Positions 1 to 64,000 of a DNA stretch of 64,000 bases are shown here, one piece after another. The stretch lies in the NCBI GenBank assembly GCA_963668625.2, contig CAXXKA010000006.1:640001-704000 (forward strand), given 5' to 3'. The DNA comes from an uncultured candidate division Zixibacteria bacterium (GTDB lineage Bacteria > Zixibacteria > MSB-5A5 > UBA10806 > 4484-95). Made by a program: the position numbers and the translations under genes. The notes under the pieces were generated by a model, which searched no databases, was not told the origin of the DNA, and saw nothing but the letters and a program-made list of their open reading frames with translations. Each line of letters starts with the position of its first letter. The stretch's first letter is position 1.

Positions 1-2
1 AC

Positions 3-296
3 CAGGATGGCTTAGCCACGCGCTGCGGAGTGCTTTTCAATATGGTAAAGTCCGCGGATGAGGCAGCCTCGCTCAAAACAAGGTTCGATATCTTAACCGA
101 ACGTTTCATCAACAGTAAATTTGAACAATCAGACTACATCCATAACGATTCGCTTTTGGCTGAATCGGTGATTGAACAACAACCGCTATTAACGAGTGGT
201 AAAGGCAGTCCGGCGGCTTCGGATTTCTTGAGAATTGCGAGCATATTCAAGCAATCCGCACGGTTTCATACTGAAACATCAATATTAAAAAGTTAA
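3..296 (+). CDS. flhG: MinD/FlhG-like flagellar ATPase, C-terminal part (truncated by window start)
   Basis: Frame is open from the window start. FNMVKS..EA and D..L.ESV..QQPL...SPAA resemble the MinD/FlhG C-terminus. Lies directly upstream of fliA, the canonical flhF-flhG-fliA order. Confidence 0.7.
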   Translation, partial: QDGLATRCGVLFNMVKSADEAASLKTRFDILTERFINSKFEQSDYIHNDSLLAESVIEQQPLLTSGKGSPAASDFLRIASIFKQSARFHTETSILKS

Positions 297-338
297 GCCG
301 TTTAACGAGATGATAGGGAAAGGGTCGATAAAATAACA

Positions 339-1133
339 ATGAGTGGAAAACGCTTAGTTCTACAGAGGAAGTCTATGGCTAATCAAACAGTTTGGGAAAA
401 TTACAAAAAAACTATGGATCCCGTAGTTAGGGATAAGCTCCTGAAGGAATACCTTCAACTGGTTAGAAACGTAGCCAGCAGAATGGCCGCCGGTTTTCCG
501 AAATCTGTCGAGTACAACGATTTGGTAAACACCGGTGTTATCGGCTTGATCGAGGCATTCAACAATTACGATCCGGCTCGCGGCGTAAAGTTCGAAACGT
601 ATGCCGTGCCGCGTATCAGGGGAGCTATTCTCGATGAACTCAGAGCGCTGGATTGGGTTCCGCGCTCGACCAGGGCGAAATCGAGAGAGATAGACAGGGC
701 TAAAACGAAGCTCGAAAATACTCTCGGAAGATCGCCCAATAAAACGGAGCTTGCCAAGCAGCTCGATATGAATACCGATGAATTGTTGTCGGCGCTAGGT
801 GATGTTTCATCGACGATGCTTTTGTCTCTCGATGAGCTCATCTGCCGTGAGGATGATAACCGTCAAGTACCGAGAATCGAGACTGTGCAAAATCAAGCAA
901 ATGAAAACGTGTTAAATGATTTGGAAAGGTCTGAACTGCGAGCGTTTTTGATCAACTCGATCAGTTCGTTATCCGAACAGGAACGTTTGGTAGTTGCCCT
1001 TTACTATTACGAGGAACTGACTCTCAAGGAGATAGGCGAGGTCATGCTGATCTCCGAATCGAGGGTTTCCCAGATACACACCAAGTCGGTGCAACGTCTG
1101 AGAGGCTTGATCAGGGAGAAGTTCGCTCTTTAG
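339..1133 (+). CDS. fliA: RNA polymerase sigma-28 factor FliA/WhiG
   Basis: DLVNTGVIGLIEA, KFETYAVPRIRGAILDELRALDWVPRS, YYYEELTLKEIGEV..ISESRVSQIH. The true start may be ATG 375 (GAGGA upstream). Confidence 0.97.
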   Translation: MSGKRLVLQRKSMANQTVWENYKKTMDPVVRDKLLKEYLQLVRNVASRMAAGFPKSVEYNDLVNTGVIGLIEAFNNYDPARGVKFETYAVPRIRGAILDELRALDWVPRSTRAKSREIDRAKTKLENTLGRSPNKTELAKQLDMNTDELLSALGDVSSTMLLSLDELICREDDNRQVPRIETVQNQANENVLNDLERSELRAFLINSISSLSEQERLVVALYYYEELTLKEIGEVMLISESRVSQIHTKSVQRLRGLIREKFAL

Positions 1134-1171
1134 GAAGTAAGCTAACCCGAAAGGATTTGACCGGAGGTGTT

Positions 1172-1495
1172 ATGGTTAGACCGGTCGACTTGCAGGATAA
1201 CCTATCCAAAACTCAGCTTTTGGAAAAGGTTCACCAGTTACAGAAGTCCACTCCAGAAGAGTCGCAAAAACAATTCGCCCAGGAATTGCAAAAGAAAGTT
1301 GCCGAGGGTAAGGAGCGCGTAACCGATCTGCCTAAATCCGATAAGATCACTATCAATCGGGACGACAAGCGCAAGGAAGAAAAACGACAACAGGCGAAAA
1401 AAGAAAATGAAGAAGAACAGGCCGATGAGAGTTCATCGGGAACGACTAACGATTCGGATCAAAACGAAAAGAAGAAGATAGATTATATAGCGTAA
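1172..1495 (+). CDS. hypothetical flagellar-cluster protein
   Basis: GGAGG 1163-1167 precedes ATG 1172. N-terminal RPVDLQ, charged low-complexity middle, C-terminal KKIDYIA. Confidence 0.7.
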   Translation: MVRPVDLQDNLSKTQLLEKVHQLQKSTPEESQKQFAQELQKKVAEGKERVTDLPKSDKITINRDDKRKEEKRQQAKKENEEEQADESSSGTTNDSDQNEKKKIDYIA

Positions 1496-1504
1496 GGAGG
1501 AAGT

Positions 1505-1909
1505 ATGTTTTTTGAATATATATGGATTATAACGGCGATAGTAGTAGCCAACCTGGCATTATCGATTGTTATACTATCTAAAATGCACAAGCAGGAGCAA
1601 TTCCACACCAGTGAAGCTCACGCCAATCTCAAGCTGATCAACCAGTCATTGAATCGCCTTTCTGATATCGCTGAGAAGCTGGAAAATCTGGAAAAACCGG
1701 AACCGGTTATCGAAAAACAGGTGTACAGCCGCGACCGGAATAACGGACAGAATAAAGAGCAAAAAGCCCTCACAATGATAAGGCAGGGAGAGGATCCGAG
1801 GAAAATCGGCCGATTGCTTGGTATATCCAAATCAGAAATCGATCTTTTGATAGCCTCGGAAAAGCTTGGCAATACACGCTTTAGCAATTCAGCAAAAGCT
1901 CATGTTTAG
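1505..1909 (+). CDS. membrane-anchored coiled-coil protein with C-terminal HTH-like motif (DUF2802/DUF6115/SwrB-like)
   Basis: AAGGAGG RBS, N-terminal TM helix, C-terminal G.DPRKIGRLLGISKSEIDLL, position downstream of fliA. Confidence 0.65.
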   Translation: MFFEYIWIITAIVVANLALSIVILSKMHKQEQFHTSEAHANLKLINQSLNRLSDIAEKLENLEKPEPVIEKQVYSRDRNNGQNKEQKALTMIRQGEDPRKIGRLLGISKSEIDLLIASEKLGNTRFSNSAKAHV

Positions 1910-1917
1910 TATGTCTA

Positions 1918-1944
1918 TTCAGGAATAACCGGCTTTGCCGATAC
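1918..1944 (+). promoter_or_regulatory. possible sigma28 promoter for the DUF2225-PilZ operon
   Basis: Good -10 GCCGATAC (1937-1944) with a weak -35 (TTCAG) at the expected distance. Confidence 0.45.
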
Positions 1945-1977
1945 AATTAGGGAAACTATATATAGAGGGTTAGATAG

Positions 1978-3159
1978 ATGAGCAAAGCACAAGAACCATT
2001 TTTTTATACCGAGCTGGAGTGCCCGGTGTGTAAAACCGTTAACAAATTCGAGAATATCAGAAACGGCGCTTATACCGAAAGCGGACGGGACAGGGATTTC
2101 AAGCCGACTGGCAGAACATGGGTCGATCCGGCTTACCAGAAATTCGATCCCCTTTTATTTTTCATGGCAACTTGCCAGAAATGTTTTTACACCAGGGAGT
2201 TTAATAACGAATTCAAAAACTGGCAAAAAGACAGCTCGTTCAAAACCTATCGTCAAAAAAACATACAGCAAAAACACCTCTCAGACCTGGCCGATAAAAA
2301 TGGTATCATTTTATTTTTGGGCTCGAAACTCGACCAGAGTACTTTTCCATTCGAAACGGCTGTAATTAAATTATTACTCGGTATTTATGATGCTAAATTC
2401 AGCGGGCGGAAAGTCAATCTCGATATCGGAAGGTATTTCTTGAGAATCGCCTGGCTGTTCAGGGATAGAAACGGCGGAACAGGTTCGCAAATATCCCAAA
2501 ATGCCAGACTGTTCCAGGAATTAAAAGGCGCCGCCCAGGTGGCCAATCAACTCGTGCCTAATTATGATGCGAAAGTCAGTAGTATAAAAAATATGATAAA
2601 TAAAGATTTCAGTTCCGCTTTTAGCGATACCCCGGAAGCCGAGGAACATAAAAAGCAGATCGAGGAAGTTATTGCCAACATGTCCGCCTCTATCGGTCCG
2701 TTGGCGGAAGCAGGTTCCAAGCTTATCGACCTGTTCAAGAACGCCGAAAAATCTCTCACCGGCCAGGAGGCAGTGGATGAGGACAAGTTCTTCGATTACC
2801 CGGGATTTACCACATTTCTTGAAACGGCCAAAGGTAAATGGGATGAAGTCCCTGTTAACGAGGCCGAGGCGATGCAAAAAGCAGCTGAATATTATCAGAA
2901 AGCATACGAAACCGGCGGCGAAATTAGCCAGGGTATTCAGCAAGTACAAGCCGCTTACCTTATCGCAGAACTGTACCGCCGTGTAGGGCAACGCGATGAG
3001 GCCGGGCAGTATTTTAACCAGACTATTAAGATGGGCAGAGATATCGTTATGGGCAAGAAAGGCGACGCCTCGACTGTCAACTACACCAAGAATCTATTGG
3101 AGATGGCAATGGAGCAGGCGAGGTTGAACAAAAGCGAAGCCGGGGGAGAGGCAAAATGA
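1978..3159 (+). CDS. DUF2225-family protein (Zn-ribbon plus TPR-like helices) with long helical insertion
   Basis: ECPVCK...D.DFKP....Y..FDP.....CQKCFY, LRIAWLFR, A.EYYQKAYE, YLIAELYRRVG..DEA.QYF. Confidence 0.8.
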   Translation: MSKAQEPFFYTELECPVCKTVNKFENIRNGAYTESGRDRDFKPTGRTWVDPAYQKFDPLLFFMATCQKCFYTREFNNEFKNWQKDSSFKTYRQKNIQQKHLSDLADKNGIILFLGSKLDQSTFPFETAVIKLLLGIYDAKFSGRKVNLDIGRYFLRIAWLFRDRNGGTGSQISQNARLFQELKGAAQVANQLVPNYDAKVSSIKNMINKDFSSAFSDTPEAEEHKKQIEEVIANMSASIGPLAEAGSKLIDLFKNAEKSLTGQEAVDEDKFFDYPGFTTFLETAKGKWDEVPVNEAEAMQKAAEYYQKAYETGGEISQGIQQVQAAYLIAELYRRVGQRDEAGQYFNQTIKMGRDIVMGKKGDASTVNYTKNLLEMAMEQARLNKSEAGGEAK

Positions 3160-3926
3160 ACAAAGCGAAATCGAAACAAACACCTAAAAGTATGTTAAGG
3201 CTATGGGAAAGATTGGAAATCGAATATTCCAATCAGGATCAAGTCACTGAATATGTGTCTCGTATCGAGGATTTCGATAAAAACCTGCTGGTTATAGAAA
3301 AACCCGTCCGCCTATCAGGAAACAAGCAGCTTAACTCCGGTGATCGTATTGATGTAACTTTCAATCGTGATGACGCCGCCTACAGATTCGAGGCGCTTAT
3401 CGTATCTATCGATGCTAATCGCGAGGACATAATGACGATTAAAGCCGTCTCGGGAATCAATCGTTCCCAACGGCGGCGGTTCGTAAGAATCGATATTGCC
3501 GGAGAGGTGGCTTTCAAGGTGGTCAGGATGACCGCCGACAGCGAACCGGAATTGAGCCTGAATCTAAAAGGCGAGCTATTGAATATATCTGCAGGCGGCA
3601 TACTTCTAAACACGGATGCCTCTTTAAAGCGTGATAATTTAGTACTTCTGAATTTTTGGCTTAAAAACAGCCAACGATTGGAGAACGTTCTCGGCGTGGT
3701 CAAACGTCACGAACAGGCTACGGATGACGAGAACGAACGGGTGGAATATTTAACCGGTATAGAGTTTCTTACCAAGGATCAAGCCGCGAGCAAGCTGGCC
3801 CTGGATATCAATGAAGTTCTGCCGTCATCCGTTAATTTCTTCGATGAAGCTCTTCAGCAGGCTATTGTCCAGTTCGTATACAGGCAGCAGGTTGAGAGCA
3901 GAAAGCATGTAAAAGTAAAATCATGA
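3156..3926 (+). CDS. YcgR/MotI-like flagellar brake protein, PilZ domain
   Basis: QRRRFVRI (RxxxR) and NISAGG (D/NxSxxG) c-di-GMP motifs, with a YcgR-like N-domain. ATGA overlap with the upstream gene. Confidence 0.9.
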   Translation: MNKAKSKQTPKSMLRLWERLEIEYSNQDQVTEYVSRIEDFDKNLLVIEKPVRLSGNKQLNSGDRIDVTFNRDDAAYRFEALIVSIDANREDIMTIKAVSGINRSQRRRFVRIDIAGEVAFKVVRMTADSEPELSLNLKGELLNISAGGILLNTDASLKRDNLVLLNFWLKNSQRLENVLGVVKRHEQATDDENERVEYLTGIEFLTKDQAASKLALDINEVLPSSVNFFDEALQQAIVQFVYRQQVESRKHVKVKS

Positions 3927-4522
3927 GAATTTTGCTGATCCTGACGCTCGGAATAGTGTATTCACTATTCGGTACGGCGTCAGCAGGGGACATCTCTATA
4001 CACTCAGATGATTCATCGCTTGTTGATATCACCGCGTTATTCTCAGAATCAGAAATTCCGGTCGAGCCTCTCGGCAGGATTGCCGAATTTTTCTATCGTG
4101 ATTTCGAATTAAGATCGAGCCAAAAACCATATAATGTAGCGCTTATTATGAACGAATCCGATGACACCGCCCACAATAACAGCGGCCGATATATCGTAAA
4201 ATTCGATATATTGCAGAGTGGCTGGAAAGTCAATCTCGCGTTTCATATTCCGATGTTTATTTTCGTATATACTAAAAATTATGAGATTGTAGCGCAGGTT
4301 AAACTATATGACCGCAAGAGCGCCGACCCGGAAATGATAAAAAAGTATAATGTCTCGAACGAGGGGGCGCGGGTACTGCAATTTATCGATAACGATCCGA
4401 ATGTTGGCGGACTCATGATACCTTACACCGCTCAACAGGTCTTGGAACTCGAAACCGAGAAACTACTGGCCGAGAAATTATCGAAAGATATTCACGATAA
4501 AATAAAGAAGCGTGGGGGCTGA
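3923..4522 (+). CDS. hypothetical exported protein
   Basis: Signal peptide MRILLILTLGIVYSLFGTASA. ATGA overlap with the PilZ gene. Confidence 0.7.
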   Translation: MRILLILTLGIVYSLFGTASAGDISIHSDDSSLVDITALFSESEIPVEPLGRIAEFFYRDFELRSSQKPYNVALIMNESDDTAHNNSGRYIVKFDILQSGWKVNLAFHIPMFIFVYTKNYEIVAQVKLYDRKSADPEMIKKYNVSNEGARVLQFIDNDPNVGGLMIPYTAQQVLELETEKLLAEKLSKDIHDKIKKRGG

Positions 4523-4529
4523 TAAAAAA

Positions 4530-4952
4530 ATGTACAGGAAAGCACAACCTGCAAAATCTCTAATAATGAAGAAAGTGCTGATTGTCGAGCCCGATCGTTT
4601 GACGAGAATCGTACTCTCGAAGATATTATCGAACTACCTGAGTTGCGAGGTCAACATCGCCTCGAACAAACACGAGGGTGAGAGCTTTATCAGGTCGGTA
4701 GCCTACGACCTGTACGTGCTCGGTATGTCGAAAAATATCGAGGATGATTTGGATATTATCCGCCAGATACGCGATATCGATGAACGTGTACAGATAGTGG
4801 CGGTAACAGGTGATAGCTTCGATGACGATATCGAGCTTATCAAAGGAGTAGGGATCGACAAAATAGTGTACAAACCGCTAAAGCTCACGCCATTCTTAGA
4901 GATTGTGGCAGGTGCGTTCATCGAGAGCGAGCGCGTGTTTAACTATGCATGA
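4530..4952 (+). CDS. atypical (pseudo)receiver-domain protein
   Basis: Receiver fold (KVLIVE, VAVTG, YKP), but Gly at the phospho-Asp position (DLYVLG). Start uncertain (4512/4530/4566). Confidence 0.8.
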   Translation: MYRKAQPAKSLIMKKVLIVEPDRLTRIVLSKILSNYLSCEVNIASNKHEGESFIRSVAYDLYVLGMSKNIEDDLDIIRQIRDIDERVQIVAVTGDSFDDDIELIKGVGIDKIVYKPLKLTPFLEIVAGAFIESERVFNYA

Positions 4953-4977
4953 TATATCTACAACCAAGGAGGGTTAG

Positions 4978-5847
4978 GTGCCGCGAAAAAAGCAAGTTGG
5001 CACAAAATGTCAGTTAGAAAAAGAACTGGCTCTTTTGTACGAAATTAGTTCTCTGGTTCAGCTATCCCCATCCAATCAGGAGACATTCGTGAAAATCCTG
5101 GAATTGATAGGAGAGGTGATAGATTTCAGGTCGGCCTCTTTATACCTGGTCTCGCTCGAAACCGGGAGACTTCACGAGGCGGCTAAAATCGGTCGCAGTG
5201 TAGAACTTATCAGTTTCGTTCAATTCGAGATGGGTATGGGATTTTCCGCATGGGTGGCTAAAGAAAAGCGGCCGGTGGTATTAAACAATCTTCGGAAAAA
5301 TCATGGCGGCGCGAATGTCAGGTCATTTATGTCCGTTCCGATGGTGTTCAAGGATGAACTGATCGGAGTTATCAATTTCGCGCATGAGGAAACCAACTCA
5401 TTCAGTGAGCGTGATATGCAGATCGTTGGCATTATAGCCGCGGAAACCGCCGTTACGATCGAGCGCATGATTTACGAACATCACCTCGAAAAGAAAAACA
5501 ACGAGCTTTTGGTGATAAACGAGAAGCTCAAACACACGCAGGCAAAACTCGTGGATTTGGAGAAAAAGCAGACTGCCGCAGAGATGGCGGCGACGCTTAA
5601 TCATGAAATAAATAATCCGCTGGCGATTATCGCGGGCAATGCGCAGTTTTTACTCATGACCATGAAAAGTTCTAATCCATCGATAATTAAACGGCTCAAA
5701 GCGATAGATAAAGAGGCATCCGTGATCGCTCAGATTACTGAAAAATTCAGGCAACTGGATTCGTTGGTAACCGAGGATTACGTGAAAGGCGATTCGCGGA
5801 GAGTTATAAATCTTAGTAAATCGGTCAAGGCTGGTGAGATGTGCTAG
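4978..5847 (+). CDS. GAF + HisKA (DHp) protein lacking HATPase domain
   Basis: GAF (G.GFSAWVA, SFMSVPM...ELIGVINF, FSERDMQIV), coiled coil, H-box LNHEINNPL. Protein ends about 80 aa after the His. GTG start with AGGAGG. Confidence 0.85.
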   Translation: MPRKKQVGTKCQLEKELALLYEISSLVQLSPSNQETFVKILELIGEVIDFRSASLYLVSLETGRLHEAAKIGRSVELISFVQFEMGMGFSAWVAKEKRPVVLNNLRKNHGGANVRSFMSVPMVFKDELIGVINFAHEETNSFSERDMQIVGIIAAETAVTIERMIYEHHLEKKNNELLVINEKLKHTQAKLVDLEKKQTAAEMAATLNHEINNPLAIIAGNAQFLLMTMKSSNPSIIKRLKAIDKEASVIAQITEKFRQLDSLVTEDYVKGDSRRVINLSKSVKAGEMC

Positions 5848-7547
5848 ATGGGGTCTTTGAAAAGACATTCGATGAAAAGGAACTCCGGGAACTGGTCAGA
5901 GCCGATATCGCCGGATACCTGATGCTCGATTCGACCGGCCGGCCGAAATATAGCGGCGGCAGACTTGGGGATGATCCGGTATGGATCGACAAACTCAAGA
6001 ATTCGCTGCCTATGTTGCTGAGGCATGGCCAGGATGGTGAAACCGGAGGAACTTTTTACACGAATTCCGGTTTGCCTTTCTACGCCGAAAACATTGATGG
6101 CAAACACACAATTTTCATCGAAAAACTTCCCAATAGTAATGATATAATTTGTTTGGCATTCGATTTGAAAACGCCGCTGCAGGATTTGTATAACTATAAG
6201 TCCGAACTGGTAATTCTTTCACTTATCAGCCAGGCGGTCAGGGCGTTCAACCAGGCAGAAAATTTGGAGACGATTCTAAAGCTGGTGCTAATCGGCGTTA
6301 CCGCCGGTGGAGGACTTGGATTTAACCGGGCTTTCATTCTTCTTACCTGCGATGAGCAATGTTGTTTGAAAGGCGCATTGGCCAACGGGCCGTCCTCACC
6401 CGAAGAAGCACATCAGATATGGGACAAGCTTTCCAGCGGCGAGATTAGCCTGGAAACCATGTTCAACGAGGTGCTGAAAAAGAAATTCGATCAGGAGGAG
6501 CCACTAAACGATTTATTGGCCAATATCGTAATCTCGCTCACGGATAAAGATAATATTTTCGCCAAGGCGGCGCTGGAAAAGAAATCTATGCTAATCGATG
6601 AGGAAACTCTGGCCTCCGAACCCAATGCCGAGCTTCATACCATGATCGGTCCCGGTCCATTGGCGGTCGTACCGCTTATCGGTCAGAACTATCTTCAGGG
6701 CGTATTGATCGCCGATAATTTTATCACGCGCAAGGAAATCACCGAGAGCGATCTTCGCCTGTTGGAGATTTTCGCAAGATACGCCAGCGATTCGATAAAG
6801 AATTTCCGCCTGTACGAGAACCTAGAGAAAAAGATTAGCGACCTGGAAGTGGCAAACCAAACAATCATAAAAAGCCGTGAAAACGTTATCAAAGCCGAGA
6901 GACTCACGGTTCTGGCGAACATGGCCGGCGATGTCGCTCACGAGATCAGGAATCCCCTTACAATTATAGGCGGATTTACGAAAAACATGTTGAAATCCAT
7001 GCATGAGGAAGAGAAAAATTTCGAGTACCTTAATATTATAATCGAACAGGTTGAAAGAATAAGCCAGTCGCTGGAAAAATTCACAAGCCTGATGAACTAT
7101 GAGATATCGAATGATAAAGTATGCGATCTCCAGGATCTGGTAAGTTCGGCGGTGGATATCGGAATGACAGGTTCGAAAATCCCCGCAATCGAGATAATCG
7201 GAGATCACCAGGTAAAAGTAAAAACCGATCCGGATTTATTCAGGCAGGCATTGGTAATAATATTGAAATATGTAAACATGATCAATGATAAGCGTGTAAA
7301 AGTAAATTTGATTATTTCAAATAAAAACGACAGAGCGTTAATATATTTCGACTCTGATGGTTTTAAAGGAAAATTTGCCGAAAATATATACAGGAGTTTC
7401 TATTTGGGGGGCGGGCACGAACGATTGGAACAGCTTTCGACGACCCTGGAGATACTAAAATATTACCGGGGGAATATCGGCCTGGAGGCTGCGGAAGGCT
7501 ATGAAAAGCGGTTCTATTTAGAACTGCCTGTGTTTAAGGAGGAATAA
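5841..7547 (+). CDS. GAF sensor histidine-kinase-like protein with degenerate HATPase domain
   Basis: GVTAGGGLGFNRAF-type GAF and H-box VAHEIRNPL. The C-terminal region lacks recognisable N, DxGxG and GxGL boxes. Confidence 0.85.
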   Translation: MLDGVFEKTFDEKELRELVRADIAGYLMLDSTGRPKYSGGRLGDDPVWIDKLKNSLPMLLRHGQDGETGGTFYTNSGLPFYAENIDGKHTIFIEKLPNSNDIICLAFDLKTPLQDLYNYKSELVILSLISQAVRAFNQAENLETILKLVLIGVTAGGGLGFNRAFILLTCDEQCCLKGALANGPSSPEEAHQIWDKLSSGEISLETMFNEVLKKKFDQEEPLNDLLANIVISLTDKDNIFAKAALEKKSMLIDEETLASEPNAELHTMIGPGPLAVVPLIGQNYLQGVLIADNFITRKEITESDLRLLEIFARYASDSIKNFRLYENLEKKISDLEVANQTIIKSRENVIKAERLTVLANMAGDVAHEIRNPLTIIGGFTKNMLKSMHEEEKNFEYLNIIIEQVERISQSLEKFTSLMNYEISNDKVCDLQDLVSSAVDIGMTGSKIPAIEIIGDHQVKVKTDPDLFRQALVIILKYVNMINDKRVKVNLIISNKNDRALIYFDSDGFKGKFAENIYRSFYLGGGHERLEQLSTTLEILKYYRGNIGLEAAEGYEKRFYLELPVFKEE

Positions 7548-7903
7548 TGAGCACCATATTAATTGTGGATGACGAACCCGCAATCAGGAAGCTCTACGAG
7601 AAAGAGTTCGGCGAGGATGGCTTTAACGTACTTCTGGCCGGCTCCGGTGATGAGGCATTGTTACGAGTTAATGAACCGAATGATATCGATCTGGTAATTC
7701 TGGATATCAAAATGGAGGGGAAGGATGGCCTGCAGGTTCTGGATGTTCTGAGAAATCAGAAAAACGGCGTACCGGTCATCTTAAATTCGGCTTATTCCAC
7801 TTACAAGAACGATTTCACATCATGGCTGGCGGATGCTTATCTGGTAAAATCCCATGACCTGACCGAGCTGAAAACCAAAGTGCAAGAATTGTTGATGGTT
7901 TGA
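7547..7903 (+). CDS. single-domain response regulator
   Basis: ILIVDDE, DLVILDIKM, NSAY, ADAYLVKS. Confidence 0.93.
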   Translation: MSTILIVDDEPAIRKLYEKEFGEDGFNVLLAGSGDEALLRVNEPNDIDLVILDIKMEGKDGLQVLDVLRNQKNGVPVILNSAYSTYKNDFTSWLADAYLVKSHDLTELKTKVQELLMV

Positions 7904-7904
7904 G

Positions 7905-8264
7905 ATGAACAAAAACAGACGAAATTTAGTGGATCATATAGAGTCAATCTCCGAGCAGATTCAGATTCTGGCTTTGAATATCGCTGTAGCGGCGGCTAAG
8001 ATGTCTTTCAATAAAAAGCTCGAACCGAACGTAAACAGCAAATTAAGTCAACTGGTAAACGAGGCAACCCTGGCGGTGAAAAATATGAGCATGGTGGTGA
8101 AGGCGGCGAAATCGGAAAAACCGAAATACGATATCCTTCACGAAAACCAGGGCAAGCTGGATACGGATACGATCGAGGGGATCGAAACCTCATTGCAGAC
8201 AATCCTCGATGATAGCCAGAAAATCATGAATATGCTGAATGAGGTGAAACAGAAGTCTATTTAA
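7905..8264 (+). CDS. small soluble protein resembling the chemoreceptor (MCP) signalling hairpin
   Basis: IESISEQIQILALNIAVAAAK aligns with the MCP consensus I..[18 protein letters not shown]. Tightly coupled in the operon. Confidence 0.65.
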   Translation: MNKNRRNLVDHIESISEQIQILALNIAVAAAKMSFNKKLEPNVNSKLSQLVNEATLAVKNMSMVVKAAKSEKPKYDILHENQGKLDTDTIEGIETSLQTILDDSQKIMNMLNEVKQKSI

Positions 8265-8274
8265 CGGGGGCAAA

Positions 8275-8673
8275 GTGCAGTATCGGGTATTAATAGTTGA
8301 TGATGAAATCGATGTCCTGAATGTATTAGAGGAGATGCTGGAAAAGCTCGGTTTTAATGCTGTGGCGGTTACCAGCGGCGTCAGGGCCATCGAATTGATC
8401 AAAAGCAGTCAATTCGACCTTGTTATAACCGATCTGGTAATGCCGGATAAAAACGGTATTGATATCATAAATGAAATTAACTCAAGCAGCAATCCTGTCC
8501 ATGTATTAATCACGGCCGGTGTCGATTTGCCTGATTTGGATATGGAAATACCAGGTATCGATAAGTACTCATTTATTAAAAAACCTTTCACGCTAGATGA
8601 TATAAAAACTAAACTATCGGCCTTCTGGGCTGATAGAAAAATCATGGTGAAGCAAGAGGTAAGAGAAAGATAG
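8275..8673 (+). CDS. single-domain response regulator
   Basis: VLIVDDE, DLVITDLVMPDKNG, ITA, IKKPF. GTG start. Confidence 0.92.
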   Translation: MQYRVLIVDDEIDVLNVLEEMLEKLGFNAVAVTSGVRAIELIKSSQFDLVITDLVMPDKNGIDIINEINSSSNPVHVLITAGVDLPDLDMEIPGIDKYSFIKKPFTLDDIKTKLSAFWADRKIMVKQEVRER

Positions 8674-8747
8674 GAATCATGTTAAAGAAATGGATAAATG
8701 TATCTTTTCATTTGTAATCAAGTAAACAAATGATAATAACTTTTATC

Positions 8748-8774
8748 TAAATATTGCAAAAATAAGATCGATAA
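8748..8774 (+). promoter_or_regulatory. sigma28 promoter
   Basis: TAAA-N15-ATCGATAA upstream of the response regulator and fapA. Confidence 0.55.
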
Positions 8775-8873
8775 AATTATTGTAGATAAAATTTGCATTA
8801 AAAGCGAAAGTTATGAAATGTCCGCACTGGCAGCGGCATTAAAAAAGCCCCCTTACAAATTTGGAGTAATAAG

Positions 8874-9284
8874 ATGAAAGAAGATGCAAGAATATTGGTT
8901 GTTGATGACGAGGCCGTCATGAGGAATCTGTTATTAAAAATTCTTGAACAGGAGGGTTATCAAATAACCCTGGCGAGTACTTACGATGAGGCATTGGCAA
9001 GTTTGAACAACAAGCAATTCGAATTAGTCCTGGCCGATGTAAAGATGCCCGGTCAGAACGGTTTCGATTTGCTTAAGGAGATAAAATCCAACTGGCCTCG
9101 TACCGCCGTCATAATGATGACCGGATACGGTGATGCTTACACTGTCAAGGAAGCGCTTATGATGGGCGCAGATGAGTATATCACCAAACCCTTTAAGAGC
9201 CACGAAATATCGTTGATAATCGAAAGGGCGTATTGGCGACAGATGGCATCCAATAAAGACAGTATGATGATGGAGAACGAATAA
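8874..9284 (+). CDS. single-domain response regulator
   Basis: ILVVDDE, LVLADVKMPGQNG, MMTGYG, GADEYITKPF. Confidence 0.94.
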   Translation: MKEDARILVVDDEAVMRNLLLKILEQEGYQITLASTYDEALASLNNKQFELVLADVKMPGQNGFDLLKEIKSNWPRTAVIMMTGYGDAYTVKEALMMGADEYITKPFKSHEISLIIERAYWRQMASNKDSMMMENE

Positions 9285-9296
9285 CAAGCAGGTTTT

Positions 9297-10730
9297 ATGG
9301 TACAAGCTGCTCAGGCCCGACCGAACGTAAAGACGGTCGATCATAAGTCATATAGGTTCACGATTAATATCGCCAGCGATGAGATGACCGCTCATCTTAA
9401 AGTCGAACCTATCAAAAAAAGCGGTGAAGGCGCAATTAATGTTGAGGAAATAACGGAAGTACTCAACTCGCAGGGGATCGTGGCAGGTATCAATACCGAG
9501 CAGCTCGAGAAATTTCTGTCTGAAGAGTTAGTTTCCAAAGTGATCGAAGCGGCAAAAGGAACGCCGCCTGAAAAAGGAAAGGATGCGGCATTCGAATTGT
9601 TGTTCGAGAACGCCGGTTCCAAAGCTCCGGTACTCGGTGATGATGGATTTATCGATTACAAGAACCTGAACCTTATCAACAACGCGACCCAGGGGCAACC
9701 CCTGGCCAAAAAAATACCACCTACCCAGGGTAAGCCGGGAATTACGGTCACGGGTAAAAAGATCGATGGCATACTGGGCAAAGATAAAGCCCTGCCAAAA
9801 GGTAAAAACACCGATGTATCCCCAGATAATCCTGATCTGTTGATAGCCGTCAAAGACGGGTCGATAACTTATACGAGCAATCTGATCAGTATAGATGACA
9901 CATTCAAAGTTAATTCCGATGTGGATACTGCTACTGGCAACCTCGATTTCGTAGGCAGCATAGTGATTGCCGGTATGGTTCACGCGGGATTCTCGATTAA
10001 AGCCGCGGGAAATATTGAGATCGGTAAAAATATTGAGGACGCTGAAATCAATTGTGGAGGTTCGCTGGTCGCCAACGGTGGTTTTGTCGGCTCGGGTAAA
10101 GGTGTTATTAAAGCCGGCGAGGATGTATTTTTAAAATATGTCGAAAACCAGACTGTATTCGCAGGCCACGATGTCAATATTGGCGGCAGCGCTATGAACG
10201 CCAATATCACAGCCAATAACGCGGTTGTCGTAACCGGCAACAAAGCCGTTATTGTCGGCGGAAAGGTAACGGCCGCCAATTTGATCGAGGCCGGCGTTCT
10301 GGGCTCGGATTTGGGTACCTCTACTACTGTCAGGGTTGGCTACAACAAACAGCTGATCAAAGAGTATCGTGAAATCGAAACCGAAATGGAGCGTCTAAAA
10401 GCCGATGGGGAAAAAATACATAAAGCCATGTATACCCTGGTCAGGCTGGAGATAGATAATAAGCTGAATGCCGCCCAGAAAGTGGCTTTGGCTCAGCTCA
10501 AAGAGCAGCAGGTAGTTATTCCGGCACAGTTGGAAAAGCTAGAGTTACGAAAAACGGAAATCATAACCAAGCTCAACGAAAATAAAAAAGCTAAGATCGT
10601 AGCTAATCGTACTGTTTACCCCGGTACTACTATATGTATAGGCATGCTCAAACGAGAAATCAACAAGGTGATTAACGGCTGTACATTCGGCATAAGCCAT
10701 GATCAAATAGTAATAATGGCCAGAACTTAG
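9297..10730 (+). CDS. fapA: FapA / DUF342 flagellar assembly protein
   Basis: G.PP..G.D, IDYKNL, LAKKIPPT.G.PG.TVTG, VD..TGNLDF.GS, beta-helix, coiled coil, VYPGT.I.IG. Confidence 0.88.
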   Translation: MVQAAQARPNVKTVDHKSYRFTINIASDEMTAHLKVEPIKKSGEGAINVEEITEVLNSQGIVAGINTEQLEKFLSEELVSKVIEAAKGTPPEKGKDAAFELLFENAGSKAPVLGDDGFIDYKNLNLINNATQGQPLAKKIPPTQGKPGITVTGKKIDGILGKDKALPKGKNTDVSPDNPDLLIAVKDGSITYTSNLISIDDTFKVNSDVDTATGNLDFVGSIVIAGMVHAGFSIKAAGNIEIGKNIEDAEINCGGSLVANGGFVGSGKGVIKAGEDVFLKYVENQTVFAGHDVNIGGSAMNANITANNAVVVTGNKAVIVGGKVTAANLIEAGVLGSDLGTSTTVRVGYNKQLIKEYREIETEMERLKADGEKIHKAMYTLVRLEIDNKLNAAQKVALAQLKEQQVVIPAQLEKLELRKTEIITKLNENKKAKIVANRTVYPGTTICIGMLKREINKVINGCTFGISHDQIVIMART

Positions 10731-10903
10731 GAAAAAATAACCTGCTGTTATTAGAAATATTTTCCACTAACTGATTCCTGAATTACGACAATCTTACCAA
10801 TATATCAGCTTTCCTTTGCATAGCCGATATGTAACTTGTTATACATTAATGAGATATATCATCTCTCGCCGGATTATATAATTAATATCATTTCCCGCTT
10901 ATA

Positions 10904-10920
10904 TGGGCATGGGCATTGCT
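10904..10920 (+). promoter_or_regulatory. sigma54 (-24/-12) promoter of the flgF operon
   Basis: gGGCATgggcaTTGCt: GG at 10906-10907 and GC at 10918-10919 are separated by exactly 10 nt, 35 nt before the flgF ATG. Confidence 0.7.
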
Positions 10921-10954
10921 TTGCATTAACACGGGGCAGAATAGCGAGGAAGTT

Positions 10955-11695
10955 ATGATTAAAGGAATCTACACGTCAGGTTCAGGGATGCTTCCCCGGA
11001 TGCTAAAACAGGAAGTATTCGCTAATAACATGTCCAACTCCAATACGGTCGGATATAAAAAAGACAGCGTATTTCTACAGCATCTGGAAAACGCCAAAAG
11101 AAATGATAATCGCGGTATAGTGACCGATCTCGAATGGGAAGTCCCAATGGTAGATGAGGTCTATATCGATTTTGAGCCGGGGCAGCTGGTTGACACCGAG
11201 AATCCGCTTAACGCCGCTATCGATGGCAAAGGCTTTTTCGTCATCGAAACCCCCGAGGGCGAACGCTACACCAGGAACGGCGTGTTCGAGTTGACCGCCG
11301 AGGGTACACTGATCGACAGCAATGGTTATAACGTTATGTCGGAGGCCGGCCCGGTGGTAATAGATGGCGATGAGATAGTGATAAATCAGGATGGTATGAT
11401 TATAGTCGATGGCAATCAGGTGGCTAACTTGCGCGTGGTTGATTTCGCCGAACCGTATAACCTTCGAAAAGCGGATGAGGGTTATTTCGTGCCGGAATCC
11501 CCGAATGATACTGCCCAGCCTGCCGAGAGCTACCAGATACGCCAGGGCTACGTGGAAACATCCAATGTGAATATAATCGAATCGATGGTTGATATGATAG
11601 TTTCGTTCCGGGCATACGAAGCCGGACAGAAAGCTATTCATTCTCAGGATGAAACCCTCGATAAAGCAGTGAATGATCTTGGCCGCGTAAGATAA
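10955..11695 (+). CDS. flgF: flagellar basal-body rod protein FlgF
   Basis: GIYTSGSGM, ANNMSNSNTVGYKKD, YTRNG.F, QGYVETSNVN. Precedes flgG. ATG 10955 with GAGGA. Confidence 0.9.
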   Translation: MIKGIYTSGSGMLPRMLKQEVFANNMSNSNTVGYKKDSVFLQHLENAKRNDNRGIVTDLEWEVPMVDEVYIDFEPGQLVDTENPLNAAIDGKGFFVIETPEGERYTRNGVFELTAEGTLIDSNGYNVMSEAGPVVIDGDEIVINQDGMIIVDGNQVANLRVVDFAEPYNLRKADEGYFVPESPNDTAQPAESYQIRQGYVETSNVNIIESMVDMIVSFRAYEAGQKAIHSQDETLDKAVNDLGRVR

Positions 11696-11706
11696 AGGAG
11701 TAAGTT

Positions 11707-12495
11707 ATGATTAAGGCAATGCGCACCGCAGCATCAGGCATGAGCGCGCAGCAAATGAACGTTGACGTTATCGCGAACAATCTCGCTAATGTTAACACTA
11801 CGGGATACAAACGTTCGAAAATCGAATTTCAGGATATCTTATATCAAAAACTGAGAACTGCCGGCGTCGAATCGGCGGCGGGTACCGAGGTGCCGGTCAA
11901 TCTCGAGGTTGGTTACGGTACCAAACCCTCGGCGACCCAGCGTAATTACTCGATGGGCAGTCTTCAGATGACAGGTAATGCTCTGGATATGGCGATCGAG
12001 GGTAACGGTTTCTTCCAGGTGCTTATGCCTGATGGTACCATAGCTTACACTCGCGACGGCGCGTTTAAAATGAGCGCGGACGGCCAGATAGTTACCTCTG
12101 ATGGTTTTTTCGTCCAACCCGGTATAACCATTCCGGCTGATGCCTCGGAGATAAATGTCTCTCCCGATGGCACCATATCAGTCCTGATCCCCGGTGATGC
12201 CGAAGCCCAGGAGATCGGCCAGCTCGAGCTGGCTAAATTTATCAACTCCGGTGGCCTTCAGGCTGTCGGACATAACCTGTTCACGCAATCAGCGGCCTCT
12301 GGTGACCCGATTCTTGGCACGCCTACTCTTGACGGCTACGGCGGTATTAACCAGGGGTATCTCGAAATGTCGAACGTGGAAATCGTGGACGAGATGGTGA
12401 ATATGATTACCGCCCAGCGAGCGTATGAAATCAATTCCAAAGCCATTCAAACATCCGAGGAAATGACCCAGATAGCCAATAACCTGAAACGATAG
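11707..12495 (+). CDS. flgG: flagellar basal-body rod protein FlgG
   Basis: AASGMSAQQ, IANNLANVNTTGYK, FQDILYQ, YTRDGAF, MITAQRAYEINSKAIQTSEEM. Confidence 0.97.
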   Translation: MIKAMRTAASGMSAQQMNVDVIANNLANVNTTGYKRSKIEFQDILYQKLRTAGVESAAGTEVPVNLEVGYGTKPSATQRNYSMGSLQMTGNALDMAIEGNGFFQVLMPDGTIAYTRDGAFKMSADGQIVTSDGFFVQPGITIPADASEINVSPDGTISVLIPGDAEAQEIGQLELAKFINSGGLQAVGHNLFTQSAASGDPILGTPTLDGYGGINQGYLEMSNVEIVDEMVNMITAQRAYEINSKAIQTSEEMTQIANNLKR

Positions 12496-12504
12496 AGATT
12501 TATT

Positions 12505-13164
12505 ATGTTTGCTTACCTCTTAGCGCTTTCAATAATATGCACCCCGTCACCTGATATCATCCAGGAGGCCGTGGAAACATATATCAATACCAATTACTCG
12601 ACTGAATACGGCGAATATCAGTTCGATTTCAGGCGTATCAATTGGAATTTGATTCCCGGTGAATTTGACAGCGTTCGAGTATTCAAGATCGCCAAGGAAT
12701 CACCTCTGGGGAATACGGTTTTCACCCTGGGGATTTTCGATAACGGCAAACTGTTCAAAGCTATCCCTGTTTCCATAGGCGTGACTCTTCTTACCGACGC
12801 CCTGGTTACGAGTATGCCGATAAACGTGAGCGAGCAGGTAACGGATGTTAGAATAGAGAAACGAACGATCACGGGCAGGGGAGAGATGCCGGTTATAGAT
12901 TCTACCAGGCTCGAGGGCTTACAGGCGAAAAACTATATCAAGGCCGGCTCAATCGTGTATATGTCGATGCTGGAGCCGATCCCCGTCATCAGTCCCGGTG
13001 ATGATGTCGAGATCGTCTACGAGAAAGGCGCGCTTAAAGTAAGTGCCAGAGGTGTAGCCCGTCAGAAAGGCGGCGTTGGAGATAACATAAAAGTTTCCAA
13101 TGTCGAATCGAAAAAGATAATTAAAGCCGAAATCGTAGACTCCCTCACAGTAGTTCTGAAGTAA
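12505..13164 (+). CDS. flgA: flagellar P-ring formation chaperone FlgA
   Basis: Signal peptide and C-terminal GD.V.I....GALKVSARG.A.Q.G..GD.IKV.N..SKK. Lies between flgG and flgH. Confidence 0.9.
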   Translation: MFAYLLALSIICTPSPDIIQEAVETYINTNYSTEYGEYQFDFRRINWNLIPGEFDSVRVFKIAKESPLGNTVFTLGIFDNGKLFKAIPVSIGVTLLTDALVTSMPINVSEQVTDVRIEKRTITGRGEMPVIDSTRLEGLQAKNYIKAGSIVYMSMLEPIPVISPGDDVEIVYEKGALKVSARGVARQKGGVGDNIKVSNVESKKIIKAEIVDSLTVVLK

Positions 13165-13176
13165 GGAGTATCGAGT

Positions 13177-13752
13177 ATGATAAAGAAAATAATGAGCGCT
13201 ATCCTGGTCGTCATCTTTATAGGCGGTGTCGCTCTGGCTGATAATGTCAAGAGCCGTTCTATCTTTACCGATCATAAAGCGCACGATGTTGGAGATCTGA
13301 TAACGGTGCTTATCGTCGAAACCTCCAGCGCCTCGAATAAAGCCAAAACCACCACCGAGAAAAGTACGGAAGCCTCGACCGAAGGCACGGCCGGATTGGG
13401 ACCTCTGGATTTTATCCCGTTGTGGGGAGCCTCGGGCGGTGACGCTATGAAATATGACGGCAAAGGTCAAACCGAGAAATCGGGATCGTTGAAAGCCAAG
13501 ATGACGGTTTCGGTAAAAGCGGTAAAACCCAATGGTGATCTGGTGATCGAGGGGACTCGTCTGGTTAAGATCGATAACGAGGAGGAAACGTTATTTTTAA
13601 CCGGTTCCGTCAGATCGCGGGATGTAGCAGATGACAATACCGTGTACTCTTTTCAAATTGCCGATGCCCAGATATCAACCCGAAGCAAGGGGACTGTTAC
13701 GGATGGTCATCGACCCGGCTTTATAACCCGCTTGATAAATTGGATATTCTAA
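13177..13752 (+). CDS. flgH: flagellar L-ring protein FlgH
   Basis: SIFTD.KA..VGDLITVLI.E, V.PNGDLVIEG, LTGSVR..DV..DNTV.S.QIADA.I, PG.ITR...WIF. Confidence 0.95.
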   Translation: MIKKIMSAILVVIFIGGVALADNVKSRSIFTDHKAHDVGDLITVLIVETSSASNKAKTTTEKSTEASTEGTAGLGPLDFIPLWGASGGDAMKYDGKGQTEKSGSLKAKMTVSVKAVKPNGDLVIEGTRLVKIDNEEETLFLTGSVRSRDVADDNTVYSFQIADAQISTRSKGTVTDGHRPGFITRLINWIF

Positions 13753-13753
13753 A

Positions 13754-14854
13754 ATGAAGAAGTTAATAGCCTTACTAATCATCACAAGTTTTTGTTCAAG
13801 CCCTCATGCCGGCCAGGTAAGGGTAAAAGATATCGCCAAATTCCAGGTGGAAAGCTCGACACCGCTTATGGGCTACGGCCTCGTGGTCGGTCTCGAGGGT
13901 ACGGGCGATTCGAAATCGACGAGGTTTACCGTGCAGTCGCTTGTAAACATGATGGAGCGAATGGGCGTTACGGTCGATCCCGATCAGGTAAAAGTCAAGA
14001 ACGTTGCCGCAGTGATGGTTACCTCCGAGCTCACACCCTATATGCGCACCGGCAGTAAAATCGATGTCACGGTGTCATCAATGGGGGATGCCACCTCGCT
14101 TCAGGGCGGAACGCTGCTATACACTCCACTGGCAAACGCCGGCGGTGATGTTTACGCCGTTGCCCAGGGAGCTATCTCGATCGGCGGTTTCAATATCAGT
14201 ACCGGTTTGGGCGACCAGATACGAAACAATTACACGCTCGTGGGACGAGTACCCAACGGTGGCAGTATCGAAAAAGAAATCGAGGGCGACCCGACTCCCG
14301 ATACGATAAGGTTGAGCCTTCAACAACCTGATTACACGACTGCAAATCGTCTGTCCCAGGCAATAAATTACAATTTCCTCGATCTCAAAGCGAACGCGCT
14401 GGATGAGGCGAATATCGAGGTCAGCTTTTCCAAAGATCATGATAAATCAGGCGATATAGTAAAATTGATCTCGCAAATAGAAAACCTGATGATAAGCCCG
14501 GAAACTCCGGCACGAGTCGTGATAAACGAGAAAACCGGGACGATCGTTGCCGGGGAGCATGTGACGATTTCAGCGGTGATGCTGGCTCACGGTAATCTAA
14601 ATATCGAGATTCAGGCGACGCCGTTGGTTTCTCAACCCGAGCCGTTCTCACAGGGACGGACCGTGCTGACCCGGGAGGCGCAAGTAACGGCCGAGCCCGA
14701 GATAGCCAGAATCCTTCACGTGGAACAACAGGCGCATATAGGCGACCTGGCCGAAGCCCTGAACGATATAGGCGCTACGCCGCGCGATATTATCGCGATT
14801 TTCCAGTCGCTTAAGGCTGCCGGCGCGCTCAGAGCCGAACTGGTAATTATGTAA
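13754..14854 (+). CDS. flgI: flagellar P-ring protein FlgI
   Basis: RVKDIA, LMGYGLVVGLEGTGD, KNVAAVMVT, GDATSLQGGTLL, INEKTGTIV.G, LKAAGALRAEL. Confidence 0.97.
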   Translation: MKKLIALLIITSFCSSPHAGQVRVKDIAKFQVESSTPLMGYGLVVGLEGTGDSKSTRFTVQSLVNMMERMGVTVDPDQVKVKNVAAVMVTSELTPYMRTGSKIDVTVSSMGDATSLQGGTLLYTPLANAGGDVYAVAQGAISIGGFNISTGLGDQIRNNYTLVGRVPNGGSIEKEIEGDPTPDTIRLSLQQPDYTTANRLSQAINYNFLDLKANALDEANIEVSFSKDHDKSGDIVKLISQIENLMISPETPARVVINEKTGTIVAGEHVTISAVMLAHGNLNIEIQATPLVSQPEPFSQGRTVLTREAQVTAEPEIARILHVEQQAHIGDLAEALNDIGATPRDIIAIFQSLKAAGALRAELVIM

Positions 14855-14864
14855 TAGGATTAGT

Positions 14865-15683
14865 ATGAAAGTTACAGCAGTAGATACAACAAACCAAACG
14901 CCACAGGCTAATAAGGCCGTCGATAAAGATAAAGCCGCCGAGTTCGCTCGTTTGAAAAAAGCTTGCGAGCAGTTCGAATCTATTTTTATCTCCTACATGC
15001 TCAAATCGATGAGAGCAGCCTCTGAGGAATCCGACCTGTTCGGTGATGGACTCGGTGGTGACATGTTCACCCAGATGTTCGATGAAAGCCTGGCCGATAA
15101 AATGGCCGAGAGCAGCCCATTCGGTATCGGTGATCAACTGGTAAAAACATATGCCAAAATTGCCGGACTGAGCGACACTGAATTTAAAACTTACGATGCG
15201 ATAACCGATGCGCCATCATACAAGCGTACATATATTAAAACAAAAGACAATAACAGCAACCAAGTTATATCCCATGATAAAATTAACAGCTATGATAATA
15301 TAATAGCTGAAGCTTCCCAAAAACACAATATCGAATCGGCACTGATCAAAGCAGTTATTATGCACGAATCTGGCGGTGATACTACCGCCGTATCAGCTAA
15401 AGGCGCAAAAGGTTTGATGCAGCTAATGGATGGTACGGCAACTATGCTGGGTGTAGAGGATCCATTCGACGCTCGTCAGAATATTTTAGGAGGCACGAAA
15501 TATTTAGCCTCACTGGTGAAAAAATTCGATGGTGACTATAAAAAAGCGCTGGCGGCTTATAATGCAGGGCCGGCAAACGTGGAAAAGTATAACGGAGTTC
15601 CTCCTTATAAGGAGACAGAAAAATATGTGATCCGGGTTCTCGAATCTTTCGAGGGCTCATCAAATTTGACAAAATCCCGATAA
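14865..15683 (+). CDS. flgJ: FlgJ rod-binding domain fused to SLT-type lytic transglycosylase
   Basis: N-terminal LKKACEQFESIFISYMLKSMR...MFDE. C-terminal AVIMHESGG...SAKGAKGLMQLM...NILGGTKYL...ALAAYNAG...PPYKET. Confidence 0.9.
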   Translation: MKVTAVDTTNQTPQANKAVDKDKAAEFARLKKACEQFESIFISYMLKSMRAASEESDLFGDGLGGDMFTQMFDESLADKMAESSPFGIGDQLVKTYAKIAGLSDTEFKTYDAITDAPSYKRTYIKTKDNNSNQVISHDKINSYDNIIAEASQKHNIESALIKAVIMHESGGDTTAVSAKGAKGLMQLMDGTATMLGVEDPFDARQNILGGTKYLASLVKKFDGDYKKALAAYNAGPANVEKYNGVPPYKETEKYVIRVLESFEGSSNLTKSR

Positions 15684-15693
15684 CAAACTGTAG

Positions 15694-16188
15694 ATGGATA
15701 AATCAATGGAAAAATTAGCGGAAATTTTAAATCAGGAACTTGAAGTCTTCAACAAATTTCTCGGTCTGCTGGATCAGCAACATAAGCAGATAATCAGCAG
15801 AAAGTTAGAGGAGTTAAAACAGACTAACAGTGAACTCGATTTTTTAACGCTTCAAGTAACCCAGCTTGAGAACAAACGCATGTTGGAAGTTTCCAGGATG
15901 TCCGAGGAATTGGGTTTGAGTGATGATGATATTAAGCTTCGTGATTTATTACCGGACCTGGATACGAAAACCAGTTTCCGATTAAAAATGCTCAGGGAAT
16001 CGATTGTTGGCGCGCACAGGCGAGCTGAGGAGAAAAGCTTGAGAAATAAGAAGCTTATAGAAAGATCACGCAAGTTGATCGCTGATTCGATTGCGATAGT
16101 TAGTTCGAAGCCATCACCGATATACCAGAAACCAGGGCCGGGTCAACCCTCCATGCGAGAGGGAAGCATGGTAAATAGATCGGTTTAA
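15694..16188 (+). CDS. flgN: flagellar export chaperone FlgN
   Basis: All-helical, LENKR, N.KLI..S, terminal Y. Immediately upstream of flgK. Confidence 0.8.
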   Translation: MDKSMEKLAEILNQELEVFNKFLGLLDQQHKQIISRKLEELKQTNSELDFLTLQVTQLENKRMLEVSRMSEELGLSDDDIKLRDLLPDLDTKTSFRLKMLRESIVGAHRRAEEKSLRNKKLIERSRKLIADSIAIVSSKPSPIYQKPGPGQPSMREGSMVNRSV

Positions 16189-16198
16189 GGGGATTGTT

Positions 16199-17584
16199 AT
16201 GTACGGAATAAATGTCGGTTTAGAAATTGGTAAAAGAGCGTTGCTGGCCCAGCAATACTCGTTAAATATTACCGGCCATAATATCGCCAATGTCAATACT
16301 CCCGGATTCACCCGTCAACAGGCAGTGTTAAACTCCACCAATCCGATGAGATCCGCTCTGGGAAGCTTCGGAACCGGCGTGGAGATTACCGATATCAGGC
16401 GATTAAGAAGCGTATTTTTAGATCAACAATTCCGCGAAGAATCTCAAACTATGGGTAAATGGCAAACCCTGGAGCAGGGATGGAGCCAGGTGGAAAGAAT
16501 TTACAACGAGCCGTCCGAAACAGGTTTCAGTACGGTTCTGGATGATTTTTGGAATTCCTGGCAGGATTTGAGTACGAATCCTGATAGCCAGGCCGCTCGT
16601 GTTTCGGTTAAGGAGCAGGCCAGCCTGGTGATAAATGCATTCCATCAATTCAGCAATCAGTTAGAAGATTTCACCACCTCGGTGGATAATGATATAGTTA
16701 AATCCGTTGGATATATCAATAATATGGCCGATCAAGTGGCTGCTTTAAACGAATCGATTGCCACCTCGGAGCTAACCGGAAACACGGCTAACGATCTTCG
16801 TGACCGGCGAGATTATCTTATTGATGAACTTTCAAATTACGTGAATGTCGATACTATCGAACAATCAAACGGCAATTTTACGGTACTGGTAGGATCGATG
16901 GCTCTGGTTGACGGTAATCAGGTTAACAGCTTGAGGGTCGAAGTTACCGAACAGGGATCGAGAACCGTAAAAGAGGTCATGTTCACCGGTTCCTCGGCCA
17001 CGCCGAATATCAACAACGGTCAACTGGCTGGGTTGATGGAACTTCGTGATGAGGTTTTAGTAGAGCGCCAGATCGAACTCGATCAACTGGCGGTCGAGCT
17101 TGTTGGAAAAATCAACGAACTTCACCGGGAAGGTTACGGCCTGGATGGCGGTAAAGGTAGAGATTTCTTCGATTCATCAACTACAGGCGCTGAAGATATA
17201 GAGTTGGATATCCTGATAGAGGAAAACGACAATTATGTTGCAGCCTCACTTAACGGCGAGGTCGGTGATAATTCCAATGCCTTGAAAATAGCGGGCTTGA
17301 GAACCAGCTTAACCATGAATGGAGGCACCGCTTCATTCGGAGATTTCTATAACGCTATAGTTGGAACGGTTGGTGTAAGAACCAGCGAGGCGGCGAATAT
17401 TTCGGCCAACCAGAAAACGTTAGTTTTCAATATCGAAACCGATCGCCAATCGGTTGAAGGTGTTTCTCTGGATGAGGAGATGACCAATATGATAAAGTTC
17501 GAGCATGCCTATTCGGCGGCGGCCAGAGTAATAACAGCGATGGATAACGCTTTAGATACGATAATTAACCGTATGGCTGTTTAA
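16199..17584 (+). CDS. flgK: flagellar hook-associated protein FlgK
   Basis: GHNIANVNTPGFTRQ, FWNSWQDLS..P, ANDLRDRRD, SVEGVSLDEEMTNMIKFEHAYSAAARVI. Confidence 0.96.
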   Translation: MYGINVGLEIGKRALLAQQYSLNITGHNIANVNTPGFTRQQAVLNSTNPMRSALGSFGTGVEITDIRRLRSVFLDQQFREESQTMGKWQTLEQGWSQVERIYNEPSETGFSTVLDDFWNSWQDLSTNPDSQAARVSVKEQASLVINAFHQFSNQLEDFTTSVDNDIVKSVGYINNMADQVAALNESIATSELTGNTANDLRDRRDYLIDELSNYVNVDTIEQSNGNFTVLVGSMALVDGNQVNSLRVEVTEQGSRTVKEVMFTGSSATPNINNGQLAGLMELRDEVLVERQIELDQLAVELVGKINELHREGYGLDGGKGRDFFDSSTTGAEDIELDILIEENDNYVAASLNGEVGDNSNALKIAGLRTSLTMNGGTASFGDFYNAIVGTVGVRTSEAANISANQKTLVFNIETDRQSVEGVSLDEEMTNMIKFEHAYSAAARVITAMDNALDTIINRMAV

Positions 17585-17611
17585 CAGTTAGCTTTAAGAT
17601 AGGAGTATGAA

Positions 17612-17854
17612 ATGCTGATCCTGACAAGGAAGTTGGGGGAATCAATTGCTATTGATAACAATATCAAAATCACGGTATTAAGTATCCATGGTAAACAGGT
17701 TAAAATAGGGATAATGGCCCCTGACACTGTTTCCGTGCATCGTGAGGAGATATTCAAAAAGATTCAACATGAAAATAAATCAGCCTCGCTTGCACTTAAG
17801 GAAGATTTACTGGAGGTTGCCAACATTTTGAAATCCAAACGCATAAAGCAATAA
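17612..17854 (+). CDS. csrA: carbon storage regulator CsrA
   Basis: [12 protein letters not shown]...[15 protein letters not shown] with the C-terminal helix typical of FliW-controlled CsrA. Confidence 0.97.
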
Positions 17855-17870
17855 CGGAATTTCCCGATAT
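17844..17870 (+). promoter_or_regulatory. sigma28 promoter of flgL-fliW
   Basis: TAAA-N15-CCCGATAT overlapping the 3' end of csrA. Confidence 0.7.
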
Positions 17871-17965
17871 ACATAATGGTTGTAATGCTTATGCGGGGGC
17901 AGATAGCACAAACAAGCTGTGAGGATTCATAAGGTTAGCGAGAATATCAGAATTGGAGTATTAAC

Positions 17966-19888
17966 ATGCGTGTAACCAATAAAATGATGTCCGAACAAAT
18001 CCTGTACAATCTAGGGAAATCGGCAACCCGGTACCTGGAATTACAAAGTCAGGGGTCATCGGGGAAGAGAATCGGAAAACCCTCAGATGATCCGTTGGGT
18101 ATCACAAAAGATTTAACTTACCGTTCGCGTTTGGCGGATATAGGCCAATTCGGTCTGAACGTCACTCACTCTAAATCGTGGCTGGCTTTTTCCGACCAGG
18201 CTATCGCGGATGTTGATTCTTTGATAATCGATGCTAAAGATCTGGCGGTGCAGTTGGGCAACGACACTTACGATGACAGTGCAAGAGCAGCGGCTGCTAC
18301 CGAGGCTCGTGAGATATTCAATCAGATAATGGATTCGGCCAATGCCCAGTATCAGGGTAAATATATTTTCGCTGGATCTATTACGAATCTCCCACCTATG
18401 ATTTCAAACGGCACAGGCGTTCAGTATATGGGCGATTATCAGGATATGCTCGCCGAAATAGAGCGAAGTTCCTATTTGAAAATTAACACGTTCGCCTCAG
18501 AATTCGCAACCCAACAGGTTAATATCCTTGGCGAAAATGCGGATCTGAATCCCGGGTTGCAGCCCACGTTATGGCTTAGTTACCTCAATGACGGTAACGG
18601 TATCGATATGGGCGCTGGAATAATAGAGGTCAATACATTAAACGGCACATACAATGTCGATATAGGCGCCGCTAACCCGACAAATATTCAGGAGCTTCTG
18701 GATGCTATCAACGGCGCAGGTATCCCGAATTTAACAGCTTCCATTGGTGAAAGCGGATCCGGGCTGGTGCTCGAGGATACCTCGGGGCATCAGATTACGA
18801 TAGATACACCGCTTGATATGTTGAACAAAGGGCAGGGGGTCTCGCAGTCGCCGGGTACTTTCAGGATCAGAACCAGTGACAGCTCGCTGATTGCTAATAT
18901 TGATATATCGGCGGCGACCAATCTCGATGACGTGATCACCGAGATTAATACCCAGCTTGCCGGCGCAGGTATCAATAATGTTACCGCCTCGATACATCCG
19001 ACCGAGAACCGTCTGGTTATTACCGATACCAACGCCGCCTCATACGATCTTGTCATAGAGGAAGCTGGTGGAGGTACGTCAGCGGCCGACCTGGGTATTT
19101 TAGGCGAGATGCACGGTCAGTTTCAGGGCGAGGAATTAAATCCGCTGCACATACAGGTGAACGAATCTGCTGCGGGGGAAACCCTTGCGGAAAGCCTTGG
19201 TTTAGCTCAGCAAACAGAATTCGAAAACCTAGTCGGCACCGATCTTGATGCCGAGCTTTCCTATAACACGCTTATATCGTCGTTAAACAGTAATTCCGGG
19301 ATTGATCTGGGAGCAATTCGTATCGATAGCGGGCACAACTCGGTGACTCTTGATTTTTCGGTATTCGACAACGACCCGAATGCGACCGTACTGGATATGG
19401 TCGATATGATAAATCGTTCCGGTATAGACGCCAAAGCATTTTTGAATCCCGATCATAACGGGATCATGATCAAATCGAATTATGATGATAGAACATTCAC
19501 GATCACCGAGGCTGATTCGGGCAGAACCGCAAGCGCCCTCGGTATCTTCGGCGCCGGCGATATCCTGGGCAATATGTTGATCCTGGAAAACGCGCTGGAG
19601 AATAACAATGCCGAGGAGATCGAGGCGACACTTGATACGTTCGATAAAGCTCTCGACCAATTGCTCACGACCAGGGCAAGCGTCGGCTCGCGCGAGATAA
19701 GAGCACAAACCTCGGAAGCAAGATTGCTCTCACAGGAGCTTCTGGTTACCGATCAATTATCGCAGATCGAGGATGCAGATATGCTGAAAGTGATCTCGGA
19801 ACTGGCTACGGCCGAGGTCATGTATGAATCGGCGCTGGCATCCGCGGCCAGGATTATACAACCGACATTAATGAATTTTCTGAGTTAG
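17966..19888 (+). CDS. flgL: flagellar hook-associated protein FlgL with repeated insert domains
   Basis: MRVT, SSGKRIGKPSDDP, AN....GKYIFAG, LSQIEDADM, Y.SALASAARIIQPTLMNFL. Confidence 0.93.
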   Translation: MRVTNKMMSEQILYNLGKSATRYLELQSQGSSGKRIGKPSDDPLGITKDLTYRSRLADIGQFGLNVTHSKSWLAFSDQAIADVDSLIIDAKDLAVQLGNDTYDDSARAAAATEAREIFNQIMDSANAQYQGKYIFAGSITNLPPMISNGTGVQYMGDYQDMLAEIERSSYLKINTFASEFATQQVNILGENADLNPGLQPTLWLSYLNDGNGIDMGAGIIEVNTLNGTYNVDIGAANPTNIQELLDAINGAGIPNLTASIGESGSGLVLEDTSGHQITIDTPLDMLNKGQGVSQSPGTFRIRTSDSSLIANIDISAATNLDDVITEINTQLAGAGINNVTASIHPTENRLVITDTNAASYDLVIEEAGGGTSAADLGILGEMHGQFQGEELNPLHIQVNESAAGETLAESLGLAQQTEFENLVGTDLDAELSYNTLISSLNSNSGIDLGAIRIDSGHNSVTLDFSVFDNDPNATVLDMVDMINRSGIDAKAFLNPDHNGIMIKSNYDDRTFTITEADSGRTASALGIFGAGDILGNMLILENALENNNAEEIEATLDTFDKALDQLLTTRASVGSREIRAQTSEARLLSQELLVTDQLSQIEDADMLKVISELATAEVMYESALASAARIIQPTLMNFLS

Positions 19889-19897
19889 GAGGGGTAA

Positions 19898-20347
19898 TTG
19901 CCTAGTTTAAAGACATCCCGATTCGGTGAGATAGACTACAATAATAAAGATGTCATCAGATTCGTCAAGCCTATACTCGGTTTCAACGAATTATCTCGCT
20001 ATATCTTGATATCGCGAGCTGAATCAGAACCGTTCAAATGGCTGCAATCGCTGGAAAGCCCGGATGTCTGTTTCGTACTGGTGGATCCCCGACTGCTGGT
20101 AGATCAATATGAGGTAGATGTCTCCACTCACGACATAAAACTTCTCGATGGCTCCGAGAGCCAGGAAGACTATCAACTATTTGTAATAGCCACTATACCC
20201 CGCGGGCGTCCGGAGGAAATGTCGGTGAACCTGCAGGGGCCAATCGTGATATATGTTAAGGGGCTTACCGGCTTACAGATGGTTTTGAATAATCCTGAAT
20301 ACGAAATCCGTTACAATATCTTCCAGGAAAGTAAGTCCGCATCCTGA
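19898..20347 (+). CDS. fliW: flagellar assembly factor FliW
   Basis: TSRFGEI, I.F...ILGF, PFKWLQS, MSVNLQGPIVI, QMVL....Y. TTG start with GGAGG. Confidence 0.93.
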   Translation: MPSLKTSRFGEIDYNNKDVIRFVKPILGFNELSRYILISRAESEPFKWLQSLESPDVCFVLVDPRLLVDQYEVDVSTHDIKLLDGSESQEDYQLFVIATIPRGRPEEMSVNLQGPIVIYVKGLTGLQMVLNNPEYEIRYNIFQESKSAS

Positions 20348-20369
20348 GTATTTAAAAGTAAGCAGTTTT

Positions 20370-21119
20370 ATGCGAATCGATAAGTCAGGTATCGGTGATA
20401 GTATCATAAGCTATAAAGGGCACGGGATGATCGAGACGGCCTCACGGCTAAATTCGATCGGTCACGTTATTGCGCATGAAAATCGTCATCTTCAACAGTA
20501 CCGCAATCGAGCTATGTATCAGGGGAAGGAAATTACCTCCGAGGATATAACGGTTAAGTATGAATTCAGGGATGGCGTTTTAGTCGCGGTTGCCGGCGAG
20601 GCCAAAGCGACGATGCGAGATAAACCGGAAGATACGAGTGAGCAAAGCGATGTTCTGGAGGTCGCCAGGAACCAGCCCGTTGATACTAATGCTGATATCG
20701 GCAACGAGGAGAATAATAAAAAACAGAAATTGGATATACTACTTACACGTATCGACGCCGCTCTGAACAAGCTCGATTCCAAACTGGGAGAGAGTGAAAA
20801 AGAATCCGAATCGGGCTCTCGAAGCGAAAACGGTAATCTGGCGCAACTGCGACAGAAAAGAGTGGAACTGGAGCAAAAGCGTAAAGAGATAAACAATAAG
20901 AAAAACAAGCTCAATGCCGAAAAATTAAACGAGCTGACCGAGCAGTTGCTGGAAGGGTTGTCGGATCTGACAGAGCAAGCATCAAAGCTGATGAAATCTA
21001 TTTACGGGCTTAAAACCGGTAAACAAATAGAGCAGAATCCCGATAATAGTAATGAGCTGGAAGTACCAGATTACTCGATGTTGTACACCGGGATGTTGTT
21101 GGATACGATGATTTATTAA
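20370..21119 (+). CDS. hypothetical protein with HExxH motif (SprA-related-like) and coiled coil
   Basis: VIAHENRH...DG.LVAVAGE, long K/E coiled coil, C-terminal GMLLD. Confidence 0.65.
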   Translation: MRIDKSGIGDSIISYKGHGMIETASRLNSIGHVIAHENRHLQQYRNRAMYQGKEITSEDITVKYEFRDGVLVAVAGEAKATMRDKPEDTSEQSDVLEVARNQPVDTNADIGNEENNKKQKLDILLTRIDAALNKLDSKLGESEKESESGSRSENGNLAQLRQKRVELEQKRKEINNKKNKLNAEKLNELTEQLLEGLSDLTEQASKLMKSIYGLKTGKQIEQNPDNSNELEVPDYSMLYTGMLLDTMIY

Positions 21120-21135
21120 AAATACGAGGTTTATA

Positions 21136-22848
21136 ATGAATGCCGATGTCGTACAGGAGGAAAAAACCTCCGTGCTGGAAAATGCGAAAAGCGCGTTTCA
21201 AAATGAGGATTTTACTACAGTAATAAAATTATGCCGGGACTACTTGAACGTGTCGGAAAACGATCTGGTCGCCTTGCATCTTCTGGGAACTGCATATGCC
21301 AGGATGGGCGATTACGAGAACGCCGAGAGCATATTCAAGCGGGAGCTGAAGACCGACTCGAACCAGGCTGATGCTTATTTCAACCTGGGATTGATTTACA
21401 CTCGACAACAAAAATATTCGGATGCCACCGCTAATCTTGAAAAGGTGTTAGAGCTCAGGCCGGATGATTTGCAGGCGCTCAACGACCTTGGTGTATTGTA
21501 TTTCAACATGGGAGATACTGCCAGGGCCGGAGAGCATTTCACTAAAGCCTTAAAAAACAATCCGACATACAAAGAGGCATTCTTAAACGTTTTCGAGATA
21601 CTATGGAACGAAGGAAAGTATACGCCTGCTCTGGAGCACGCTTACGAATATCTCAATCAGCTTTCTCGTCAGGATAACGGCATGAAGCTGGATAAACCTT
21701 CGATGGAAAAGCCGGTCGTCCAGGTTGTTACGCCTCCTCCGGCAATCACCGAGGATACGACCAAAACGGATGCGTCCGTTATCGATGCGCCGGCAATTAT
21801 CTCCGCCGAGACCCGTCGCAAGACAAATTCTAAAATAGAAGATTTGTTTAATAAACACGTACCTGTAAAACTTCATGGGAAAAAAACCGGAATGAATATC
21901 GCAGTAGTGGCCGATTTCAATATTGCCGGCCAGTTAACCCAGATGTTCAGGTTGATAAACGAACACACCATTCATCGCGCTAGATGTATTATCGTACATG
22001 ATGATTACCTGACTTACGATAAAGATATGGTGCTGTCGCATAATAAGGAAGATGACTGGGAGGAAGCTCGTCAGATAATCGAGAATGCCGATTTCTTCCA
22101 TGTGGGGAGATTTCCGAAGCCACACCAGAAATTCAATCTACCGAAATATATCAGGCCGAAAAATACGATCGTGCAATACTTTGGCTCCGAACTGCGCCAG
22201 AACGCCAACGATATTTACAACTGGCATAAGCAAAACAATATCACCGGCGTGGCAGCCTGGGATTACACTATGATCGAAAACTCGCCGTTTTTCTATCATA
22301 TCAACATGATGTTCGATAGCTCGAAAATCAAACCGGCTCCCAAACCCGAGGGCACGATAAAAATCGTTCATCCGACCACGAACAGGAGTATCAAAAAGAC
22401 CGAGCTGTTTATCGAGGCGATGAGGAAGCTTAAAGGTAAATACGATGTGGAGCCTATCATTATCGAGGGTAAAACCAACGAGGAGTGCTTGAAAATCAAG
22501 AGCGAATCGCATATGACATACGACCAGATATCAGTCGGTATCTATGGAGTATCGGCAATCGAGTCGATGGCCGCCGGCCATGTCGTATTCGGTGGTATCT
22601 CTAATTTCGCCGCCAGTGTCTACCCGGACAACCCGATTGTCTGGATTACCCCCGACAATATCGCCGAAAAAGTCAAACACTATCTCGTCAATAAAGTCGA
22701 GATCTCCGAACGCGGATTAGCCGGGAAAGCCTGGGTGAAACGTTATCACGATCCACGGAAAATATTAAGACAACATATGTACCTTTACGACCTGGTGCGC
22801 TACGGCCACAGGTTCATGCCATCCCCGGATGAGCAAATGTTAGGATAA
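21136..22848 (+). CDS. TPR + GT-B (GT4-like) glycosyltransferase
   Basis: N-terminal TPRs (AYFNLGLIY, ALNDLGVLY). C-terminal IVHPT.NRSIK.T, DQI.VG.YGV.AIESMAAG..V. Confidence 0.8.
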   Translation: MNADVVQEEKTSVLENAKSAFQNEDFTTVIKLCRDYLNVSENDLVALHLLGTAYARMGDYENAESIFKRELKTDSNQADAYFNLGLIYTRQQKYSDATANLEKVLELRPDDLQALNDLGVLYFNMGDTARAGEHFTKALKNNPTYKEAFLNVFEILWNEGKYTPALEHAYEYLNQLSRQDNGMKLDKPSMEKPVVQVVTPPPAITEDTTKTDASVIDAPAIISAETRRKTNSKIEDLFNKHVPVKLHGKKTGMNIAVVADFNIAGQLTQMFRLINEHTIHRARCIIVHDDYLTYDKDMVLSHNKEDDWEEARQIIENADFFHVGRFPKPHQKFNLPKYIRPKNTIVQYFGSELRQNANDIYNWHKQNNITGVAAWDYTMIENSPFFYHINMMFDSSKIKPAPKPEGTIKIVHPTTNRSIKKTELFIEAMRKLKGKYDVEPIIIEGKTNEECLKIKSESHMTYDQISVGIYGVSAIESMAAGHVVFGGISNFAASVYPDNPIVWITPDNIAEKVKHYLVNKVEISERGLAGKAWVKRYHDPRKILRQHMYLYDLVRYGHRFMPSPDEQMLG

Positions 22849-22852
22849 AAAG

Positions 22853-23851
22853 ATGATTGAAGGTAAAAAGATTTTCTTGACCGGCGGCGCCGGATTCATA
22901 GGCAGTTCGATTATCGGTCGACTGGTGGACAACAACGAGATAGTCGTTTACGACAATCTCTCCCGCAACAGCCTGAAAGATTCCATCTTTCGTGATCATC
23001 ATAATATAAAGCTCATCCAGGGCGATATACTCGATTACGATAAGTTGGCCAGAAGTATGAAAGGCGCGGATGTCGTGATTCACCTGGCCGCTATAGCCGG
23101 AATCGACACCGTTATAAAAAGCCCGGTTAATACGATGAAAGTAAATATGCTGGGTACGGTCAACATGCTGGAGGCCGCCTCGCAACAGGATAAGCTGGAT
23201 AGAGTGATTGATTTCTCGACCTCGGAAGTATTCGGTGCGTATGCTTTCCGTAGCGAGGAAAACGACAGTACCGCTTTGGGCGCGGTTGGCAACGCGCGCT
23301 GGACCTATGCCGTCTCGAAGCTGGCCGCCGAACACCTTGCTTACAGCTATTATACCGAACGGCAGATGCCTACCGTGTCGATCAGGCCGTTCAATATTTA
23401 CGGCCCCGGCCAGATAGGTGAAGGTGCCGTGCATCACTTTATAGTTAACGCGCTGCAAAACCAAAATCTCGTCATACACGGTGATGGCGATCAGATTCGT
23501 TCATGGTGCTATATCGATGACCTGGTAGCAGGGGTCATGCTGGCAATCGAGAAAGAGAAAGCCGTCGGTAATTGTTTCAACATTGGCAATCCCCGCGGTA
23601 CGATCACGATTCACGGCCTGGCTCTGGCCATCATTAGAGTAGCTTACTCCAAGTCAAGTATCGTTTATATGCCTAAAAATTATGCCGATGTCGACCTGCG
23701 CATTCCCAGTATCACCAAGGCGAAAAAGCTGTTGGGATACGAGCCGAAGGTTGGCCTCGAGGAAGGGTTGAGAAGAACCGCAACGTGGTATTATGCAAAA
23801 ATCTTCAATAGTAAAACTGATAAAACCGAACATCTCCCGGTCGGCAATTGA
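22853..23851 (+). CDS. NAD-dependent nucleotide-sugar epimerase/dehydratase/decarboxylase (extended SDR)
   Basis: TGGAGFIGS, HLAA, STSEVFG, RWTYAVSK (YxxxK), RPFNIYGP, GDG.QIRSWCYIDD. Confidence 0.93.
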   Translation: MIEGKKIFLTGGAGFIGSSIIGRLVDNNEIVVYDNLSRNSLKDSIFRDHHNIKLIQGDILDYDKLARSMKGADVVIHLAAIAGIDTVIKSPVNTMKVNMLGTVNMLEAASQQDKLDRVIDFSTSEVFGAYAFRSEENDSTALGAVGNARWTYAVSKLAAEHLAYSYYTERQMPTVSIRPFNIYGPGQIGEGAVHHFIVNALQNQNLVIHGDGDQIRSWCYIDDLVAGVMLAIEKEKAVGNCFNIGNPRGTITIHGLALAIIRVAYSKSSIVYMPKNYADVDLRIPSITKAKKLLGYEPKVGLEEGLRRTATWYYAKIFNSKTDKTEHLPVGN

Positions 23852-24917
23852 GGCCGTAACGAGAGTTCTCGAATCGGGTAAGCTTGTCAACGGCCCGGTT
23901 GTCGAGGAGTTCGAAAAACGTCTGGCTGAGTACCTGGATATGCCGCACGCGGTGTGCGTATCCTCGGGAACTGCTGCCTTACATCTGTCGCTTCTGGCGG
24001 CGGATATACATCCCGGTGATGAGGTGATCGTGCCGGCGTTCACGTTTCCCGCTACGGCCAACGCGGTCGAAATGGTGGGCGCGATGCCGGTGTTCATAGA
24101 TTGCGAATCCGATGGGGTCAATATCGATCCGATGCAAATCGAAAAGGCCGTTAACGGTCGTACGAAAGCTATCATGCCGGTTCACGCTTTCGGAGTTCCG
24201 GCTGATATGGATAAAATCCTGGAGATCTCGTCAAAGCATAACCTGGTGGTTCTCGAGGATGCCGCCTGCGCGCTGGGCTCGAGTATAGAGGATAAGAAGT
24301 GTGGCTCGTTCGGAGACCTGGCTGCTTTCAGTTTTCATCCCAGGAAACTCCTGACCACGGGCGAGGGTGGGGCGGTTGTTACCTACGATAGCACTACCGC
24401 CGAACAGATCAGGAGCATGAGAAATCATGGCTGGGCAAAAGGCGATTACGATTACCTGGGCTATAATTACAGGATGACCGATATCCAGGCGGCGCTGGGC
24501 GTGGAACAGCTCGAGTCATACGATGATTTCATCAACACCCGCCGCCAGGTTGCCAGAAAATGCGCCCGTTTGCTCAAACAGATAGAATGGCTAAAACCAA
24601 TCCGCGTGAATGATGACAGTCACTGGAACGTACAGACATTGCTGTATGAGGTTGATGATGCGTTTAATCGTGATGAGGTAATCACTTATTTACGTAAGGA
24701 AAAGGTAGAAACCACCATAGGAACTTATTGTGTGCCTCTCACCAAGTTCTACCGTCAAAAATACGGTTACACCCCGGATGAATTTCCGAGAGCTTTTCAA
24801 CTGTTTAAACAGTCTATCAGCTTGCCTCTGTGGAATAAACTGGGTGATGACGAAATCGAAATGTTGCTTTACGCTTTGTACAAATTCACCTCGAGGAAGA
24901 ATGAGATAATGGCTTAA
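23793..24917 (+). CDS. DegT/DnrJ/EryC1/StrS PLP-dependent sugar aminotransferase
   Basis: SSGTAALH, GDEVIVPAFTFPATAN, EDAACALG, FSFHPRKLLTTGEGG, GYNYRMTDIQAALG. Overlaps the upstream gene by 59 nt. Confidence 0.95.
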   Translation: MQKSSIVKLIKPNISRSAIEAVTRVLESGKLVNGPVVEEFEKRLAEYLDMPHAVCVSSGTAALHLSLLAADIHPGDEVIVPAFTFPATANAVEMVGAMPVFIDCESDGVNIDPMQIEKAVNGRTKAIMPVHAFGVPADMDKILEISSKHNLVVLEDAACALGSSIEDKKCGSFGDLAAFSFHPRKLLTTGEGGAVVTYDSTTAEQIRSMRNHGWAKGDYDYLGYNYRMTDIQAALGVEQLESYDDFINTRRQVARKCARLLKQIEWLKPIRVNDDSHWNVQTLLYEVDDAFNRDEVITYLRKEKVETTIGTYCVPLTKFYRQKYGYTPDEFPRAFQLFKQSISLPLWNKLGDDEIEMLLYALYKFTSRKNEIMA

Positions 24918-24918
24918 T

Positions 24919-25896
24919 ATGAAAATATCTATCGCAGGAAATACGACATTCGCTTACTATTGCGCGGAGAAACTCTGTCGGGAGGGGATTAAAGTTGATG
25001 AGGTTTTTATACCCGAAAAAGGCGGCAATTATTTATTCGATTTTGTCGATTTCAAAAACTTGAGTGGCGAGTTCGATGTTAAGCTCATCAAACTTCCTCA
25101 AAATAAAACCAAAGAGTTTAAAACCGATCTACTGATAAATCTCGAATGGCCTTTGAAACTCGAACTACCGGTTAAAGCTAAGCTGGGATCGATAGGTTCC
25201 AACATGCGAGGGCAGTTCGATCGAGATTACCTGTTGGATATTGCCGCCGATATTTACAATGGCAAAAATAAAATGGAATTACAGCTGCTGTGGGAGAAAG
25301 ATGAATTGGAGCCGGGCGCGGCCGCTATCGACTACGAGCCGCCGTTTTTCAAAGTCATATCCTCACATTCGATAGAGATCAACCATCTGGACGATTTGAG
25401 ATCGGCTAAAACCAAAGCGATAACCGGTTATTTCAAACTTCTCACAAAATCTTTGAAGTATATAAACATTAATCAGGAGATACCCAGGCCTACCAATAGT
25501 GAGTTATCGATAAGCAGAGTCAAAGTCGATAAGCTGATAGACTGGAATAAAGGCGCAATATATTTGCACAATCTCGTTCGTTCTTTAACTCATCCGGGAC
25601 CCGGAGCGTATACGTTGTTCGGAGAGACCTCGACGAAAATCTGGCGAGGCCATTATTTCGAGCTGTCCGAATCCGATCATGATAATATTCAGCCTGGAAC
25701 TATCCTCGATATCATTGAGGAAGTAGGGCTGATCGTTAAAACCGGTCATGGCTCGTTCTTGGTAACGCGCGTACAATCGTCGGGCTCGCCAGAATTGCCT
25801 GCCTGGGTTTGGGCCGATCGCGAACATGTAAATTACGGCGACAAATTTGTGATGGAATATATCGAGCATAAGACCGAACCCGCGAGAGGTCATTAA
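24919..25896 (+). CDS. degenerate formyltransferase-like protein (Fmt/ArnA-type C-terminal domain)
   Basis: N-terminal MKI...G...FA..C. C-terminal IDW..GA..LHNLVRSLTHP.PGAYT...PGTI...KTG.G. No NxHxSLLP or DxG catalytic motifs visible. Confidence 0.7.
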   Translation: MKISIAGNTTFAYYCAEKLCREGIKVDEVFIPEKGGNYLFDFVDFKNLSGEFDVKLIKLPQNKTKEFKTDLLINLEWPLKLELPVKAKLGSIGSNMRGQFDRDYLLDIAADIYNGKNKMELQLLWEKDELEPGAAAIDYEPPFFKVISSHSIEINHLDDLRSAKTKAITGYFKLLTKSLKYININQEIPRPTNSELSISRVKVDKLIDWNKGAIYLHNLVRSLTHPGPGAYTLFGETSTKIWRGHYFELSESDHDNIQPGTILDIIEEVGLIVKTGHGSFLVTRVQSSGSPELPAWVWADREHVNYGDKFVMEYIEHKTEPARGH

Positions 25897-25898
25897 TT

Positions 25899-26126
25899 AT
25901 GTCAAGACTTCGTATTAACAAAAATATCGAGAGGACTGGACGTGAACAGGTAAAACTCGAATCTCGATTCGAACTTAACGTCCCCGGAACCGGCCGTCTG
26001 AGGACGAGCTGTAATCACGATAATTTTCACAAGGTCGTGAGACGGTTTCATGTCGTGTATGGAACGCGAAATGTTCCGGAAAATGTCGAGATCAAAGAGA
26101 CAATCAAACAGGGTGTATATGAGTAA
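25899..26126 (+). CDS. hypothetical protein
   Basis: 75-aa ORF with GAGG RBS that exactly fills the gap between two operon genes. Confidence 0.45.
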   Translation: MSRLRINKNIERTGREQVKLESRFELNVPGTGRLRTSCNHDNFHKVVRRFHVVYGTRNVPENVEIKETIKQGVYE

Positions 26127-26649
26127 ATGGAAATCTCACGGTGATGGCCGTGACTATAATGAAAAGCTAAAATCAATTGGCAAGGATGTCGTAATCGAGG
26201 ACGGAGTGCGATTGTATTTTCCTGAAAATATCGAGCTCGGCAATGACGTATATATCGGGCATGATACGATACTCAAAGCATATTTCGATAAAAAACTGAT
26301 AGTCGGAAATGGTACCTGGATCGGCCCGCAATGCTTCTTATATGCCTCCGGAGGTATTACAATCGGCGAGAATGTCGGGATAGGTCCCGGTGTTAAGATA
26401 ATGTCATCCGCACATATTACCAAACAGGCGCCCGGCCCGATACTTCATAGGCCGATAGAACACTCGGCAGTCGAACTCGCGGATGGTTGTGATATCGGCG
26501 CCGGCAGCATTATCCTGATGGGAGTACGAATAGGCAAAGGCGTTCAGGTAGGCGCCGGCGCGGTAGTAACAATGGATATCCCGGATTACTCGGTAGCCGC
26601 CGGTGTACCGGCAAGAATAATAAAAGCCCCCGAAAACGCGATGGTATAA
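26119..26649 (+). CDS. hexapeptide-repeat (left-handed beta-helix) acyltransferase
   Basis: IG.DV.I, GGITIGENVGIGPGVKI, GVRIGKGVQVGAGAVVT.DIPDYSVAAGVPARII. ATG 26119 preferred over 26050. Confidence 0.92.
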   Translation: MSKWKSHGDGRDYNEKLKSIGKDVVIEDGVRLYFPENIELGNDVYIGHDTILKAYFDKKLIVGNGTWIGPQCFLYASGGITIGENVGIGPGVKIMSSAHITKQAPGPILHRPIEHSAVELADGCDIGAGSIILMGVRIGKGVQVGAGAVVTMDIPDYSVAAGVPARIIKAPENAMV

Positions 26650-26652
26650 ACA

Positions 26653-27165
26653 ATGAAAAATCAAAAATTTAGTCAGAACACCAATGGTCGAAAAGCCGGC
26701 GTACAGAGCAGATTCAATTACGAGAAATTCATGCAACTGGCGCAAAACAGTTTCAATGTTAAAAAGTATTCGCGCGCGGCCGATAATTGCCGCCTGGCGG
26801 CGAATTTCGCCATGGCTCAAAATAATACTCGGGGAGCGGCCGAGTCATATCAACTGTGGATAAAATCCTTATTGAATCTGGGCAAACCCGCTGATGTCAA
26901 GAAGGTTTGTTGTGACGCAAGGAGCAAATTCGGCAATCATCCCGACCTGGTATACTACGAATATTTGTCCGCGCTCGATATAGGGGATAAAATAATCGCC
27001 GCCAAACTGGCTAGAGAATATATAGAGCTGACTAAAGAGATAGTAATTAACGAAAATTCGATTTTCGTTGATAATATAGATAAGCTCGATGAGGTGATAA
27101 GCAATTTGAATAACATTCGAACCGAGAAAATACCGGTAAGCCAAAGCCAGGAGATGGAGCATTAA
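26653..27165 (+). CDS. hypothetical TPR-like helical protein
   Basis: Operon-embedded ORF with Ala-rich helical repeats. Confidence 0.65.
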   Translation: MKNQKFSQNTNGRKAGVQSRFNYEKFMQLAQNSFNVKKYSRAADNCRLAANFAMAQNNTRGAAESYQLWIKSLLNLGKPADVKKVCCDARSKFGNHPDLVYYEYLSALDIGDKIIAAKLAREYIELTKEIVINENSIFVDNIDKLDEVISNLNNIRTEKIPVSQSQEMEH

Positions 27166-27166
27166 G

Positions 27167-29965
27167 ATGGCTAAGAAAAAACGTAATGTGAACATAAATG
27201 AATTATATAAAATCATGAATGATGCCAACTCGTATTTCGAGCAGGGTAAGTATGATGTCGTTATTTCACTGTGTGAAACCGCTTTAAATGATTACACCGA
27301 AACGGCCGAAAAGCATGTGCTGGCCAAGATATATTTTACCTGGGTGTTATCCCAGATGCGTAAAAATGATTATGCCCCGATTAACGATATTATCTGCCGG
27401 GCTAAAAATGATATCGGTGAATATCTGGATTTGACTTTCATGCAGGTAATGTCCGCGTACGGTAGCCAGGAATGGCAGAATACGATCCATTGGGCGGAAA
27501 AATACCTGAGCGAACACGAACAGGCTGATCCCGCCGAAAAAAGCTACTTGAAACAAAGCTATAACTCGATCGACGAGGTTTTGTGGCTTGGGGGTGAAGC
27601 GGCTAAAAATATCGGTGATCTCGATAAGACAATCGAGATGATGGGAAAGGCCGTAAGCTATAATCCACTAAACCACCTTCACCGGGTTGAATTCGCCTCT
27701 CTGACCGCCAAAAACGGAAAATCGAATCAAGCGATGAAAATTCTCGATGAGGGGATCGAACTTTTTCCAAATCAGGTTGCCTTGAAAAACGCTAAGGGCT
27801 ACATGATGGGCGAACTGCGGATGTACGAGGAGGCAGAGCAGTATATATCGGAACTCTTGAAACAGTATCCTGACGATACCGATGCCAACAACAACCTGGG
27901 AGTGATTTACGATTCCCAGGGTAAGTATGATCTGGCCATGGAACAGTTCGAAAAAGTTTTGCAGGTCGAACCACAAAATCCAACGGCCAAAGAAAATCTC
28001 GAGAATTTGCGAAACACGGTCGAGGAAAAATACCAGACTATAAGCGCCGCTATGATAGTTAAGGATGAGGAAAATTTCCTGCCTCAATGCCTCGATAGCA
28101 TTAAAGACCTGGTCGATGAAATAATCATAGTCGATACCGGCTCCACCGATAGAACCATGGAGATAGCCCGTGAGTACGGGGCTAAAATATACGAACATCC
28201 CTGGGAAAACGATTTCTCATTGCACCGGAACCAGTCGATAGACTACGCCACCGGAGACTGGATATTAATTATTGACGCTGACGAGGAATTGAAAACCGAG
28301 GAACACGCCACGATAAGGCAGGCAATCAAACGCAAGGATGTTACCTCGATATCGTTCGTCGTTTACAATAAAATCCAGATGGGGCGTATCGGCTTTTTGA
28401 ACTCTCACAGGATGTTCAGGAACGGTTTAGGATTCAAATACCACGGTATCGTCCATAATCAACTGGTGGTCGAGGGCAAAACCTTGATGAGTCAGTTTAA
28501 AGTTATTCATCATGGTTACGGTCTTTCCGAGGAACAAATGGAGAAGAAAGGGAGACGCTCGGAGGCGCTTTTATTGAAACAGTTGGAGAAAAACCCGGAA
28601 CTGGTTTTTCCACATTTCAACCTGGCGCAAATTTATCGCGGCCTGGGTGAACCCGATAAAAGCCTCGAACACTCCAAATTCGTCGTGGACAATATCTCCG
28701 TAAGCGATTTGGATCATCGCCACGTAAGGCTAATGGCTATGGATCAGATGGGTTGCGCATATATAGGTATGGATAAATTCGAGGAAGCGGAAAGTGTTTT
28801 TAATGAAGCACTGACACTTCGTGATGATTATCTCGATCCGATGTTCAATATGGGCTTCATGTTCATGCGCCAGAGAAGGTATGAGGATGCCGAGAGGATA
28901 TTCAAACAATATTTGAATGCCCGCGATGATTACCGCCCGGAAAACGAGTGGATGGGTTTGATCCTGAATAACTTAAGCAGTCAATTCGCGGTTTACTACG
29001 CCCTGGGATTTATCGAATTTCTTAGAAATGATATCGATAAAGCCCTGGAATTATTCTTGAAATCCTACGAATTGACCGAAAATTTCGAATTTCTTCATCA
29101 TTTAATAGCCAGATGTTATCGAGAAAAAGGTATGTTCGATAAATCCTTAGAACATTGCGAAAAAGCCATTGAGACCAACAATGAGGATATCGAGATCAGG
29201 ATGATACAGGGGGAATCGTATCTCAACCTGAACAATGCCGAAAAAGCCCGTGAATGTTTTAATCGCGCCCTAGAACTCGATCCTGAAAACGAAAGCGCCA
29301 GGCTCGGTCTTATCGGCGCGGACTCATTAGATAGCAATCCCGAGGAGTTGTTGAAAGCGATTAACGATTTCCTCGAAAAATCTCCCAACTCTCCGCAGGG
29401 ATTAGTATCTAAAGGAGATGTACAATTCGATATGGGCGATTACTCCGACGCCAAACATTCTTATCAGGATGCGGCGCTGAAATATCCCGATGATTATAAA
29501 ATCTTGAATAATCTTGGCAATTGTTTCTTGAAAGAGAAGAATTTTGCCTCGGCCGAGGTTTATTATTTGATGGCCTTGCAAAGGAATAAGGATTTCTTCC
29601 CCGGGTATCGCAATCTGGCTATTACATTAATTAACCAGGAACGGTTCGAGGATGCCGCGGATTATCTGGAGTATTATGTCAGAAATAATCCCGGCGATAG
29701 CGAAATATACGCGACTCTCGGTGACATCTATTATAAGAGTAAAAATTATACCAAAGCGGTCGGCCAGTTCGAAAAGTACATTAACGCGTTTCCATCCAAT
29801 ATGGACGCCATAATTCGTTTATCGGACTGTTATTTCAATCTTGGTAAATTAAAGGCGGCCGCGGCAGGCTATAAAGCGGTATTGGTAAAGCAGCCCTCCA
29901 ATGAAATTGCCGCAAATAGATTGAAAGAATTAAACACTTTTTTGAAACCGGTTGAATCGCAATAG
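27167..29965 (+). CDS. TPR-rich GT2 glycosyltransferase, probable flagellin glycosyltransferase
   Basis: Central ISAAMIVKDEE.FLPQCL.S...DEIIIVDTGSTD.T...DFS.HRN.S...ATGDWILIIDADE...VHNQL...HHGY, with TPR arrays on both sides. Adjacent to flagellin. Confidence 0.92.
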   Translation: MAKKKRNVNINELYKIMNDANSYFEQGKYDVVISLCETALNDYTETAEKHVLAKIYFTWVLSQMRKNDYAPINDIICRAKNDIGEYLDLTFMQVMSAYGSQEWQNTIHWAEKYLSEHEQADPAEKSYLKQSYNSIDEVLWLGGEAAKNIGDLDKTIEMMGKAVSYNPLNHLHRVEFASLTAKNGKSNQAMKILDEGIELFPNQVALKNAKGYMMGELRMYEEAEQYISELLKQYPDDTDANNNLGVIYDSQGKYDLAMEQFEKVLQVEPQNPTAKENLENLRNTVEEKYQTISAAMIVKDEENFLPQCLDSIKDLVDEIIIVDTGSTDRTMEIAREYGAKIYEHPWENDFSLHRNQSIDYATGDWILIIDADEELKTEEHATIRQAIKRKDVTSISFVVYNKIQMGRIGFLNSHRMFRNGLGFKYHGIVHNQLVVEGKTLMSQFKVIHHGYGLSEEQMEKKGRRSEALLLKQLEKNPELVFPHFNLAQIYRGLGEPDKSLEHSKFVVDNISVSDLDHRHVRLMAMDQMGCAYIGMDKFEEAESVFNEALTLRDDYLDPMFNMGFMFMRQRRYEDAERIFKQYLNARDDYRPENEWMGLILNNLSSQFAVYYALGFIEFLRNDIDKALELFLKSYELTENFEFLHHLIARCYREKGMFDKSLEHCEKAIETNNEDIEIRMIQGESYLNLNNAEKARECFNRALELDPENESARLGLIGADSLDSNPEELLKAINDFLEKSPNSPQGLVSKGDVQFDMGDYSDAKHSYQDAALKYPDDYKILNNLGNCFLKEKNFASAEVYYLMALQRNKDFFPGYRNLAITLINQERFEDAADYLEYYVRNNPGDSEIYATLGDIYYKSKNYTKAVGQFEKYINAFPSNMDAIIRLSDCYFNLGKLKAAAAGYKAVLVKQPSNEIAANRLKELNTFLKPVESQ

Positions 29966-29996
29966 GTTAACAATTCACCTTGAAACCCTATAACGC

Positions 29997-30023
29997 TAAA
30001 ATTTTTTCGCATTATGTCGAAAT
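29997..30023 (+). promoter_or_regulatory. sigma28 promoter of flagellin
   Basis: TAAA-N15-GTCGAAAT. Confidence 0.7.
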
Positions 30024-30123
30024 ATATAAGGAAATAGTATTTGTAAGAAAACGCAGTATACAAAAGGAGGTGGAGAGACAATTATTTCCTGCGAGACACT
30101 CGCAGTAATTTAACTTCGCAAAA

Positions 30124-30162
30124 GCAAACAATGGACGTTTGCAGACTATTTTCAAGGAGGAA
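30124..30162 (+). promoter_or_regulatory. CsrA-binding sites in the flagellin mRNA leader
   Basis: Hairpin GCAAAC-aATGGAc-GTTTGC with ANGGA in the loop, plus TTC-AAGGAG-GAA overlapping the SD. Same layout as B. subtilis hag. Confidence 0.8.
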
Positions 30163-30167
30163 CTTAA

Positions 30168-32420
30168 ATGGCGTTAAGAATTAACCACAACATCACAGCC
30201 TTGGATGCCTGGAGAAACTTGACAGAAACTACACGTAAGATGTCAAGTACCATGGAGAAACTTTCCTCAGGTTATCGTGTAAATAGGGCTTCTGATGATC
30301 CGGCAGGCTTGGTGATTTCGGAACAGTTCCGCGCTCAGATCGCAGGTTTGAACCGCGCGGTCCAGAACTCAGAGGGATCGATCAATATGATCCAGACCGC
30401 TGAGGGCGCTCTGAACGAAATCAACAACCTTCTGGTTTCTATGAGAGAGTTGGCCATTCACGCGGCTAACGAAGGTTTCAACGATGACGATCAGTTGGCA
30501 GCCGACCAGGCTGAGATAACCAACGCGATCAGCACCATCACTCGTATCGCGCAGAACACCCAGTTCGGTACGAAGAAGTTACTCGATGGTTCGACGGCAA
30601 ACTCCGCCGTTATTACCAGCGCTAATACTTCTAATGTCAACCTGAGTGATTCTCAGTTGGAAGATGGTGTACATAGCGTGACCGCGGTTCAGTTAACCGA
30701 ATCCTCAGCCTCAATCGATTCAACCACTTTCGGTCTCTCGAACCCGACCGGTCCGTATAACCTGACAGACGGCGTTCATGATCTCGATGTTATTCAGGCC
30801 TCGAGCGGCGCCGTTAAAACAGGCGACGCGATAAGCGCTCTGGATGCCTGGGGTAACGGTATTTCCATTACCGGTACAGCCGCCTCCGTTAGAGAGGGCA
30901 AAATCGCCGCTACTACCGGTATGACAAGTGTAGCTAATAGCGTACAGCACACGATCACTTTCCAGGTTAACTTCCAGGAAATGGGTTCGAACGCTGTTGG
31001 TATGCAGACTATCTCTATTCGTACCGACGCTGTGGCATCCGCTGACCTGGTCGCTAATATAGCCTCCAAATTAAACGATGCTATCAATTCGAATACCTAC
31101 CTGGCCGGTAAGGTATATGCCACCTCGACTAACAATGCAGGCGCTGATACGATGACTCTGCGTACCACCAACACCGGTACCCAGTATTCGATCGCTGTTG
31201 GCAGCGTAACCGCTACCAACGCCAGTATCAATACCGCTTTGTCGAGTCTGGCCAACCAGAACGACCGTGGCCGTTCGGATAACGATCTGTCGATCACCGC
31301 TCAGTTCGCTTCGAGTTCGACCCTTATCGATGCGTTCACTCGTACCGAAACATTCGCTATCGGTTCGGGTACGTTCAACACCTTGAGCGCCCTGGTTGCC
31401 ACTATCAACGCTAAGCTTACTCTGGACTCGGTATTCGGTACATACAATGATACCACTACCGGTGAAGCTCAGAAAGTTTACGCCACGGTAGTCGCTGCCG
31501 GTGGACAGAATTACATGAAACTCTTCACTTCAGATCAAGGCTCCAAGTTCTCGTTGAAAGTCAACGCGACCGGTGGTACCGCGACTGATTTGAACAATGT
31601 TCTCGGCCTCTCCGTCGATAGTATTGCCAACACCGGTACGGATGCGATCATTCGTTTCGATGGTTACAACAACACCATCAACGATGTTCGTTACTTCTAT
31701 ACCGATTCGGCTTACGATCAGAGGAGCACGCTCTATACCTCGGCTGATACCACCTCGAGGGGTTCGGTAACAATCGATAGAGCCGCCGGCCAGACTAACG
31801 GAGGTATCAATGTCGGCAGTATGCTTCTGAGCGTTAACGCCAGAACATTCGCTGTTCAGCTTGATGGCGGTAATCAAACCGTTGTTACTGCCGGTAAAGA
31901 ATCCACCGTGTTCAACTCTCAGCAAGACCAGTCGATCAAGGTCAGGTACGCGCTTAACTCTGACGGTGGAACCGAGCAACTCTTCGTTACCGATCAGTCA
32001 CTCGTGTTCCAGATCGGCGCCAATGTTGGCCAGACCGCCAAGATTGGTATTGCCGATATGTCAGCTGACAACCTGGGTAAAAACCTTGGCGGTAACATGT
32101 TCTCTAATCTGTCCGAGATCGATGTCACATCCTCACAGGGTGCGCAGGATGCTCAGGAGATTATCGACGCTGCTATTACCGAGGTTACCAATATCAGGGG
32201 TACGATGGGTTCGTTCCAGAAGAACACTCTGGAATCCAACCTGACAAACCTCCGTATTGCTGCTCAAAACTTGACCGCTTCGGAGGCTTCAATTCGTGAC
32301 ACTGATATGGCTAAAACCATGTCCGAGTTCGTCAAATACCAGATCCTGAACCAGGCTGGCACCGCTATGCTTGCTCAGGGTAACCAGATTCCGCAGACTG
32401 TGTTGTCTCTGTTCGGTTAA
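30168..32420 (+). CDS. fliC: flagellin (750 aa)
   Basis: MALRINHNI, EKLSSGYRVNRASDDPAGL, IQTAEGALNE, FQIGAN, IRDTDMA, QAGTAMLAQ.NQ.PQ.VLSL. Strongly biased codon usage. Confidence 0.98.
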   Translation: MALRINHNITALDAWRNLTETTRKMSSTMEKLSSGYRVNRASDDPAGLVISEQFRAQIAGLNRAVQNSEGSINMIQTAEGALNEINNLLVSMRELAIHAANEGFNDDDQLAADQAEITNAISTITRIAQNTQFGTKKLLDGSTANSAVITSANTSNVNLSDSQLEDGVHSVTAVQLTESSASIDSTTFGLSNPTGPYNLTDGVHDLDVIQASSGAVKTGDAISALDAWGNGISITGTAASVREGKIAATTGMTSVANSVQHTITFQVNFQEMGSNAVGMQTISIRTDAVASADLVANIASKLNDAINSNTYLAGKVYATSTNNAGADTMTLRTTNTGTQYSIAVGSVTATNASINTALSSLANQNDRGRSDNDLSITAQFASSSTLIDAFTRTETFAIGSGTFNTLSALVATINAKLTLDSVFGTYNDTTTGEAQKVYATVVAAGGQNYMKLFTSDQGSKFSLKVNATGGTATDLNNVLGLSVDSIANTGTDAIIRFDGYNNTINDVRYFYTDSAYDQRSTLYTSADTTSRGSVTIDRAAGQTNGGINVGSMLLSVNARTFAVQLDGGNQTVVTAGKESTVFNSQQDQSIKVRYALNSDGGTEQLFVTDQSLVFQIGANVGQTAKIGIADMSADNLGKNLGGNMFSNLSEIDVTSSQGAQDAQEIIDAAITEVTNIRGTMGSFQKNTLESNLTNLRIAAQNLTASEASIRDTDMAKTMSEFVKYQILNQAGTAMLAQGNQIPQTVLSLFG

Positions 32421-32430
32421 TTTTAACTTT

Positions 32431-32457
32431 GAGGGGGACGTTTATAGCGTCCTCCTC
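32431..32457 (+). terminator. stem-loop downstream of flagellin
   Basis: GAGGGGGACGT-ttata-GCGTCCTCCTC. No U-tract, so possibly a stabilising or partial terminator. Confidence 0.5.
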
Positions 32458-32480
32458 TCCCGTTAAAGGGGGTACTTGAT

Positions 32481-32891
32481 ATGGCAAATGATCTTACTAC
32501 CCAACAGGTCGCTGACAGGGCTGTCAAAGGACACAGCCTGGCGTTGGGTGGTGTCGAAAAGGCAAAAGCCCCTGTCAGAAGAGACAATACTGTACAGCAG
32601 CCCGTTGACGCCAGGGCGGCTGAACTTGAAGCGATCAAGAAGCAAATGCCTGAGGACACCGAGAAGGTTAAGCAAATGGTCGAAGAAACGGTTGACTATT
32701 TCAATAATCTTGTCAAAGAGCTTCAAGTAGATCTGAGGTATGAAGTTGATGATGAAACCGATGAGGTTATCATTAAATTCTTTGAAAAGGGAACAGACAA
32801 GTTGATCAGGCAATTCCCGCCTGAGGAAATCATACATCTCAAACAAAGGATCAGTGATCTTCTTGGAATCATCTACGATGAAACGGCTTAA
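32481..32891 (+). CDS. flaG: flagellar protein FlaG
   Basis: LRYEVDDETDEVIIK.....TDKLIRQFPPEEI...GIIYDE. Between flagellin and fliD. Confidence 0.93.
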   Translation: MANDLTTQQVADRAVKGHSLALGGVEKAKAPVRRDNTVQQPVDARAAELEAIKKQMPEDTEKVKQMVEETVDYFNNLVKELQVDLRYEVDDETDEVIIKFFEKGTDKLIRQFPPEEIIHLKQRISDLLGIIYDETA

Positions 32892-32896
32892 AACTG

Positions 32897-32928
32897 AGGG
32901 GGAATCCCCTAACCAGGGGATTTCCCTT
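32897..32928 (+). terminator. strong stem-loop between flaG and fliD
   Basis: AGGGGGAATCCCCT-aacc-AGGGGATTTCCCTT. Confidence 0.5.
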
Positions 32929-32945
32929 AATTAAAGGATTGAATT

Positions 32946-35276
32946 ATGGGTGGAGCTATTGAAGGCATAATCTCGGGATTCAGCACCTCCGAGATGATCG
33001 AGGCCATACTAACATACGAGAGTAACCAAATCTCTCTGGTACAGGCCAGCCAGACTGAAGCTACCAATAAATTAACGACCTGGAAATCTATCGAGGCTTT
33101 AATGGTGAGTATTAAAGCGGATGCGAATTTATTATCCGATAAAAGCCTGTGGTATGCCAAGTCAGCGACTTCATCAAATGAAGATATTATATCCATTAGT
33201 GCAGGCAACGATACCTCGCCGGGCAATTACTTTCTCACCGTCGACCAACTCGCTACTCATCACCAGGTAGCCAGTCAGGGGATATCCTCGCAGACGCAAT
33301 CGTTTGGCTCGGGTACTTTCGAGATTGAGGTGGGCAATGGAACTAAAACGACAATATCTATCGACAACTCGAATAATACTTTAAATTCACTGAAAGATGC
33401 TATTAATGAATCAGGCGCCGGAGTCACTGCGGCGGTTATTAACGACGGTTCCGAATTCAATCAATACAGGTTAGTGCTTACCGCCGATGATTCGGGATCG
33501 GCGGGCGAGATTACTGTCACCACCGATTTATCGGGTGAGACTGTTCCGATTTTCGGTTCGGCTTTCGATTTGCCCGAAAAGCTCTCCTGGAGCGATGAGG
33601 CGACCGCCAATCCTATCCTCACGACCGGTGCGACTTATACTGGTAATGAAAATAAAACATACACATTTACCGTATCCGGAACCGGACAACAGACCATCGG
33701 AGACGGAGATATCGAGGTCGAATGGACCGACGGTACCAACAGCGGCACCATCACGGTCTCGGCTTCCGATACCGACATCGTGCTTACCGGCGACGGCGCT
33801 GACGGCTTATCGTTATATTTCTCGGCCGGCGATTTGATGGCCGGCGATACTTTCCAGGTGCAAACATTTGCGGAGACGATTCAACAAGGGCAGGATGCCC
33901 AGGTTCGTTTGGGTAGCTCCGAGGGTGGTGGTTCGCCCATAGTATTCACTCATTACAGTAATACCATTACCGATCTCATTGACGGCGTAACTCTGAACCT
34001 GAACTCCATAAGCGATGGCGAACAGGTCGAAATAAAAATCGAAGAGGACAGGGATCAGATCAAAAACCAGATCAGCTCATTCGTGCAAAGGTATAACGAA
34101 TACCAGGAATTTATCGACAGCCAGTTCTCATACAGCGAGGATGCCGGCAAAGCGGGATTGCTCTTGGGGGAAACCTCACTGATGCTTCTGCATAACGATA
34201 TAAGATCCACGATCACCAATTCCTTAACCGGTCTTCCCGATGACATGAGGCGACTCGGACAAGCCGGAATCACGTTCGATTCATCCGGCCAGTTGACTTT
34301 CGACTCATCGGTTTTCGATGAAGCCATCGAGGAAGATTTCACCAAATTGATGAACCTCTTCAAGTCCAACGGCGCTACCAATCATGCCGGTATAGAATAT
34401 ATCTCCTCGAGCGGGGTGACTCAGATTTCAACGTCCGGTTATGATGTCAATATTACTCAGGCCGCTACAAAGGGTTCGTATACCGGTACCAGCATCGATA
34501 ATCCGGCGGTATCGCCATTGACTCTGAATGATACCAACAATATGTTTCAGGTGACTATCAACAATATTACCTCGGATGAAATAGAGCTTACCGAGAAAAC
34601 CTACAATTCGGGCGAGGAACTGGCTCAGGAACTCGAGGACAGGATTAACGATGACACTAATGTGTCAGGAATCGGCGTTACCGTGGAGTGGGTCGATGGC
34701 GGCAACAGCGGTAATCTGGTTATTCGTTCGAATACCTACGGCGCAACTTCAACGATTGTCGTGGATGTCGAACCTGAGAACAGCGCTCATCAAATACTTG
34801 GCTTGAAAGAAGGCTCATCCGAGGAAGGGCTGGATGTCGAGGGAACGATAAACGGCGAAAGTGCAACCGGGGTTGGACAATTTTTAACCGGCAACAGCAG
34901 CAATGAAAATACCGCTGATTTGAAATTACTGATAACTTTAACGGAAGCGGATTTAACCGAAGACGCCGAGGGATTGATTTATTTCAATAAGGGCATCGCC
35001 GACGTTTTAAACGATAAGCTGACTAACTACACCGATCCTTACGAAGGCGTTCTTAAAAGCCGTAAGGATTCTATGGAAAAGTCAATAGAAAGCTACGCTG
35101 ACCGTATCACATTCCTATCGGGGCTGATGGAGTCCAAGCGTGAAGCATTGTATACTCAATTCGCTGAAATGGAGTCGGCTCTTGCCGAACTTCAAGTGCA
35201 GGAAGAATATATAACATCAATGACTGAGACCATGAGTAATATTAGTAACTTCAGGGTATCAGGAGGCCGCAGCTAA
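32946..35276 (+). CDS. fliD: flagellar filament cap protein FliD (776 aa)
   Basis: G..SGF.T..MIE.I, V.QLA..HQ, L.DAIN....GVTA.VINDG...YRLVLT, SNTITDLIDGVTLNL, FV..YN, LY.QF.EME.AL. Confidence 0.95.
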   Translation: MGGAIEGIISGFSTSEMIEAILTYESNQISLVQASQTEATNKLTTWKSIEALMVSIKADANLLSDKSLWYAKSATSSNEDIISISAGNDTSPGNYFLTVDQLATHHQVASQGISSQTQSFGSGTFEIEVGNGTKTTISIDNSNNTLNSLKDAINESGAGVTAAVINDGSEFNQYRLVLTADDSGSAGEITVTTDLSGETVPIFGSAFDLPEKLSWSDEATANPILTTGATYTGNENKTYTFTVSGTGQQTIGDGDIEVEWTDGTNSGTITVSASDTDIVLTGDGADGLSLYFSAGDLMAGDTFQVQTFAETIQQGQDAQVRLGSSEGGGSPIVFTHYSNTITDLIDGVTLNLNSISDGEQVEIKIEEDRDQIKNQISSFVQRYNEYQEFIDSQFSYSEDAGKAGLLLGETSLMLLHNDIRSTITNSLTGLPDDMRRLGQAGITFDSSGQLTFDSSVFDEAIEEDFTKLMNLFKSNGATNHAGIEYISSSGVTQISTSGYDVNITQAATKGSYTGTSIDNPAVSPLTLNDTNNMFQVTINNITSDEIELTEKTYNSGEELAQELEDRINDDTNVSGIGVTVEWVDGGNSGNLVIRSNTYGATSTIVVDVEPENSAHQILGLKEGSSEEGLDVEGTINGESATGVGQFLTGNSSNENTADLKLLITLTEADLTEDAEGLIYFNKGIADVLNDKLTNYTDPYEGVLKSRKDSMEKSIESYADRITFLSGLMESKREALYTQFAEMESALAELQVQEEYITSMTETMSNISNFRVSGGRS

Positions 35277-35283
35277 GGAGCAT

Positions 35284-35718
35284 ATGGACAAACAAGTAAA
35301 AACATATCAGCAGATGCATGTCTCGGGTCTTAACCAGAAAGAGCTTATCGTAATGCTCTATTCCGGGGCATTGAAATTCATCGAAGAGGGTAAACAGATC
35401 ATTCACACCAATGATATACCCGGGATTCATGATAAGCTTAATCGAGCGAGGAATATTTTCATTCATCTCCTCGCGACCCTGGATTTGGAAAGGGGCGGTG
35501 AATTGGCGCAGAAACTGTCCTCGCTTTACGCATATTTCATAGAAAAGATCACCGTTGCCAATGTCACTAAAAAGGAAAAGGATCTGGATGAGATTATACC
35601 TCTGATTCAGAGCATCAAGGAATCGTGGGAGAATCTGGATTTGAAAAACGCTGATGTCGATGATCATCATAAAACAACGTCCATCAATACTAAGCAAGTA
35701 TTGTCTCTGGAGGTTTAG
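35284..35718 (+). CDS. fliS: flagellin export chaperone FliS
   Basis: ELIVMLYSGALKF, L..TLDLERGGELAQKL.SLY.Y, IKESW. Confidence 0.96.
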   Translation: MDKQVKTYQQMHVSGLNQKELIVMLYSGALKFIEEGKQIIHTNDIPGIHDKLNRARNIFIHLLATLDLERGGELAQKLSSLYAYFIEKITVANVTKKEKDLDEIIPLIQSIKESWENLDLKNADVDDHHKTTSINTKQVLSLEV

Positions 35719-36104
35719 TGCAGGAGAATCTTGAAAAAGTAAAACGGATATTTATCCAGAAGATCGATACTGTTTCTAAAATCGAAAAAAGGCTTTCCGA
35801 GGAATTGAAAAGAAACAGGGATAATTCATGGGGCGTATCCGTAATAAATGAGGTGGGAGTACATTTTAACAGGTTAAGGGATCTGGATAGAGAACATAAC
35901 GAAATCGAGTGGATACGGATCGTCGGCTCGGATACGGAAACCCTCAAACTGGCGAATAAACTTCAAACCTCCATGCGGGATGTCAAAAAATTGATGTCGA
36001 TTTTCAGGATGAAAATCAAGGGTGGGCAGGAGATTGTCAAAGGCGAATTAAGAAAGATAGTGAAAGCTAAGAAGGTAAATAGATATAAATCAATGTATGT
36101 TTAA
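35718..36104 (+). CDS. hypothetical helical protein (FliT-like by position)
   Basis: GTG start with GGAGG directly after fliS. Helical, ending K.VNRY. Confidence 0.55.
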   Translation: MQENLEKVKRIFIQKIDTVSKIEKRLSEELKRNRDNSWGVSVINEVGVHFNRLRDLDREHNEIEWIRIVGSDTETLKLANKLQTSMRDVKKLMSIFRMKIKGGQEIVKGELRKIVKAKKVNRYKSMYV

Positions 36105-36131
36105 ACAGGGGAATCACAGGGCGAAACGTAT

Positions 36132-36158
36132 TAAAGTTTCAAGCGCCTGATCCGATAT
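36132..36158 (+). promoter_or_regulatory. sigma28 promoter of flgM-HDOD
   Basis: TAAAGTTT-N11-TCCGATAT, near-perfect consensus. Confidence 0.85.
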
Positions 36159-36176
36159 AGGGAGAAGAGGTGCTTT

Positions 36177-36662
36177 ATGAAGATTGAAGGAATGGGGATT
36201 CCGCAACAACCGGATCCCAAAGGAAAAAAGATAAAAGAAACCAAGCAGGCCGAGAAGTCACAAGAGACTCAAAAGCCGGTTTCTGATTCTGTTGAGCTTA
36301 ATAAAGGCAAAAAACAGATACAAAACGCCGGGTATTCGCAGCAAATAGCAAAGGGAGGAGCCTCGGATATCGCTTCAAAGAAGGATTTATCCGAACTCAA
36401 AGACAGAACAGCTAACGGGTATTACGATAAGCGGGAAATTAGAGAAGAAACTTCCGAAAAACTCATTGACAGCAATGAGCTTAAGGACGTTGTCAAAGAA
36501 TATCATTTATCCAATCTTTCCAAAGAGATTTTGTCGAAGGATTCCGATATACGCCACGAACGGGTTGCGGATGCTAAGCAGAGGATAGCCCAGGGTTATT
36601 ACGATGATCCTCAAAATTACGGGAACATTGCTGATAAAATCATGAATCATTTTGGGCTCTAA
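36177..36662 (+). CDS. flgM: anti-sigma28 factor FlgM-like protein with duplicated C-terminal motif
   Basis: MKI, DSVEL, DIRHERVADAKQRIAQGYY...IADKIM, and its own sigma28 promoter. Confidence 0.8.
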   Translation: MKIEGMGIPQQPDPKGKKIKETKQAEKSQETQKPVSDSVELNKGKKQIQNAGYSQQIAKGGASDIASKKDLSELKDRTANGYYDKREIREETSEKLIDSNELKDVVKEYHLSNLSKEILSKDSDIRHERVADAKQRIAQGYYDDPQNYGNIADKIMNHFGL

Positions 36663-36695
36663 TTGAACTATTATTTAGCAGCAAGGAATAATTAA

Positions 36696-37598
36696 ATGCC
36701 TGATATTTCAGCTCCATCCGAAAAAAAAATTAAGCTTATAGTTAATCGTATTCATAATCTTCCGACTCCGCCAATCGTGTTTACGGAGGTAAATAAGGTA
36801 CTCAGTGATCCGAAAACTTCTGCTTATCAAATCGGAGCTATCATATCGGAAGACCCGGCGCTATCGGCCAAAGTCCTGAAATTAACCAATTCATCGTTTT
36901 ACGGTATTCCCAGAACCATTAACAGTGTCAAACAGGCGATCGTAATTCTGGGGTTGGATGTTGTCAGGAGTCTGGTACTCTCGGCCTCCGTATTCGAGGC
37001 GTTTTCCAAGCAATATAAAATCGAGGCTAACTATCTGGATGAGTTCTGGCGTCATTCGCTATCGGTGGCTTTTATGGCCAGGATAATATCCAGGATGAAA
37101 AATTTTCCGTCGTTCCTCGAGGCCGAGGAGTCTTTCTCCGCCGGTTTGTTGCACGATATCGGCAAGCTGGTGATGTTCGCTCATATGCCGGAAAAGTACA
37201 GTGAAATCCAGCAAATGCTCAAACAGAGCCCCTGGCAGGAATCAAGCGGTATCGAGGAGGAGTTGCTCGAATTCGATCACTCTATGGTCGGTTACTACCT
37301 GGGTGAAAAATGGAATCTGCCTGCCGGACTGGCGAACTCTATCAGATATCATCATAATCCCGAGGATGAGGAAGAACAGAGTCTGACTACATATATAATT
37401 CATCTCTCCAACTACCTTACACGGAAAGCCGAATTAGAGGACTCGCAGGTCGAACTGGGAGAAAATGAAATTTATTGCTCGCCCCAGGCCTGGGAAAAAC
37501 TCGGCATTGACCCCGATCAGGAAGAGAATATGATTCAGTTGCTCAGGACCGAGTATATGAAAGCTGAAACGTTCTTGAACATGGCTCGTGGAACCTGA
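36696..37598 (+). CDS. HDOD domain protein
   Basis: [49 protein letters not shown]...IRYHH.P. Confidence 0.95.
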   Translation: MPDISAPSEKKIKLIVNRIHNLPTPPIVFTEVNKVLSDPKTSAYQIGAIISEDPALSAKVLKLTNSSFYGIPRTINSVKQAIVILGLDVVRSLVLSASVFEAFSKQYKIEANYLDEFWRHSLSVAFMARIISRMKNFPSFLEAEESFSAGLLHDIGKLVMFAHMPEKYSEIQQMLKQSPWQESSGIEEELLEFDHSMVGYYLGEKWNLPAGLANSIRYHHNPEDEEEQSLTTYIIHLSNYLTRKAELEDSQVELGENEIYCSPQAWEKLGIDPDQEENMIQLLRTEYMKAETFLNMARGT

Positions 37599-37972
37599 TG
37601 TTTACCACAATCACGGAACATCAAAAACAGATTATAAAAGAACTGGTCGATGAGATCATCGTTAATCGTGGCATATTAAAGGTGCGACAGCATCTAAATA
37701 ATGTCGATGGTATGAAAGCCGATGAGTTGCACCGTCAGGCTTTTAGATATTATAAAATGATAATGCGGGGGGAAAGCCCGCTGGATATCGATAGGCATCA
37801 TGAGCATAAATTTCCGGTTAAAGATTCTCAAACCGCTATTTTGCCGAATTCTTGCATTGGATGCAATCAATCTCTCAGCGAAAACGATATAAAATCGAAT
37901 ATGCCGGTTTGTGTCGCCTGCCGGGCCAAAGTAAAGGTCGACTACGAGATTCTACGTGAGTTATTCCATTAG
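37598..37972 (+). CDS. hypothetical protein with C-terminal CxxC...CxxC zinc finger
   Basis: CIGC...CVAC. TGATG coupling to the HDOD gene. Confidence 0.7.
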   Translation: MFTTITEHQKQIIKELVDEIIVNRGILKVRQHLNNVDGMKADELHRQAFRYYKMIMRGESPLDIDRHHEHKFPVKDSQTAILPNSCIGCNQSLSENDIKSNMPVCVACRAKVKVDYEILRELFH

Positions 37973-38128
37973 AAATTGTCTCTAAGACTATGTATATAAT
38001 ATTGTTAGAAGTGCCGTCGAGTAACCCCGACTAGGGGAGAAGGTTACTATTTCTATTAATTTTTATGGTTTTTTTCCGAACTATTCCTTATAGATATTGT
38101 TTATTAAGTCGAAAAGGCTAATTTTTAC

Positions 38129-38156
38129 TTGACTGTTGGCGACGAATAATTATTAT
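38129..38156 (+). promoter_or_regulatory. sigma70-type promoter of tRNA-Val
   Basis: TTGACT-N16-TATTAT. Confidence 0.55.
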
Positions 38157-38174
38157 TCCAAGCGACAAGGAGAT

Positions 38175-38251
38175 GGGCGATTAGCTCAGTTGGTTAGAGT
38201 GCTTGCTTGACATGCAAGAGGTCACTGGTTCAATTCCAGTATCGCCCACCA
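38175..38251 (+). tRNA. tRNA-Val(GAC)
   Basis: GGGCGAT/ATCGCCC acceptor, anticodon arm CTTGC-TTGACAT-GCAAG, T-loop TTCAATT, encoded CCA. Confidence 0.97.
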
Positions 38252-38302
38252 TTTTCGAAAATAAAAAATTGTGATTTAAGACTATTTGAAATAATTTGAT
38301 CT

Positions 38303-38333
38303 GACCATCCTCAACGAGGGGTGGTCTATTTTT
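38303..38333 (+). terminator. intrinsic terminator-like hairpin between tRNA-Val and thrS
   Basis: GACCATCCTC-aac-GAGGGGTGGTC followed by TATTTTT. Confidence 0.55.
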
Positions 38334-38345
38334 AATTGGATTAAA

Positions 38346-40277
38346 ATGAAAATTACCTTTCCGGATAAATCAGTAAAAGAATTCGACCGGGGTACCACCG
38401 CCTTGCAGGTGGCCGAATCGATCAGCTCACGCTTGAGGAAAGAAGCGCTGGTTGCCGAGGCAAACGGTCGAATGATAGATCTCAGCCGGCCTTTGAACGA
38501 GGATACCGAGCTGAATATCTATACCTATAAAGATGCTAAGGGGCAGGAGGCATTCTGGCACTCCTCGGCTCACCTTATGGCATCGGCAATAATGAAGCTG
38601 TTCCCCGAGGCGAAACTCGCTATCGGGCCGGCTATCCCCGATGATTTCTCTGCTAAATTCTACTATGATATCGACCTTGATCATAAGCTCAGTGAATCCG
38701 ATCTCGAGGCTATCGAGGCCGAGATGCAGAAAATAGTCAAAGAGGATCAAGTCTACCAGCGCAAAGAGATGCCCAGAGCAGAGGCAATTGCCTATATAAA
38801 GGAACGTGATTCCAACGATCGCTACAAACTCGAGATGGCCGGAGAGTTCGAGGATGAGACCCTTACTTTCTACTCTCATGGCGATTTTATCGATATGTGT
38901 CGCGGCCCGCATATACCATCCACCGGCAAGATTAAAGCATTCAAGCTCTTAACCGTAGCCGGCGCGTACTGGCGCGGGGATGAGAAGAACAAAATGCTTC
39001 AGCGAATCTACGGCGTATCGTTCCCCTCCAAAAAGCTTCTGGATGAGCATCTGGGGCGAATAGAGGAAGCTAAAAAACGTGACCACCGTGTGGTAGGCAA
39101 GGCTCTCGATCTGTTTTCGATAGCCGAGAATATCGGGCCCGGTCTGGTGTTATGGCATCCAAAAGGCGCGATTATCAGGAACTTGATAGAAACTACCTGG
39201 AAAGATATGCATATCAGGGATGGTTACGACCTGGTTTATACGCCTCATATGGCGCGTTTAAAACTCTGGGAGATTTCCGGTCACGCCGATTTTTACACTG
39301 AGAACATGTTCAAACCTAACGAGGTTGAGGGTGATCTCTACCAGATCAAGCCGATGAATTGCCCGTTTCATATAGAGATATATAGAGGTGATATCCGGTC
39401 GTTCCGTGATCTGCCGATTAAATATGCCGAGTTAGGCTCGGACTATCGCTATGAGCGCTCAGGTGTTCTTCACGGCCTGATGAGGGTACGCGGTTTTACC
39501 ATGGATGACGCTCATATATTCTGTACTCCCGAACAGATTCATGAACAGATACTAGAGGTATGCGATCTGTCAATAGAGATGCTGAAACTTTATGGTTTCA
39601 ATGATTTTCACATATACCTCTCGACCCGACCCGAGAAATATGTCGGAGAGCCCGAACAGTGGGATATGGCCGAGGATGCGCTGAGAAAAGCCCTGGAGGA
39701 ACGTAAATTCGAATATGATGTCGATGAGGGCGGTGGCGCGTTCTACGGTCCGAAAATCGATATCAAAATAAAAGATTCCATCGGTCGCCTCTGGCAATGT
39801 TCGACTATACAGTTCGATTTCAATCTACCCGATAGATTCGATATATCGTATGTCGACAGCGACAACAAAGCCAAACGACCATATATGGTTCATCGCGCTA
39901 TATTAGGCTCGCTGGAGAGGTTTTTCGGAGTGCTGATAGAGCATTACGGCGGCGATTTCCCGATTTGGCTTGCTCCAGTGCAGGTGCGGGTGCTGCCGGT
40001 TGTCGATGAGGTAAACGAATACGCCGATGAACTGGTCGAGTTTTTCAAATCGGCTGGAGTTCGCGTCGAATCCGATTTGCGCAATGAGAAAATAGGTTAT
40101 AAAATACGAGAGGCTGAAACCGGTAAAATTCCGTATATGTTGATAGTCGGAAAAAAAGAGCTTCAAGAAGGTATAGTTTCCGTCCGAAAACATAAACAGG
40201 GTGATACTGGATCATTCGATCCTAAAGAGGTGTTAGCCGAGGTGTTAAGAAAGATAAAGACCAAAACGGTTGATTAG
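38346..40277 (+). CDS. thrS: threonine--tRNA ligase
   Basis: HSSAHLMA, DMCRGPH, GAYWRGDE, KPMNCPFH, YRYERSG.LHGL.RVRGFTMDDAH, AFYGPKID, HRAILGSLERF. Confidence 0.99.
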   Translation: MKITFPDKSVKEFDRGTTALQVAESISSRLRKEALVAEANGRMIDLSRPLNEDTELNIYTYKDAKGQEAFWHSSAHLMASAIMKLFPEAKLAIGPAIPDDFSAKFYYDIDLDHKLSESDLEAIEAEMQKIVKEDQVYQRKEMPRAEAIAYIKERDSNDRYKLEMAGEFEDETLTFYSHGDFIDMCRGPHIPSTGKIKAFKLLTVAGAYWRGDEKNKMLQRIYGVSFPSKKLLDEHLGRIEEAKKRDHRVVGKALDLFSIAENIGPGLVLWHPKGAIIRNLIETTWKDMHIRDGYDLVYTPHMARLKLWEISGHADFYTENMFKPNEVEGDLYQIKPMNCPFHIEIYRGDIRSFRDLPIKYAELGSDYRYERSGVLHGLMRVRGFTMDDAHIFCTPEQIHEQILEVCDLSIEMLKLYGFNDFHIYLSTRPEKYVGEPEQWDMAEDALRKALEERKFEYDVDEGGGAFYGPKIDIKIKDSIGRLWQCSTIQFDFNLPDRFDISYVDSDNKAKRPYMVHRAILGSLERFFGVLIEHYGGDFPIWLAPVQVRVLPVVDEVNEYADELVEFFKSAGVRVESDLRNEKIGYKIREAETGKIPYMLIVGKKELQEGIVSVRKHKQGDTGSFDPKEVLAEVLRKIKTKTVD

Positions 40278-40288
40278 GAGGAATTTTA

Positions 40289-40810
40289 ATAGTTAAGGGA
40301 CAAGGTCCGCGAACACGGATCAACGAAAAAGTGCGCGCCCCGGAAGTTAGACTGATTAATTCTGACGGCAAGCAAGTAGGGATTGTGAGTTCACGAGAAG
40401 CGCTGGATATTGCCCGCGAACAAGAACTCGATCTGGTTGAAATAGCAGCCAACGCAAAACCGCCGGTCTGCAAAATCATGGATTATGGAAAATACCAGTA
40501 CGAGCAGACCAAGAAAGCTAAAGAAGCGAAGAAAAAGCAACACACAATTACTGTTAAGGAGATGCGTTTCCGGCCTAAAACAGAGGAACATGACTATAAC
40601 TTCAAGCTTAAGCATATTAGGTCTTTCCTCGAACAGGGGAATAAAGTTAAGGTGTTCGTCCAGTTTAAGGGTCGCGAGCTAGCTCATAAAGAGTTGGGCG
40701 CCAAGATATTAGACCGGGTTAAGGAAGACCTGAGCGATATTGCTGATCCTGAAACTAATTCGGTCTGGGAGGGCCGGAGAATGTCCCTTATCTTCAACCC
40801 TAAGAAGTAA
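40289..40810 (+). CDS. infC: translation initiation factor IF-3 (non-canonical ATA start)
   Basis: In-frame ATA lies 7 nt after AGGAGG and restores RINEKVRAPEVRLI. DLVEIA.NAKPPVCKIMDYGKY. Confidence 0.97.
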   Translation: MVKGQGPRTRINEKVRAPEVRLINSDGKQVGIVSSREALDIAREQELDLVEIAANAKPPVCKIMDYGKYQYEQTKKAKEAKKKQHTITVKEMRFRPKTEEHDYNFKLKHIRSFLEQGNKVKVFVQFKGRELAHKELGAKILDRVKEDLSDIADPETNSVWEGRRMSLIFNPKK

Positions 40811-40859
40811 ATAAGCCATCTGTTTAATAAACTAGTTTAATTAAAATGGCTTATTTTTT
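40809..40859 (+). terminator. long hairpin plus U-tract after infC
   Basis: AAATAAGCCAT...ATGGCTTATTT-TTT with an inner TTTAAT/ATTAAA stem. Confidence 0.55.
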
Positions 40860-40860
40860 G

Positions 40861-40889
40861 TTGCGTAATAAATTGTTTTGATATATATT
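40861..40889 (+). promoter_or_regulatory. sigma70-type promoter of rpmI-rplT
   Basis: TTGCGT-N17-TATATT. Confidence 0.5.
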
Positions 40890-40913
40890 GCGCCCTCAAA
40901 ATGGGAGACAGAG

Positions 40914-41111
40914 ATGCCAAAAATTAAGACAAATAGATCGGCGGCTAAGAGGTTTAAGAGAACCGGCTCCGGAAAAGTAAAACGGAATCACCAAAACCTC
41001 AGTCATATCCTGACTAAAAAGCCGAAAAAACGTAAACGTCACTTGAGAAAGTCTGAAATCGTCGTTAAGGCCGACATGAAGCGTGTCGACCGGATGATTC
41101 CTTATAAGTAA
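40914..41111 (+). CDS. rpmI: 50S ribosomal protein L35
   Basis: [21 protein letters not shown]...HILTKK. Confidence 0.98.
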
Positions 41112-41123
41112 TAGGGAGTATTA

Positions 41124-41474
41124 ATGCCACGTGCGACTAATAATGTAGCTGCCAACAGACGCCACAGAAAAGTTCTGAAAGCGGCTAAAGGCAATTATGG
41201 TGGTAGGAGCAAACTGTATCGTACCGCCAAAGAGACAGTCCAAAAAGGCAGAGACTATGCCTATCGCGACCGTCGTAACCGTAAAAGAGATTTCCGCAGA
41301 CTTTGGATAATAAGGATTAACGCTGCCGTAAGGATGCATGGTATGAGCTATTCGAGGTTTATCGATGGCTTGAATAAAGCCGGCATCACATTAGACCGAA
41401 AGATACTGGCCGATCTGGCTGTCAGGGATTCCGGTGCTTTTGGGCAGTTGGTTGAGACTATAAAAGCCGGCTAA
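41124..41474 (+). CDS. rplT: 50S ribosomal protein L20
   Basis: [24 protein letters not shown]...SYSRFI...[10 protein letters not shown]. Confidence 0.99.
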
Positions 41475-41533
41475 ATGCCGGAATCTCTTTAGTCATTAAC
41501 ATATATTTAGGATATTTCCGTAATTATTAATAG

Positions 41534-42547
41534 ATGGAAGATTTACTTAGTCAATTACAGGAGTTCGAAAAAACCGCTTTAGAGAAAATCGCCAACGCTA
41601 AATCTAAGGATGATTTCGAAACCCTACGCATTGAGATACTCGGCCGGAAAGGTAAGTTAGCCGACTATTCGAAAATGCTCGGCAAGGCGCCGAAAGAATT
41701 AAAACCAAAACTGGGCGCCGAGTTAAATCGTCTTAAAAAACTCTTCCAGGGTAAAATCGATGATGGAAAATCTGGCACGGCCGGCGAAAGCTCTGCCGAT
41801 TTTTTCGATTATACATTGCCTGTAAGGTCATCATTTATCGGAAATAAACATCCACTACTAAAAACTCTCGATGAAATGTTACATATTTTCCACGGAATGG
41901 GATTCGAGATCGCCTCGGGCCCGGATATCGAGACCGATTTTTTCAATTTCGATGCCTTAAACACGCCCGATGATCACCCCTCAAGGGATTTATCCGATAC
42001 GTTCTATGTCGATAAAGGCGTTTGCTTGCGAACGCATACCTCGCCGGTTCAGATTCGCACCATGCAGAATCAGGAACCGCCGGTACGTATTGTCGCTCCG
42101 GGCAGATGTTATCGTTCGGATACGCCTGATGCCTCACATATGCCGGTGTTCTACCAATGTGAGGGGCTGTATGTGGATAAAGGCGTAACCCTGGCCGATA
42201 TGAAAGGCACTATCACTGCTTTTGCCCAGGCTATGTTCGGCAAGGGGGTCAGGGTCAGGTTCAGGCCTCATTTCTTTCCCTTTACCGAGCCCTCTGTGGA
42301 GTATGATATTTCCTGCGTTATTTGTGGCGGCAAAGGTTGTCGTGTATGCAAATATAACGGCTGGCTGGAGATTTCCGGAGCGGGTATGGTCGATCCCAAC
42401 GTGTTCGAAGCGGTTGGCTACGATCCCGAGAAATACACCGGTTTCGCCTGGGGGATGGGGGTTGATAGAATTACCATGATCCGTTACGGTGTTACCGATA
42501 TCAGGTTGCTTTACGAAAATGATATCAGGTTCTTGAGGCAGTTCTAA
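41534..42547 (+). CDS. pheS: phenylalanine--tRNA ligase alpha subunit
   Basis: NFDALN.P.DHPSR, LRTHTSPVQIR, RFRPHFFPFTEPS, GAGMVDP, GFAWGMG. Confidence 0.99.
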   Translation: MEDLLSQLQEFEKTALEKIANAKSKDDFETLRIEILGRKGKLADYSKMLGKAPKELKPKLGAELNRLKKLFQGKIDDGKSGTAGESSADFFDYTLPVRSSFIGNKHPLLKTLDEMLHIFHGMGFEIASGPDIETDFFNFDALNTPDDHPSRDLSDTFYVDKGVCLRTHTSPVQIRTMQNQEPPVRIVAPGRCYRSDTPDASHMPVFYQCEGLYVDKGVTLADMKGTITAFAQAMFGKGVRVRFRPHFFPFTEPSVEYDISCVICGGKGCRVCKYNGWLEISGAGMVDPNVFEAVGYDPEKYTGFAWGMGVDRITMIRYGVTDIRLLYENDIRFLRQF

Positions 42548-44934
42548 TGAAGATTAGCTATAACTGGTTAAAGGAATTCATAGATTTCGATTGCTCGCCC
42601 GAAGAACTGGCGGGTGTCATGACTGTCACCGGCTCCGAGGTAGAAGCAATGGAAGAAGTCGGCGCCTCGCCCGAGGGGATCGTAACGGGGAAGGTGCTAA
42701 AAGTAGAAAAACATCCCGATGCCGACCGCTTGACTGTTTGTACCGTGGATGTCGGCTCCGAGACTTTAACCGCCGTTTGTGGAGCGCCTAATGTCGCCGA
42801 GAACCAGAATATAATATTCGCAAAAGTCGGCGCTGTTTTAGCCGATGGCACGAAACTGAAACGAGCGAAAATACGAGGTGTGGAATCTTTCGGCATGATA
42901 GTGGCCGAGGATGAGATCGGTATTTCGGATGACCACGGCGGTATAATAGTATTGGATAAGGGTGTAAAGCCCGGCATCGCTATTTCTGAAATAGTTAATC
43001 TTAAAGATTATATATACGAATTGGAGATAACCCCGAACCGACCTGATTGCCTGTCGCATCTGGGAATGGCCAGGGAGATTAAAGCCAAATTGGGCGGTCG
43101 GATAAAATACCCGAGTTTCGAGGTCGAGGAATCCGCCCCGGCAACAGGGAATGATCTGAAAATCGAGATCGATGACCCGGATGGTTGTCCTCGTTATACC
43201 GGCAGGCTGATTTCGGGTGTGAAAATCGCCCCCTCGCCGCTATGGTTGAAAGCCAGACTGCATAGTTTAGGCGTTCGGCCGATCAGCAATGTGGTTGATA
43301 TAACCAATTATGTGTTGATGGAAACCGGCCAGCCGCTTCACGCTTTCGATAATAGCTTCATAGGTACCGGTAAAATCGTGGTCAAAAGAGCCATGGCCGG
43401 CGAGAAATTTATCACCCTGGATGACCAGGAACGCACTTTAAATGCCGAGCATCTGCTAATTACGAACGGGGAGAAAGCAGTTGCTTTAGCCGGTATTATG
43501 GGCGGCCAGAACTCCGAGGTGAACGATAATACGACCGATATACTGCTTGAATCGGCTTATTTCGATGCGGTGGTAACCCGCCGCGGCGCAAAAGCTCTAA
43601 AGATGTCTACTGAAGCCTCACAAAGGTTCGAGCGCGGCGCTGATATCGAGATGGCTCCCCGGGCCAACAACCGTGCCTGCAGCCTGATAGCCGAATTAGC
43701 CGGTGGCAAGGTCCATGAGGGCCTGGTCGATACCTACGTGAAGAAATTCGTACCGGTCGAAATCGCTTTCCGGCCGGAGCGCGCTAATAGCGTATTGGGT
43801 TTCGATATCAAAGCTGATAATATGCTAAGTATTTTCGATGGCCTCGATATCACTTACGAAAAAAGCGAACCGCTGAAAGTCATCCAGCCGTCATTCCGTC
43901 CCGATTTAGTCAGGGAGATCGACCTGGTAGAGGAGATTGCCAGGATATATGGTCTGGATAATATCGAAAATAGCTACCGTCCCGGAGGAACATTAGAAAC
44001 CGAGATCGATCCGAAACTGCGATTCAGGAATAACCTGCGCGATTATTTGGTTAGCCGCGGATTTTTCGAGGCGTTCTCCATTACGCTGATTGATAGTAAG
44101 CAACTTCAAAAGATTAATAATGATGCTAAAACCGTATCCTTGATGAACCCGTTGTCCGAGGAGATGTCCGATCTTCGGCCGGACTTGATTATTTCCATGC
44201 TTAAAATACTAAAGCATAATATCAATTTTGGAAACAAGGATGCTAAATTATATGAAATCGGCTCCGCTTATTTGCCAAACGGCACGGAGCGTCCGGATGA
44301 ACCTGCATATATATGTATAGGGACAACCGGTAACGAACGCCCAACGAGCTGGCATCACACGGAAACACCGGGCGATTTTTACTCGATAAAAGCCGAGTTG
44401 GAGGCTATAGCTGAGTATTTCAAACTGGGTAAGTTGCAGTTGGCGCCGCAGGGAAATCCTTATTATAATGATGAGCAGTCCTTTAAGATTTATATAGATA
44501 ATGATAAAAAGATACTGGGTGTCGTTGGCAAGGTATCGAAAACCACCGCCAAGACAATAGGATTAAAGCAGGATAGCTATATCGCCCAGCTTGATATTGA
44601 TTTGATTGCCGAACTTGCATTAAAGCCGATGAAATTTTCCGAGCTGCCGAAATTCCCCTCAACCGACAGGGATATAGCGCTCGTAGTCGATAACAATATA
44701 CCGGCATTGGATATCATAAACTCGATTTATAAAGCGGGCGGTAAAATAGTTGTTGATGTTTTCCCGTTTGACTTGTATAAAGGTGAAAATATTGCAGAGG
44801 GTAGAAAGAGTATTGCCTTTAGGATCATCTACAGGTCCGATGATAAAACTCTCACCGATGCTGAAACCGATAAAGTACATGATAGAGTAGTAAAAGAGGT
44901 CACGAAAAGCTTTGGTGCTGAATTAAGAGCTTGA
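42547..44934 (+). CDS. pheT: phenylalanine--tRNA ligase beta subunit
   Basis: HPDADRL, CGAPNV, EITPNRPDCLS, VVDITNYV, RFERG, RPDL.REIDLVEEIARIYG, FP..DRDIA. Confidence 0.99.
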   Translation: MKISYNWLKEFIDFDCSPEELAGVMTVTGSEVEAMEEVGASPEGIVTGKVLKVEKHPDADRLTVCTVDVGSETLTAVCGAPNVAENQNIIFAKVGAVLADGTKLKRAKIRGVESFGMIVAEDEIGISDDHGGIIVLDKGVKPGIAISEIVNLKDYIYELEITPNRPDCLSHLGMAREIKAKLGGRIKYPSFEVEESAPATGNDLKIEIDDPDGCPRYTGRLISGVKIAPSPLWLKARLHSLGVRPISNVVDITNYVLMETGQPLHAFDNSFIGTGKIVVKRAMAGEKFITLDDQERTLNAEHLLITNGEKAVALAGIMGGQNSEVNDNTTDILLESAYFDAVVTRRGAKALKMSTEASQRFERGADIEMAPRANNRACSLIAELAGGKVHEGLVDTYVKKFVPVEIAFRPERANSVLGFDIKADNMLSIFDGLDITYEKSEPLKVIQPSFRPDLVREIDLVEEIARIYGLDNIENSYRPGGTLETEIDPKLRFRNNLRDYLVSRGFFEAFSITLIDSKQLQKINNDAKTVSLMNPLSEEMSDLRPDLIISMLKILKHNINFGNKDAKLYEIGSAYLPNGTERPDEPAYICIGTTGNERPTSWHHTETPGDFYSIKAELEAIAEYFKLGKLQLAPQGNPYYNDEQSFKIYIDNDKKILGVVGKVSKTTAKTIGLKQDSYIAQLDIDLIAELALKPMKFSELPKFPSTDRDIALVVDNNIPALDIINSIYKAGGKIVVDVFPFDLYKGENIAEGRKSIAFRIIYRSDDKTLTDAETDKVHDRVVKEVTKSFGAELRA

Positions 44935-44959
44935 AGTGAATTTCTTAATATGTTATAAT
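44931..44959 (+). promoter_or_regulatory. sigma70 extended -10 promoter of zapB-zapA-rny
   Basis: TTGAAG-N17-TATAAT with TG at the extended -10 position. Confidence 0.7.
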
Positions 44960-44970
44960 AAGGCAAGTTG

Positions 44971-45276
44971 ATGGATACTACAAAAGAAAATATAGATGGA
45001 AGCATCCAAAAGCTGGAGACCATAGTATTATCTGCTGTCTCTGAAATTGGCGAGCTTAAAGAAAATAACAATAAGCTTCGTAGCGAAATCAATGAGCTGA
45101 AACGCTTGTTGGCGTTAAGCGAGAAAAAAGCTGAAAGACTTCGCGGGGAGTTGGACGAGATGAAAAATAACGGCCAACAATCCTGGCAAAATCGCGAGAA
45201 AGATATCAAGAACAGATTGGTTCGTCTTTCCGCTAAAATTTCGGCGTTCGAAAATAATTATTCAATGAAGAGTTAA
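44971..45276 (+). CDS. zapB: ZapB-like coiled-coil cell division protein
   Basis: LE......I.ELKE.N.KL coiled coil, between pheT and zapA. Confidence 0.65.
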   Translation: MDTTKENIDGSIQKLETIVLSAVSEIGELKENNNKLRSEINELKRLLALSEKKAERLRGELDEMKNNGQQSWQNREKDIKNRLVRLSAKISAFENNYSMKS

Positions 45277-45313
45277 CCTTTAATATAGATAGATTGGGGA
45301 GATCGCTAATTCA

Positions 45314-45592
45314 ATGGATCAAAGCAGGCTGAAAGTAACGATTTTCGGCAAAGACTATGCACTCAAGGCTGATACTAGCCATGAATATATAAATGAAACC
45401 GCCCGGTATCTTGACAGCAAAATGAACGACATAGCCGATAAACACGGCGATCAATCCGATACGCGGCTGGCGGTTTTAGCCGGTTTAAACATCACGGATG
45501 AATTGTTTAGACTTAAAAAGCAAGTACCAGCAAACCTTGAGGAAAAAATCAATAATCTTGCCGAAATCCTTCAAGCTGCTTTAGACGAATAG
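45314..45592 (+). CDS. zapA: cell division protein ZapA
   Basis: VTIFGKDY.L, A.YLDSKM..I, RLAVLAGLNITDELF. Confidence 0.95.
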   Translation: MDQSRLKVTIFGKDYALKADTSHEYINETARYLDSKMNDIADKHGDQSDTRLAVLAGLNITDELFRLKKQVPANLEEKINNLAEILQAALDE

Positions 45593-45620
45593 CTATCTCG
45601 CCATCGCCTGAGGAGGCGTA

Positions 45621-47183
45621 ATGGACGAATCAATTATAATTATTATTGCAGCTACTGCAGTAATTGTCGCCTTCCTTATTGGCTTTTTTATCTCCCGTCG
45701 CTCCGGTGAAAAGAAGATGGCGCGGGCCGAGGAATTAGCCAATAAAATCCTCGAGGAAGCCGAAAAATCGGCAGCCGTTAAGAAAAAAGAGGCGGTTTTA
45801 GAAGCCAAAGACTACTGGCTTAAAGAGAAATCCAAGTTTGAAAGGGAAACATCAAACAAGAGAACCGAAATTCAGCGCCTGGAAACCCGCTTACGCGATA
45901 AGGAACAGGCGCTTAATCGTAAGGTGGATATTTTAAACACCAAAGAGAAAGATATCGGTGGGCGAGAACGTACCCTTTCAACTAAAGAACGCGCTATTGA
46001 GAATAAAGAAAACCAACTTGATAACCTGATCGCCGAGCAGAACACACAGCTCGAGAAGATTGCCGGCTTAACCTCGGAAGAAGCCAAAAAAATCCTTATG
46101 GAAAATCTCGAGGCCGAGGCCAGGAGAGAGGCGGCTAAGCTGATTAAGGATATCAAGGAGAAAGCAGAGAGGGATGCCGAGAAGGAAGCCAAGAATATCA
46201 TTATCCAGGCTATCCAGAGATGCGCGGCGGACTACACCATGGAATCTTGCGTATCGGTGGTTAATATCCCTAATGATGAGATGAAAGGCCGAATTATCGG
46301 CAGAGAGGGTAGAAATATCCGCTCGTTCGAGACCGCCAGCGGTATCGATGTTATAGTTGATGACACACCCGAGGCGATCATCCTGTCCGGGTACGATCCC
46401 ATTCGCCGTGAAATCGCCCGCCTGGCGATGGAGAAGCTTATCATGGATGGACGTATTCACCCGGCGCGTATCGAGGAAGTAGTTGCCAAAGCCGAGAAGG
46501 AGATGGAGGTCATCATTCGCGAAATAGGCGAACAGGCCTGTTTCGATATCGGCGTTCACGGTATCAACCCCGATATAGTCACGCTTCTTGGCAAGCTCAA
46601 CTATCGTACCAGTTATGGCCAGAATGTTTTACAGCACGCCAAAGAGGTGGCGTTCCTGTGCGGAATCATGGCCGCCGAGCTGGGCCTCGATCCTAATATT
46701 GCCAAACGTGCAGGTTTGCTGCACGATATAGGTAAAGCTATCGATAGGGAAACCGAGGGCACGCACACCGAGCTGGGCGTGGAATTCATCTCTAAATTTA
46801 ACGAAAACGCGGCTGTCATAAACGCCATCGCCAGCCATCACGAGGATGTCCCGATGGAGACACCTTATGCGGTAATGGTACAAGCTGCAGATGCTATCTC
46901 GGGCGCTCGTCCCGGCGCGAGACGTGAAACCCTTGAGGGCTATGTCAAACGTCTGGAGAAACTGGAAGAGATGGCCGACTCGTTCGGCGGCGTGGGCAAA
47001 GCCTATGCTATTCAGGCCGGTCGTGAGATCAGGGTAATTGCCGAATCGGATAAAATCGATGACGTAACCTGTTCGCAGCTTGCCGGTGATATCGCCCGCA
47101 AGATCGAGCAGGAGATGGAATATCCCGGCCAGATCAAGGTAACAGTCATACGAGAAACCAGAAGTGTGGAGTATGCCAAGTAA
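45621..47183 (+). CDS. rny: ribonuclease Y
   Basis: N-terminal TM, coiled coil, KH ([13 protein letters not shown]), HD (LLHDIGKA), [14 protein letters not shown]. Confidence 0.99.
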
Positions 47184-47598
47184 TCATAGCTTTTTAGCCG
47201 GCTCGAATGTCGCCGTATTCGGTGTTTCGCCGAAACGTAAAACATTTGCACATACGGTAAAGGAGGCGCTTTCTAACGCCGGTTATAATGTCTATACTAT
47301 ACATCCCTCCGGCGATACCGATAGTTTCAAAGACCTGGAGTCGTTGCCGGAAAAAACAGAGGCGGTGTATATCGCCACCGGTAAAGCTAATTCCTCGAAA
47401 ATAGTTGACCAGGCGATTAGCTACGGCGCGAAACGTGTCTGGCTTCAATTCGGCGCGTACGATAAAGAGATCGTTAAGAAATGCAAGGATGCCGGCATGG
47501 AAACACATACCGGCTGCTTAATGATGTATATTCCTGATGCCGGTGTTATGCACGTCGTACATCGCTTTGTTCATGAGTTATTAGCAGGCAAGCCATGA
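47173..47598 (+). CDS. CoA-binding domain protein
   Basis: [33 protein letters not shown]. Confidence 0.85.
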
Positions 47599-48380
47599 AA
47601 GCTCTATTCATTGGCGATTTAATGGGCGATCCGGGATTCAAGGCGGTCAAACGGGCTTTTAATTCGTTGAAAGAGCAAAAACGAGAATTCGATTTTGTTA
47701 TTGCCAACGTGGAAAACGCCGCCGATGGTTTCGGAGTTAAAAAGGCCACGCTGGATGATTTGAAAAAATTCGATTTCGATTGCATGACCTCCGGAAATCA
47801 TATCTGGGATCGGCCGGATATCTATAAATTCATCAATGAGGAACCAACCCTGATACGTCCTGCCAACTATCCTCCGGGTAATCCCGGTTTTGGCTGGCAG
47901 ATATTCGAGACCGATGACAACCTTAAAGTCGCGGTCATCAACCTTCAGGGAAGGATTTTCATGCAGCAGGTCGATTGCCCGTTTCAAGAGGCTGATAAGA
48001 TATTGGAACAAATAGGGGATGAGTGCAAGATCATCATAGTGGATTTCCACGCCGAGGCTACCAGCGAAAAACAGGCTATGGCCTGGTATCTGGATGGCCG
48101 GGTATCGGCGGTGATTGGCACGCACACTCACGTTCAAACCGCCGATCAAAGAATATTGCCAAACGGCACGGGTATGATTACCGATGTCGGTATGTGCGGC
48201 TCGTACGATTCCGTGATTGGCATGGAGGTGGATGACGCCTTGTTTCGGCTTCTGAAAAGCAGACCGAATCGGCTTAAAATAGCAACTAAGAATGTTAAAT
48301 TTTCCGGTCTGGAGCTTGAAATAGACGATATCACAGGTAAGTGCAAAGATTTAAACAGAATATTTATCGATACGGATTAG
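47595..48380 (+). CDS. ymdB: YmdB-family metallophosphoesterase
   Basis: FIGD..G.PG, N.ENAA.G.G, TSGNHIWD, RPANYP, DFHAEATSEK, GTHTHVQTAD, TDVGM.G. Confidence 0.95.
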   Translation: MKALFIGDLMGDPGFKAVKRAFNSLKEQKREFDFVIANVENAADGFGVKKATLDDLKKFDFDCMTSGNHIWDRPDIYKFINEEPTLIRPANYPPGNPGFGWQIFETDDNLKVAVINLQGRIFMQQVDCPFQEADKILEQIGDECKIIIVDFHAEATSEKQAMAWYLDGRVSAVIGTHTHVQTADQRILPNGTGMITDVGMCGSYDSVIGMEVDDALFRLLKSRPNRLKIATKNVKFSGLELEIDDITGKCKDLNRIFIDTD

Positions 48381-48397
48381 ATATAGCAGGTAGTAAG

Positions 48398-49282
48398 ATG
48401 GGCGAGATTATTGACGGCAAAAAAACAGCTAATGAAATTAAAGATGAGCTTAAGGTTGAGGTAGAGAGGCTTAAAAGCAAAGGCCATACTCCGGGCCTGG
48501 CAGGTGTGTTAGTCGGGGATGACCCGGCCTCGGCAATGTATGTTAGCATGAAAGAGAAAGCTTGTAAGAAGCTCGGGATATTCGTAGAAAAATTCATTCG
48601 CCCGAGCGATTTCGCCGAGTCGGATTTGCTCGAGCTGATCGATTCTTTGAATGCCCGCGATGATATTCACGGCATACTCGTACAATCGCCGTTGCCAAAA
48701 CATATCGATGAGGGCAAGGCGATTCTACGTATCGATCCGCGTAAAGATGTCGATGGTTTCCACCCGATAAGCCAGGGTTTGATGTTGGCCGGTAAGCCCG
48801 CTTTTTTGCCTGCAACCCCATTTGGAATATTAGAATTACTGCATAGATCGGGCCATAGTATCAGCGGCAAGCATGTTGTCGTGCTTGGCCGGGGATACCT
48901 GGTTGGCCGCCCGTTGGCGGTACTGCTGGGATTGAAAAACGAGAAAGCCAACGCCACGGTTACGTTATGCCATACCGGCACTCCGAATATCCCGGATATC
49001 TGCCGTCAGGCGGATGTTATAATCGCCGCTATGGGGCAGGCGCATTATCTGAAAAAGGATATGGTCAAACCCGGCGCGGTTGTCGTGGATGTCGGCACGA
49101 ACCAGATAAAAGATCCCAGCCATCCAAAAGGAAAACGCCTTGTTGGCGATGTCGATTTCGAGAGCGTGATGGAGGTGGCAAAGGCCGTTACGCCGGTGCC
49201 AGGCGGTGTCGGCCCGATGACCATCGCGATGCTTTTAACCAATACCGTTCAAGCCTGCAAAAATATGATTAACGATGTCTGA
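48398..49282 (+). CDS. folD: bifunctional methylenetetrahydrofolate dehydrogenase/cyclohydrolase
   Basis: IIDGKK, VGDDPAS..YV..K, HGILVQ.PLP, KDVDGFHP, TPVPGGVGPMT. Confidence 0.98.
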   Translation: MGEIIDGKKTANEIKDELKVEVERLKSKGHTPGLAGVLVGDDPASAMYVSMKEKACKKLGIFVEKFIRPSDFAESDLLELIDSLNARDDIHGILVQSPLPKHIDEGKAILRIDPRKDVDGFHPISQGLMLAGKPAFLPATPFGILELLHRSGHSISGKHVVVLGRGYLVGRPLAVLLGLKNEKANATVTLCHTGTPNIPDICRQADVIIAAMGQAHYLKKDMVKPGAVVVDVGTNQIKDPSHPKGKRLVGDVDFESVMEVAKAVTPVPGGVGPMTIAMLLTNTVQACKNMINDV

Positions 49283-50480
49283 TAAGATTCTAAGTGTTAC
49301 TGATTTAACAAGATCAATAAAACTTCAACTTGAAAACAACTTCCCCCGAATCTGGGTCGAGGGAGAGATTTCCAATTATATCAACCACTCCTCGGGACAT
49401 CGCTATTTCACATTAAAAGATGAGAATGCCCAGATCAAAGGCGTTATCTGGCGAAGCGCCGGACGCAACCTGACTTTCGAGCCCGAGAACGGCATGAAAA
49501 TTAAAGCCCAGGGGCAGGTAACTGTATACGAAAAATCGGGGCAATACCAGTTAATCGTAACGAAAATACAACAGGCTGGGATAGGCGAGCTGGAACTGGC
49601 ATTCCAGAAACTCAAAGCCAAACTCGATAAAGAGGGGCTTTTCGATCAAAGTCATAAAAAAGCAATACCCCGGTATTCCGAAAGAATCGGGCTGGTAACC
49701 TCTGCGACCGGAGCAGCGGTGAGGGATATAATAAACGTGATGACCCGTCGCGCGCCCTGGGTGGAGATCGTACTCAGGCCGGCGGCCGTTCAGGGGGTGG
49801 GCGCGGCCGAGGATATCGCAACGGCTATAAATGAGTTTAACGAGTTTGGCCGGGTAGATTTATTGATTGTCGGTCGCGGTGGTGGATCATTAGAGGACCT
49901 TTGGCCGTTTAATGAGGAGATAACAGCCCGGGCGATATTCGCCTCGAAAATACCGGTGATCTCGGCGGTAGGGCATCAGATAGATTTCTCGATTTCCGAT
50001 TTCGTAGCCGATATGCGAGCCCCGACTCCCTCGGCGGCCGCCGAACTGGCTGTTCCCGACGGTGCGGAATTGAAAGCTTATTTCAAGGATGGCTATCGCA
50101 GGTTATGTCAGGGACAACTGGAGTATGTCTCCGATCTGAAAGAGGAGCTATACGGCCTGGGTAAACGTTATGGCCTGCGCAAGCCGATGGAGATAATCAA
50201 TGCTCGTATGCAGCGTCTGGATGAACTGGAATTGAATTTCAAACGCAGTTCGATCTATATGGCGGAGAGATTCAAGAACACGCTCGATATGGTTAATGCG
50301 AAACTTAAAGCGGCCTCGCCTAAAGCTATAATGCAGAGAGGTTACGCTTATGTGACTCTGGCCGACACCGGGGCGACCGTAAAATCATTTACGGAGGTGG
50401 CGGTTAGTGATATAGTAGATGTAAAATTGTTTAAAGGTGGATTCAAAGCGGGGGTAAGCAGTGTTAGGGGTGAGTCGTGA
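49275..50480 (+). CDS. xseA: exodeoxyribonuclease VII large subunit
   Basis: WVEGEISN, SGHRYFTLKD, VTS.TGAAVRD, GRGGGSLEDLW.FNEE, SAVGH..D, RAPTPSAAAE. Confidence 0.98.
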   Translation: MSDKILSVTDLTRSIKLQLENNFPRIWVEGEISNYINHSSGHRYFTLKDENAQIKGVIWRSAGRNLTFEPENGMKIKAQGQVTVYEKSGQYQLIVTKIQQAGIGELELAFQKLKAKLDKEGLFDQSHKKAIPRYSERIGLVTSATGAAVRDIINVMTRRAPWVEIVLRPAAVQGVGAAEDIATAINEFNEFGRVDLLIVGRGGGSLEDLWPFNEEITARAIFASKIPVISAVGHQIDFSISDFVADMRAPTPSAAAELAVPDGAELKAYFKDGYRRLCQGQLEYVSDLKEELYGLGKRYGLRKPMEIINARMQRLDELELNFKRSSIYMAERFKNTLDMVNAKLKAASPKAIMQRGYAYVTLADTGATVKSFTEVAVSDIVDVKLFKGGFKAGVSSVRGES

Positions 50481-50812
50481 ACACCGATACCAGAATTTAT
50501 CATTCAATTTCGGAAGTGGCGGATATGCTCGGAGTCGAGGCTTATGTGCTTCGGTTTTGGGAGAAAGAATTCGCCCAACTTCGACCCAAGAAAAACAGGG
50601 CCGGTAATCGCGTTTATCAACAGAAAGATATCGACCTGTTGATGCAAATCAAATATCTCCTGTATGACAAGGGATTTACTATCGAGGGCGCCCGGAATCA
50701 TATGAAAAAAGAATCCGGCTCCAACGGTAACCGTCTTAAAACAGAGATGGCGGTAAAGCTTTTGGGAGAAATTAGAGGCGATATTGACGGGCTTTTAAAG
50801 CTTTTCCCTTGA
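50477..50812 (+). CDS. MerR-family HTH protein
   Basis: SISEVADMLGVEAYVLRFWEKEF..LRP.K...GNR.Y...LLYDKGFTIEGAR. Confidence 0.93.
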   Translation: MNTDTRIYHSISEVADMLGVEAYVLRFWEKEFAQLRPKKNRAGNRVYQQKDIDLLMQIKYLLYDKGFTIEGARNHMKKESGSNGNRLKTEMAVKLLGEIRGDIDGLLKLFP

Positions 50813-50852
50813 TATTGCTTTAAAAATATCTATATTGGGAAAACCTTTGTGT

Positions 50853-50930
50853 CGGGGCGTAGCGCAGCCTGGTTAGCGCACCTGCTTGGGGTGCAGGAGG
50901 TCGGCCGTTCAAATCGGCTCGCCCCGACCA
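50853..50930 (+). tRNA. tRNA-Pro(GGG)
   Basis: CGGGGCG/CGCCCCG acceptor, anticodon arm CCTGC-TTGGGGT-GCAGG, TTCAAAT, encoded CCA. Upstream TTGATA-N16-TATATT. Confidence 0.97.
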
Positions 50931-51040
50931 TTTTAAAAGATTCACCGATTAGTATGGAATATTTTAGCTTTTCATTAGTATAATTCATCAGATGTAGAAA
51001 TATTTTAAGAATCGATTTATTATTTACAAAGGAGAGCGTT

Positions 51041-52288
51041 ATGAGGCTTTCACGCGTTTTATTAATCACAGCCGTTATGGCGTCTTTTATGATCGGATGT
51101 TCAAGACATTCAACCGATCCCAATCCACCACGATCATTATCCAATTATGAAAAGGGCATTGTCGAATCGGGCAACGATTTCGGTATCGAGCTATTTAAAC
51201 AGGTTGCGGCTAATAATCCCGATTCCAATATATGTGTCTCGCCGCTATCGGTGGCTATGGCGCTGGGTATGACCTACAACGGCGCCCGTACCACTACCAA
51301 AGAGGCGATGGATTCCGTGCTTGACCTTACCGGTATGGACATAGCCGAGGTGAACCAGGCCTACCAGAGCCTGATCGATCTTCTCGTGAATCTCGATCCG
51401 GTCGTGCAATTCGAGCTGGCGAACTCTATCTGGTATCGCAATTCCTTCGATATCTCACAGGATTTCGTCGATTTGAACCGGGATTATTTCTACGCCGAGA
51501 TTAACCCGATGGATTTTGGTGACCCGACCGTAGTGGATATCATAAATGGTTGGGTGAACGACCAGACCCATGGCAAGATCGAGGAAATAATCGATCCGCC
51601 TATCAGTCCCAATACTGTTATGTATTTAATAAACGCTATCTATTTCCTGGCGGATTGGAAATACCAGTTCGATCCCGAGGAAACATACGCGTCTGATTTT
51701 TATATCAATGATGATGAAACCTCGAGCTGTAATATGATGAGTCAGTTCAATACTATCAGCTACGTTCAAGAACAGGACGGGCCGTCCGTTGTCAGGCTGC
51801 CTTATGGAAACGGGCTGTATGAGATGGTACTTTTAAGGCCCGCGTACGGGCAATCGGTAGATGAATTCATTGCCGGTCTTGATTCCGAAACGCTTGAGCA
51901 ATGGCTGGAAAATACCTCGGAGGGTGAAGTTGATATTCGTATGCCCAAATTCGAGATGAAATTCGAGGATGAGCTGAAGAACGAACTTTCGGATATGGGT
52001 ATGGGCATAGCTTTCACGCCTAATGTGGCTGATTTTACCGGCATGAAAGGAAGTAACCAGGATATTAAGGACCTTCTCATAAGCAAAGTAATTCATAAAA
52101 CTTTTATCAGGGTGGATGAAGACGGCACCGAGGCCGCCGCGGTTACCGCTGTCGAGATCGAATACACATCGGAGCCAGGTTATCCAACGATAATGTTTAA
52201 CCGGCCTTTCGTGTTTATGATAGTAGAAAATCACTCGGGCACGATATTGTTCACCGGCAGAATGAATTGCCCCCAATGGCCGGAGTAG
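51041..52288 (+). CDS. serpin-family serine protease inhibitor, lipoprotein
   Basis: Lipobox MIGC, SPLSV..AL.MTYNGA...T, INGWV...T.GKI, NAIYF...W...F, hinge EDGTEAAAVT, FNRPFVF...ILF.G. Confidence 0.96.
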   Translation: MRLSRVLLITAVMASFMIGCSRHSTDPNPPRSLSNYEKGIVESGNDFGIELFKQVAANNPDSNICVSPLSVAMALGMTYNGARTTTKEAMDSVLDLTGMDIAEVNQAYQSLIDLLVNLDPVVQFELANSIWYRNSFDISQDFVDLNRDYFYAEINPMDFGDPTVVDIINGWVNDQTHGKIEEIIDPPISPNTVMYLINAIYFLADWKYQFDPEETYASDFYINDDETSSCNMMSQFNTISYVQEQDGPSVVRLPYGNGLYEMVLLRPAYGQSVDEFIAGLDSETLEQWLENTSEGEVDIRMPKFEMKFEDELKNELSDMGMGIAFTPNVADFTGMKGSNQDIKDLLISKVIHKTFIRVDEDGTEAAAVTAVEIEYTSEPGYPTIMFNRPFVFMIVENHSGTILFTGRMNCPQWPE

Positions 52289-52298
52289 TGATATATCG

Positions 52299-52763
52299 CT
52301 ATTCAGTTCTGTCTATGATAACATCTGCCTGCTTGAGGATATAAGTTTCGTTCTCAAACGATATCTCTACATAAATATCTATATGATCGCCAGGTTCCCA
52401 TTTCGGTCCCTCGTGATTTGAATAGTAAAGCGTATCATTCGCTTGACTACCATCCCAGCGATTTAAGGCGCCCGACCAGGATCTTTCGCCATTGTATAAC
52501 CATACTTGGTCAGCGCTTATGCCATCTATTATAGGATTAGCGTTGCAGTCATGAACCAGAAGAAGCGAGTAAAGAGATTTTCCGCCCTCCGGCGTCGGTG
52601 GCATGAAATCGCGCCAAACATAAGATTGCAAACTTAGCTCATTATCCTGAATGTTGATCCGATCGAAAACATCCCCCGATTTGAAAGGCTCGCTGGCATT
52701 ATCACCGCAACTGATGACCACGCCAACGGCTATTGATAGAATGATAATCATTGATTTTATCAT
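52299..52763 (-). CDS. hypothetical lipoprotein
   Basis: GGAGG RBS, signal peptide with lipobox VISC, WRDFMP and GPKW motifs. Confidence 0.75.
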   Translation of the reverse strand: MIKSMIIILSIAVGVVISCGDNASEPFKSGDVFDRINIQDNELSLQSYVWRDFMPPTPEGGKSLYSLLLVHDCNANPIIDGISADQVWLYNGERSWSGALNRWDGSQANDTLYYSNHEGPKWEPGDHIDIYVEISFENETYILKQADVIIDRTE

Positions 52764-52892
52764 AATTTCCTCCCCGGTAAATACGACGGTTGGCTATATA
52801 TTTATACACTAACATGATGCACGATAATATTTATGATATTCCGATGTCAATTGAAATATTTTGTAGCATGCCGTACGTGTATATAGTAAGAT

Positions 52893-53558
52893 ATGAACAT
52901 GAACATATTGTATCTCATACCCGCCTACAATTCCGAACTGAATATCAGATCGGTTATCGACCGAGTCAGCGATTACACTGATAACATTCTGGTAGTGGAT
53001 GATGGTTCGGTCGATGAGACCTCTCACGTGGTAATGAATTCGAGAGCTACATTAATCTGTCATCCGGTAAACAGGGGAAAAGGCGCGGCATTGAAATCGG
53101 GATTCGCTTATGCTCTGGAAAATAATTATGAGGCCGTTATCACTCTCGATGCTGACGGCCAGCATGATCCTAAATACATACCGGGGTTTTTGGAACTGTA
53201 TGGTTCCACGAAAGCGGATATGATTATCGGCTCGCGAGCGGGTGATAAGGCCGATATGCCTCGGGACAGGCGCGTATCCAATTTCCTCACCTCGGGAATT
53301 CTGACGCTTTTAACAGGATGTTCTATCGAGGATTCTCAATGCGGCTACCGTCTGATATCCCGCCGATTGCTGGAGTCTGTGATCCTGGAATCTAACCGAT
53401 TCGAGCTGGAAACAGAGATCATTATCAAAGCCGTTCAGCAGGGATTCAAAATCCGATTCTTACCGATTAAGGTGGTTTACGGCAAGAAGTTTCCGACCTC
53501 GATGAATCGAACACTTGATACGTTACGCTGGCTGAAAATGGTTTTAGAGCAGATATAG
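52893..53558 (+). CDS. GT2 glycosyltransferase (polyprenol-phosphate sugar synthase-like)
   Basis: IPAYN, VVDDGSVDET, N.GKGAAL..G, TLDADGQH.P, DSQCGYR, FELETE. Confidence 0.93.
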   Translation: MNMNILYLIPAYNSELNIRSVIDRVSDYTDNILVVDDGSVDETSHVVMNSRATLICHPVNRGKGAALKSGFAYALENNYEAVITLDADGQHDPKYIPGFLELYGSTKADMIIGSRAGDKADMPRDRRVSNFLTSGILTLLTGCSIEDSQCGYRLISRRLLESVILESNRFELETEIIIKAVQQGFKIRFLPIKVVYGKKFPTSMNRTLDTLRWLKMVLEQI

Positions 53559-53700
53559 ATTTCATACCTGATAAGTTAATCGCGTAAGATGGAAAATTTC
53601 AGTAGCAGGGGCGTATGTTTAATTGTTAACACCAATACCGTAAGTCCGCGTAGCATTCTTGCGCTAAACATATCCAAACCCGAATATAATATTTCATCCC

Positions 53701-53729
53701 TTGACATATACCGTGCCTTTGTGTAATCT
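53701..53729 (+). promoter_or_regulatory. sigma70-type promoter of surE
   Basis: TTGACA-N17-TAATCT, ending 9 nt before the ATG. Confidence 0.65.
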
Positions 53730-53738
53730 TTCAAGCCT

Positions 53739-54497
53739 ATGTTAATACTTCTTTCAAATGATGATGGCTACTTTGCCAGCGGCATTAATGCCCTGAGGAA
53801 ACATCTTTCCAAATACCATCAGGTGGTTACCGTAGCCCCCGACCGTGATAGAAGCGGGGCATCGCATTCACTGACCGTGACACGCCCTTTAAGGGTCAAG
53901 AAAATAGAAAAAGATAGTTACGCCGTGGATGGTACTCCTACCGATTGCGTGATGATCGCCGTGTATAAACTGTTGAAACGCAAGCCTGATCTCGTGATCT
54001 CCGGTATCAACTCCGGCGCCAATATGGGGGAGGATGTTACCTATTCTGGGACTGTGGCAGCGGCAATTGAGGGCACGTTATTTGGTATACCCTCAGTGGC
54101 GGTATCGCTAACCGGTATGGGGCAGATGAACCATTTGCCGGAAAAAGAATATACTAAAGCAGCCAAGTTCGCCAAAAAAGTTATCGATCATATCGAGTCT
54201 AACGGGTTGCCCGAGGGTGTGTTGTTAAATGTAAATGTCCCGGGCGGGGAAACTACCGATATCCGTAATTACGCCATAACTTGTTTAGGCAAAAGGGTAT
54301 ATGATGATGTAATCACGGAGAAAATAGACCCGCGTGGCGAGGCGTATTACTGGATTGCCGGCAAGGTAAGGGTAACCGGTAAAGAGCCTGAAACCGATTT
54401 CGGCGCCGTTGAACATAATATTATCTCGGTAACACCGCTGGCTATCGATATTACCGCGGATGATTATATCGAAAAACTCAAATCATACAGGATATAG
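53739..54497 (+). CDS. surE: 5'/3'-nucleotidase SurE
   Basis: ILLSNDDG, AP..DRSGASHS, GTPTDCV, SGINSGANMG....YSGTVAAA.EG. Confidence 0.98.
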   Translation: MLILLSNDDGYFASGINALRKHLSKYHQVVTVAPDRDRSGASHSLTVTRPLRVKKIEKDSYAVDGTPTDCVMIAVYKLLKRKPDLVISGINSGANMGEDVTYSGTVAAAIEGTLFGIPSVAVSLTGMGQMNHLPEKEYTKAAKFAKKVIDHIESNGLPEGVLLNVNVPGGETTDIRNYAITCLGKRVYDDVITEKIDPRGEAYYWIAGKVRVTGKEPETDFGAVEHNIISVTPLAIDITADDYIEKLKSYRI

Positions 54498-54688
54498 CAA
54501 TCCTCGATACCCCGATATAGTGTCGATGTAAATTAGATGCAACTTGAATCCGTGGATATCGTTTATATAGGTAGATACTGGGTATTTACGGTAAATAAGT
54601 GTCGATATCGATCGATACTTTTAGTAAAATAATCAAGTATCATTTGCAGGAAGAAATAGGATAACAAAAGCATCCGGGGGTTTGAGAA

Positions 54689-56146
54689 ATGATGAAACGA
54701 TTAATTTTACTGGTATTTTTAGCGCTGGTTATATTTTCTGCTATTTACGCTCTTTGGGATGACAAAAAATTCACTACTTCATCCGACCAGGCATACCAGG
54801 CATTCATGACCGCTGAGTCATATCGTAAAAATCTGTATAATCGTGATGCTGTTGATGAATATGAAAAAGCCGCCCGGATCGATTCTAATTTTGCAATAGC
54901 TTACTGCCGTCTGGCGGAAATGAGCAACAATTTCGGTCAAACGGATGAGGCAAAGAAGTATATCGAGAAGGCAGAATCGCTATTTCCACTGATAACCAAG
55001 CAAGAGCAGTTGCTTATAAGTATCACTAAAAATACGATTAACCGGGATTTCGAGGCCAGAAGAAAATATGTACAAGAGTATATAGAATTATTCCCGGATG
55101 ATATTGGTTCATATCGTTTCCAGGCGGACAACTACGTAGAGACAAAAGACTATGATAAGGCAATAGCCTCTTTCCAGAAAATTATCGATAAAGATCCCAA
55201 TGACGCTCTGGCTTACAATATGCTTGGCTATTTGAATTATTGGGCGGGTAACTATGATGAGGCACTGACCAATATCAGAAAATACGCTCTTGTTGGCGGT
55301 AAAGAGGCCAACCCTCACGACTCATACGGTGAGATATTAATGTACCTGGGGCGTTATGATGAGGCGATCAAAGAATTCGAGACTGCTGATAAAATTAAGC
55401 CGGATCTGGATTTCGTGTTGGAGCATCTAGGCGTGGCTCATCGCGAAATTGGCAAATTCCGGGATGCTATCGGTTATTTCGAACGTGCCCGCGAGTTTGC
55501 CCGTAATGATATTTACGCAGCGAGGGTTGACGAGGATATTGCTTATACTTATTTCCTCTCCGGCGATAAAAAGCAAGCCGTGGATATTTTGAAACCGATT
55601 TTCGAGGAACATCCCGAATGGGTGAGTGTTTCAACGATGCTCGGGTATTTCTCCGCTGATATCGGCGAGCTTGATCTTGCCAGAAGATGCCTGACTAATT
55701 TGGATTCGATATTTATTGCTGATGCTAACCGCGATTCAGCGAACGTTGACACTATCAACAGTAATTATGATCTGGTGGAGGGCAAGATATTGCAGGAGAC
55801 TGCTGATTACGTTAAATCACTTCAGTTGTATGCCCGGGTTGTCGCCGATTCGCGAAAGCCGAATACGATCCTCATTAAATCCCTATACGCCCAGGCCTGT
55901 ATCGAGGCCGGTGAATACGAGCTGGCTAAAAACCTGTATCTGGACAACCTGGAGGAGAACCACAACCATCCTCTGAGTCTGTATGGTTTGGCCAGGATTT
56001 ATAAACATGAGGGAAATACCGAAAAACAGAAACAGGCGTTACTGAGTTATCTTTCGGTTATGTCCGGCGCGGATGACGGTTTTTACATGGTCGATACGGC
56101 GAGGAAGGATCTTGAGTCTCTGACAGTCTACAGCGGGCTTCAATAG
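54689..56146 (+). CDS. exported or membrane-anchored TPR protein
   Basis: N-terminal hydrophobic segment, TTSS..AY, multiple TPRs (AYNMLGY, ANPHDSYGEIL..LGRYDEA). Confidence 0.88.
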   Translation: MMKRLILLVFLALVIFSAIYALWDDKKFTTSSDQAYQAFMTAESYRKNLYNRDAVDEYEKAARIDSNFAIAYCRLAEMSNNFGQTDEAKKYIEKAESLFPLITKQEQLLISITKNTINRDFEARRKYVQEYIELFPDDIGSYRFQADNYVETKDYDKAIASFQKIIDKDPNDALAYNMLGYLNYWAGNYDEALTNIRKYALVGGKEANPHDSYGEILMYLGRYDEAIKEFETADKIKPDLDFVLEHLGVAHREIGKFRDAIGYFERAREFARNDIYAARVDEDIAYTYFLSGDKKQAVDILKPIFEEHPEWVSVSTMLGYFSADIGELDLARRCLTNLDSIFIADANRDSANVDTINSNYDLVEGKILQETADYVKSLQLYARVVADSRKPNTILIKSLYAQACIEAGEYELAKNLYLDNLEENHNHPLSLYGLARIYKHEGNTEKQKQALLSYLSVMSGADDGFYMVDTARKDLESLTVYSGLQ

Positions 56147-56279
56147 ACTCCCAGCGGACAATCGGTTAAGAAAACGATACAACATTCATGGCAGGCAGAC
56201 ATCTTTGCCCACCGGCGTTAATGGTTTTTAAAATATACCTTGACACTATAATGTTTTAACATATATTGGCAGTGATTTT

Positions 56280-56353
56280 GTCCCCATCGTCTAGCCCGGT
56301 TAGGACACTGCCCTTTCACGGCGGCAACAGGGGTTCGAATCCCCTTGGGGACG
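56280..56353 (+). tRNA. tRNA-Glu(TTC), CCA not encoded
   Basis: GTCCCCA/TGGGGAC acceptor, anticodon arm CTGCC-CTTTCAC-GGCGG, GGTTCGAATCC. Upstream TTGACA-N16-TATATT. Confidence 0.95.
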
Positions 56354-56361
56354 TAATCTTG

Positions 56362-56391
56362 AACCGTAGGTCAACGACTTACGGTTTTTTT
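56362..56391 (+). terminator. intrinsic terminator after tRNA-Glu
   Basis: AACCGTAGGTC-aac-GACTTACGGTT-TTTTT. Confidence 0.8.
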
Positions 56392-56516
56392 ATTGATATT
56401 GAAAAACACCGGGTAGCGAACCGCGTTTCGCAACGAGAAGGAGAGACCGGACATTAGTGATAATGCATGGATACCAGAAAAAATTGAATTTGCTTTATGG
56501 ATTTAGTTTTAAAAAG

Positions 56517-58961
56517 TTATAGATAGAACACATAAACGAATGTCACCAAAATCACGATGTATAACAGGCTCAGGCCACTGCCGATTTTAACATAGTCTTT
56601 CGATCGATATTCTCCTGGCCCCATATAAAGCGCGTTCACTTGATGGGTAGGCAAAATAAATGAATTAGATACGCCTATGCCAACGGTAATCGCCGCTACT
56701 CTCGGATCGATCCCGATCTGCGTTGCCATCGAAATACCCAGCGGGACAAGTAAGGCACAGGCTCCCACATTCGAGACTACCATAGTGAAAGCACAGCTCA
56801 GCAATGCTAATACGATTAACAGCAGTAACGGTGACATCAAGCTGCCCAGCCCGTGGATAATACCGCTTGCCAACCATTGAGCGGTTCCGGTGTGATCGAC
56901 TGCTATTCCGAGAGGGATGAGACCGCCGAGCAGGAACACCGTCCGCCAGTCTATGGCCCGATATGCCTCGGATATACTGATTACTCCGGTTAATATCATC
57001 CCAACCGCTCCAGCCATCAAGCATAGCGAAAGCGGGATTGGATTATAAGCCATTTTCTGAAAATAAAAGCTCGAAAGTATCATCAGGACCAAAGCAAGCG
57101 AGAAACTCGCGAGGGCAAATTTGGCTTTAGCCGGCTTATGTATTTCCATATCGGAGGGGGAGATGATTATGAAGTTTTGATGGCTTTCCTTTAATGCCTG
57201 AATCTGTTCCCAGGTACCGTGAATCAGGACGGCATCGCCGGAATTTAGCAAACGGTCTGCCAGCTCCCGATAGTATATTTTGCCTTCCTGGTGAAGAGCC
57301 AGCGCGTTGACATCGAAAGTTTCTCGAAAGCGTATATCTTTAATGCACTTGCCGATAAAACTGGATCTCGGCGAAATAATCATCTCGGCCAAACCGGAAT
57401 AGGAGGAATTAAACACGCTGTTATTGAAAATCAGGGGTTCATCATTCAGTATCAGGCCATATTTATCGATGAAATCCTCGACATGTTTTTCCTGGCCGTA
57501 AACACATAGCGCCATTCCCGGATGAATAGTAGTTATTGGATCGGGAGCAATAACCGGATCACCTGTTTGTTCGGATACGGCTACTACATTCACTAAAAAC
57601 TGACGGCGTATTTTCACAATCTCCTGGGGAAGGTCGCTGTATTTAAAACTGAAAGGCACTACTATTTCATAAGGACCGCTAATTTCGGGATAGTATGCCG
57701 CCATGCCGCGCTCGACCTTGCTGGAGCTGTCCTCTTTAATGACCTGGCTGGTGGATAATTCTCGAAGGTATCTCATGCCGAATGTCGATAAATATGCGAT
57801 TCCGCCGATTACCAGTCCCAAACCAATAGGGGTAAGTTCCATAAAGCCGAATTTCTCCATACCTTTCGGTAATATATCGTTGAGCAAAATCAATGGGCTG
57901 GTACCGATCATGGTTAAAGTGCCTCCGAGTATAGCGGCCATACCTATTGGCATAAGAACGCGGGATATATGGATTTTCAACTCCTGAGTTGCCACTAATC
58001 TGATTGCCGGTAAAAAAAGTACCGCCGCACCGGTGTTCTGCATCACGCTGGAAATGACAGCGATCATGGATGAAAATATTATTACCAGCTTCGATTCGCC
58101 TTTTCTGACTATTTTCAGAAGCGGCTGAATAACGCGATTAACCAAACCGGTCCTGTTCAGTCCATAGCTGATTATCATAACGCCGATAATTGCTATAACC
58201 GCATTACTGCTAAGACCCCTAAAAGCGTCGCCGGCGTTCAGAAGCCCCAGTTCAGGTAATAAAATCATCATAACTATTGCCACGACATCCACGCGTACCC
58301 ATTCGGCGATAAAGAGAGTGATGGCGACCCCGACTACCAGCAGCATCAATAATTTCGTGTGAAGCGGTGTATCTACGGAAAATTTAATACCTTCGATACC
58401 GGCATCCTGAAAGTTTTGGCCATTGTCGGTTACGAGCTCCGCCATAACATCAACGAGAAAAGTATAGCTTTTCGCCTGTACCTTCGAATCGACCGAGTAA
58501 TTGATATAAGTAGAAATAACCGTCGACTCACCCAGGTCCGGATTGTTGAATTTGATAAACAATTGATGTCCCGATTTGTGCGGTTCATCTTTGTTGATAA
58601 AAGTAATACCACTTGTTTTCGGAACGGATACCCAGATTATCGTTGGAATTTGGGCGGATTGATTCCAGTGAAACTTGCTTCCCTGAAAAGTTTTCGTTTT
58701 ATCCAGACGAATTTCCAGGCGAAGGCTATCGGATCTACCGGCTATGAGAATCGGCTTTTGAGGTTCAATCGATACTTTAATGTATGAGGGAACCTGATAA
58801 GTTTCATCCTCGATAATTTCGGTAGCGTTATAGTTAATCGGTCGACCGGGTTTTGTTGGCATTTTTGCGAACGTGTTTTGAAATGCAAACAGGGAGAGGA
58901 AGAGGATAACTATATGTATTGAATCGTATTTAGATGCTCTAAAAATCGTACTATTAATCAT
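56517..58961 (-). CDS. SLC13/DASS-type anion permease with TrkA-C domains and N-terminal extracytoplasmic extension
   Basis: RVDVVA, MQNTGAAVLFLP, LGGTLTMIGTSPLILL, central TrkA-C-like segments, IDWRTVFLLGGLIPLG, SNSFILPTHQVNAL.MGPG.Y. Confidence 0.92.
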   Translation of the reverse strand: MINSTIFRASKYDSIHIVILFLSLFAFQNTFAKMPTKPGRPINYNATEIIEDETYQVPSYIKVSIEPQKPILIAGRSDSLRLEIRLDKTKTFQGSKFHWNQSAQIPTIIWVSVPKTSGITFINKDEPHKSGHQLFIKFNNPDLGESTVISTYINYSVDSKVQAKSYTFLVDVMAELVTDNGQNFQDAGIEGIKFSVDTPLHTKLLMLLVVGVAITLFIAEWVRVDVVAIVMMILLPELGLLNAGDAFRGLSSNAVIAIIGVMIISYGLNRTGLVNRVIQPLLKIVRKGESKLVIIFSSMIAVISSVMQNTGAAVLFLPAIRLVATQELKIHISRVLMPIGMAAILGGTLTMIGTSPLILLNDILPKGMEKFGFMELTPIGLGLVIGGIAYLSTFGMRYLRELSTSQVIKEDSSSKVERGMAAYYPEISGPYEIVVPFSFKYSDLPQEIVKIRRQFLVNVVAVSEQTGDPVIAPDPITTIHPGMALCVYGQEKHVEDFIDKYGLILNDEPLIFNNSVFNSSYSGLAEMIISPRSSFIGKCIKDIRFRETFDVNALALHQEGKIYYRELADRLLNSGDAVLIHGTWEQIQALKESHQNFIIISPSDMEIHKPAKAKFALASFSLALVLMILSSFYFQKMAYNPIPLSLCLMAGAVGMILTGVISISEAYRAIDWRTVFLLGGLIPLGIAVDHTGTAQWLASGIIHGLGSLMSPLLLLIVLALLSCAFTMVVSNVGACALLVPLGISMATQIGIDPRVAAITVGIGVSNSFILPTHQVNALYMGPGEYRSKDYVKIGSGLSLLYIVILVTFVYVFYL

Positions 58962-59168
58962 CTGAATATTCTATGTTATGGAATTAGTCTTAACTAAAAC
59001 GGAAGATACTCATGGGTTCATGATAGAATGCCCCGTTAAGCACAGGATCGATATCAAAAAGTAAAAGATATATAAATTTAGCAATGTCTGATATCATATC
59101 AGCCAAATTCAATCCTCTTAAATTATTAATATTATATTCCAGAAAAAAGGTAATGTTCTGGAATATTC

Positions 59169-61313
59169 TTAATCGCTTATATCCACGACTTCCATCAACG
59201 GGCACTGCTTTTCATCCGAACCGCGATGAGTTTCTTTAATTATACTATCGATTGCCCGGGTGGCGTTGCGATAAATATGATCATCACCGATTTTCTCGTA
59301 CAGATGAGTTCGTTTCAGTACCTCCAGTACATGATCATTCAGGCCACTGAATGAAATATCCAATCCATTTTCGCGCACCCTCTCGACCAACAGGGAAACC
59401 ATGTCCTCACCGGAAGCGTCCATTTCGTTAATACCGTTACCGACAACTAATATATGTTTTAAATCCGGCATTTCATCGATAATTTTCAGGATTTTTTCTT
59501 CCAGGTAGTTGACATTAGTGAAGAAAATCGAGCCATGATATCTAACGACCGCTATATGTTTACAGCGAGAAAGCTTGTGTATTCGCGAGGCCCTGTAGGT
59601 GCCGTCGGGATGCATGGATAGCATGGCAATCTGCGGTTTCATTACCCTTAGTAAGTATAATAAAAGCGAAAGAGCAACGCCGATCATTATGCCTCGATCG
59701 AGATGGGGTGCGAATGCCAGAGTAAAAACGAAAGTTATAATGCCGATCAAGCCATCATACCACTGAGCTTTCCAGGCGTATATGAAGCCGCTGACATTCA
59801 CCAGGCCGATTACGGCCATCATGATAATAGCGGCCAGTACCGCTTGCGGGAGATGGTATAATAACGGGGTGAAAAACAGCAGCGTAATACCCACGACAAG
59901 ACTGCTGAATACATTTGACAAACCGGTCAAGGCGCCGGCTTGGATGTTGACAGCCGATCGGGAAAACGATCCTGATACGGCATAGCTCTGACCCGCCGAA
60001 CCGATAATATTAGCCAGCCCCTGTCCGATAAGTTCCTGGTTGGGATCGAGTCTTTGACCCGTTTTGGCCGCCATGGCCTTAGCGATTGATATCGCCTCCA
60101 TGAATCCGAGTAGTGAAATAATGATGGCCATCGGCAGTAATGAAAGAATATCGGCTAATTTTACCGAGGGTTCTTTGATTCCCGGCAAACCCTGAGGTAT
60201 GGTTCCGACGACATCGCCGCCTCCACGAAAAATAAGTTCTGTCTCTTTGAGGCAATTGTTACCTACAAGCAGCAACCAGGACTGTCCATTCTGTTCACCC
60301 TCAGCCTGAAATTCGCCTCTTTTATAAAAACTCATCCGCCCGTCGTCATCGGAAAATGCATTGAATTTTATATTGCGCAGATCGTGGCGGTATTTACAGA
60401 TATTTTCTTTCAATGATTCAATTTCAACATTGATAAGATCGACGTTATGTTTAAGCTTCAAAACCTCGATCGATTCGTGGCCGTATTTCTTCTCTGCTTC
60501 TTTGATCTGGGAATTGAATTGCACTCTCTGATCCACTAGATTATCGACTTGATTCAAACTCGAATTGAACACCTTAATTAAGCTCGCGGCATCCTCATGA
60601 CGTATTTGCGAAATATCGGCTTTCACGTTTTTTTCGAAACCGATAGCGTACGAAATGACAGTCGTGATTATCACCGCTATCAATACGCTGGGCAGACGTT
60701 TATTATACCACTTCACGAGTATCATTATTCCGAACGCGAGCAAGGCGATTGCCAGAGTCGGCCAATGGGTATGATACATAGCGGCTTTTATTACATTGAA
60801 AACCGTTTGGTAGTGATGTTCGGCTTTATCCACATGGACACCGAATATTTTCGATAGCTGCGATGTCGCTATGATTATTGCCGCAGCGTTGGTAAATCCG
60901 TTAACCACGGGATGCGACAGAAGGTTAACGACCAGCCCGAGCCGAAGAATCCCCAGGGTGAACTGGAATATACCGATGATCAGGGCCAGGATAATAGCAT
61001 AAGCAATAAAAGCCTCGCTACCGGCGGTGGCCATTGGGGCGAGAGCCGTCGAGGTCATAAGCGAGACTATGGCAACGGGCCCCGTAGCCAGTTGATAACT
61101 CGAGCCGAACAGCGCGGCGATCATCGGGGGCAAGAACGCGGCATAAAGTCCGTAATAAGCGGGCAAACCCGCCAGCTGAGCATACGCCATCGATTGCGGT
61201 ATCAATACCAGGGCGACTGTCAAGCCTGCGATGAAATCATGGCGCAGGTAAGTCGTATTGTATTTTTTGAACCATCCCAGGAATGGAAATATTCTTAATA
61301 ATATTGCCGGCAA
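59169..61313 (-). CDS. SulP/SLC26 inorganic anion transporter with STAS domain
   Basis: DFIAGLTVALVLIPQSMAYAQLAGLP..YGLY, TGPVAIVSL, NQELIGQGLAN, GSFSRSAVN, STAS (GSIFF.N, INEMDASG). Confidence 0.97.
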   Translation of the reverse strand: MPAILLRIFPFLGWFKKYNTTYLRHDFIAGLTVALVLIPQSMAYAQLAGLPAYYGLYAAFLPPMIAALFGSSYQLATGPVAIVSLMTSTALAPMATAGSEAFIAYAIILALIIGIFQFTLGILRLGLVVNLLSHPVVNGFTNAAAIIIATSQLSKIFGVHVDKAEHHYQTVFNVIKAAMYHTHWPTLAIALLAFGIMILVKWYNKRLPSVLIAVIITTVISYAIGFEKNVKADISQIRHEDAASLIKVFNSSLNQVDNLVDQRVQFNSQIKEAEKKYGHESIEVLKLKHNVDLINVEIESLKENICKYRHDLRNIKFNAFSDDDGRMSFYKRGEFQAEGEQNGQSWLLLVGNNCLKETELIFRGGGDVVGTIPQGLPGIKEPSVKLADILSLLPMAIIISLLGFMEAISIAKAMAAKTGQRLDPNQELIGQGLANIIGSAGQSYAVSGSFSRSAVNIQAGALTGLSNVFSSLVVGITLLFFTPLLYHLPQAVLAAIIMMAVIGLVNVSGFIYAWKAQWYDGLIGIITFVFTLAFAPHLDRGIMIGVALSLLLYLLRVMKPQIAMLSMHPDGTYRASRIHKLSRCKHIAVVRYHGSIFFTNVNYLEEKILKIIDEMPDLKHILVVGNGINEMDASGEDMVSLLVERVRENGLDISFSGLNDHVLEVLKRTHLYEKIGDDHIYRNATRAIDSIIKETHRGSDEKQCPLMEVVDISD

Positions 61314-61316
61314 AGT

Positions 61317-61748
61317 CTACCAGCCCCTCTCTCTGAGAATCTTAGTAATCTCATCCTCGATTTTATTTTCGACTAATAGCATTTTTTGATTTGATGCGAT
61401 TTTAATCTTCTCCATCAGCTTCTCCAGGTTAGCCGGCTTTTCCAGGAAATCCATAGCTCCCAGCTTAACCGCCTCGACACCTTTCTCGATAGTGGCATGG
61501 CCGGTAAGCAGTATTATTTGAAGATCCGGTTGCTTTTTCAACAAAGCTTTCATCGTTTCGATACCGTCCATACCGGGCATCGCCAAATCCAACACGATCG
61601 CGTCGTAAGAGACATCTTTGACTTTTTCTATAGCCGATTGACCGTCGTTGGCCATATCGACTTTAAGACCGCGAGTTCCCAGTCGCTCCGAGAGCACGTC
61701 GGTGAACTCGCTGTCATCATCGACTAATAAGACTTTTTCGCCTGCCAT
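61317..61748 (-). CDS. single-domain response regulator
   Basis: VLLVDDD, LDLAMPGMDG, LTGHAT...GVEA.KLGA.DFLEKP. Confidence 0.95.
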   Translation of the reverse strand: MAGEKVLLVDDDSEFTDVLSERLGTRGLKVDMANDGQSAIEKVKDVSYDAIVLDLAMPGMDGIETMKALLKKQPDLQIILLTGHATIEKGVEAVKLGAMDFLEKPANLEKLMEKIKIASNQKMLLVENKIEDEITKILRERGW

Positions 61749-61791
61749 ATTTATCTCCTTATTTTAAATCCAGTATTAATAAAGTCCCGGA

Positions 61792-62478
61792 TTACAATAT
61801 CGCCGTTTCCATTTCCGATAGGGAGATAGCGATAGTACATTCCGATTCGCTATCCGGTTTCAATTCGATATTACCGTCAATTTGCTTTAAAGTGGCTTTT
61901 AATAATTCGATCTTTTGGTTGCTGAATTCGTTCTGTATTATAGTTGCTCCTGAGATATTGATCACCAGGTCGTTATCTTTTTTATCGGTTTCGATCCGTA
62001 TATGCCTGTTGTTGTCGGGATCATCCATGAATATTTCGAAACAGGTGAAGACCGCAAGCTGAAGATAAAACGGATTCGTTCTGAAATTAATATTTTCCAA
62101 AGGGACTTCGAATTCCAGGTCCATACTCTTTAGGCCGGCGAGTCTTTGTGACAGGGAAACTATCAATTCCAGTAACTCCCCGATATTAACTTCAGTGTTA
62201 AAAGAATCCGAACTATGTGCGAACCTGTTTAGACGCTTTATCAAATCCTGGCTGCGCTCGATTTGCATACCTATTTTTTTCGTCGATCTATTCAATTTTT
62301 TATCATCCAGAGGAATACCCTGTTTGGCCGCTTCAACCATGTCGGCTAGAAGTCCGTTGTACTCGTTGATAATCGCTACCGCGTTATTCAATTCATGTGA
62401 TAAACTGGCCGTGATTTTACCATTGAAAGCCAGGCCATGTTCTCTTAAATACCTATCCGTTGAATCTTTTCCGTTCAA
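61792..62478 (-). CDS. HisKA protein with degenerate HATPase domain
   Basis: ASLSHELNNAVAIINE..GLL.D, IKRLNRFAHS.D. No N/G1/G2 boxes. Confidence 0.85.
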   Translation of the reverse strand: MNGKDSTDRYLREHGLAFNGKITASLSHELNNAVAIINEYNGLLADMVEAAKQGIPLDDKKLNRSTKKIGMQIERSQDLIKRLNRFAHSSDSFNTEVNIGELLELIVSLSQRLAGLKSMDLEFEVPLENINFRTNPFYLQLAVFTCFEIFMDDPDNNRHIRIETDKKDNDLVINISGATIIQNEFSNQKIELLKATLKQIDGNIELKPDSESECTIAISLSEMETAIL

Positions 62479-62849
62479 TTAGCGCCCGCCGCTTTTTGTA
62501 TCTTCTGTACCAAATCCTCGATTTGAACCGGCTTGATGAGATAGTCGAATGCCCCCTCACTCATCCCGGTTTCACCGTCTTTGCTCGATCCGTGTCCGGT
62601 GAAAAGTATAACCTCGGTATCAGGTTTCATTTGTTTTATTTTTTTCATCAGTTCTATGCCGCCGATACCCGGCATTTTAACATCAATGACGATAACATCG
62701 AACTCCTTGTTTTCTATTATCTCCAACGCCTGGTCCGAACTGGTTACGCCCTGCGCGTTATAGCCACGCATTTCTAGTCTTTCAGCCAACACGAGAGATA
62801 AATCCGCTTCGTCATCGACTAATAATACTTTTATCATACTCATCAGCAT
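62475..62849 (-). CDS. single-domain response regulator
   Basis: VLLVDDE, IDVKMPGIGG, FTGHGS, GAFDYLIKP. Confidence 0.95.
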   Translation of the reverse strand: MLMSMIKVLLVDDEADLSLVLAERLEMRGYNAQGVTSSDQALEIIENKEFDVIVIDVKMPGIGGIELMKKIKQMKPDTEVILFTGHGSSKDGETGMSEGAFDYLIKPVQIEDLVQKIQKAAGAN

Positions 62850-62859
62850 CCTCTGTAAT

Positions 62860-63999
62860 TTATTTGTATTTGACAGGCAGCGTTATCGTGAATGTAGTTT
62901 CTTTGCCCTCCACACTTTCAACGCTTATATCACCTCCGAGCTTTTTGATAATGCCATAAGTAATCGAAAGTCCGAGCCCGGTACCCTGTTCTTTTTTGGA
63001 GGTAAAGAACGGCTCGAAGACTTTTGGTAAATCCTCGGCCGAAATACCGGCACCGTTATCACAAATTTGAACTTGCACTTTATCGTGGTTGAACGCCTGA
63101 AAGCGGATCTCGACGTACCCGCCGTCACTTAGCGCCTCGAATGAGTTATTGATGATATTCAGGAATACCTGTTGAAGTTGCCCTTTATCGCTTTCGATAG
63201 TAGGCAGGTATTCGTCTATATTATAATTAATCCTTATGTTTCTGTGTCTTGCCTCGCTGCTTAAAAAACCGACCACCTCTTGAATGAGCACTTTCAAATC
63301 GATAGTTTCGATCTGGGTATCGATACGTTTCGCGAATCCAAGCAATCGATGAGTAATTCGACTACATCTCTCGACCGATTTGATGATAATCGCTATGTGC
63401 TTACTGAATTTCTCGTGCCGGGGGAATTTCTCTATGGTCTTTACTATATCGTTCAACAATCCGGCGTTTTCGTTAATAATAGCCAGAGGATTGTTTATCT
63501 CATGCGCTACACCTGCCGCCAGTCGGCCGATGGATGCCATTTTACTGGTGTATTCTACATTGTGAAGCGCCTGGGCATGCCGGCGATCAGCCTCGATAAT
63601 ATGTTTTACGAGATTGTTGGAACTCCATAGAATTACCAAGAAGATAAGTACTATACTGGCTATGAAAAACCAGAGAAGGTCGTTGCGCAGGGTGAACCAA
63701 TTTTGCATCTGCTCTTCGGTTTTGGTTATCTCCATCAAGATAAACGGGGAATTTTCAATGTAAGCATAACCGATAACGAGCAAGTTGTTGTTTCGATCGA
63801 GTTGCTCTATAACTTCCGTTTTGTCCGATGGCGGCGGGATATCCAGGCTTACTTCCTCGAAAGTTTTGCCGTAAAAACGCGAGTTCGTTTGCAGAACACC
63901 TTCCTTATTAATCAGGAAAGCATCACTCGACGGCCTTATACCGAGGGAAAGGACATATTCGTTCATCGCTTCCATATCCAGGGTGGCACGGAGCACGTA
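62860..63999 (-). CDS. membrane sensor histidine kinase (5' part outside window)
   Basis: End of a Cache-like domain, TM, GRLAAGVAHEINNPL, QQVFLNIINN, DNGAGI, FEPFFTSK, GTGLGL. Confidence 0.96.
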   Translation of the reverse strand, partial: YVLRATLDMEAMNEYVLSLGIRPSSDAFLINKEGVLQTNSRFYGKTFEEVSLDIPPPSDKTEVIEQLDRNNNLLVIGYAYIENSPFILMEITKTEEQMQNWFTLRNDLLWFFIASIVLIFLVILWSSNNLVKHIIEADRRHAQALHNVEYTSKMASIGRLAAGVAHEINNPLAIINENAGLLNDIVKTIEKFPRHEKFSKHIAIIIKSVERCSRITHRLLGFAKRIDTQIETIDLKVLIQEVVGFLSSEARHRNIRINYNIDEYLPTIESDKGQLQQVFLNIINNSFEALSDGGYVEIRFQAFNHDKVQVQICDNGAGISAEDLPKVFEPFFTSKKEQGTGLGLSITYGIIKKLGGDISVESVEGKETTFTITLPVKYK

Positions 64000-64000
64000 G

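Follow-up and report, generated by a model that had tools for sequence, protein, structure and literature searches.

Laboratory-made cytoplasmic fragments of the signalling tip of the E. coli chemoreceptor Tsr reportedly act on CheA/CheW complexes. In the chemoreceptor itself, the tip residues Q374, I377, L380, N381, V384 and R388 are tabulated as lying 4 Å or less from CheA-P5 as well as from CheW in two models of the core unit, and R404 is listed additionally as a CheW contact (PMC13098124, Table 1). A further described relative of these receptors is Tls from E. coli phylogroup B2, a chemoreceptor-like, Trg-like full-length protein which sequesters FlhDC (PMC12623472). The small proteins dealt with in this work appear to have escaped attention so far: the full-text literature on Zixibacteria chemotaxis and on truncated or minimal chemoreceptors yielded no description of the family, NCBIfam returned no family for its member studied here, and the ESM Atlas offered only clusters of Zixibacteria 'hypothetical proteins', followed by MCP clusters.

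The gene under study (positions 7905..8264, forward strand, ATG start) belongs to the genome of a Candidatus Zixiibacteriota bacterium (G000; 4.3 Mb, 10 contigs). It resides in the late flagellar region, within the 64,000-nucleotide stretch of DNA that was analysed as a whole and is termed the window here (contig 6, 640001-704000). Its product, referred to as mini-MCP in the following, is a stand-alone homologue of the chemoreceptor signalling tip and comprises 119 amino acids as opposed to 555-704 amino acids for the MCPs encoded in the same genome. Pfam MCPsignal (PF00015) aligns residues 6-116 with positions 36-149 of the 172-position profile at an E value of 3.1e-6 and 27.6 bits, that is below the curated whole-protein cut-off of 34.6 bits, and a genome-wide Pfam scan gave a score of 28.7 bits, likewise under the cut-off. 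As a single sequence, mini-MCP did not match any PDB entry significantly (best E 6.5). A profile built from 36 orthologues retrieved T. maritima TM1143 (2ch7/3ja6) from the PDB at E 1e-5 and all seven full-length MCPs of the own genome at E 1.8e-9 to 3.5e-7, and it led to 157 matches at E<=1e-3 among 1.84 billion proteins. Within the best 150 of these 157 matches, 118 were proteins of 187-1363 amino acids that aligned internally to query residues ~6-119, and 32 did not exceed 160 amino acids. When the mini-MCP family was compared by hhalign with 20 canonical MCPs, a probability of 97.7% (E 1.5e-12) was obtained over 116 colinear columns. Homology to the MCP domain is thus statistically supported by hhalign as well as by the profile searches against the PDB and against the 1.84 billion proteins. 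Judged by these comparisons, mini-MCP genuinely descends from the MCP tip and exists as a protein of its own.

Mini-MCP is colinear with the MCP tip without gaps, residue n corresponding to Tsr n+356, and its residues 8-61 can be aligned gap-free with Tsr 364-417 as well as with the seven MCPs of the own genome. The portion of Tsr upstream of position 357 has no counterpart, so to speak of a canonical long hairpin with matched arms would be misleading: the N-arm contributes about 30 residues, whereas colinearity with the MCP C-arm extends over about 80. Pfam did not find any other domain in mini-MCP, and sensor, transmembrane and HAMP regions and methylation helices are missing. AlphaFold2 predicts three helices of about 30 residues each. 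The first (residues 2-35; 7908..8009, forward strand, as are all segments of the gene) is equivalent to the tip of the MCP N-arm, its residues E13 to K32 mapping to Tsr 369-388. It is followed by a turn (residues 36-40; 8010..8024), which replaces the G-E-x-G-R-G-F turn of MCPs and varies across the family, and by helix 2 (residues 41-70; 8025..8114), the counterpart of the proximal MCP C-arm, in which L50 is invariant and the equivalents of F396, E402 and R404 are replaced. A variable linker containing Pro and Gly (residues 71-86; 8115..8162) is predicted to be disordered, with low column conservation and pLDDT values below 50 at residues 74-84, and leads to helix 3 (residues 87-118; 8163..8258), which is colinear with a more distal part of the MCP C-arm and in which the motif I93-E94-x-x-L97-x-x-I100 is conserved.

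The model obtained with an alignment of 58 family members reached a mean pLDDT of 77.4 and a pTM of 0.61, and a shallower alignment resulted in the same three helices with a pLDDT of 64.5; both are models of monomers and carry no information on the oligomeric state. Foldseek did not match the first model to any PDB structure at E<=0.001. For the better model, VIA-align returned generic three-helix bundles only, the best Z score of 11.1 being under the meaningful level for helical bundles, and the MCP tip did not stand out in the wide structural search with this program. The bundle matches fit a predicted arrangement in which helix 3 is folded back onto the hairpin. A reading of the window made from its letters alone, the sequence-only reading, had described a stand-alone tip of 119 residues that aligns without gaps to the MCP pattern, with a conserved N-arm, a replaced AGE.GRGF turn and neither sensor, transmembrane segment, HAMP domain nor long methylation helix, and had proposed a profile comparison with the MCP domain. 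Open reading frame, Tsr alignment, Pfam searches and profile E values bear out this description throughout. Its hairpin is borne out in part only: colinearity with the tip stands, whereas the asymmetry of the arms and the three predicted helices do not agree with a simple hairpin.

The residues by which MCPs contact their partners deserve closer consideration. In the family alignment E13, E17, Q20, I21, L24, N25, V28, A31 and K32 form an invariant stripe on helix 1. According to a heptad assignment made by eye, the very same residues are exposed and L8, I12, I15, I19, L22, I26, A29 and M33 occupy core positions. The MCPs of the own genome present D, D, N, L, L, N, I, A and R at the exposed positions. 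Following the tabulated core-unit contacts of Tsr, the residues within reach of both CheA-P5 and CheW translate to Q18, I21, L24, N25, V28 and K32 in mini-MCP, and R404 translates to S48 (PMC13098124, Table 1). Among 58 diverse members of the family, N25 is found in 57, A27 in all 58 and A31 in 54, position 24 is L, I or V in 56, position 28 is V or I in 52 and position 32 is K or R in 54; the equivalent of E385 is A in most of them. As aligned, the N-helix residues used for MCP contact with CheW and CheA-P5 are therefore retained. In part this retained surface is an ascertainment effect, because MCPs, too, are most conserved at these N-helix positions, so that any recognisable derivative will match there. 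The elements G390-E391, G393-R-G-F396, E402 and R404 of Tsr are represented by S, F, K-K-L-E, K and S in the protein from the window, and over the 58 members both the Gly-rich turn and the MCP-conserved positions of the C-arm vary.

The mini-MCP gene is part of a conserved block of genes, all on the forward strand, that is headed by a gene for a FliA-type sigma factor (339..1133; Pfam Sigma70 r2, r3 and r4). Genes for a DUF2225/TPR protein (1978..3159), a YcgR-like protein with PilZN and PilZ domains (3156..3926) and a protein with a weak receiver domain, REC146 (4512..4952; Pfam Response_reg E 1.1e-9), follow. The next gene encodes HK289 (4978..5847), for which Pfam indicates GAF and HisKA only and no catalytic domain. 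In HK568 (5841..7547), an N-terminal region of variable sequence precedes a GAF domain, a HisKA domain that has its histidine and, as judged from Pfam and motif comparison, a degenerate ATPase domain. In fact, HATPase_c was not found in HK568 by Pfam at E<=1, the alignment with NCBIfam AtoS extends to the C-terminus, and inspection by eye did not reveal recognisable N, G1 and G2 boxes in the protein from the window and in most relatives. By the same inspection, the ATPase domain is canonical in family f16, e.g. in locus L061 (family, genus and locus designations are working labels of this analysis). The H-box histidine is kept throughout. A CheW- or P5-like domain hidden in the N-terminal region of HK568 was considered and dismissed: Pfam gave no match, and the N-terminal 120 residues are variable and, by eye, PAS-like in relatives. 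The single-domain receiver REC118 (7547..7903; Pfam Response_reg E 9.4e-22), whose alpha4-beta5 region is highly conserved in an alignment of 17 orthologues, directly precedes mini-MCP. Its stop at 7903 and the mini-MCP start at 7905 leave a single base in between, and in L089 the two genes overlap by 17 bases. A second single-domain receiver, REC132 (8275..8673), starts 10 bases past the mini-MCP stop. A gap of 200 bases separates REC132 from the genes for a further one, REC136 (8874..9284; Pfam), and for a FapA-family protein (9297..10730; Pfam FapA E 2.7e-63), downstream of which flgF, flgG, flgA, flgH, flgI, flgJ, flgN, flgK, csrA, flgL and fliW are located. Positions 5841-8673 were traced to three DNA sequencing runs from a single study, whereas the corresponding look-up listed no RNA run.

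This arrangement is not a peculiarity of the window. We examined 28 loci from families f1, f2, f7, f8, f10, f15, f16, f17, f18 and f20, and the mini-MCP gene lies inside a fliA-headed block in every one of them. HK568 is encoded immediately upstream of mini-MCP or REC118 in 27 loci, the exception being L096 from f20, and REC118 is interposed between HK568 and mini-MCP in 26 (exceptions L062 and L096). Furthermore, in each of another 26 genomes cross-checked by eye, the HK568 and mini-MCP genes share a contig and are no more than 1 kb apart. Orthologues of HK568 at E<=1e-60 are present in at least 194 of 285 genomes; four candidates were scored per genome, which renders absences soft. In f20, a mini-like gene occurs in 15 of 15 genomes at E<=1e-6, yet HK568 in 0 of 15 at E<=1e-60, and in L096 the mini-MCP gene directly follows the fliA-DUF2225-PilZ genes. 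The fliA and PilZ genes are the most universal neighbours, including f20 where HK568 and REC118 are absent. In families f15-f17, mini-MCP adjoins flgN. This adjacency had suggested a FlgM-like role, an idea that was abandoned as a FlgM homologue is encoded elsewhere in the window (PF04316, 27.8 bits and over the cut-off, 36507-36647 inside the open reading frame 36177..36662).

A word-indexed search returned 39 small homologues at E<=0.01 among 41 candidates; they have 96-125 amino acids, and those with a named origin stem from Zixibacteria. Ten more distant small representatives, again from Zixibacteria, are named 'hypothetical protein' or, automatically, 'methyl-accepting chemotaxis protein'. 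One partial family member is labelled Bacteroidetes. With a narrow profile, the gene was detected in 24 of 24 genomes of the order to which the window belongs (G000, 9/9 other genomes of f1 and 14/14 other genomes of f2). A broad profile produced a match in 273 of 285 genomes of the phylum at E<=1e-6, a threshold that canonical MCPs, with values of about 1e-10 to 1e-16, also pass. Open frames of 116-176 amino acids account for most of the 150 best places found with this profile. Five genomes without a family match comprise four from f4, f5 and f6, which lack FliM, and G203 from f13, which has FliM. Fused or longer forms of 271-2000 amino acids were not encountered at E<=1e-8 among 8000 candidates with the 58-member alignment, which is weak evidence.

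Nei-Gojobori dN/dS values range from 0.08 to 0.26 in six pairs with dS of 0.3-0.7, and the median for 17 pairs with dS of 0.05-1.5 is 0.28; pairs that involve the gene from the window itself are mostly saturated. Between G208 and G212, representing two genera of f15, mini-MCP is better conserved than its two neighbours, with 124 of 144 residues identical as against 92 of 118 for REC118 and 419 of 587 for HK568. By the measure of these ratios the mini-MCP gene is under purifying selection. The possibility that the gene is merely the pseudogene remnant of an MCP was raised together with the sequence-only reading. A full-length MCP was not present at the corresponding position in any of the 28 loci examined. 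This finding and the purifying selection, together with the occurrence of small orthologues throughout the phylum, therefore lead us to reject the pseudogene alternative.

The genome of the window contains a complement of genes for chemotaxis, with cheB, cheA, cheZ, two cheY and cheR in one operon, five cheW genes that are each situated beside an MCP gene, one gene for a CheW-REC protein and seven for MCPs. Within the order, 11 of 24 genomes do not contain any CheW-like domain and hence neither CheW nor CheA (G239, G249-G253, G255 and G258-G261), and 13 of 24 are devoid of a canonical MCP (no MCPsignal match at E<=1e-10). As absences are soft in draft genomes, completeness matters here: of the 11 genomes without CheW eight are at least 90% complete, and G252 and G253 are single contigs. 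Phylum-wide, a CheW-like domain is present in 189 of 285 genomes as compared with the 273 that match the family. The discrepancy is conspicuous in f2 (CheW-like domain in 4/14 genomes, broad-profile match in 14/14), f15 (0/9 and 9/9), f16 (1/20 and 19/20), f17 (0/4 and 4/4) and f20 (2/15 and 15/15). The CheW-less G239, G250 and G253 retain FliM. FliM and FlhA are both missing from G208 and G276, and FlhA is missing from G236, with the block kept in each of the three; their relatives G212 and G274 do have FlhA. Since mini-MCP is kept in genomes without CheW and CheA, some of them without FlhA or FliM, it is maintained neither by a CheA/CheW array nor, strictly, by the flagellum. Docking to the array cannot be what maintains the gene. 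As a side activity in the CheA/CheW-bearing G000, such docking is possible.

Family f8 adds a different facet. In all six loci studied from this family, a gene for a CheW-domain protein is located directly downstream of mini-MCP, the ends of the two genes being 2-4 bases apart or overlapping. In G140 and G143 the downstream CheW is the sole CheW-like domain encoded in the genome, so CheA is absent. Within about 7 kb of mini-MCP, a CheW-like gene was found in none of 18 compared loci from other families. A pairing of tip and CheW thus survives in one lineage, where it is attached to a HisKA module rather than to CheA.

The sequence-only reading had proposed that mini-MCP serves as a decoy, or else as an adaptor connecting the receivers next to it with chemosensory arrays. 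In G000 this would require mini-MCP to bind CheW or CheA-P5, or to become part of receptor trimers. The retained contact residues of the N-helix, the CheW gene in the six f8 loci and the fact that G000 encodes CheA, in one operon, along with five CheW proteins and CheW-REC all point in this direction, and soluble Tsr tip fragments reportedly interfere with control of CheA in E. coli. To that extent the proposal is partly supported. The array part fares badly: of the 24 genomes of the order, all of which have the gene, 11 are devoid of CheW-like domains and 13 of canonical MCPs, f15, f16 and f17 show the same CheW-less retention, mini-MCP is still under strong constraint in G208 in spite of the loss of CheW, FliM and FlhA, neither the Gly-rich turn nor F396, E402 and R404 of the C-arm have been preserved, and in G000 the gene is unlinked to the che operon. 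Taken together, we regard an array decoy or adaptor in G000 as improbable. A link of mini-MCP to the neighbouring receivers is plausible from the structure of the operon, and one may go further and ask whether it acts on them directly, either as a helical-bundle phosphatase or as the target of phosphorylated REC118, much as CheZ and CheY interact. Genes for single-domain receivers lie on either side of mini-MCP, the stop of REC118 being coupled to the mini-MCP start. In several receiver phosphatases an acid and an amide residue project from a helix, and the invariant E13, E17 and Q20 provide acid and amide groups on one exposed helix face. However, these residues are conservative replacements of D, D and N in the MCPs of the own genome, and we know of no phosphatase activity of ordinary MCPs carrying the latter. 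Moreover, REC118 is absent beside mini-MCP in L062 and L096, Pfam does not detect any similarity of mini-MCP to CheZ at E<=1, and the true CheZ is encoded in the che operon. The chances of a receiver-directed role of this kind appear slim.

A third explanation, proposed by analogy, would have mini-MCP control gene expression in a Tls-like fashion by sequestering and releasing a regulator, for example sigma-28 or the PilZ protein. In its favour, fliA and the PilZ gene are the most universal neighbours, also in f20, the block survives in genomes without FlhA or FliM, and Tls furnishes a precedent for an MCP relative with an output other than chemotaxis (PMC12623472). The window already contains a FlgM homologue (36177..36662), though, and Tls is full-length and receptor-like, with an activity that reportedly depends on its N-terminal region (PMC12623472), which is absent from mini-MCP. 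We give this explanation little credence.

In relatives without the usual chemotaxis partners, mini-MCP probably works with something else. Starting from what is observed, namely homology and anatomy, conservation and gene linkage as well as persistence without CheA/CheW, we tentatively favour, at somewhat less than an even chance, that mini-MCP belongs as a fixed subunit, with a docking or regulatory task, to the HK568/REC118 module linked to fliA (sigma-28) and that it acts via the inherited face of its N-helix; both the binding itself and the binding partner are what we infer here. An MCP would have been trimmed to the last four to five heptads of the N-arm, the turn and about 80 residues of the C-arm, and the resulting mini-protein would have become a fixed constituent of a Zixibacteria-specific module that is encoded after fliA and comprises HK289, HK568, REC118, mini-MCP and further receivers. 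It is predicted to fold as a short helical bundle, the outward face of the N-helix possibly serving as the docking surface, and this face would be the one used by MCPs for their contacts with CheW, with CheA-P5 and within receptor trimers. By way of this face, mini-MCP may organise or regulate phosphotransfer between HK568 and the single-domain receivers. In f8, with its dedicated CheW next door, the N-helix face most likely binds CheW; in the lineage of the window the partner could be another protein of the module or a second copy of mini-MCP. The docking-subunit reading has to contend with the fact that HK568 is not universal, as evident from L096 and the 15 genomes of f20 without a match at E<=1e-60, that the fold modelled for the monomer at a pLDDT of 77, a bundle of three helices, is generic, and that the Pfam score stays below the curated cut-off.

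The docking-subunit reading bears the further possibility that Zixibacteria run a CheA-independent, chemosensory-like pathway, in which a receptor-tip mini-protein, joined by an orphan CheW in f8, would scaffold or gate a classical kinase or pseudokinase of the HisKA type together with CheY-like receivers under sigma-28. We consider this broader proposition rather unlikely. If true, an array-type receptor-coupling module would have been rewired onto an ordinary two-component kinase, and the pathway would be of an age to span the phylum and outlast the loss of CheA, of MCPs and even of the flagellum. Irrespective of this proposition, two outcomes are conceivable. Chemoreceptor tips may recognise a second class of partners, with a bearing on how they are read out in general, or tip bundles as short as these may be structural elements in their own right. 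A natural minimal tip should in addition be useful for structural work on the contacts between receptors and coupling proteins, and mini-MCP from f8 together with its orphan CheW appears especially suited.

Seen against the described systems, mini-MCP is closest to the tip of the MCPs themselves (Tsr ~360-480; T. maritima TM1143, 2ch7/3ja6), to which it is homologous and colinear over about 116 columns with the contact residues of the N-helix kept. It departs from that tip in having only 119 amino acids, asymmetric arms and three predicted helices, and in the replacement of the turn and of F396, E402 and R404. Unlike a canonical MCP, its gene is also kept in genomes without CheW or CheA. Like Tls, it is an MCP relative that is tied to flagellar genes and has an output other than chemotaxis signalling, but mini-MCP corresponds to the tip only and is encoded in a two-component operon (PMC12623472). 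The chemoreceptor tip, regarded as a surface for CheW and CheA, is here cut free, occurs nearly unchanged throughout a phylum and outlives CheW, CheA and the receptors. Mini-MCP resembles the laboratory fragments of Tsr in being a soluble piece that holds the conserved tip alone, and differs from them in being the product of a natural gene that is under selection and occurs in CheA/CheW-free genomes as well.

The block headed by the sigma-28 gene fliA, which holds the 119-aa stand-alone homologue of the chemoreceptor signalling tip (mini-MCP), also occurs in Zixibacteria without FlhA and, in two of three genomes, without FliM. FlhA is absent from the near-complete genomes G208, G236 and G276, yet fliA, PilZ and the mini-MCP are retained in all three (loci L095, L097 and L096, respectively). 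FliM is absent too in G208 and G276, and G208 and G236 additionally retain the GAF-HisKA protein HK568, the receiver REC118 and flgN.

In family f8, a gene for a CheW-domain protein is located directly downstream of the mini-MCP in six of six loci (L089-L094), some of these proteins being extended at the N-terminus by 40-190 aa. This adjacent CheW is the sole CheW-like domain encoded in the genomes G140 and G143. Chemotaxis genes were also noted elsewhere. On contigs 7 and 8 of the window's own genome (loci L001-L013), all five stand-alone cheW genes lie at most about 200 bases from an MCP gene and therefore form MCP-cheW pairs. G246 (noted at G246:C3:191695-191928 and 193696-194079), a genome of the same family, contains CheA and one other CheW-domain protein but no MCP above the Pfam cut-off; a 206-aa open frame with weak similarity to MCPsignal is situated 2 kb upstream of cheA. 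Distant from the che operon, locus L088 encodes a CheW-REC protein of 510 aa with a long C-terminal part lacking an assigned domain (8526-10061), adjoined by the gene for a small HisKA-HATPase kinase (10065-10838).

The N, G1 and G2 boxes are no longer recognisable in the ATPase domain of HK568, neither in the window (5841-7547) nor in most families, while the H-box histidine is retained throughout. In family f16 the ATPase domain is canonical (e.g. L061:4774-6567). Judged by these sequence features, HK568 looks like a kinase that has become a pseudokinase or a phosphatase. The second GAF-HisKA protein, HK289 (4978-5847), ends after its HisKA domain and wholly lacks a catalytic domain; the last seven bases of its gene are shared with the beginning of HK568. 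The nearby receiver REC146 (4512-4952) scores weakly, appears by eye to miss the usual acidic residues and may be a pseudo-receiver.

A sugar-modification island (22853-32420; epimerase, DegT aminotransferase, formyltransferase, hexapeptide transferase and TPR-glycosyltransferase) immediately precedes the gene for a 750-aa flagellin, which suggests that this flagellin is glycosylated. The window also encodes a full-length bacterial serpin (51041-52288; Pfam E 1.5e-111).

A relaxed sigma-28-like consensus matched 15 sites in the window versus 5.1 expected (8748-8773, 17844-17869 and 36132-36157 among others), including sites 5' of the receiver gene REC136, flgL and a FlgM-containing ORF; none of the 15 lies directly before the mini-MCP. 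The FlgM match (27.8 bits) resides in the C-terminal part of this 161-aa ORF (36177-36662), which exceeds the usual length of FlgM.
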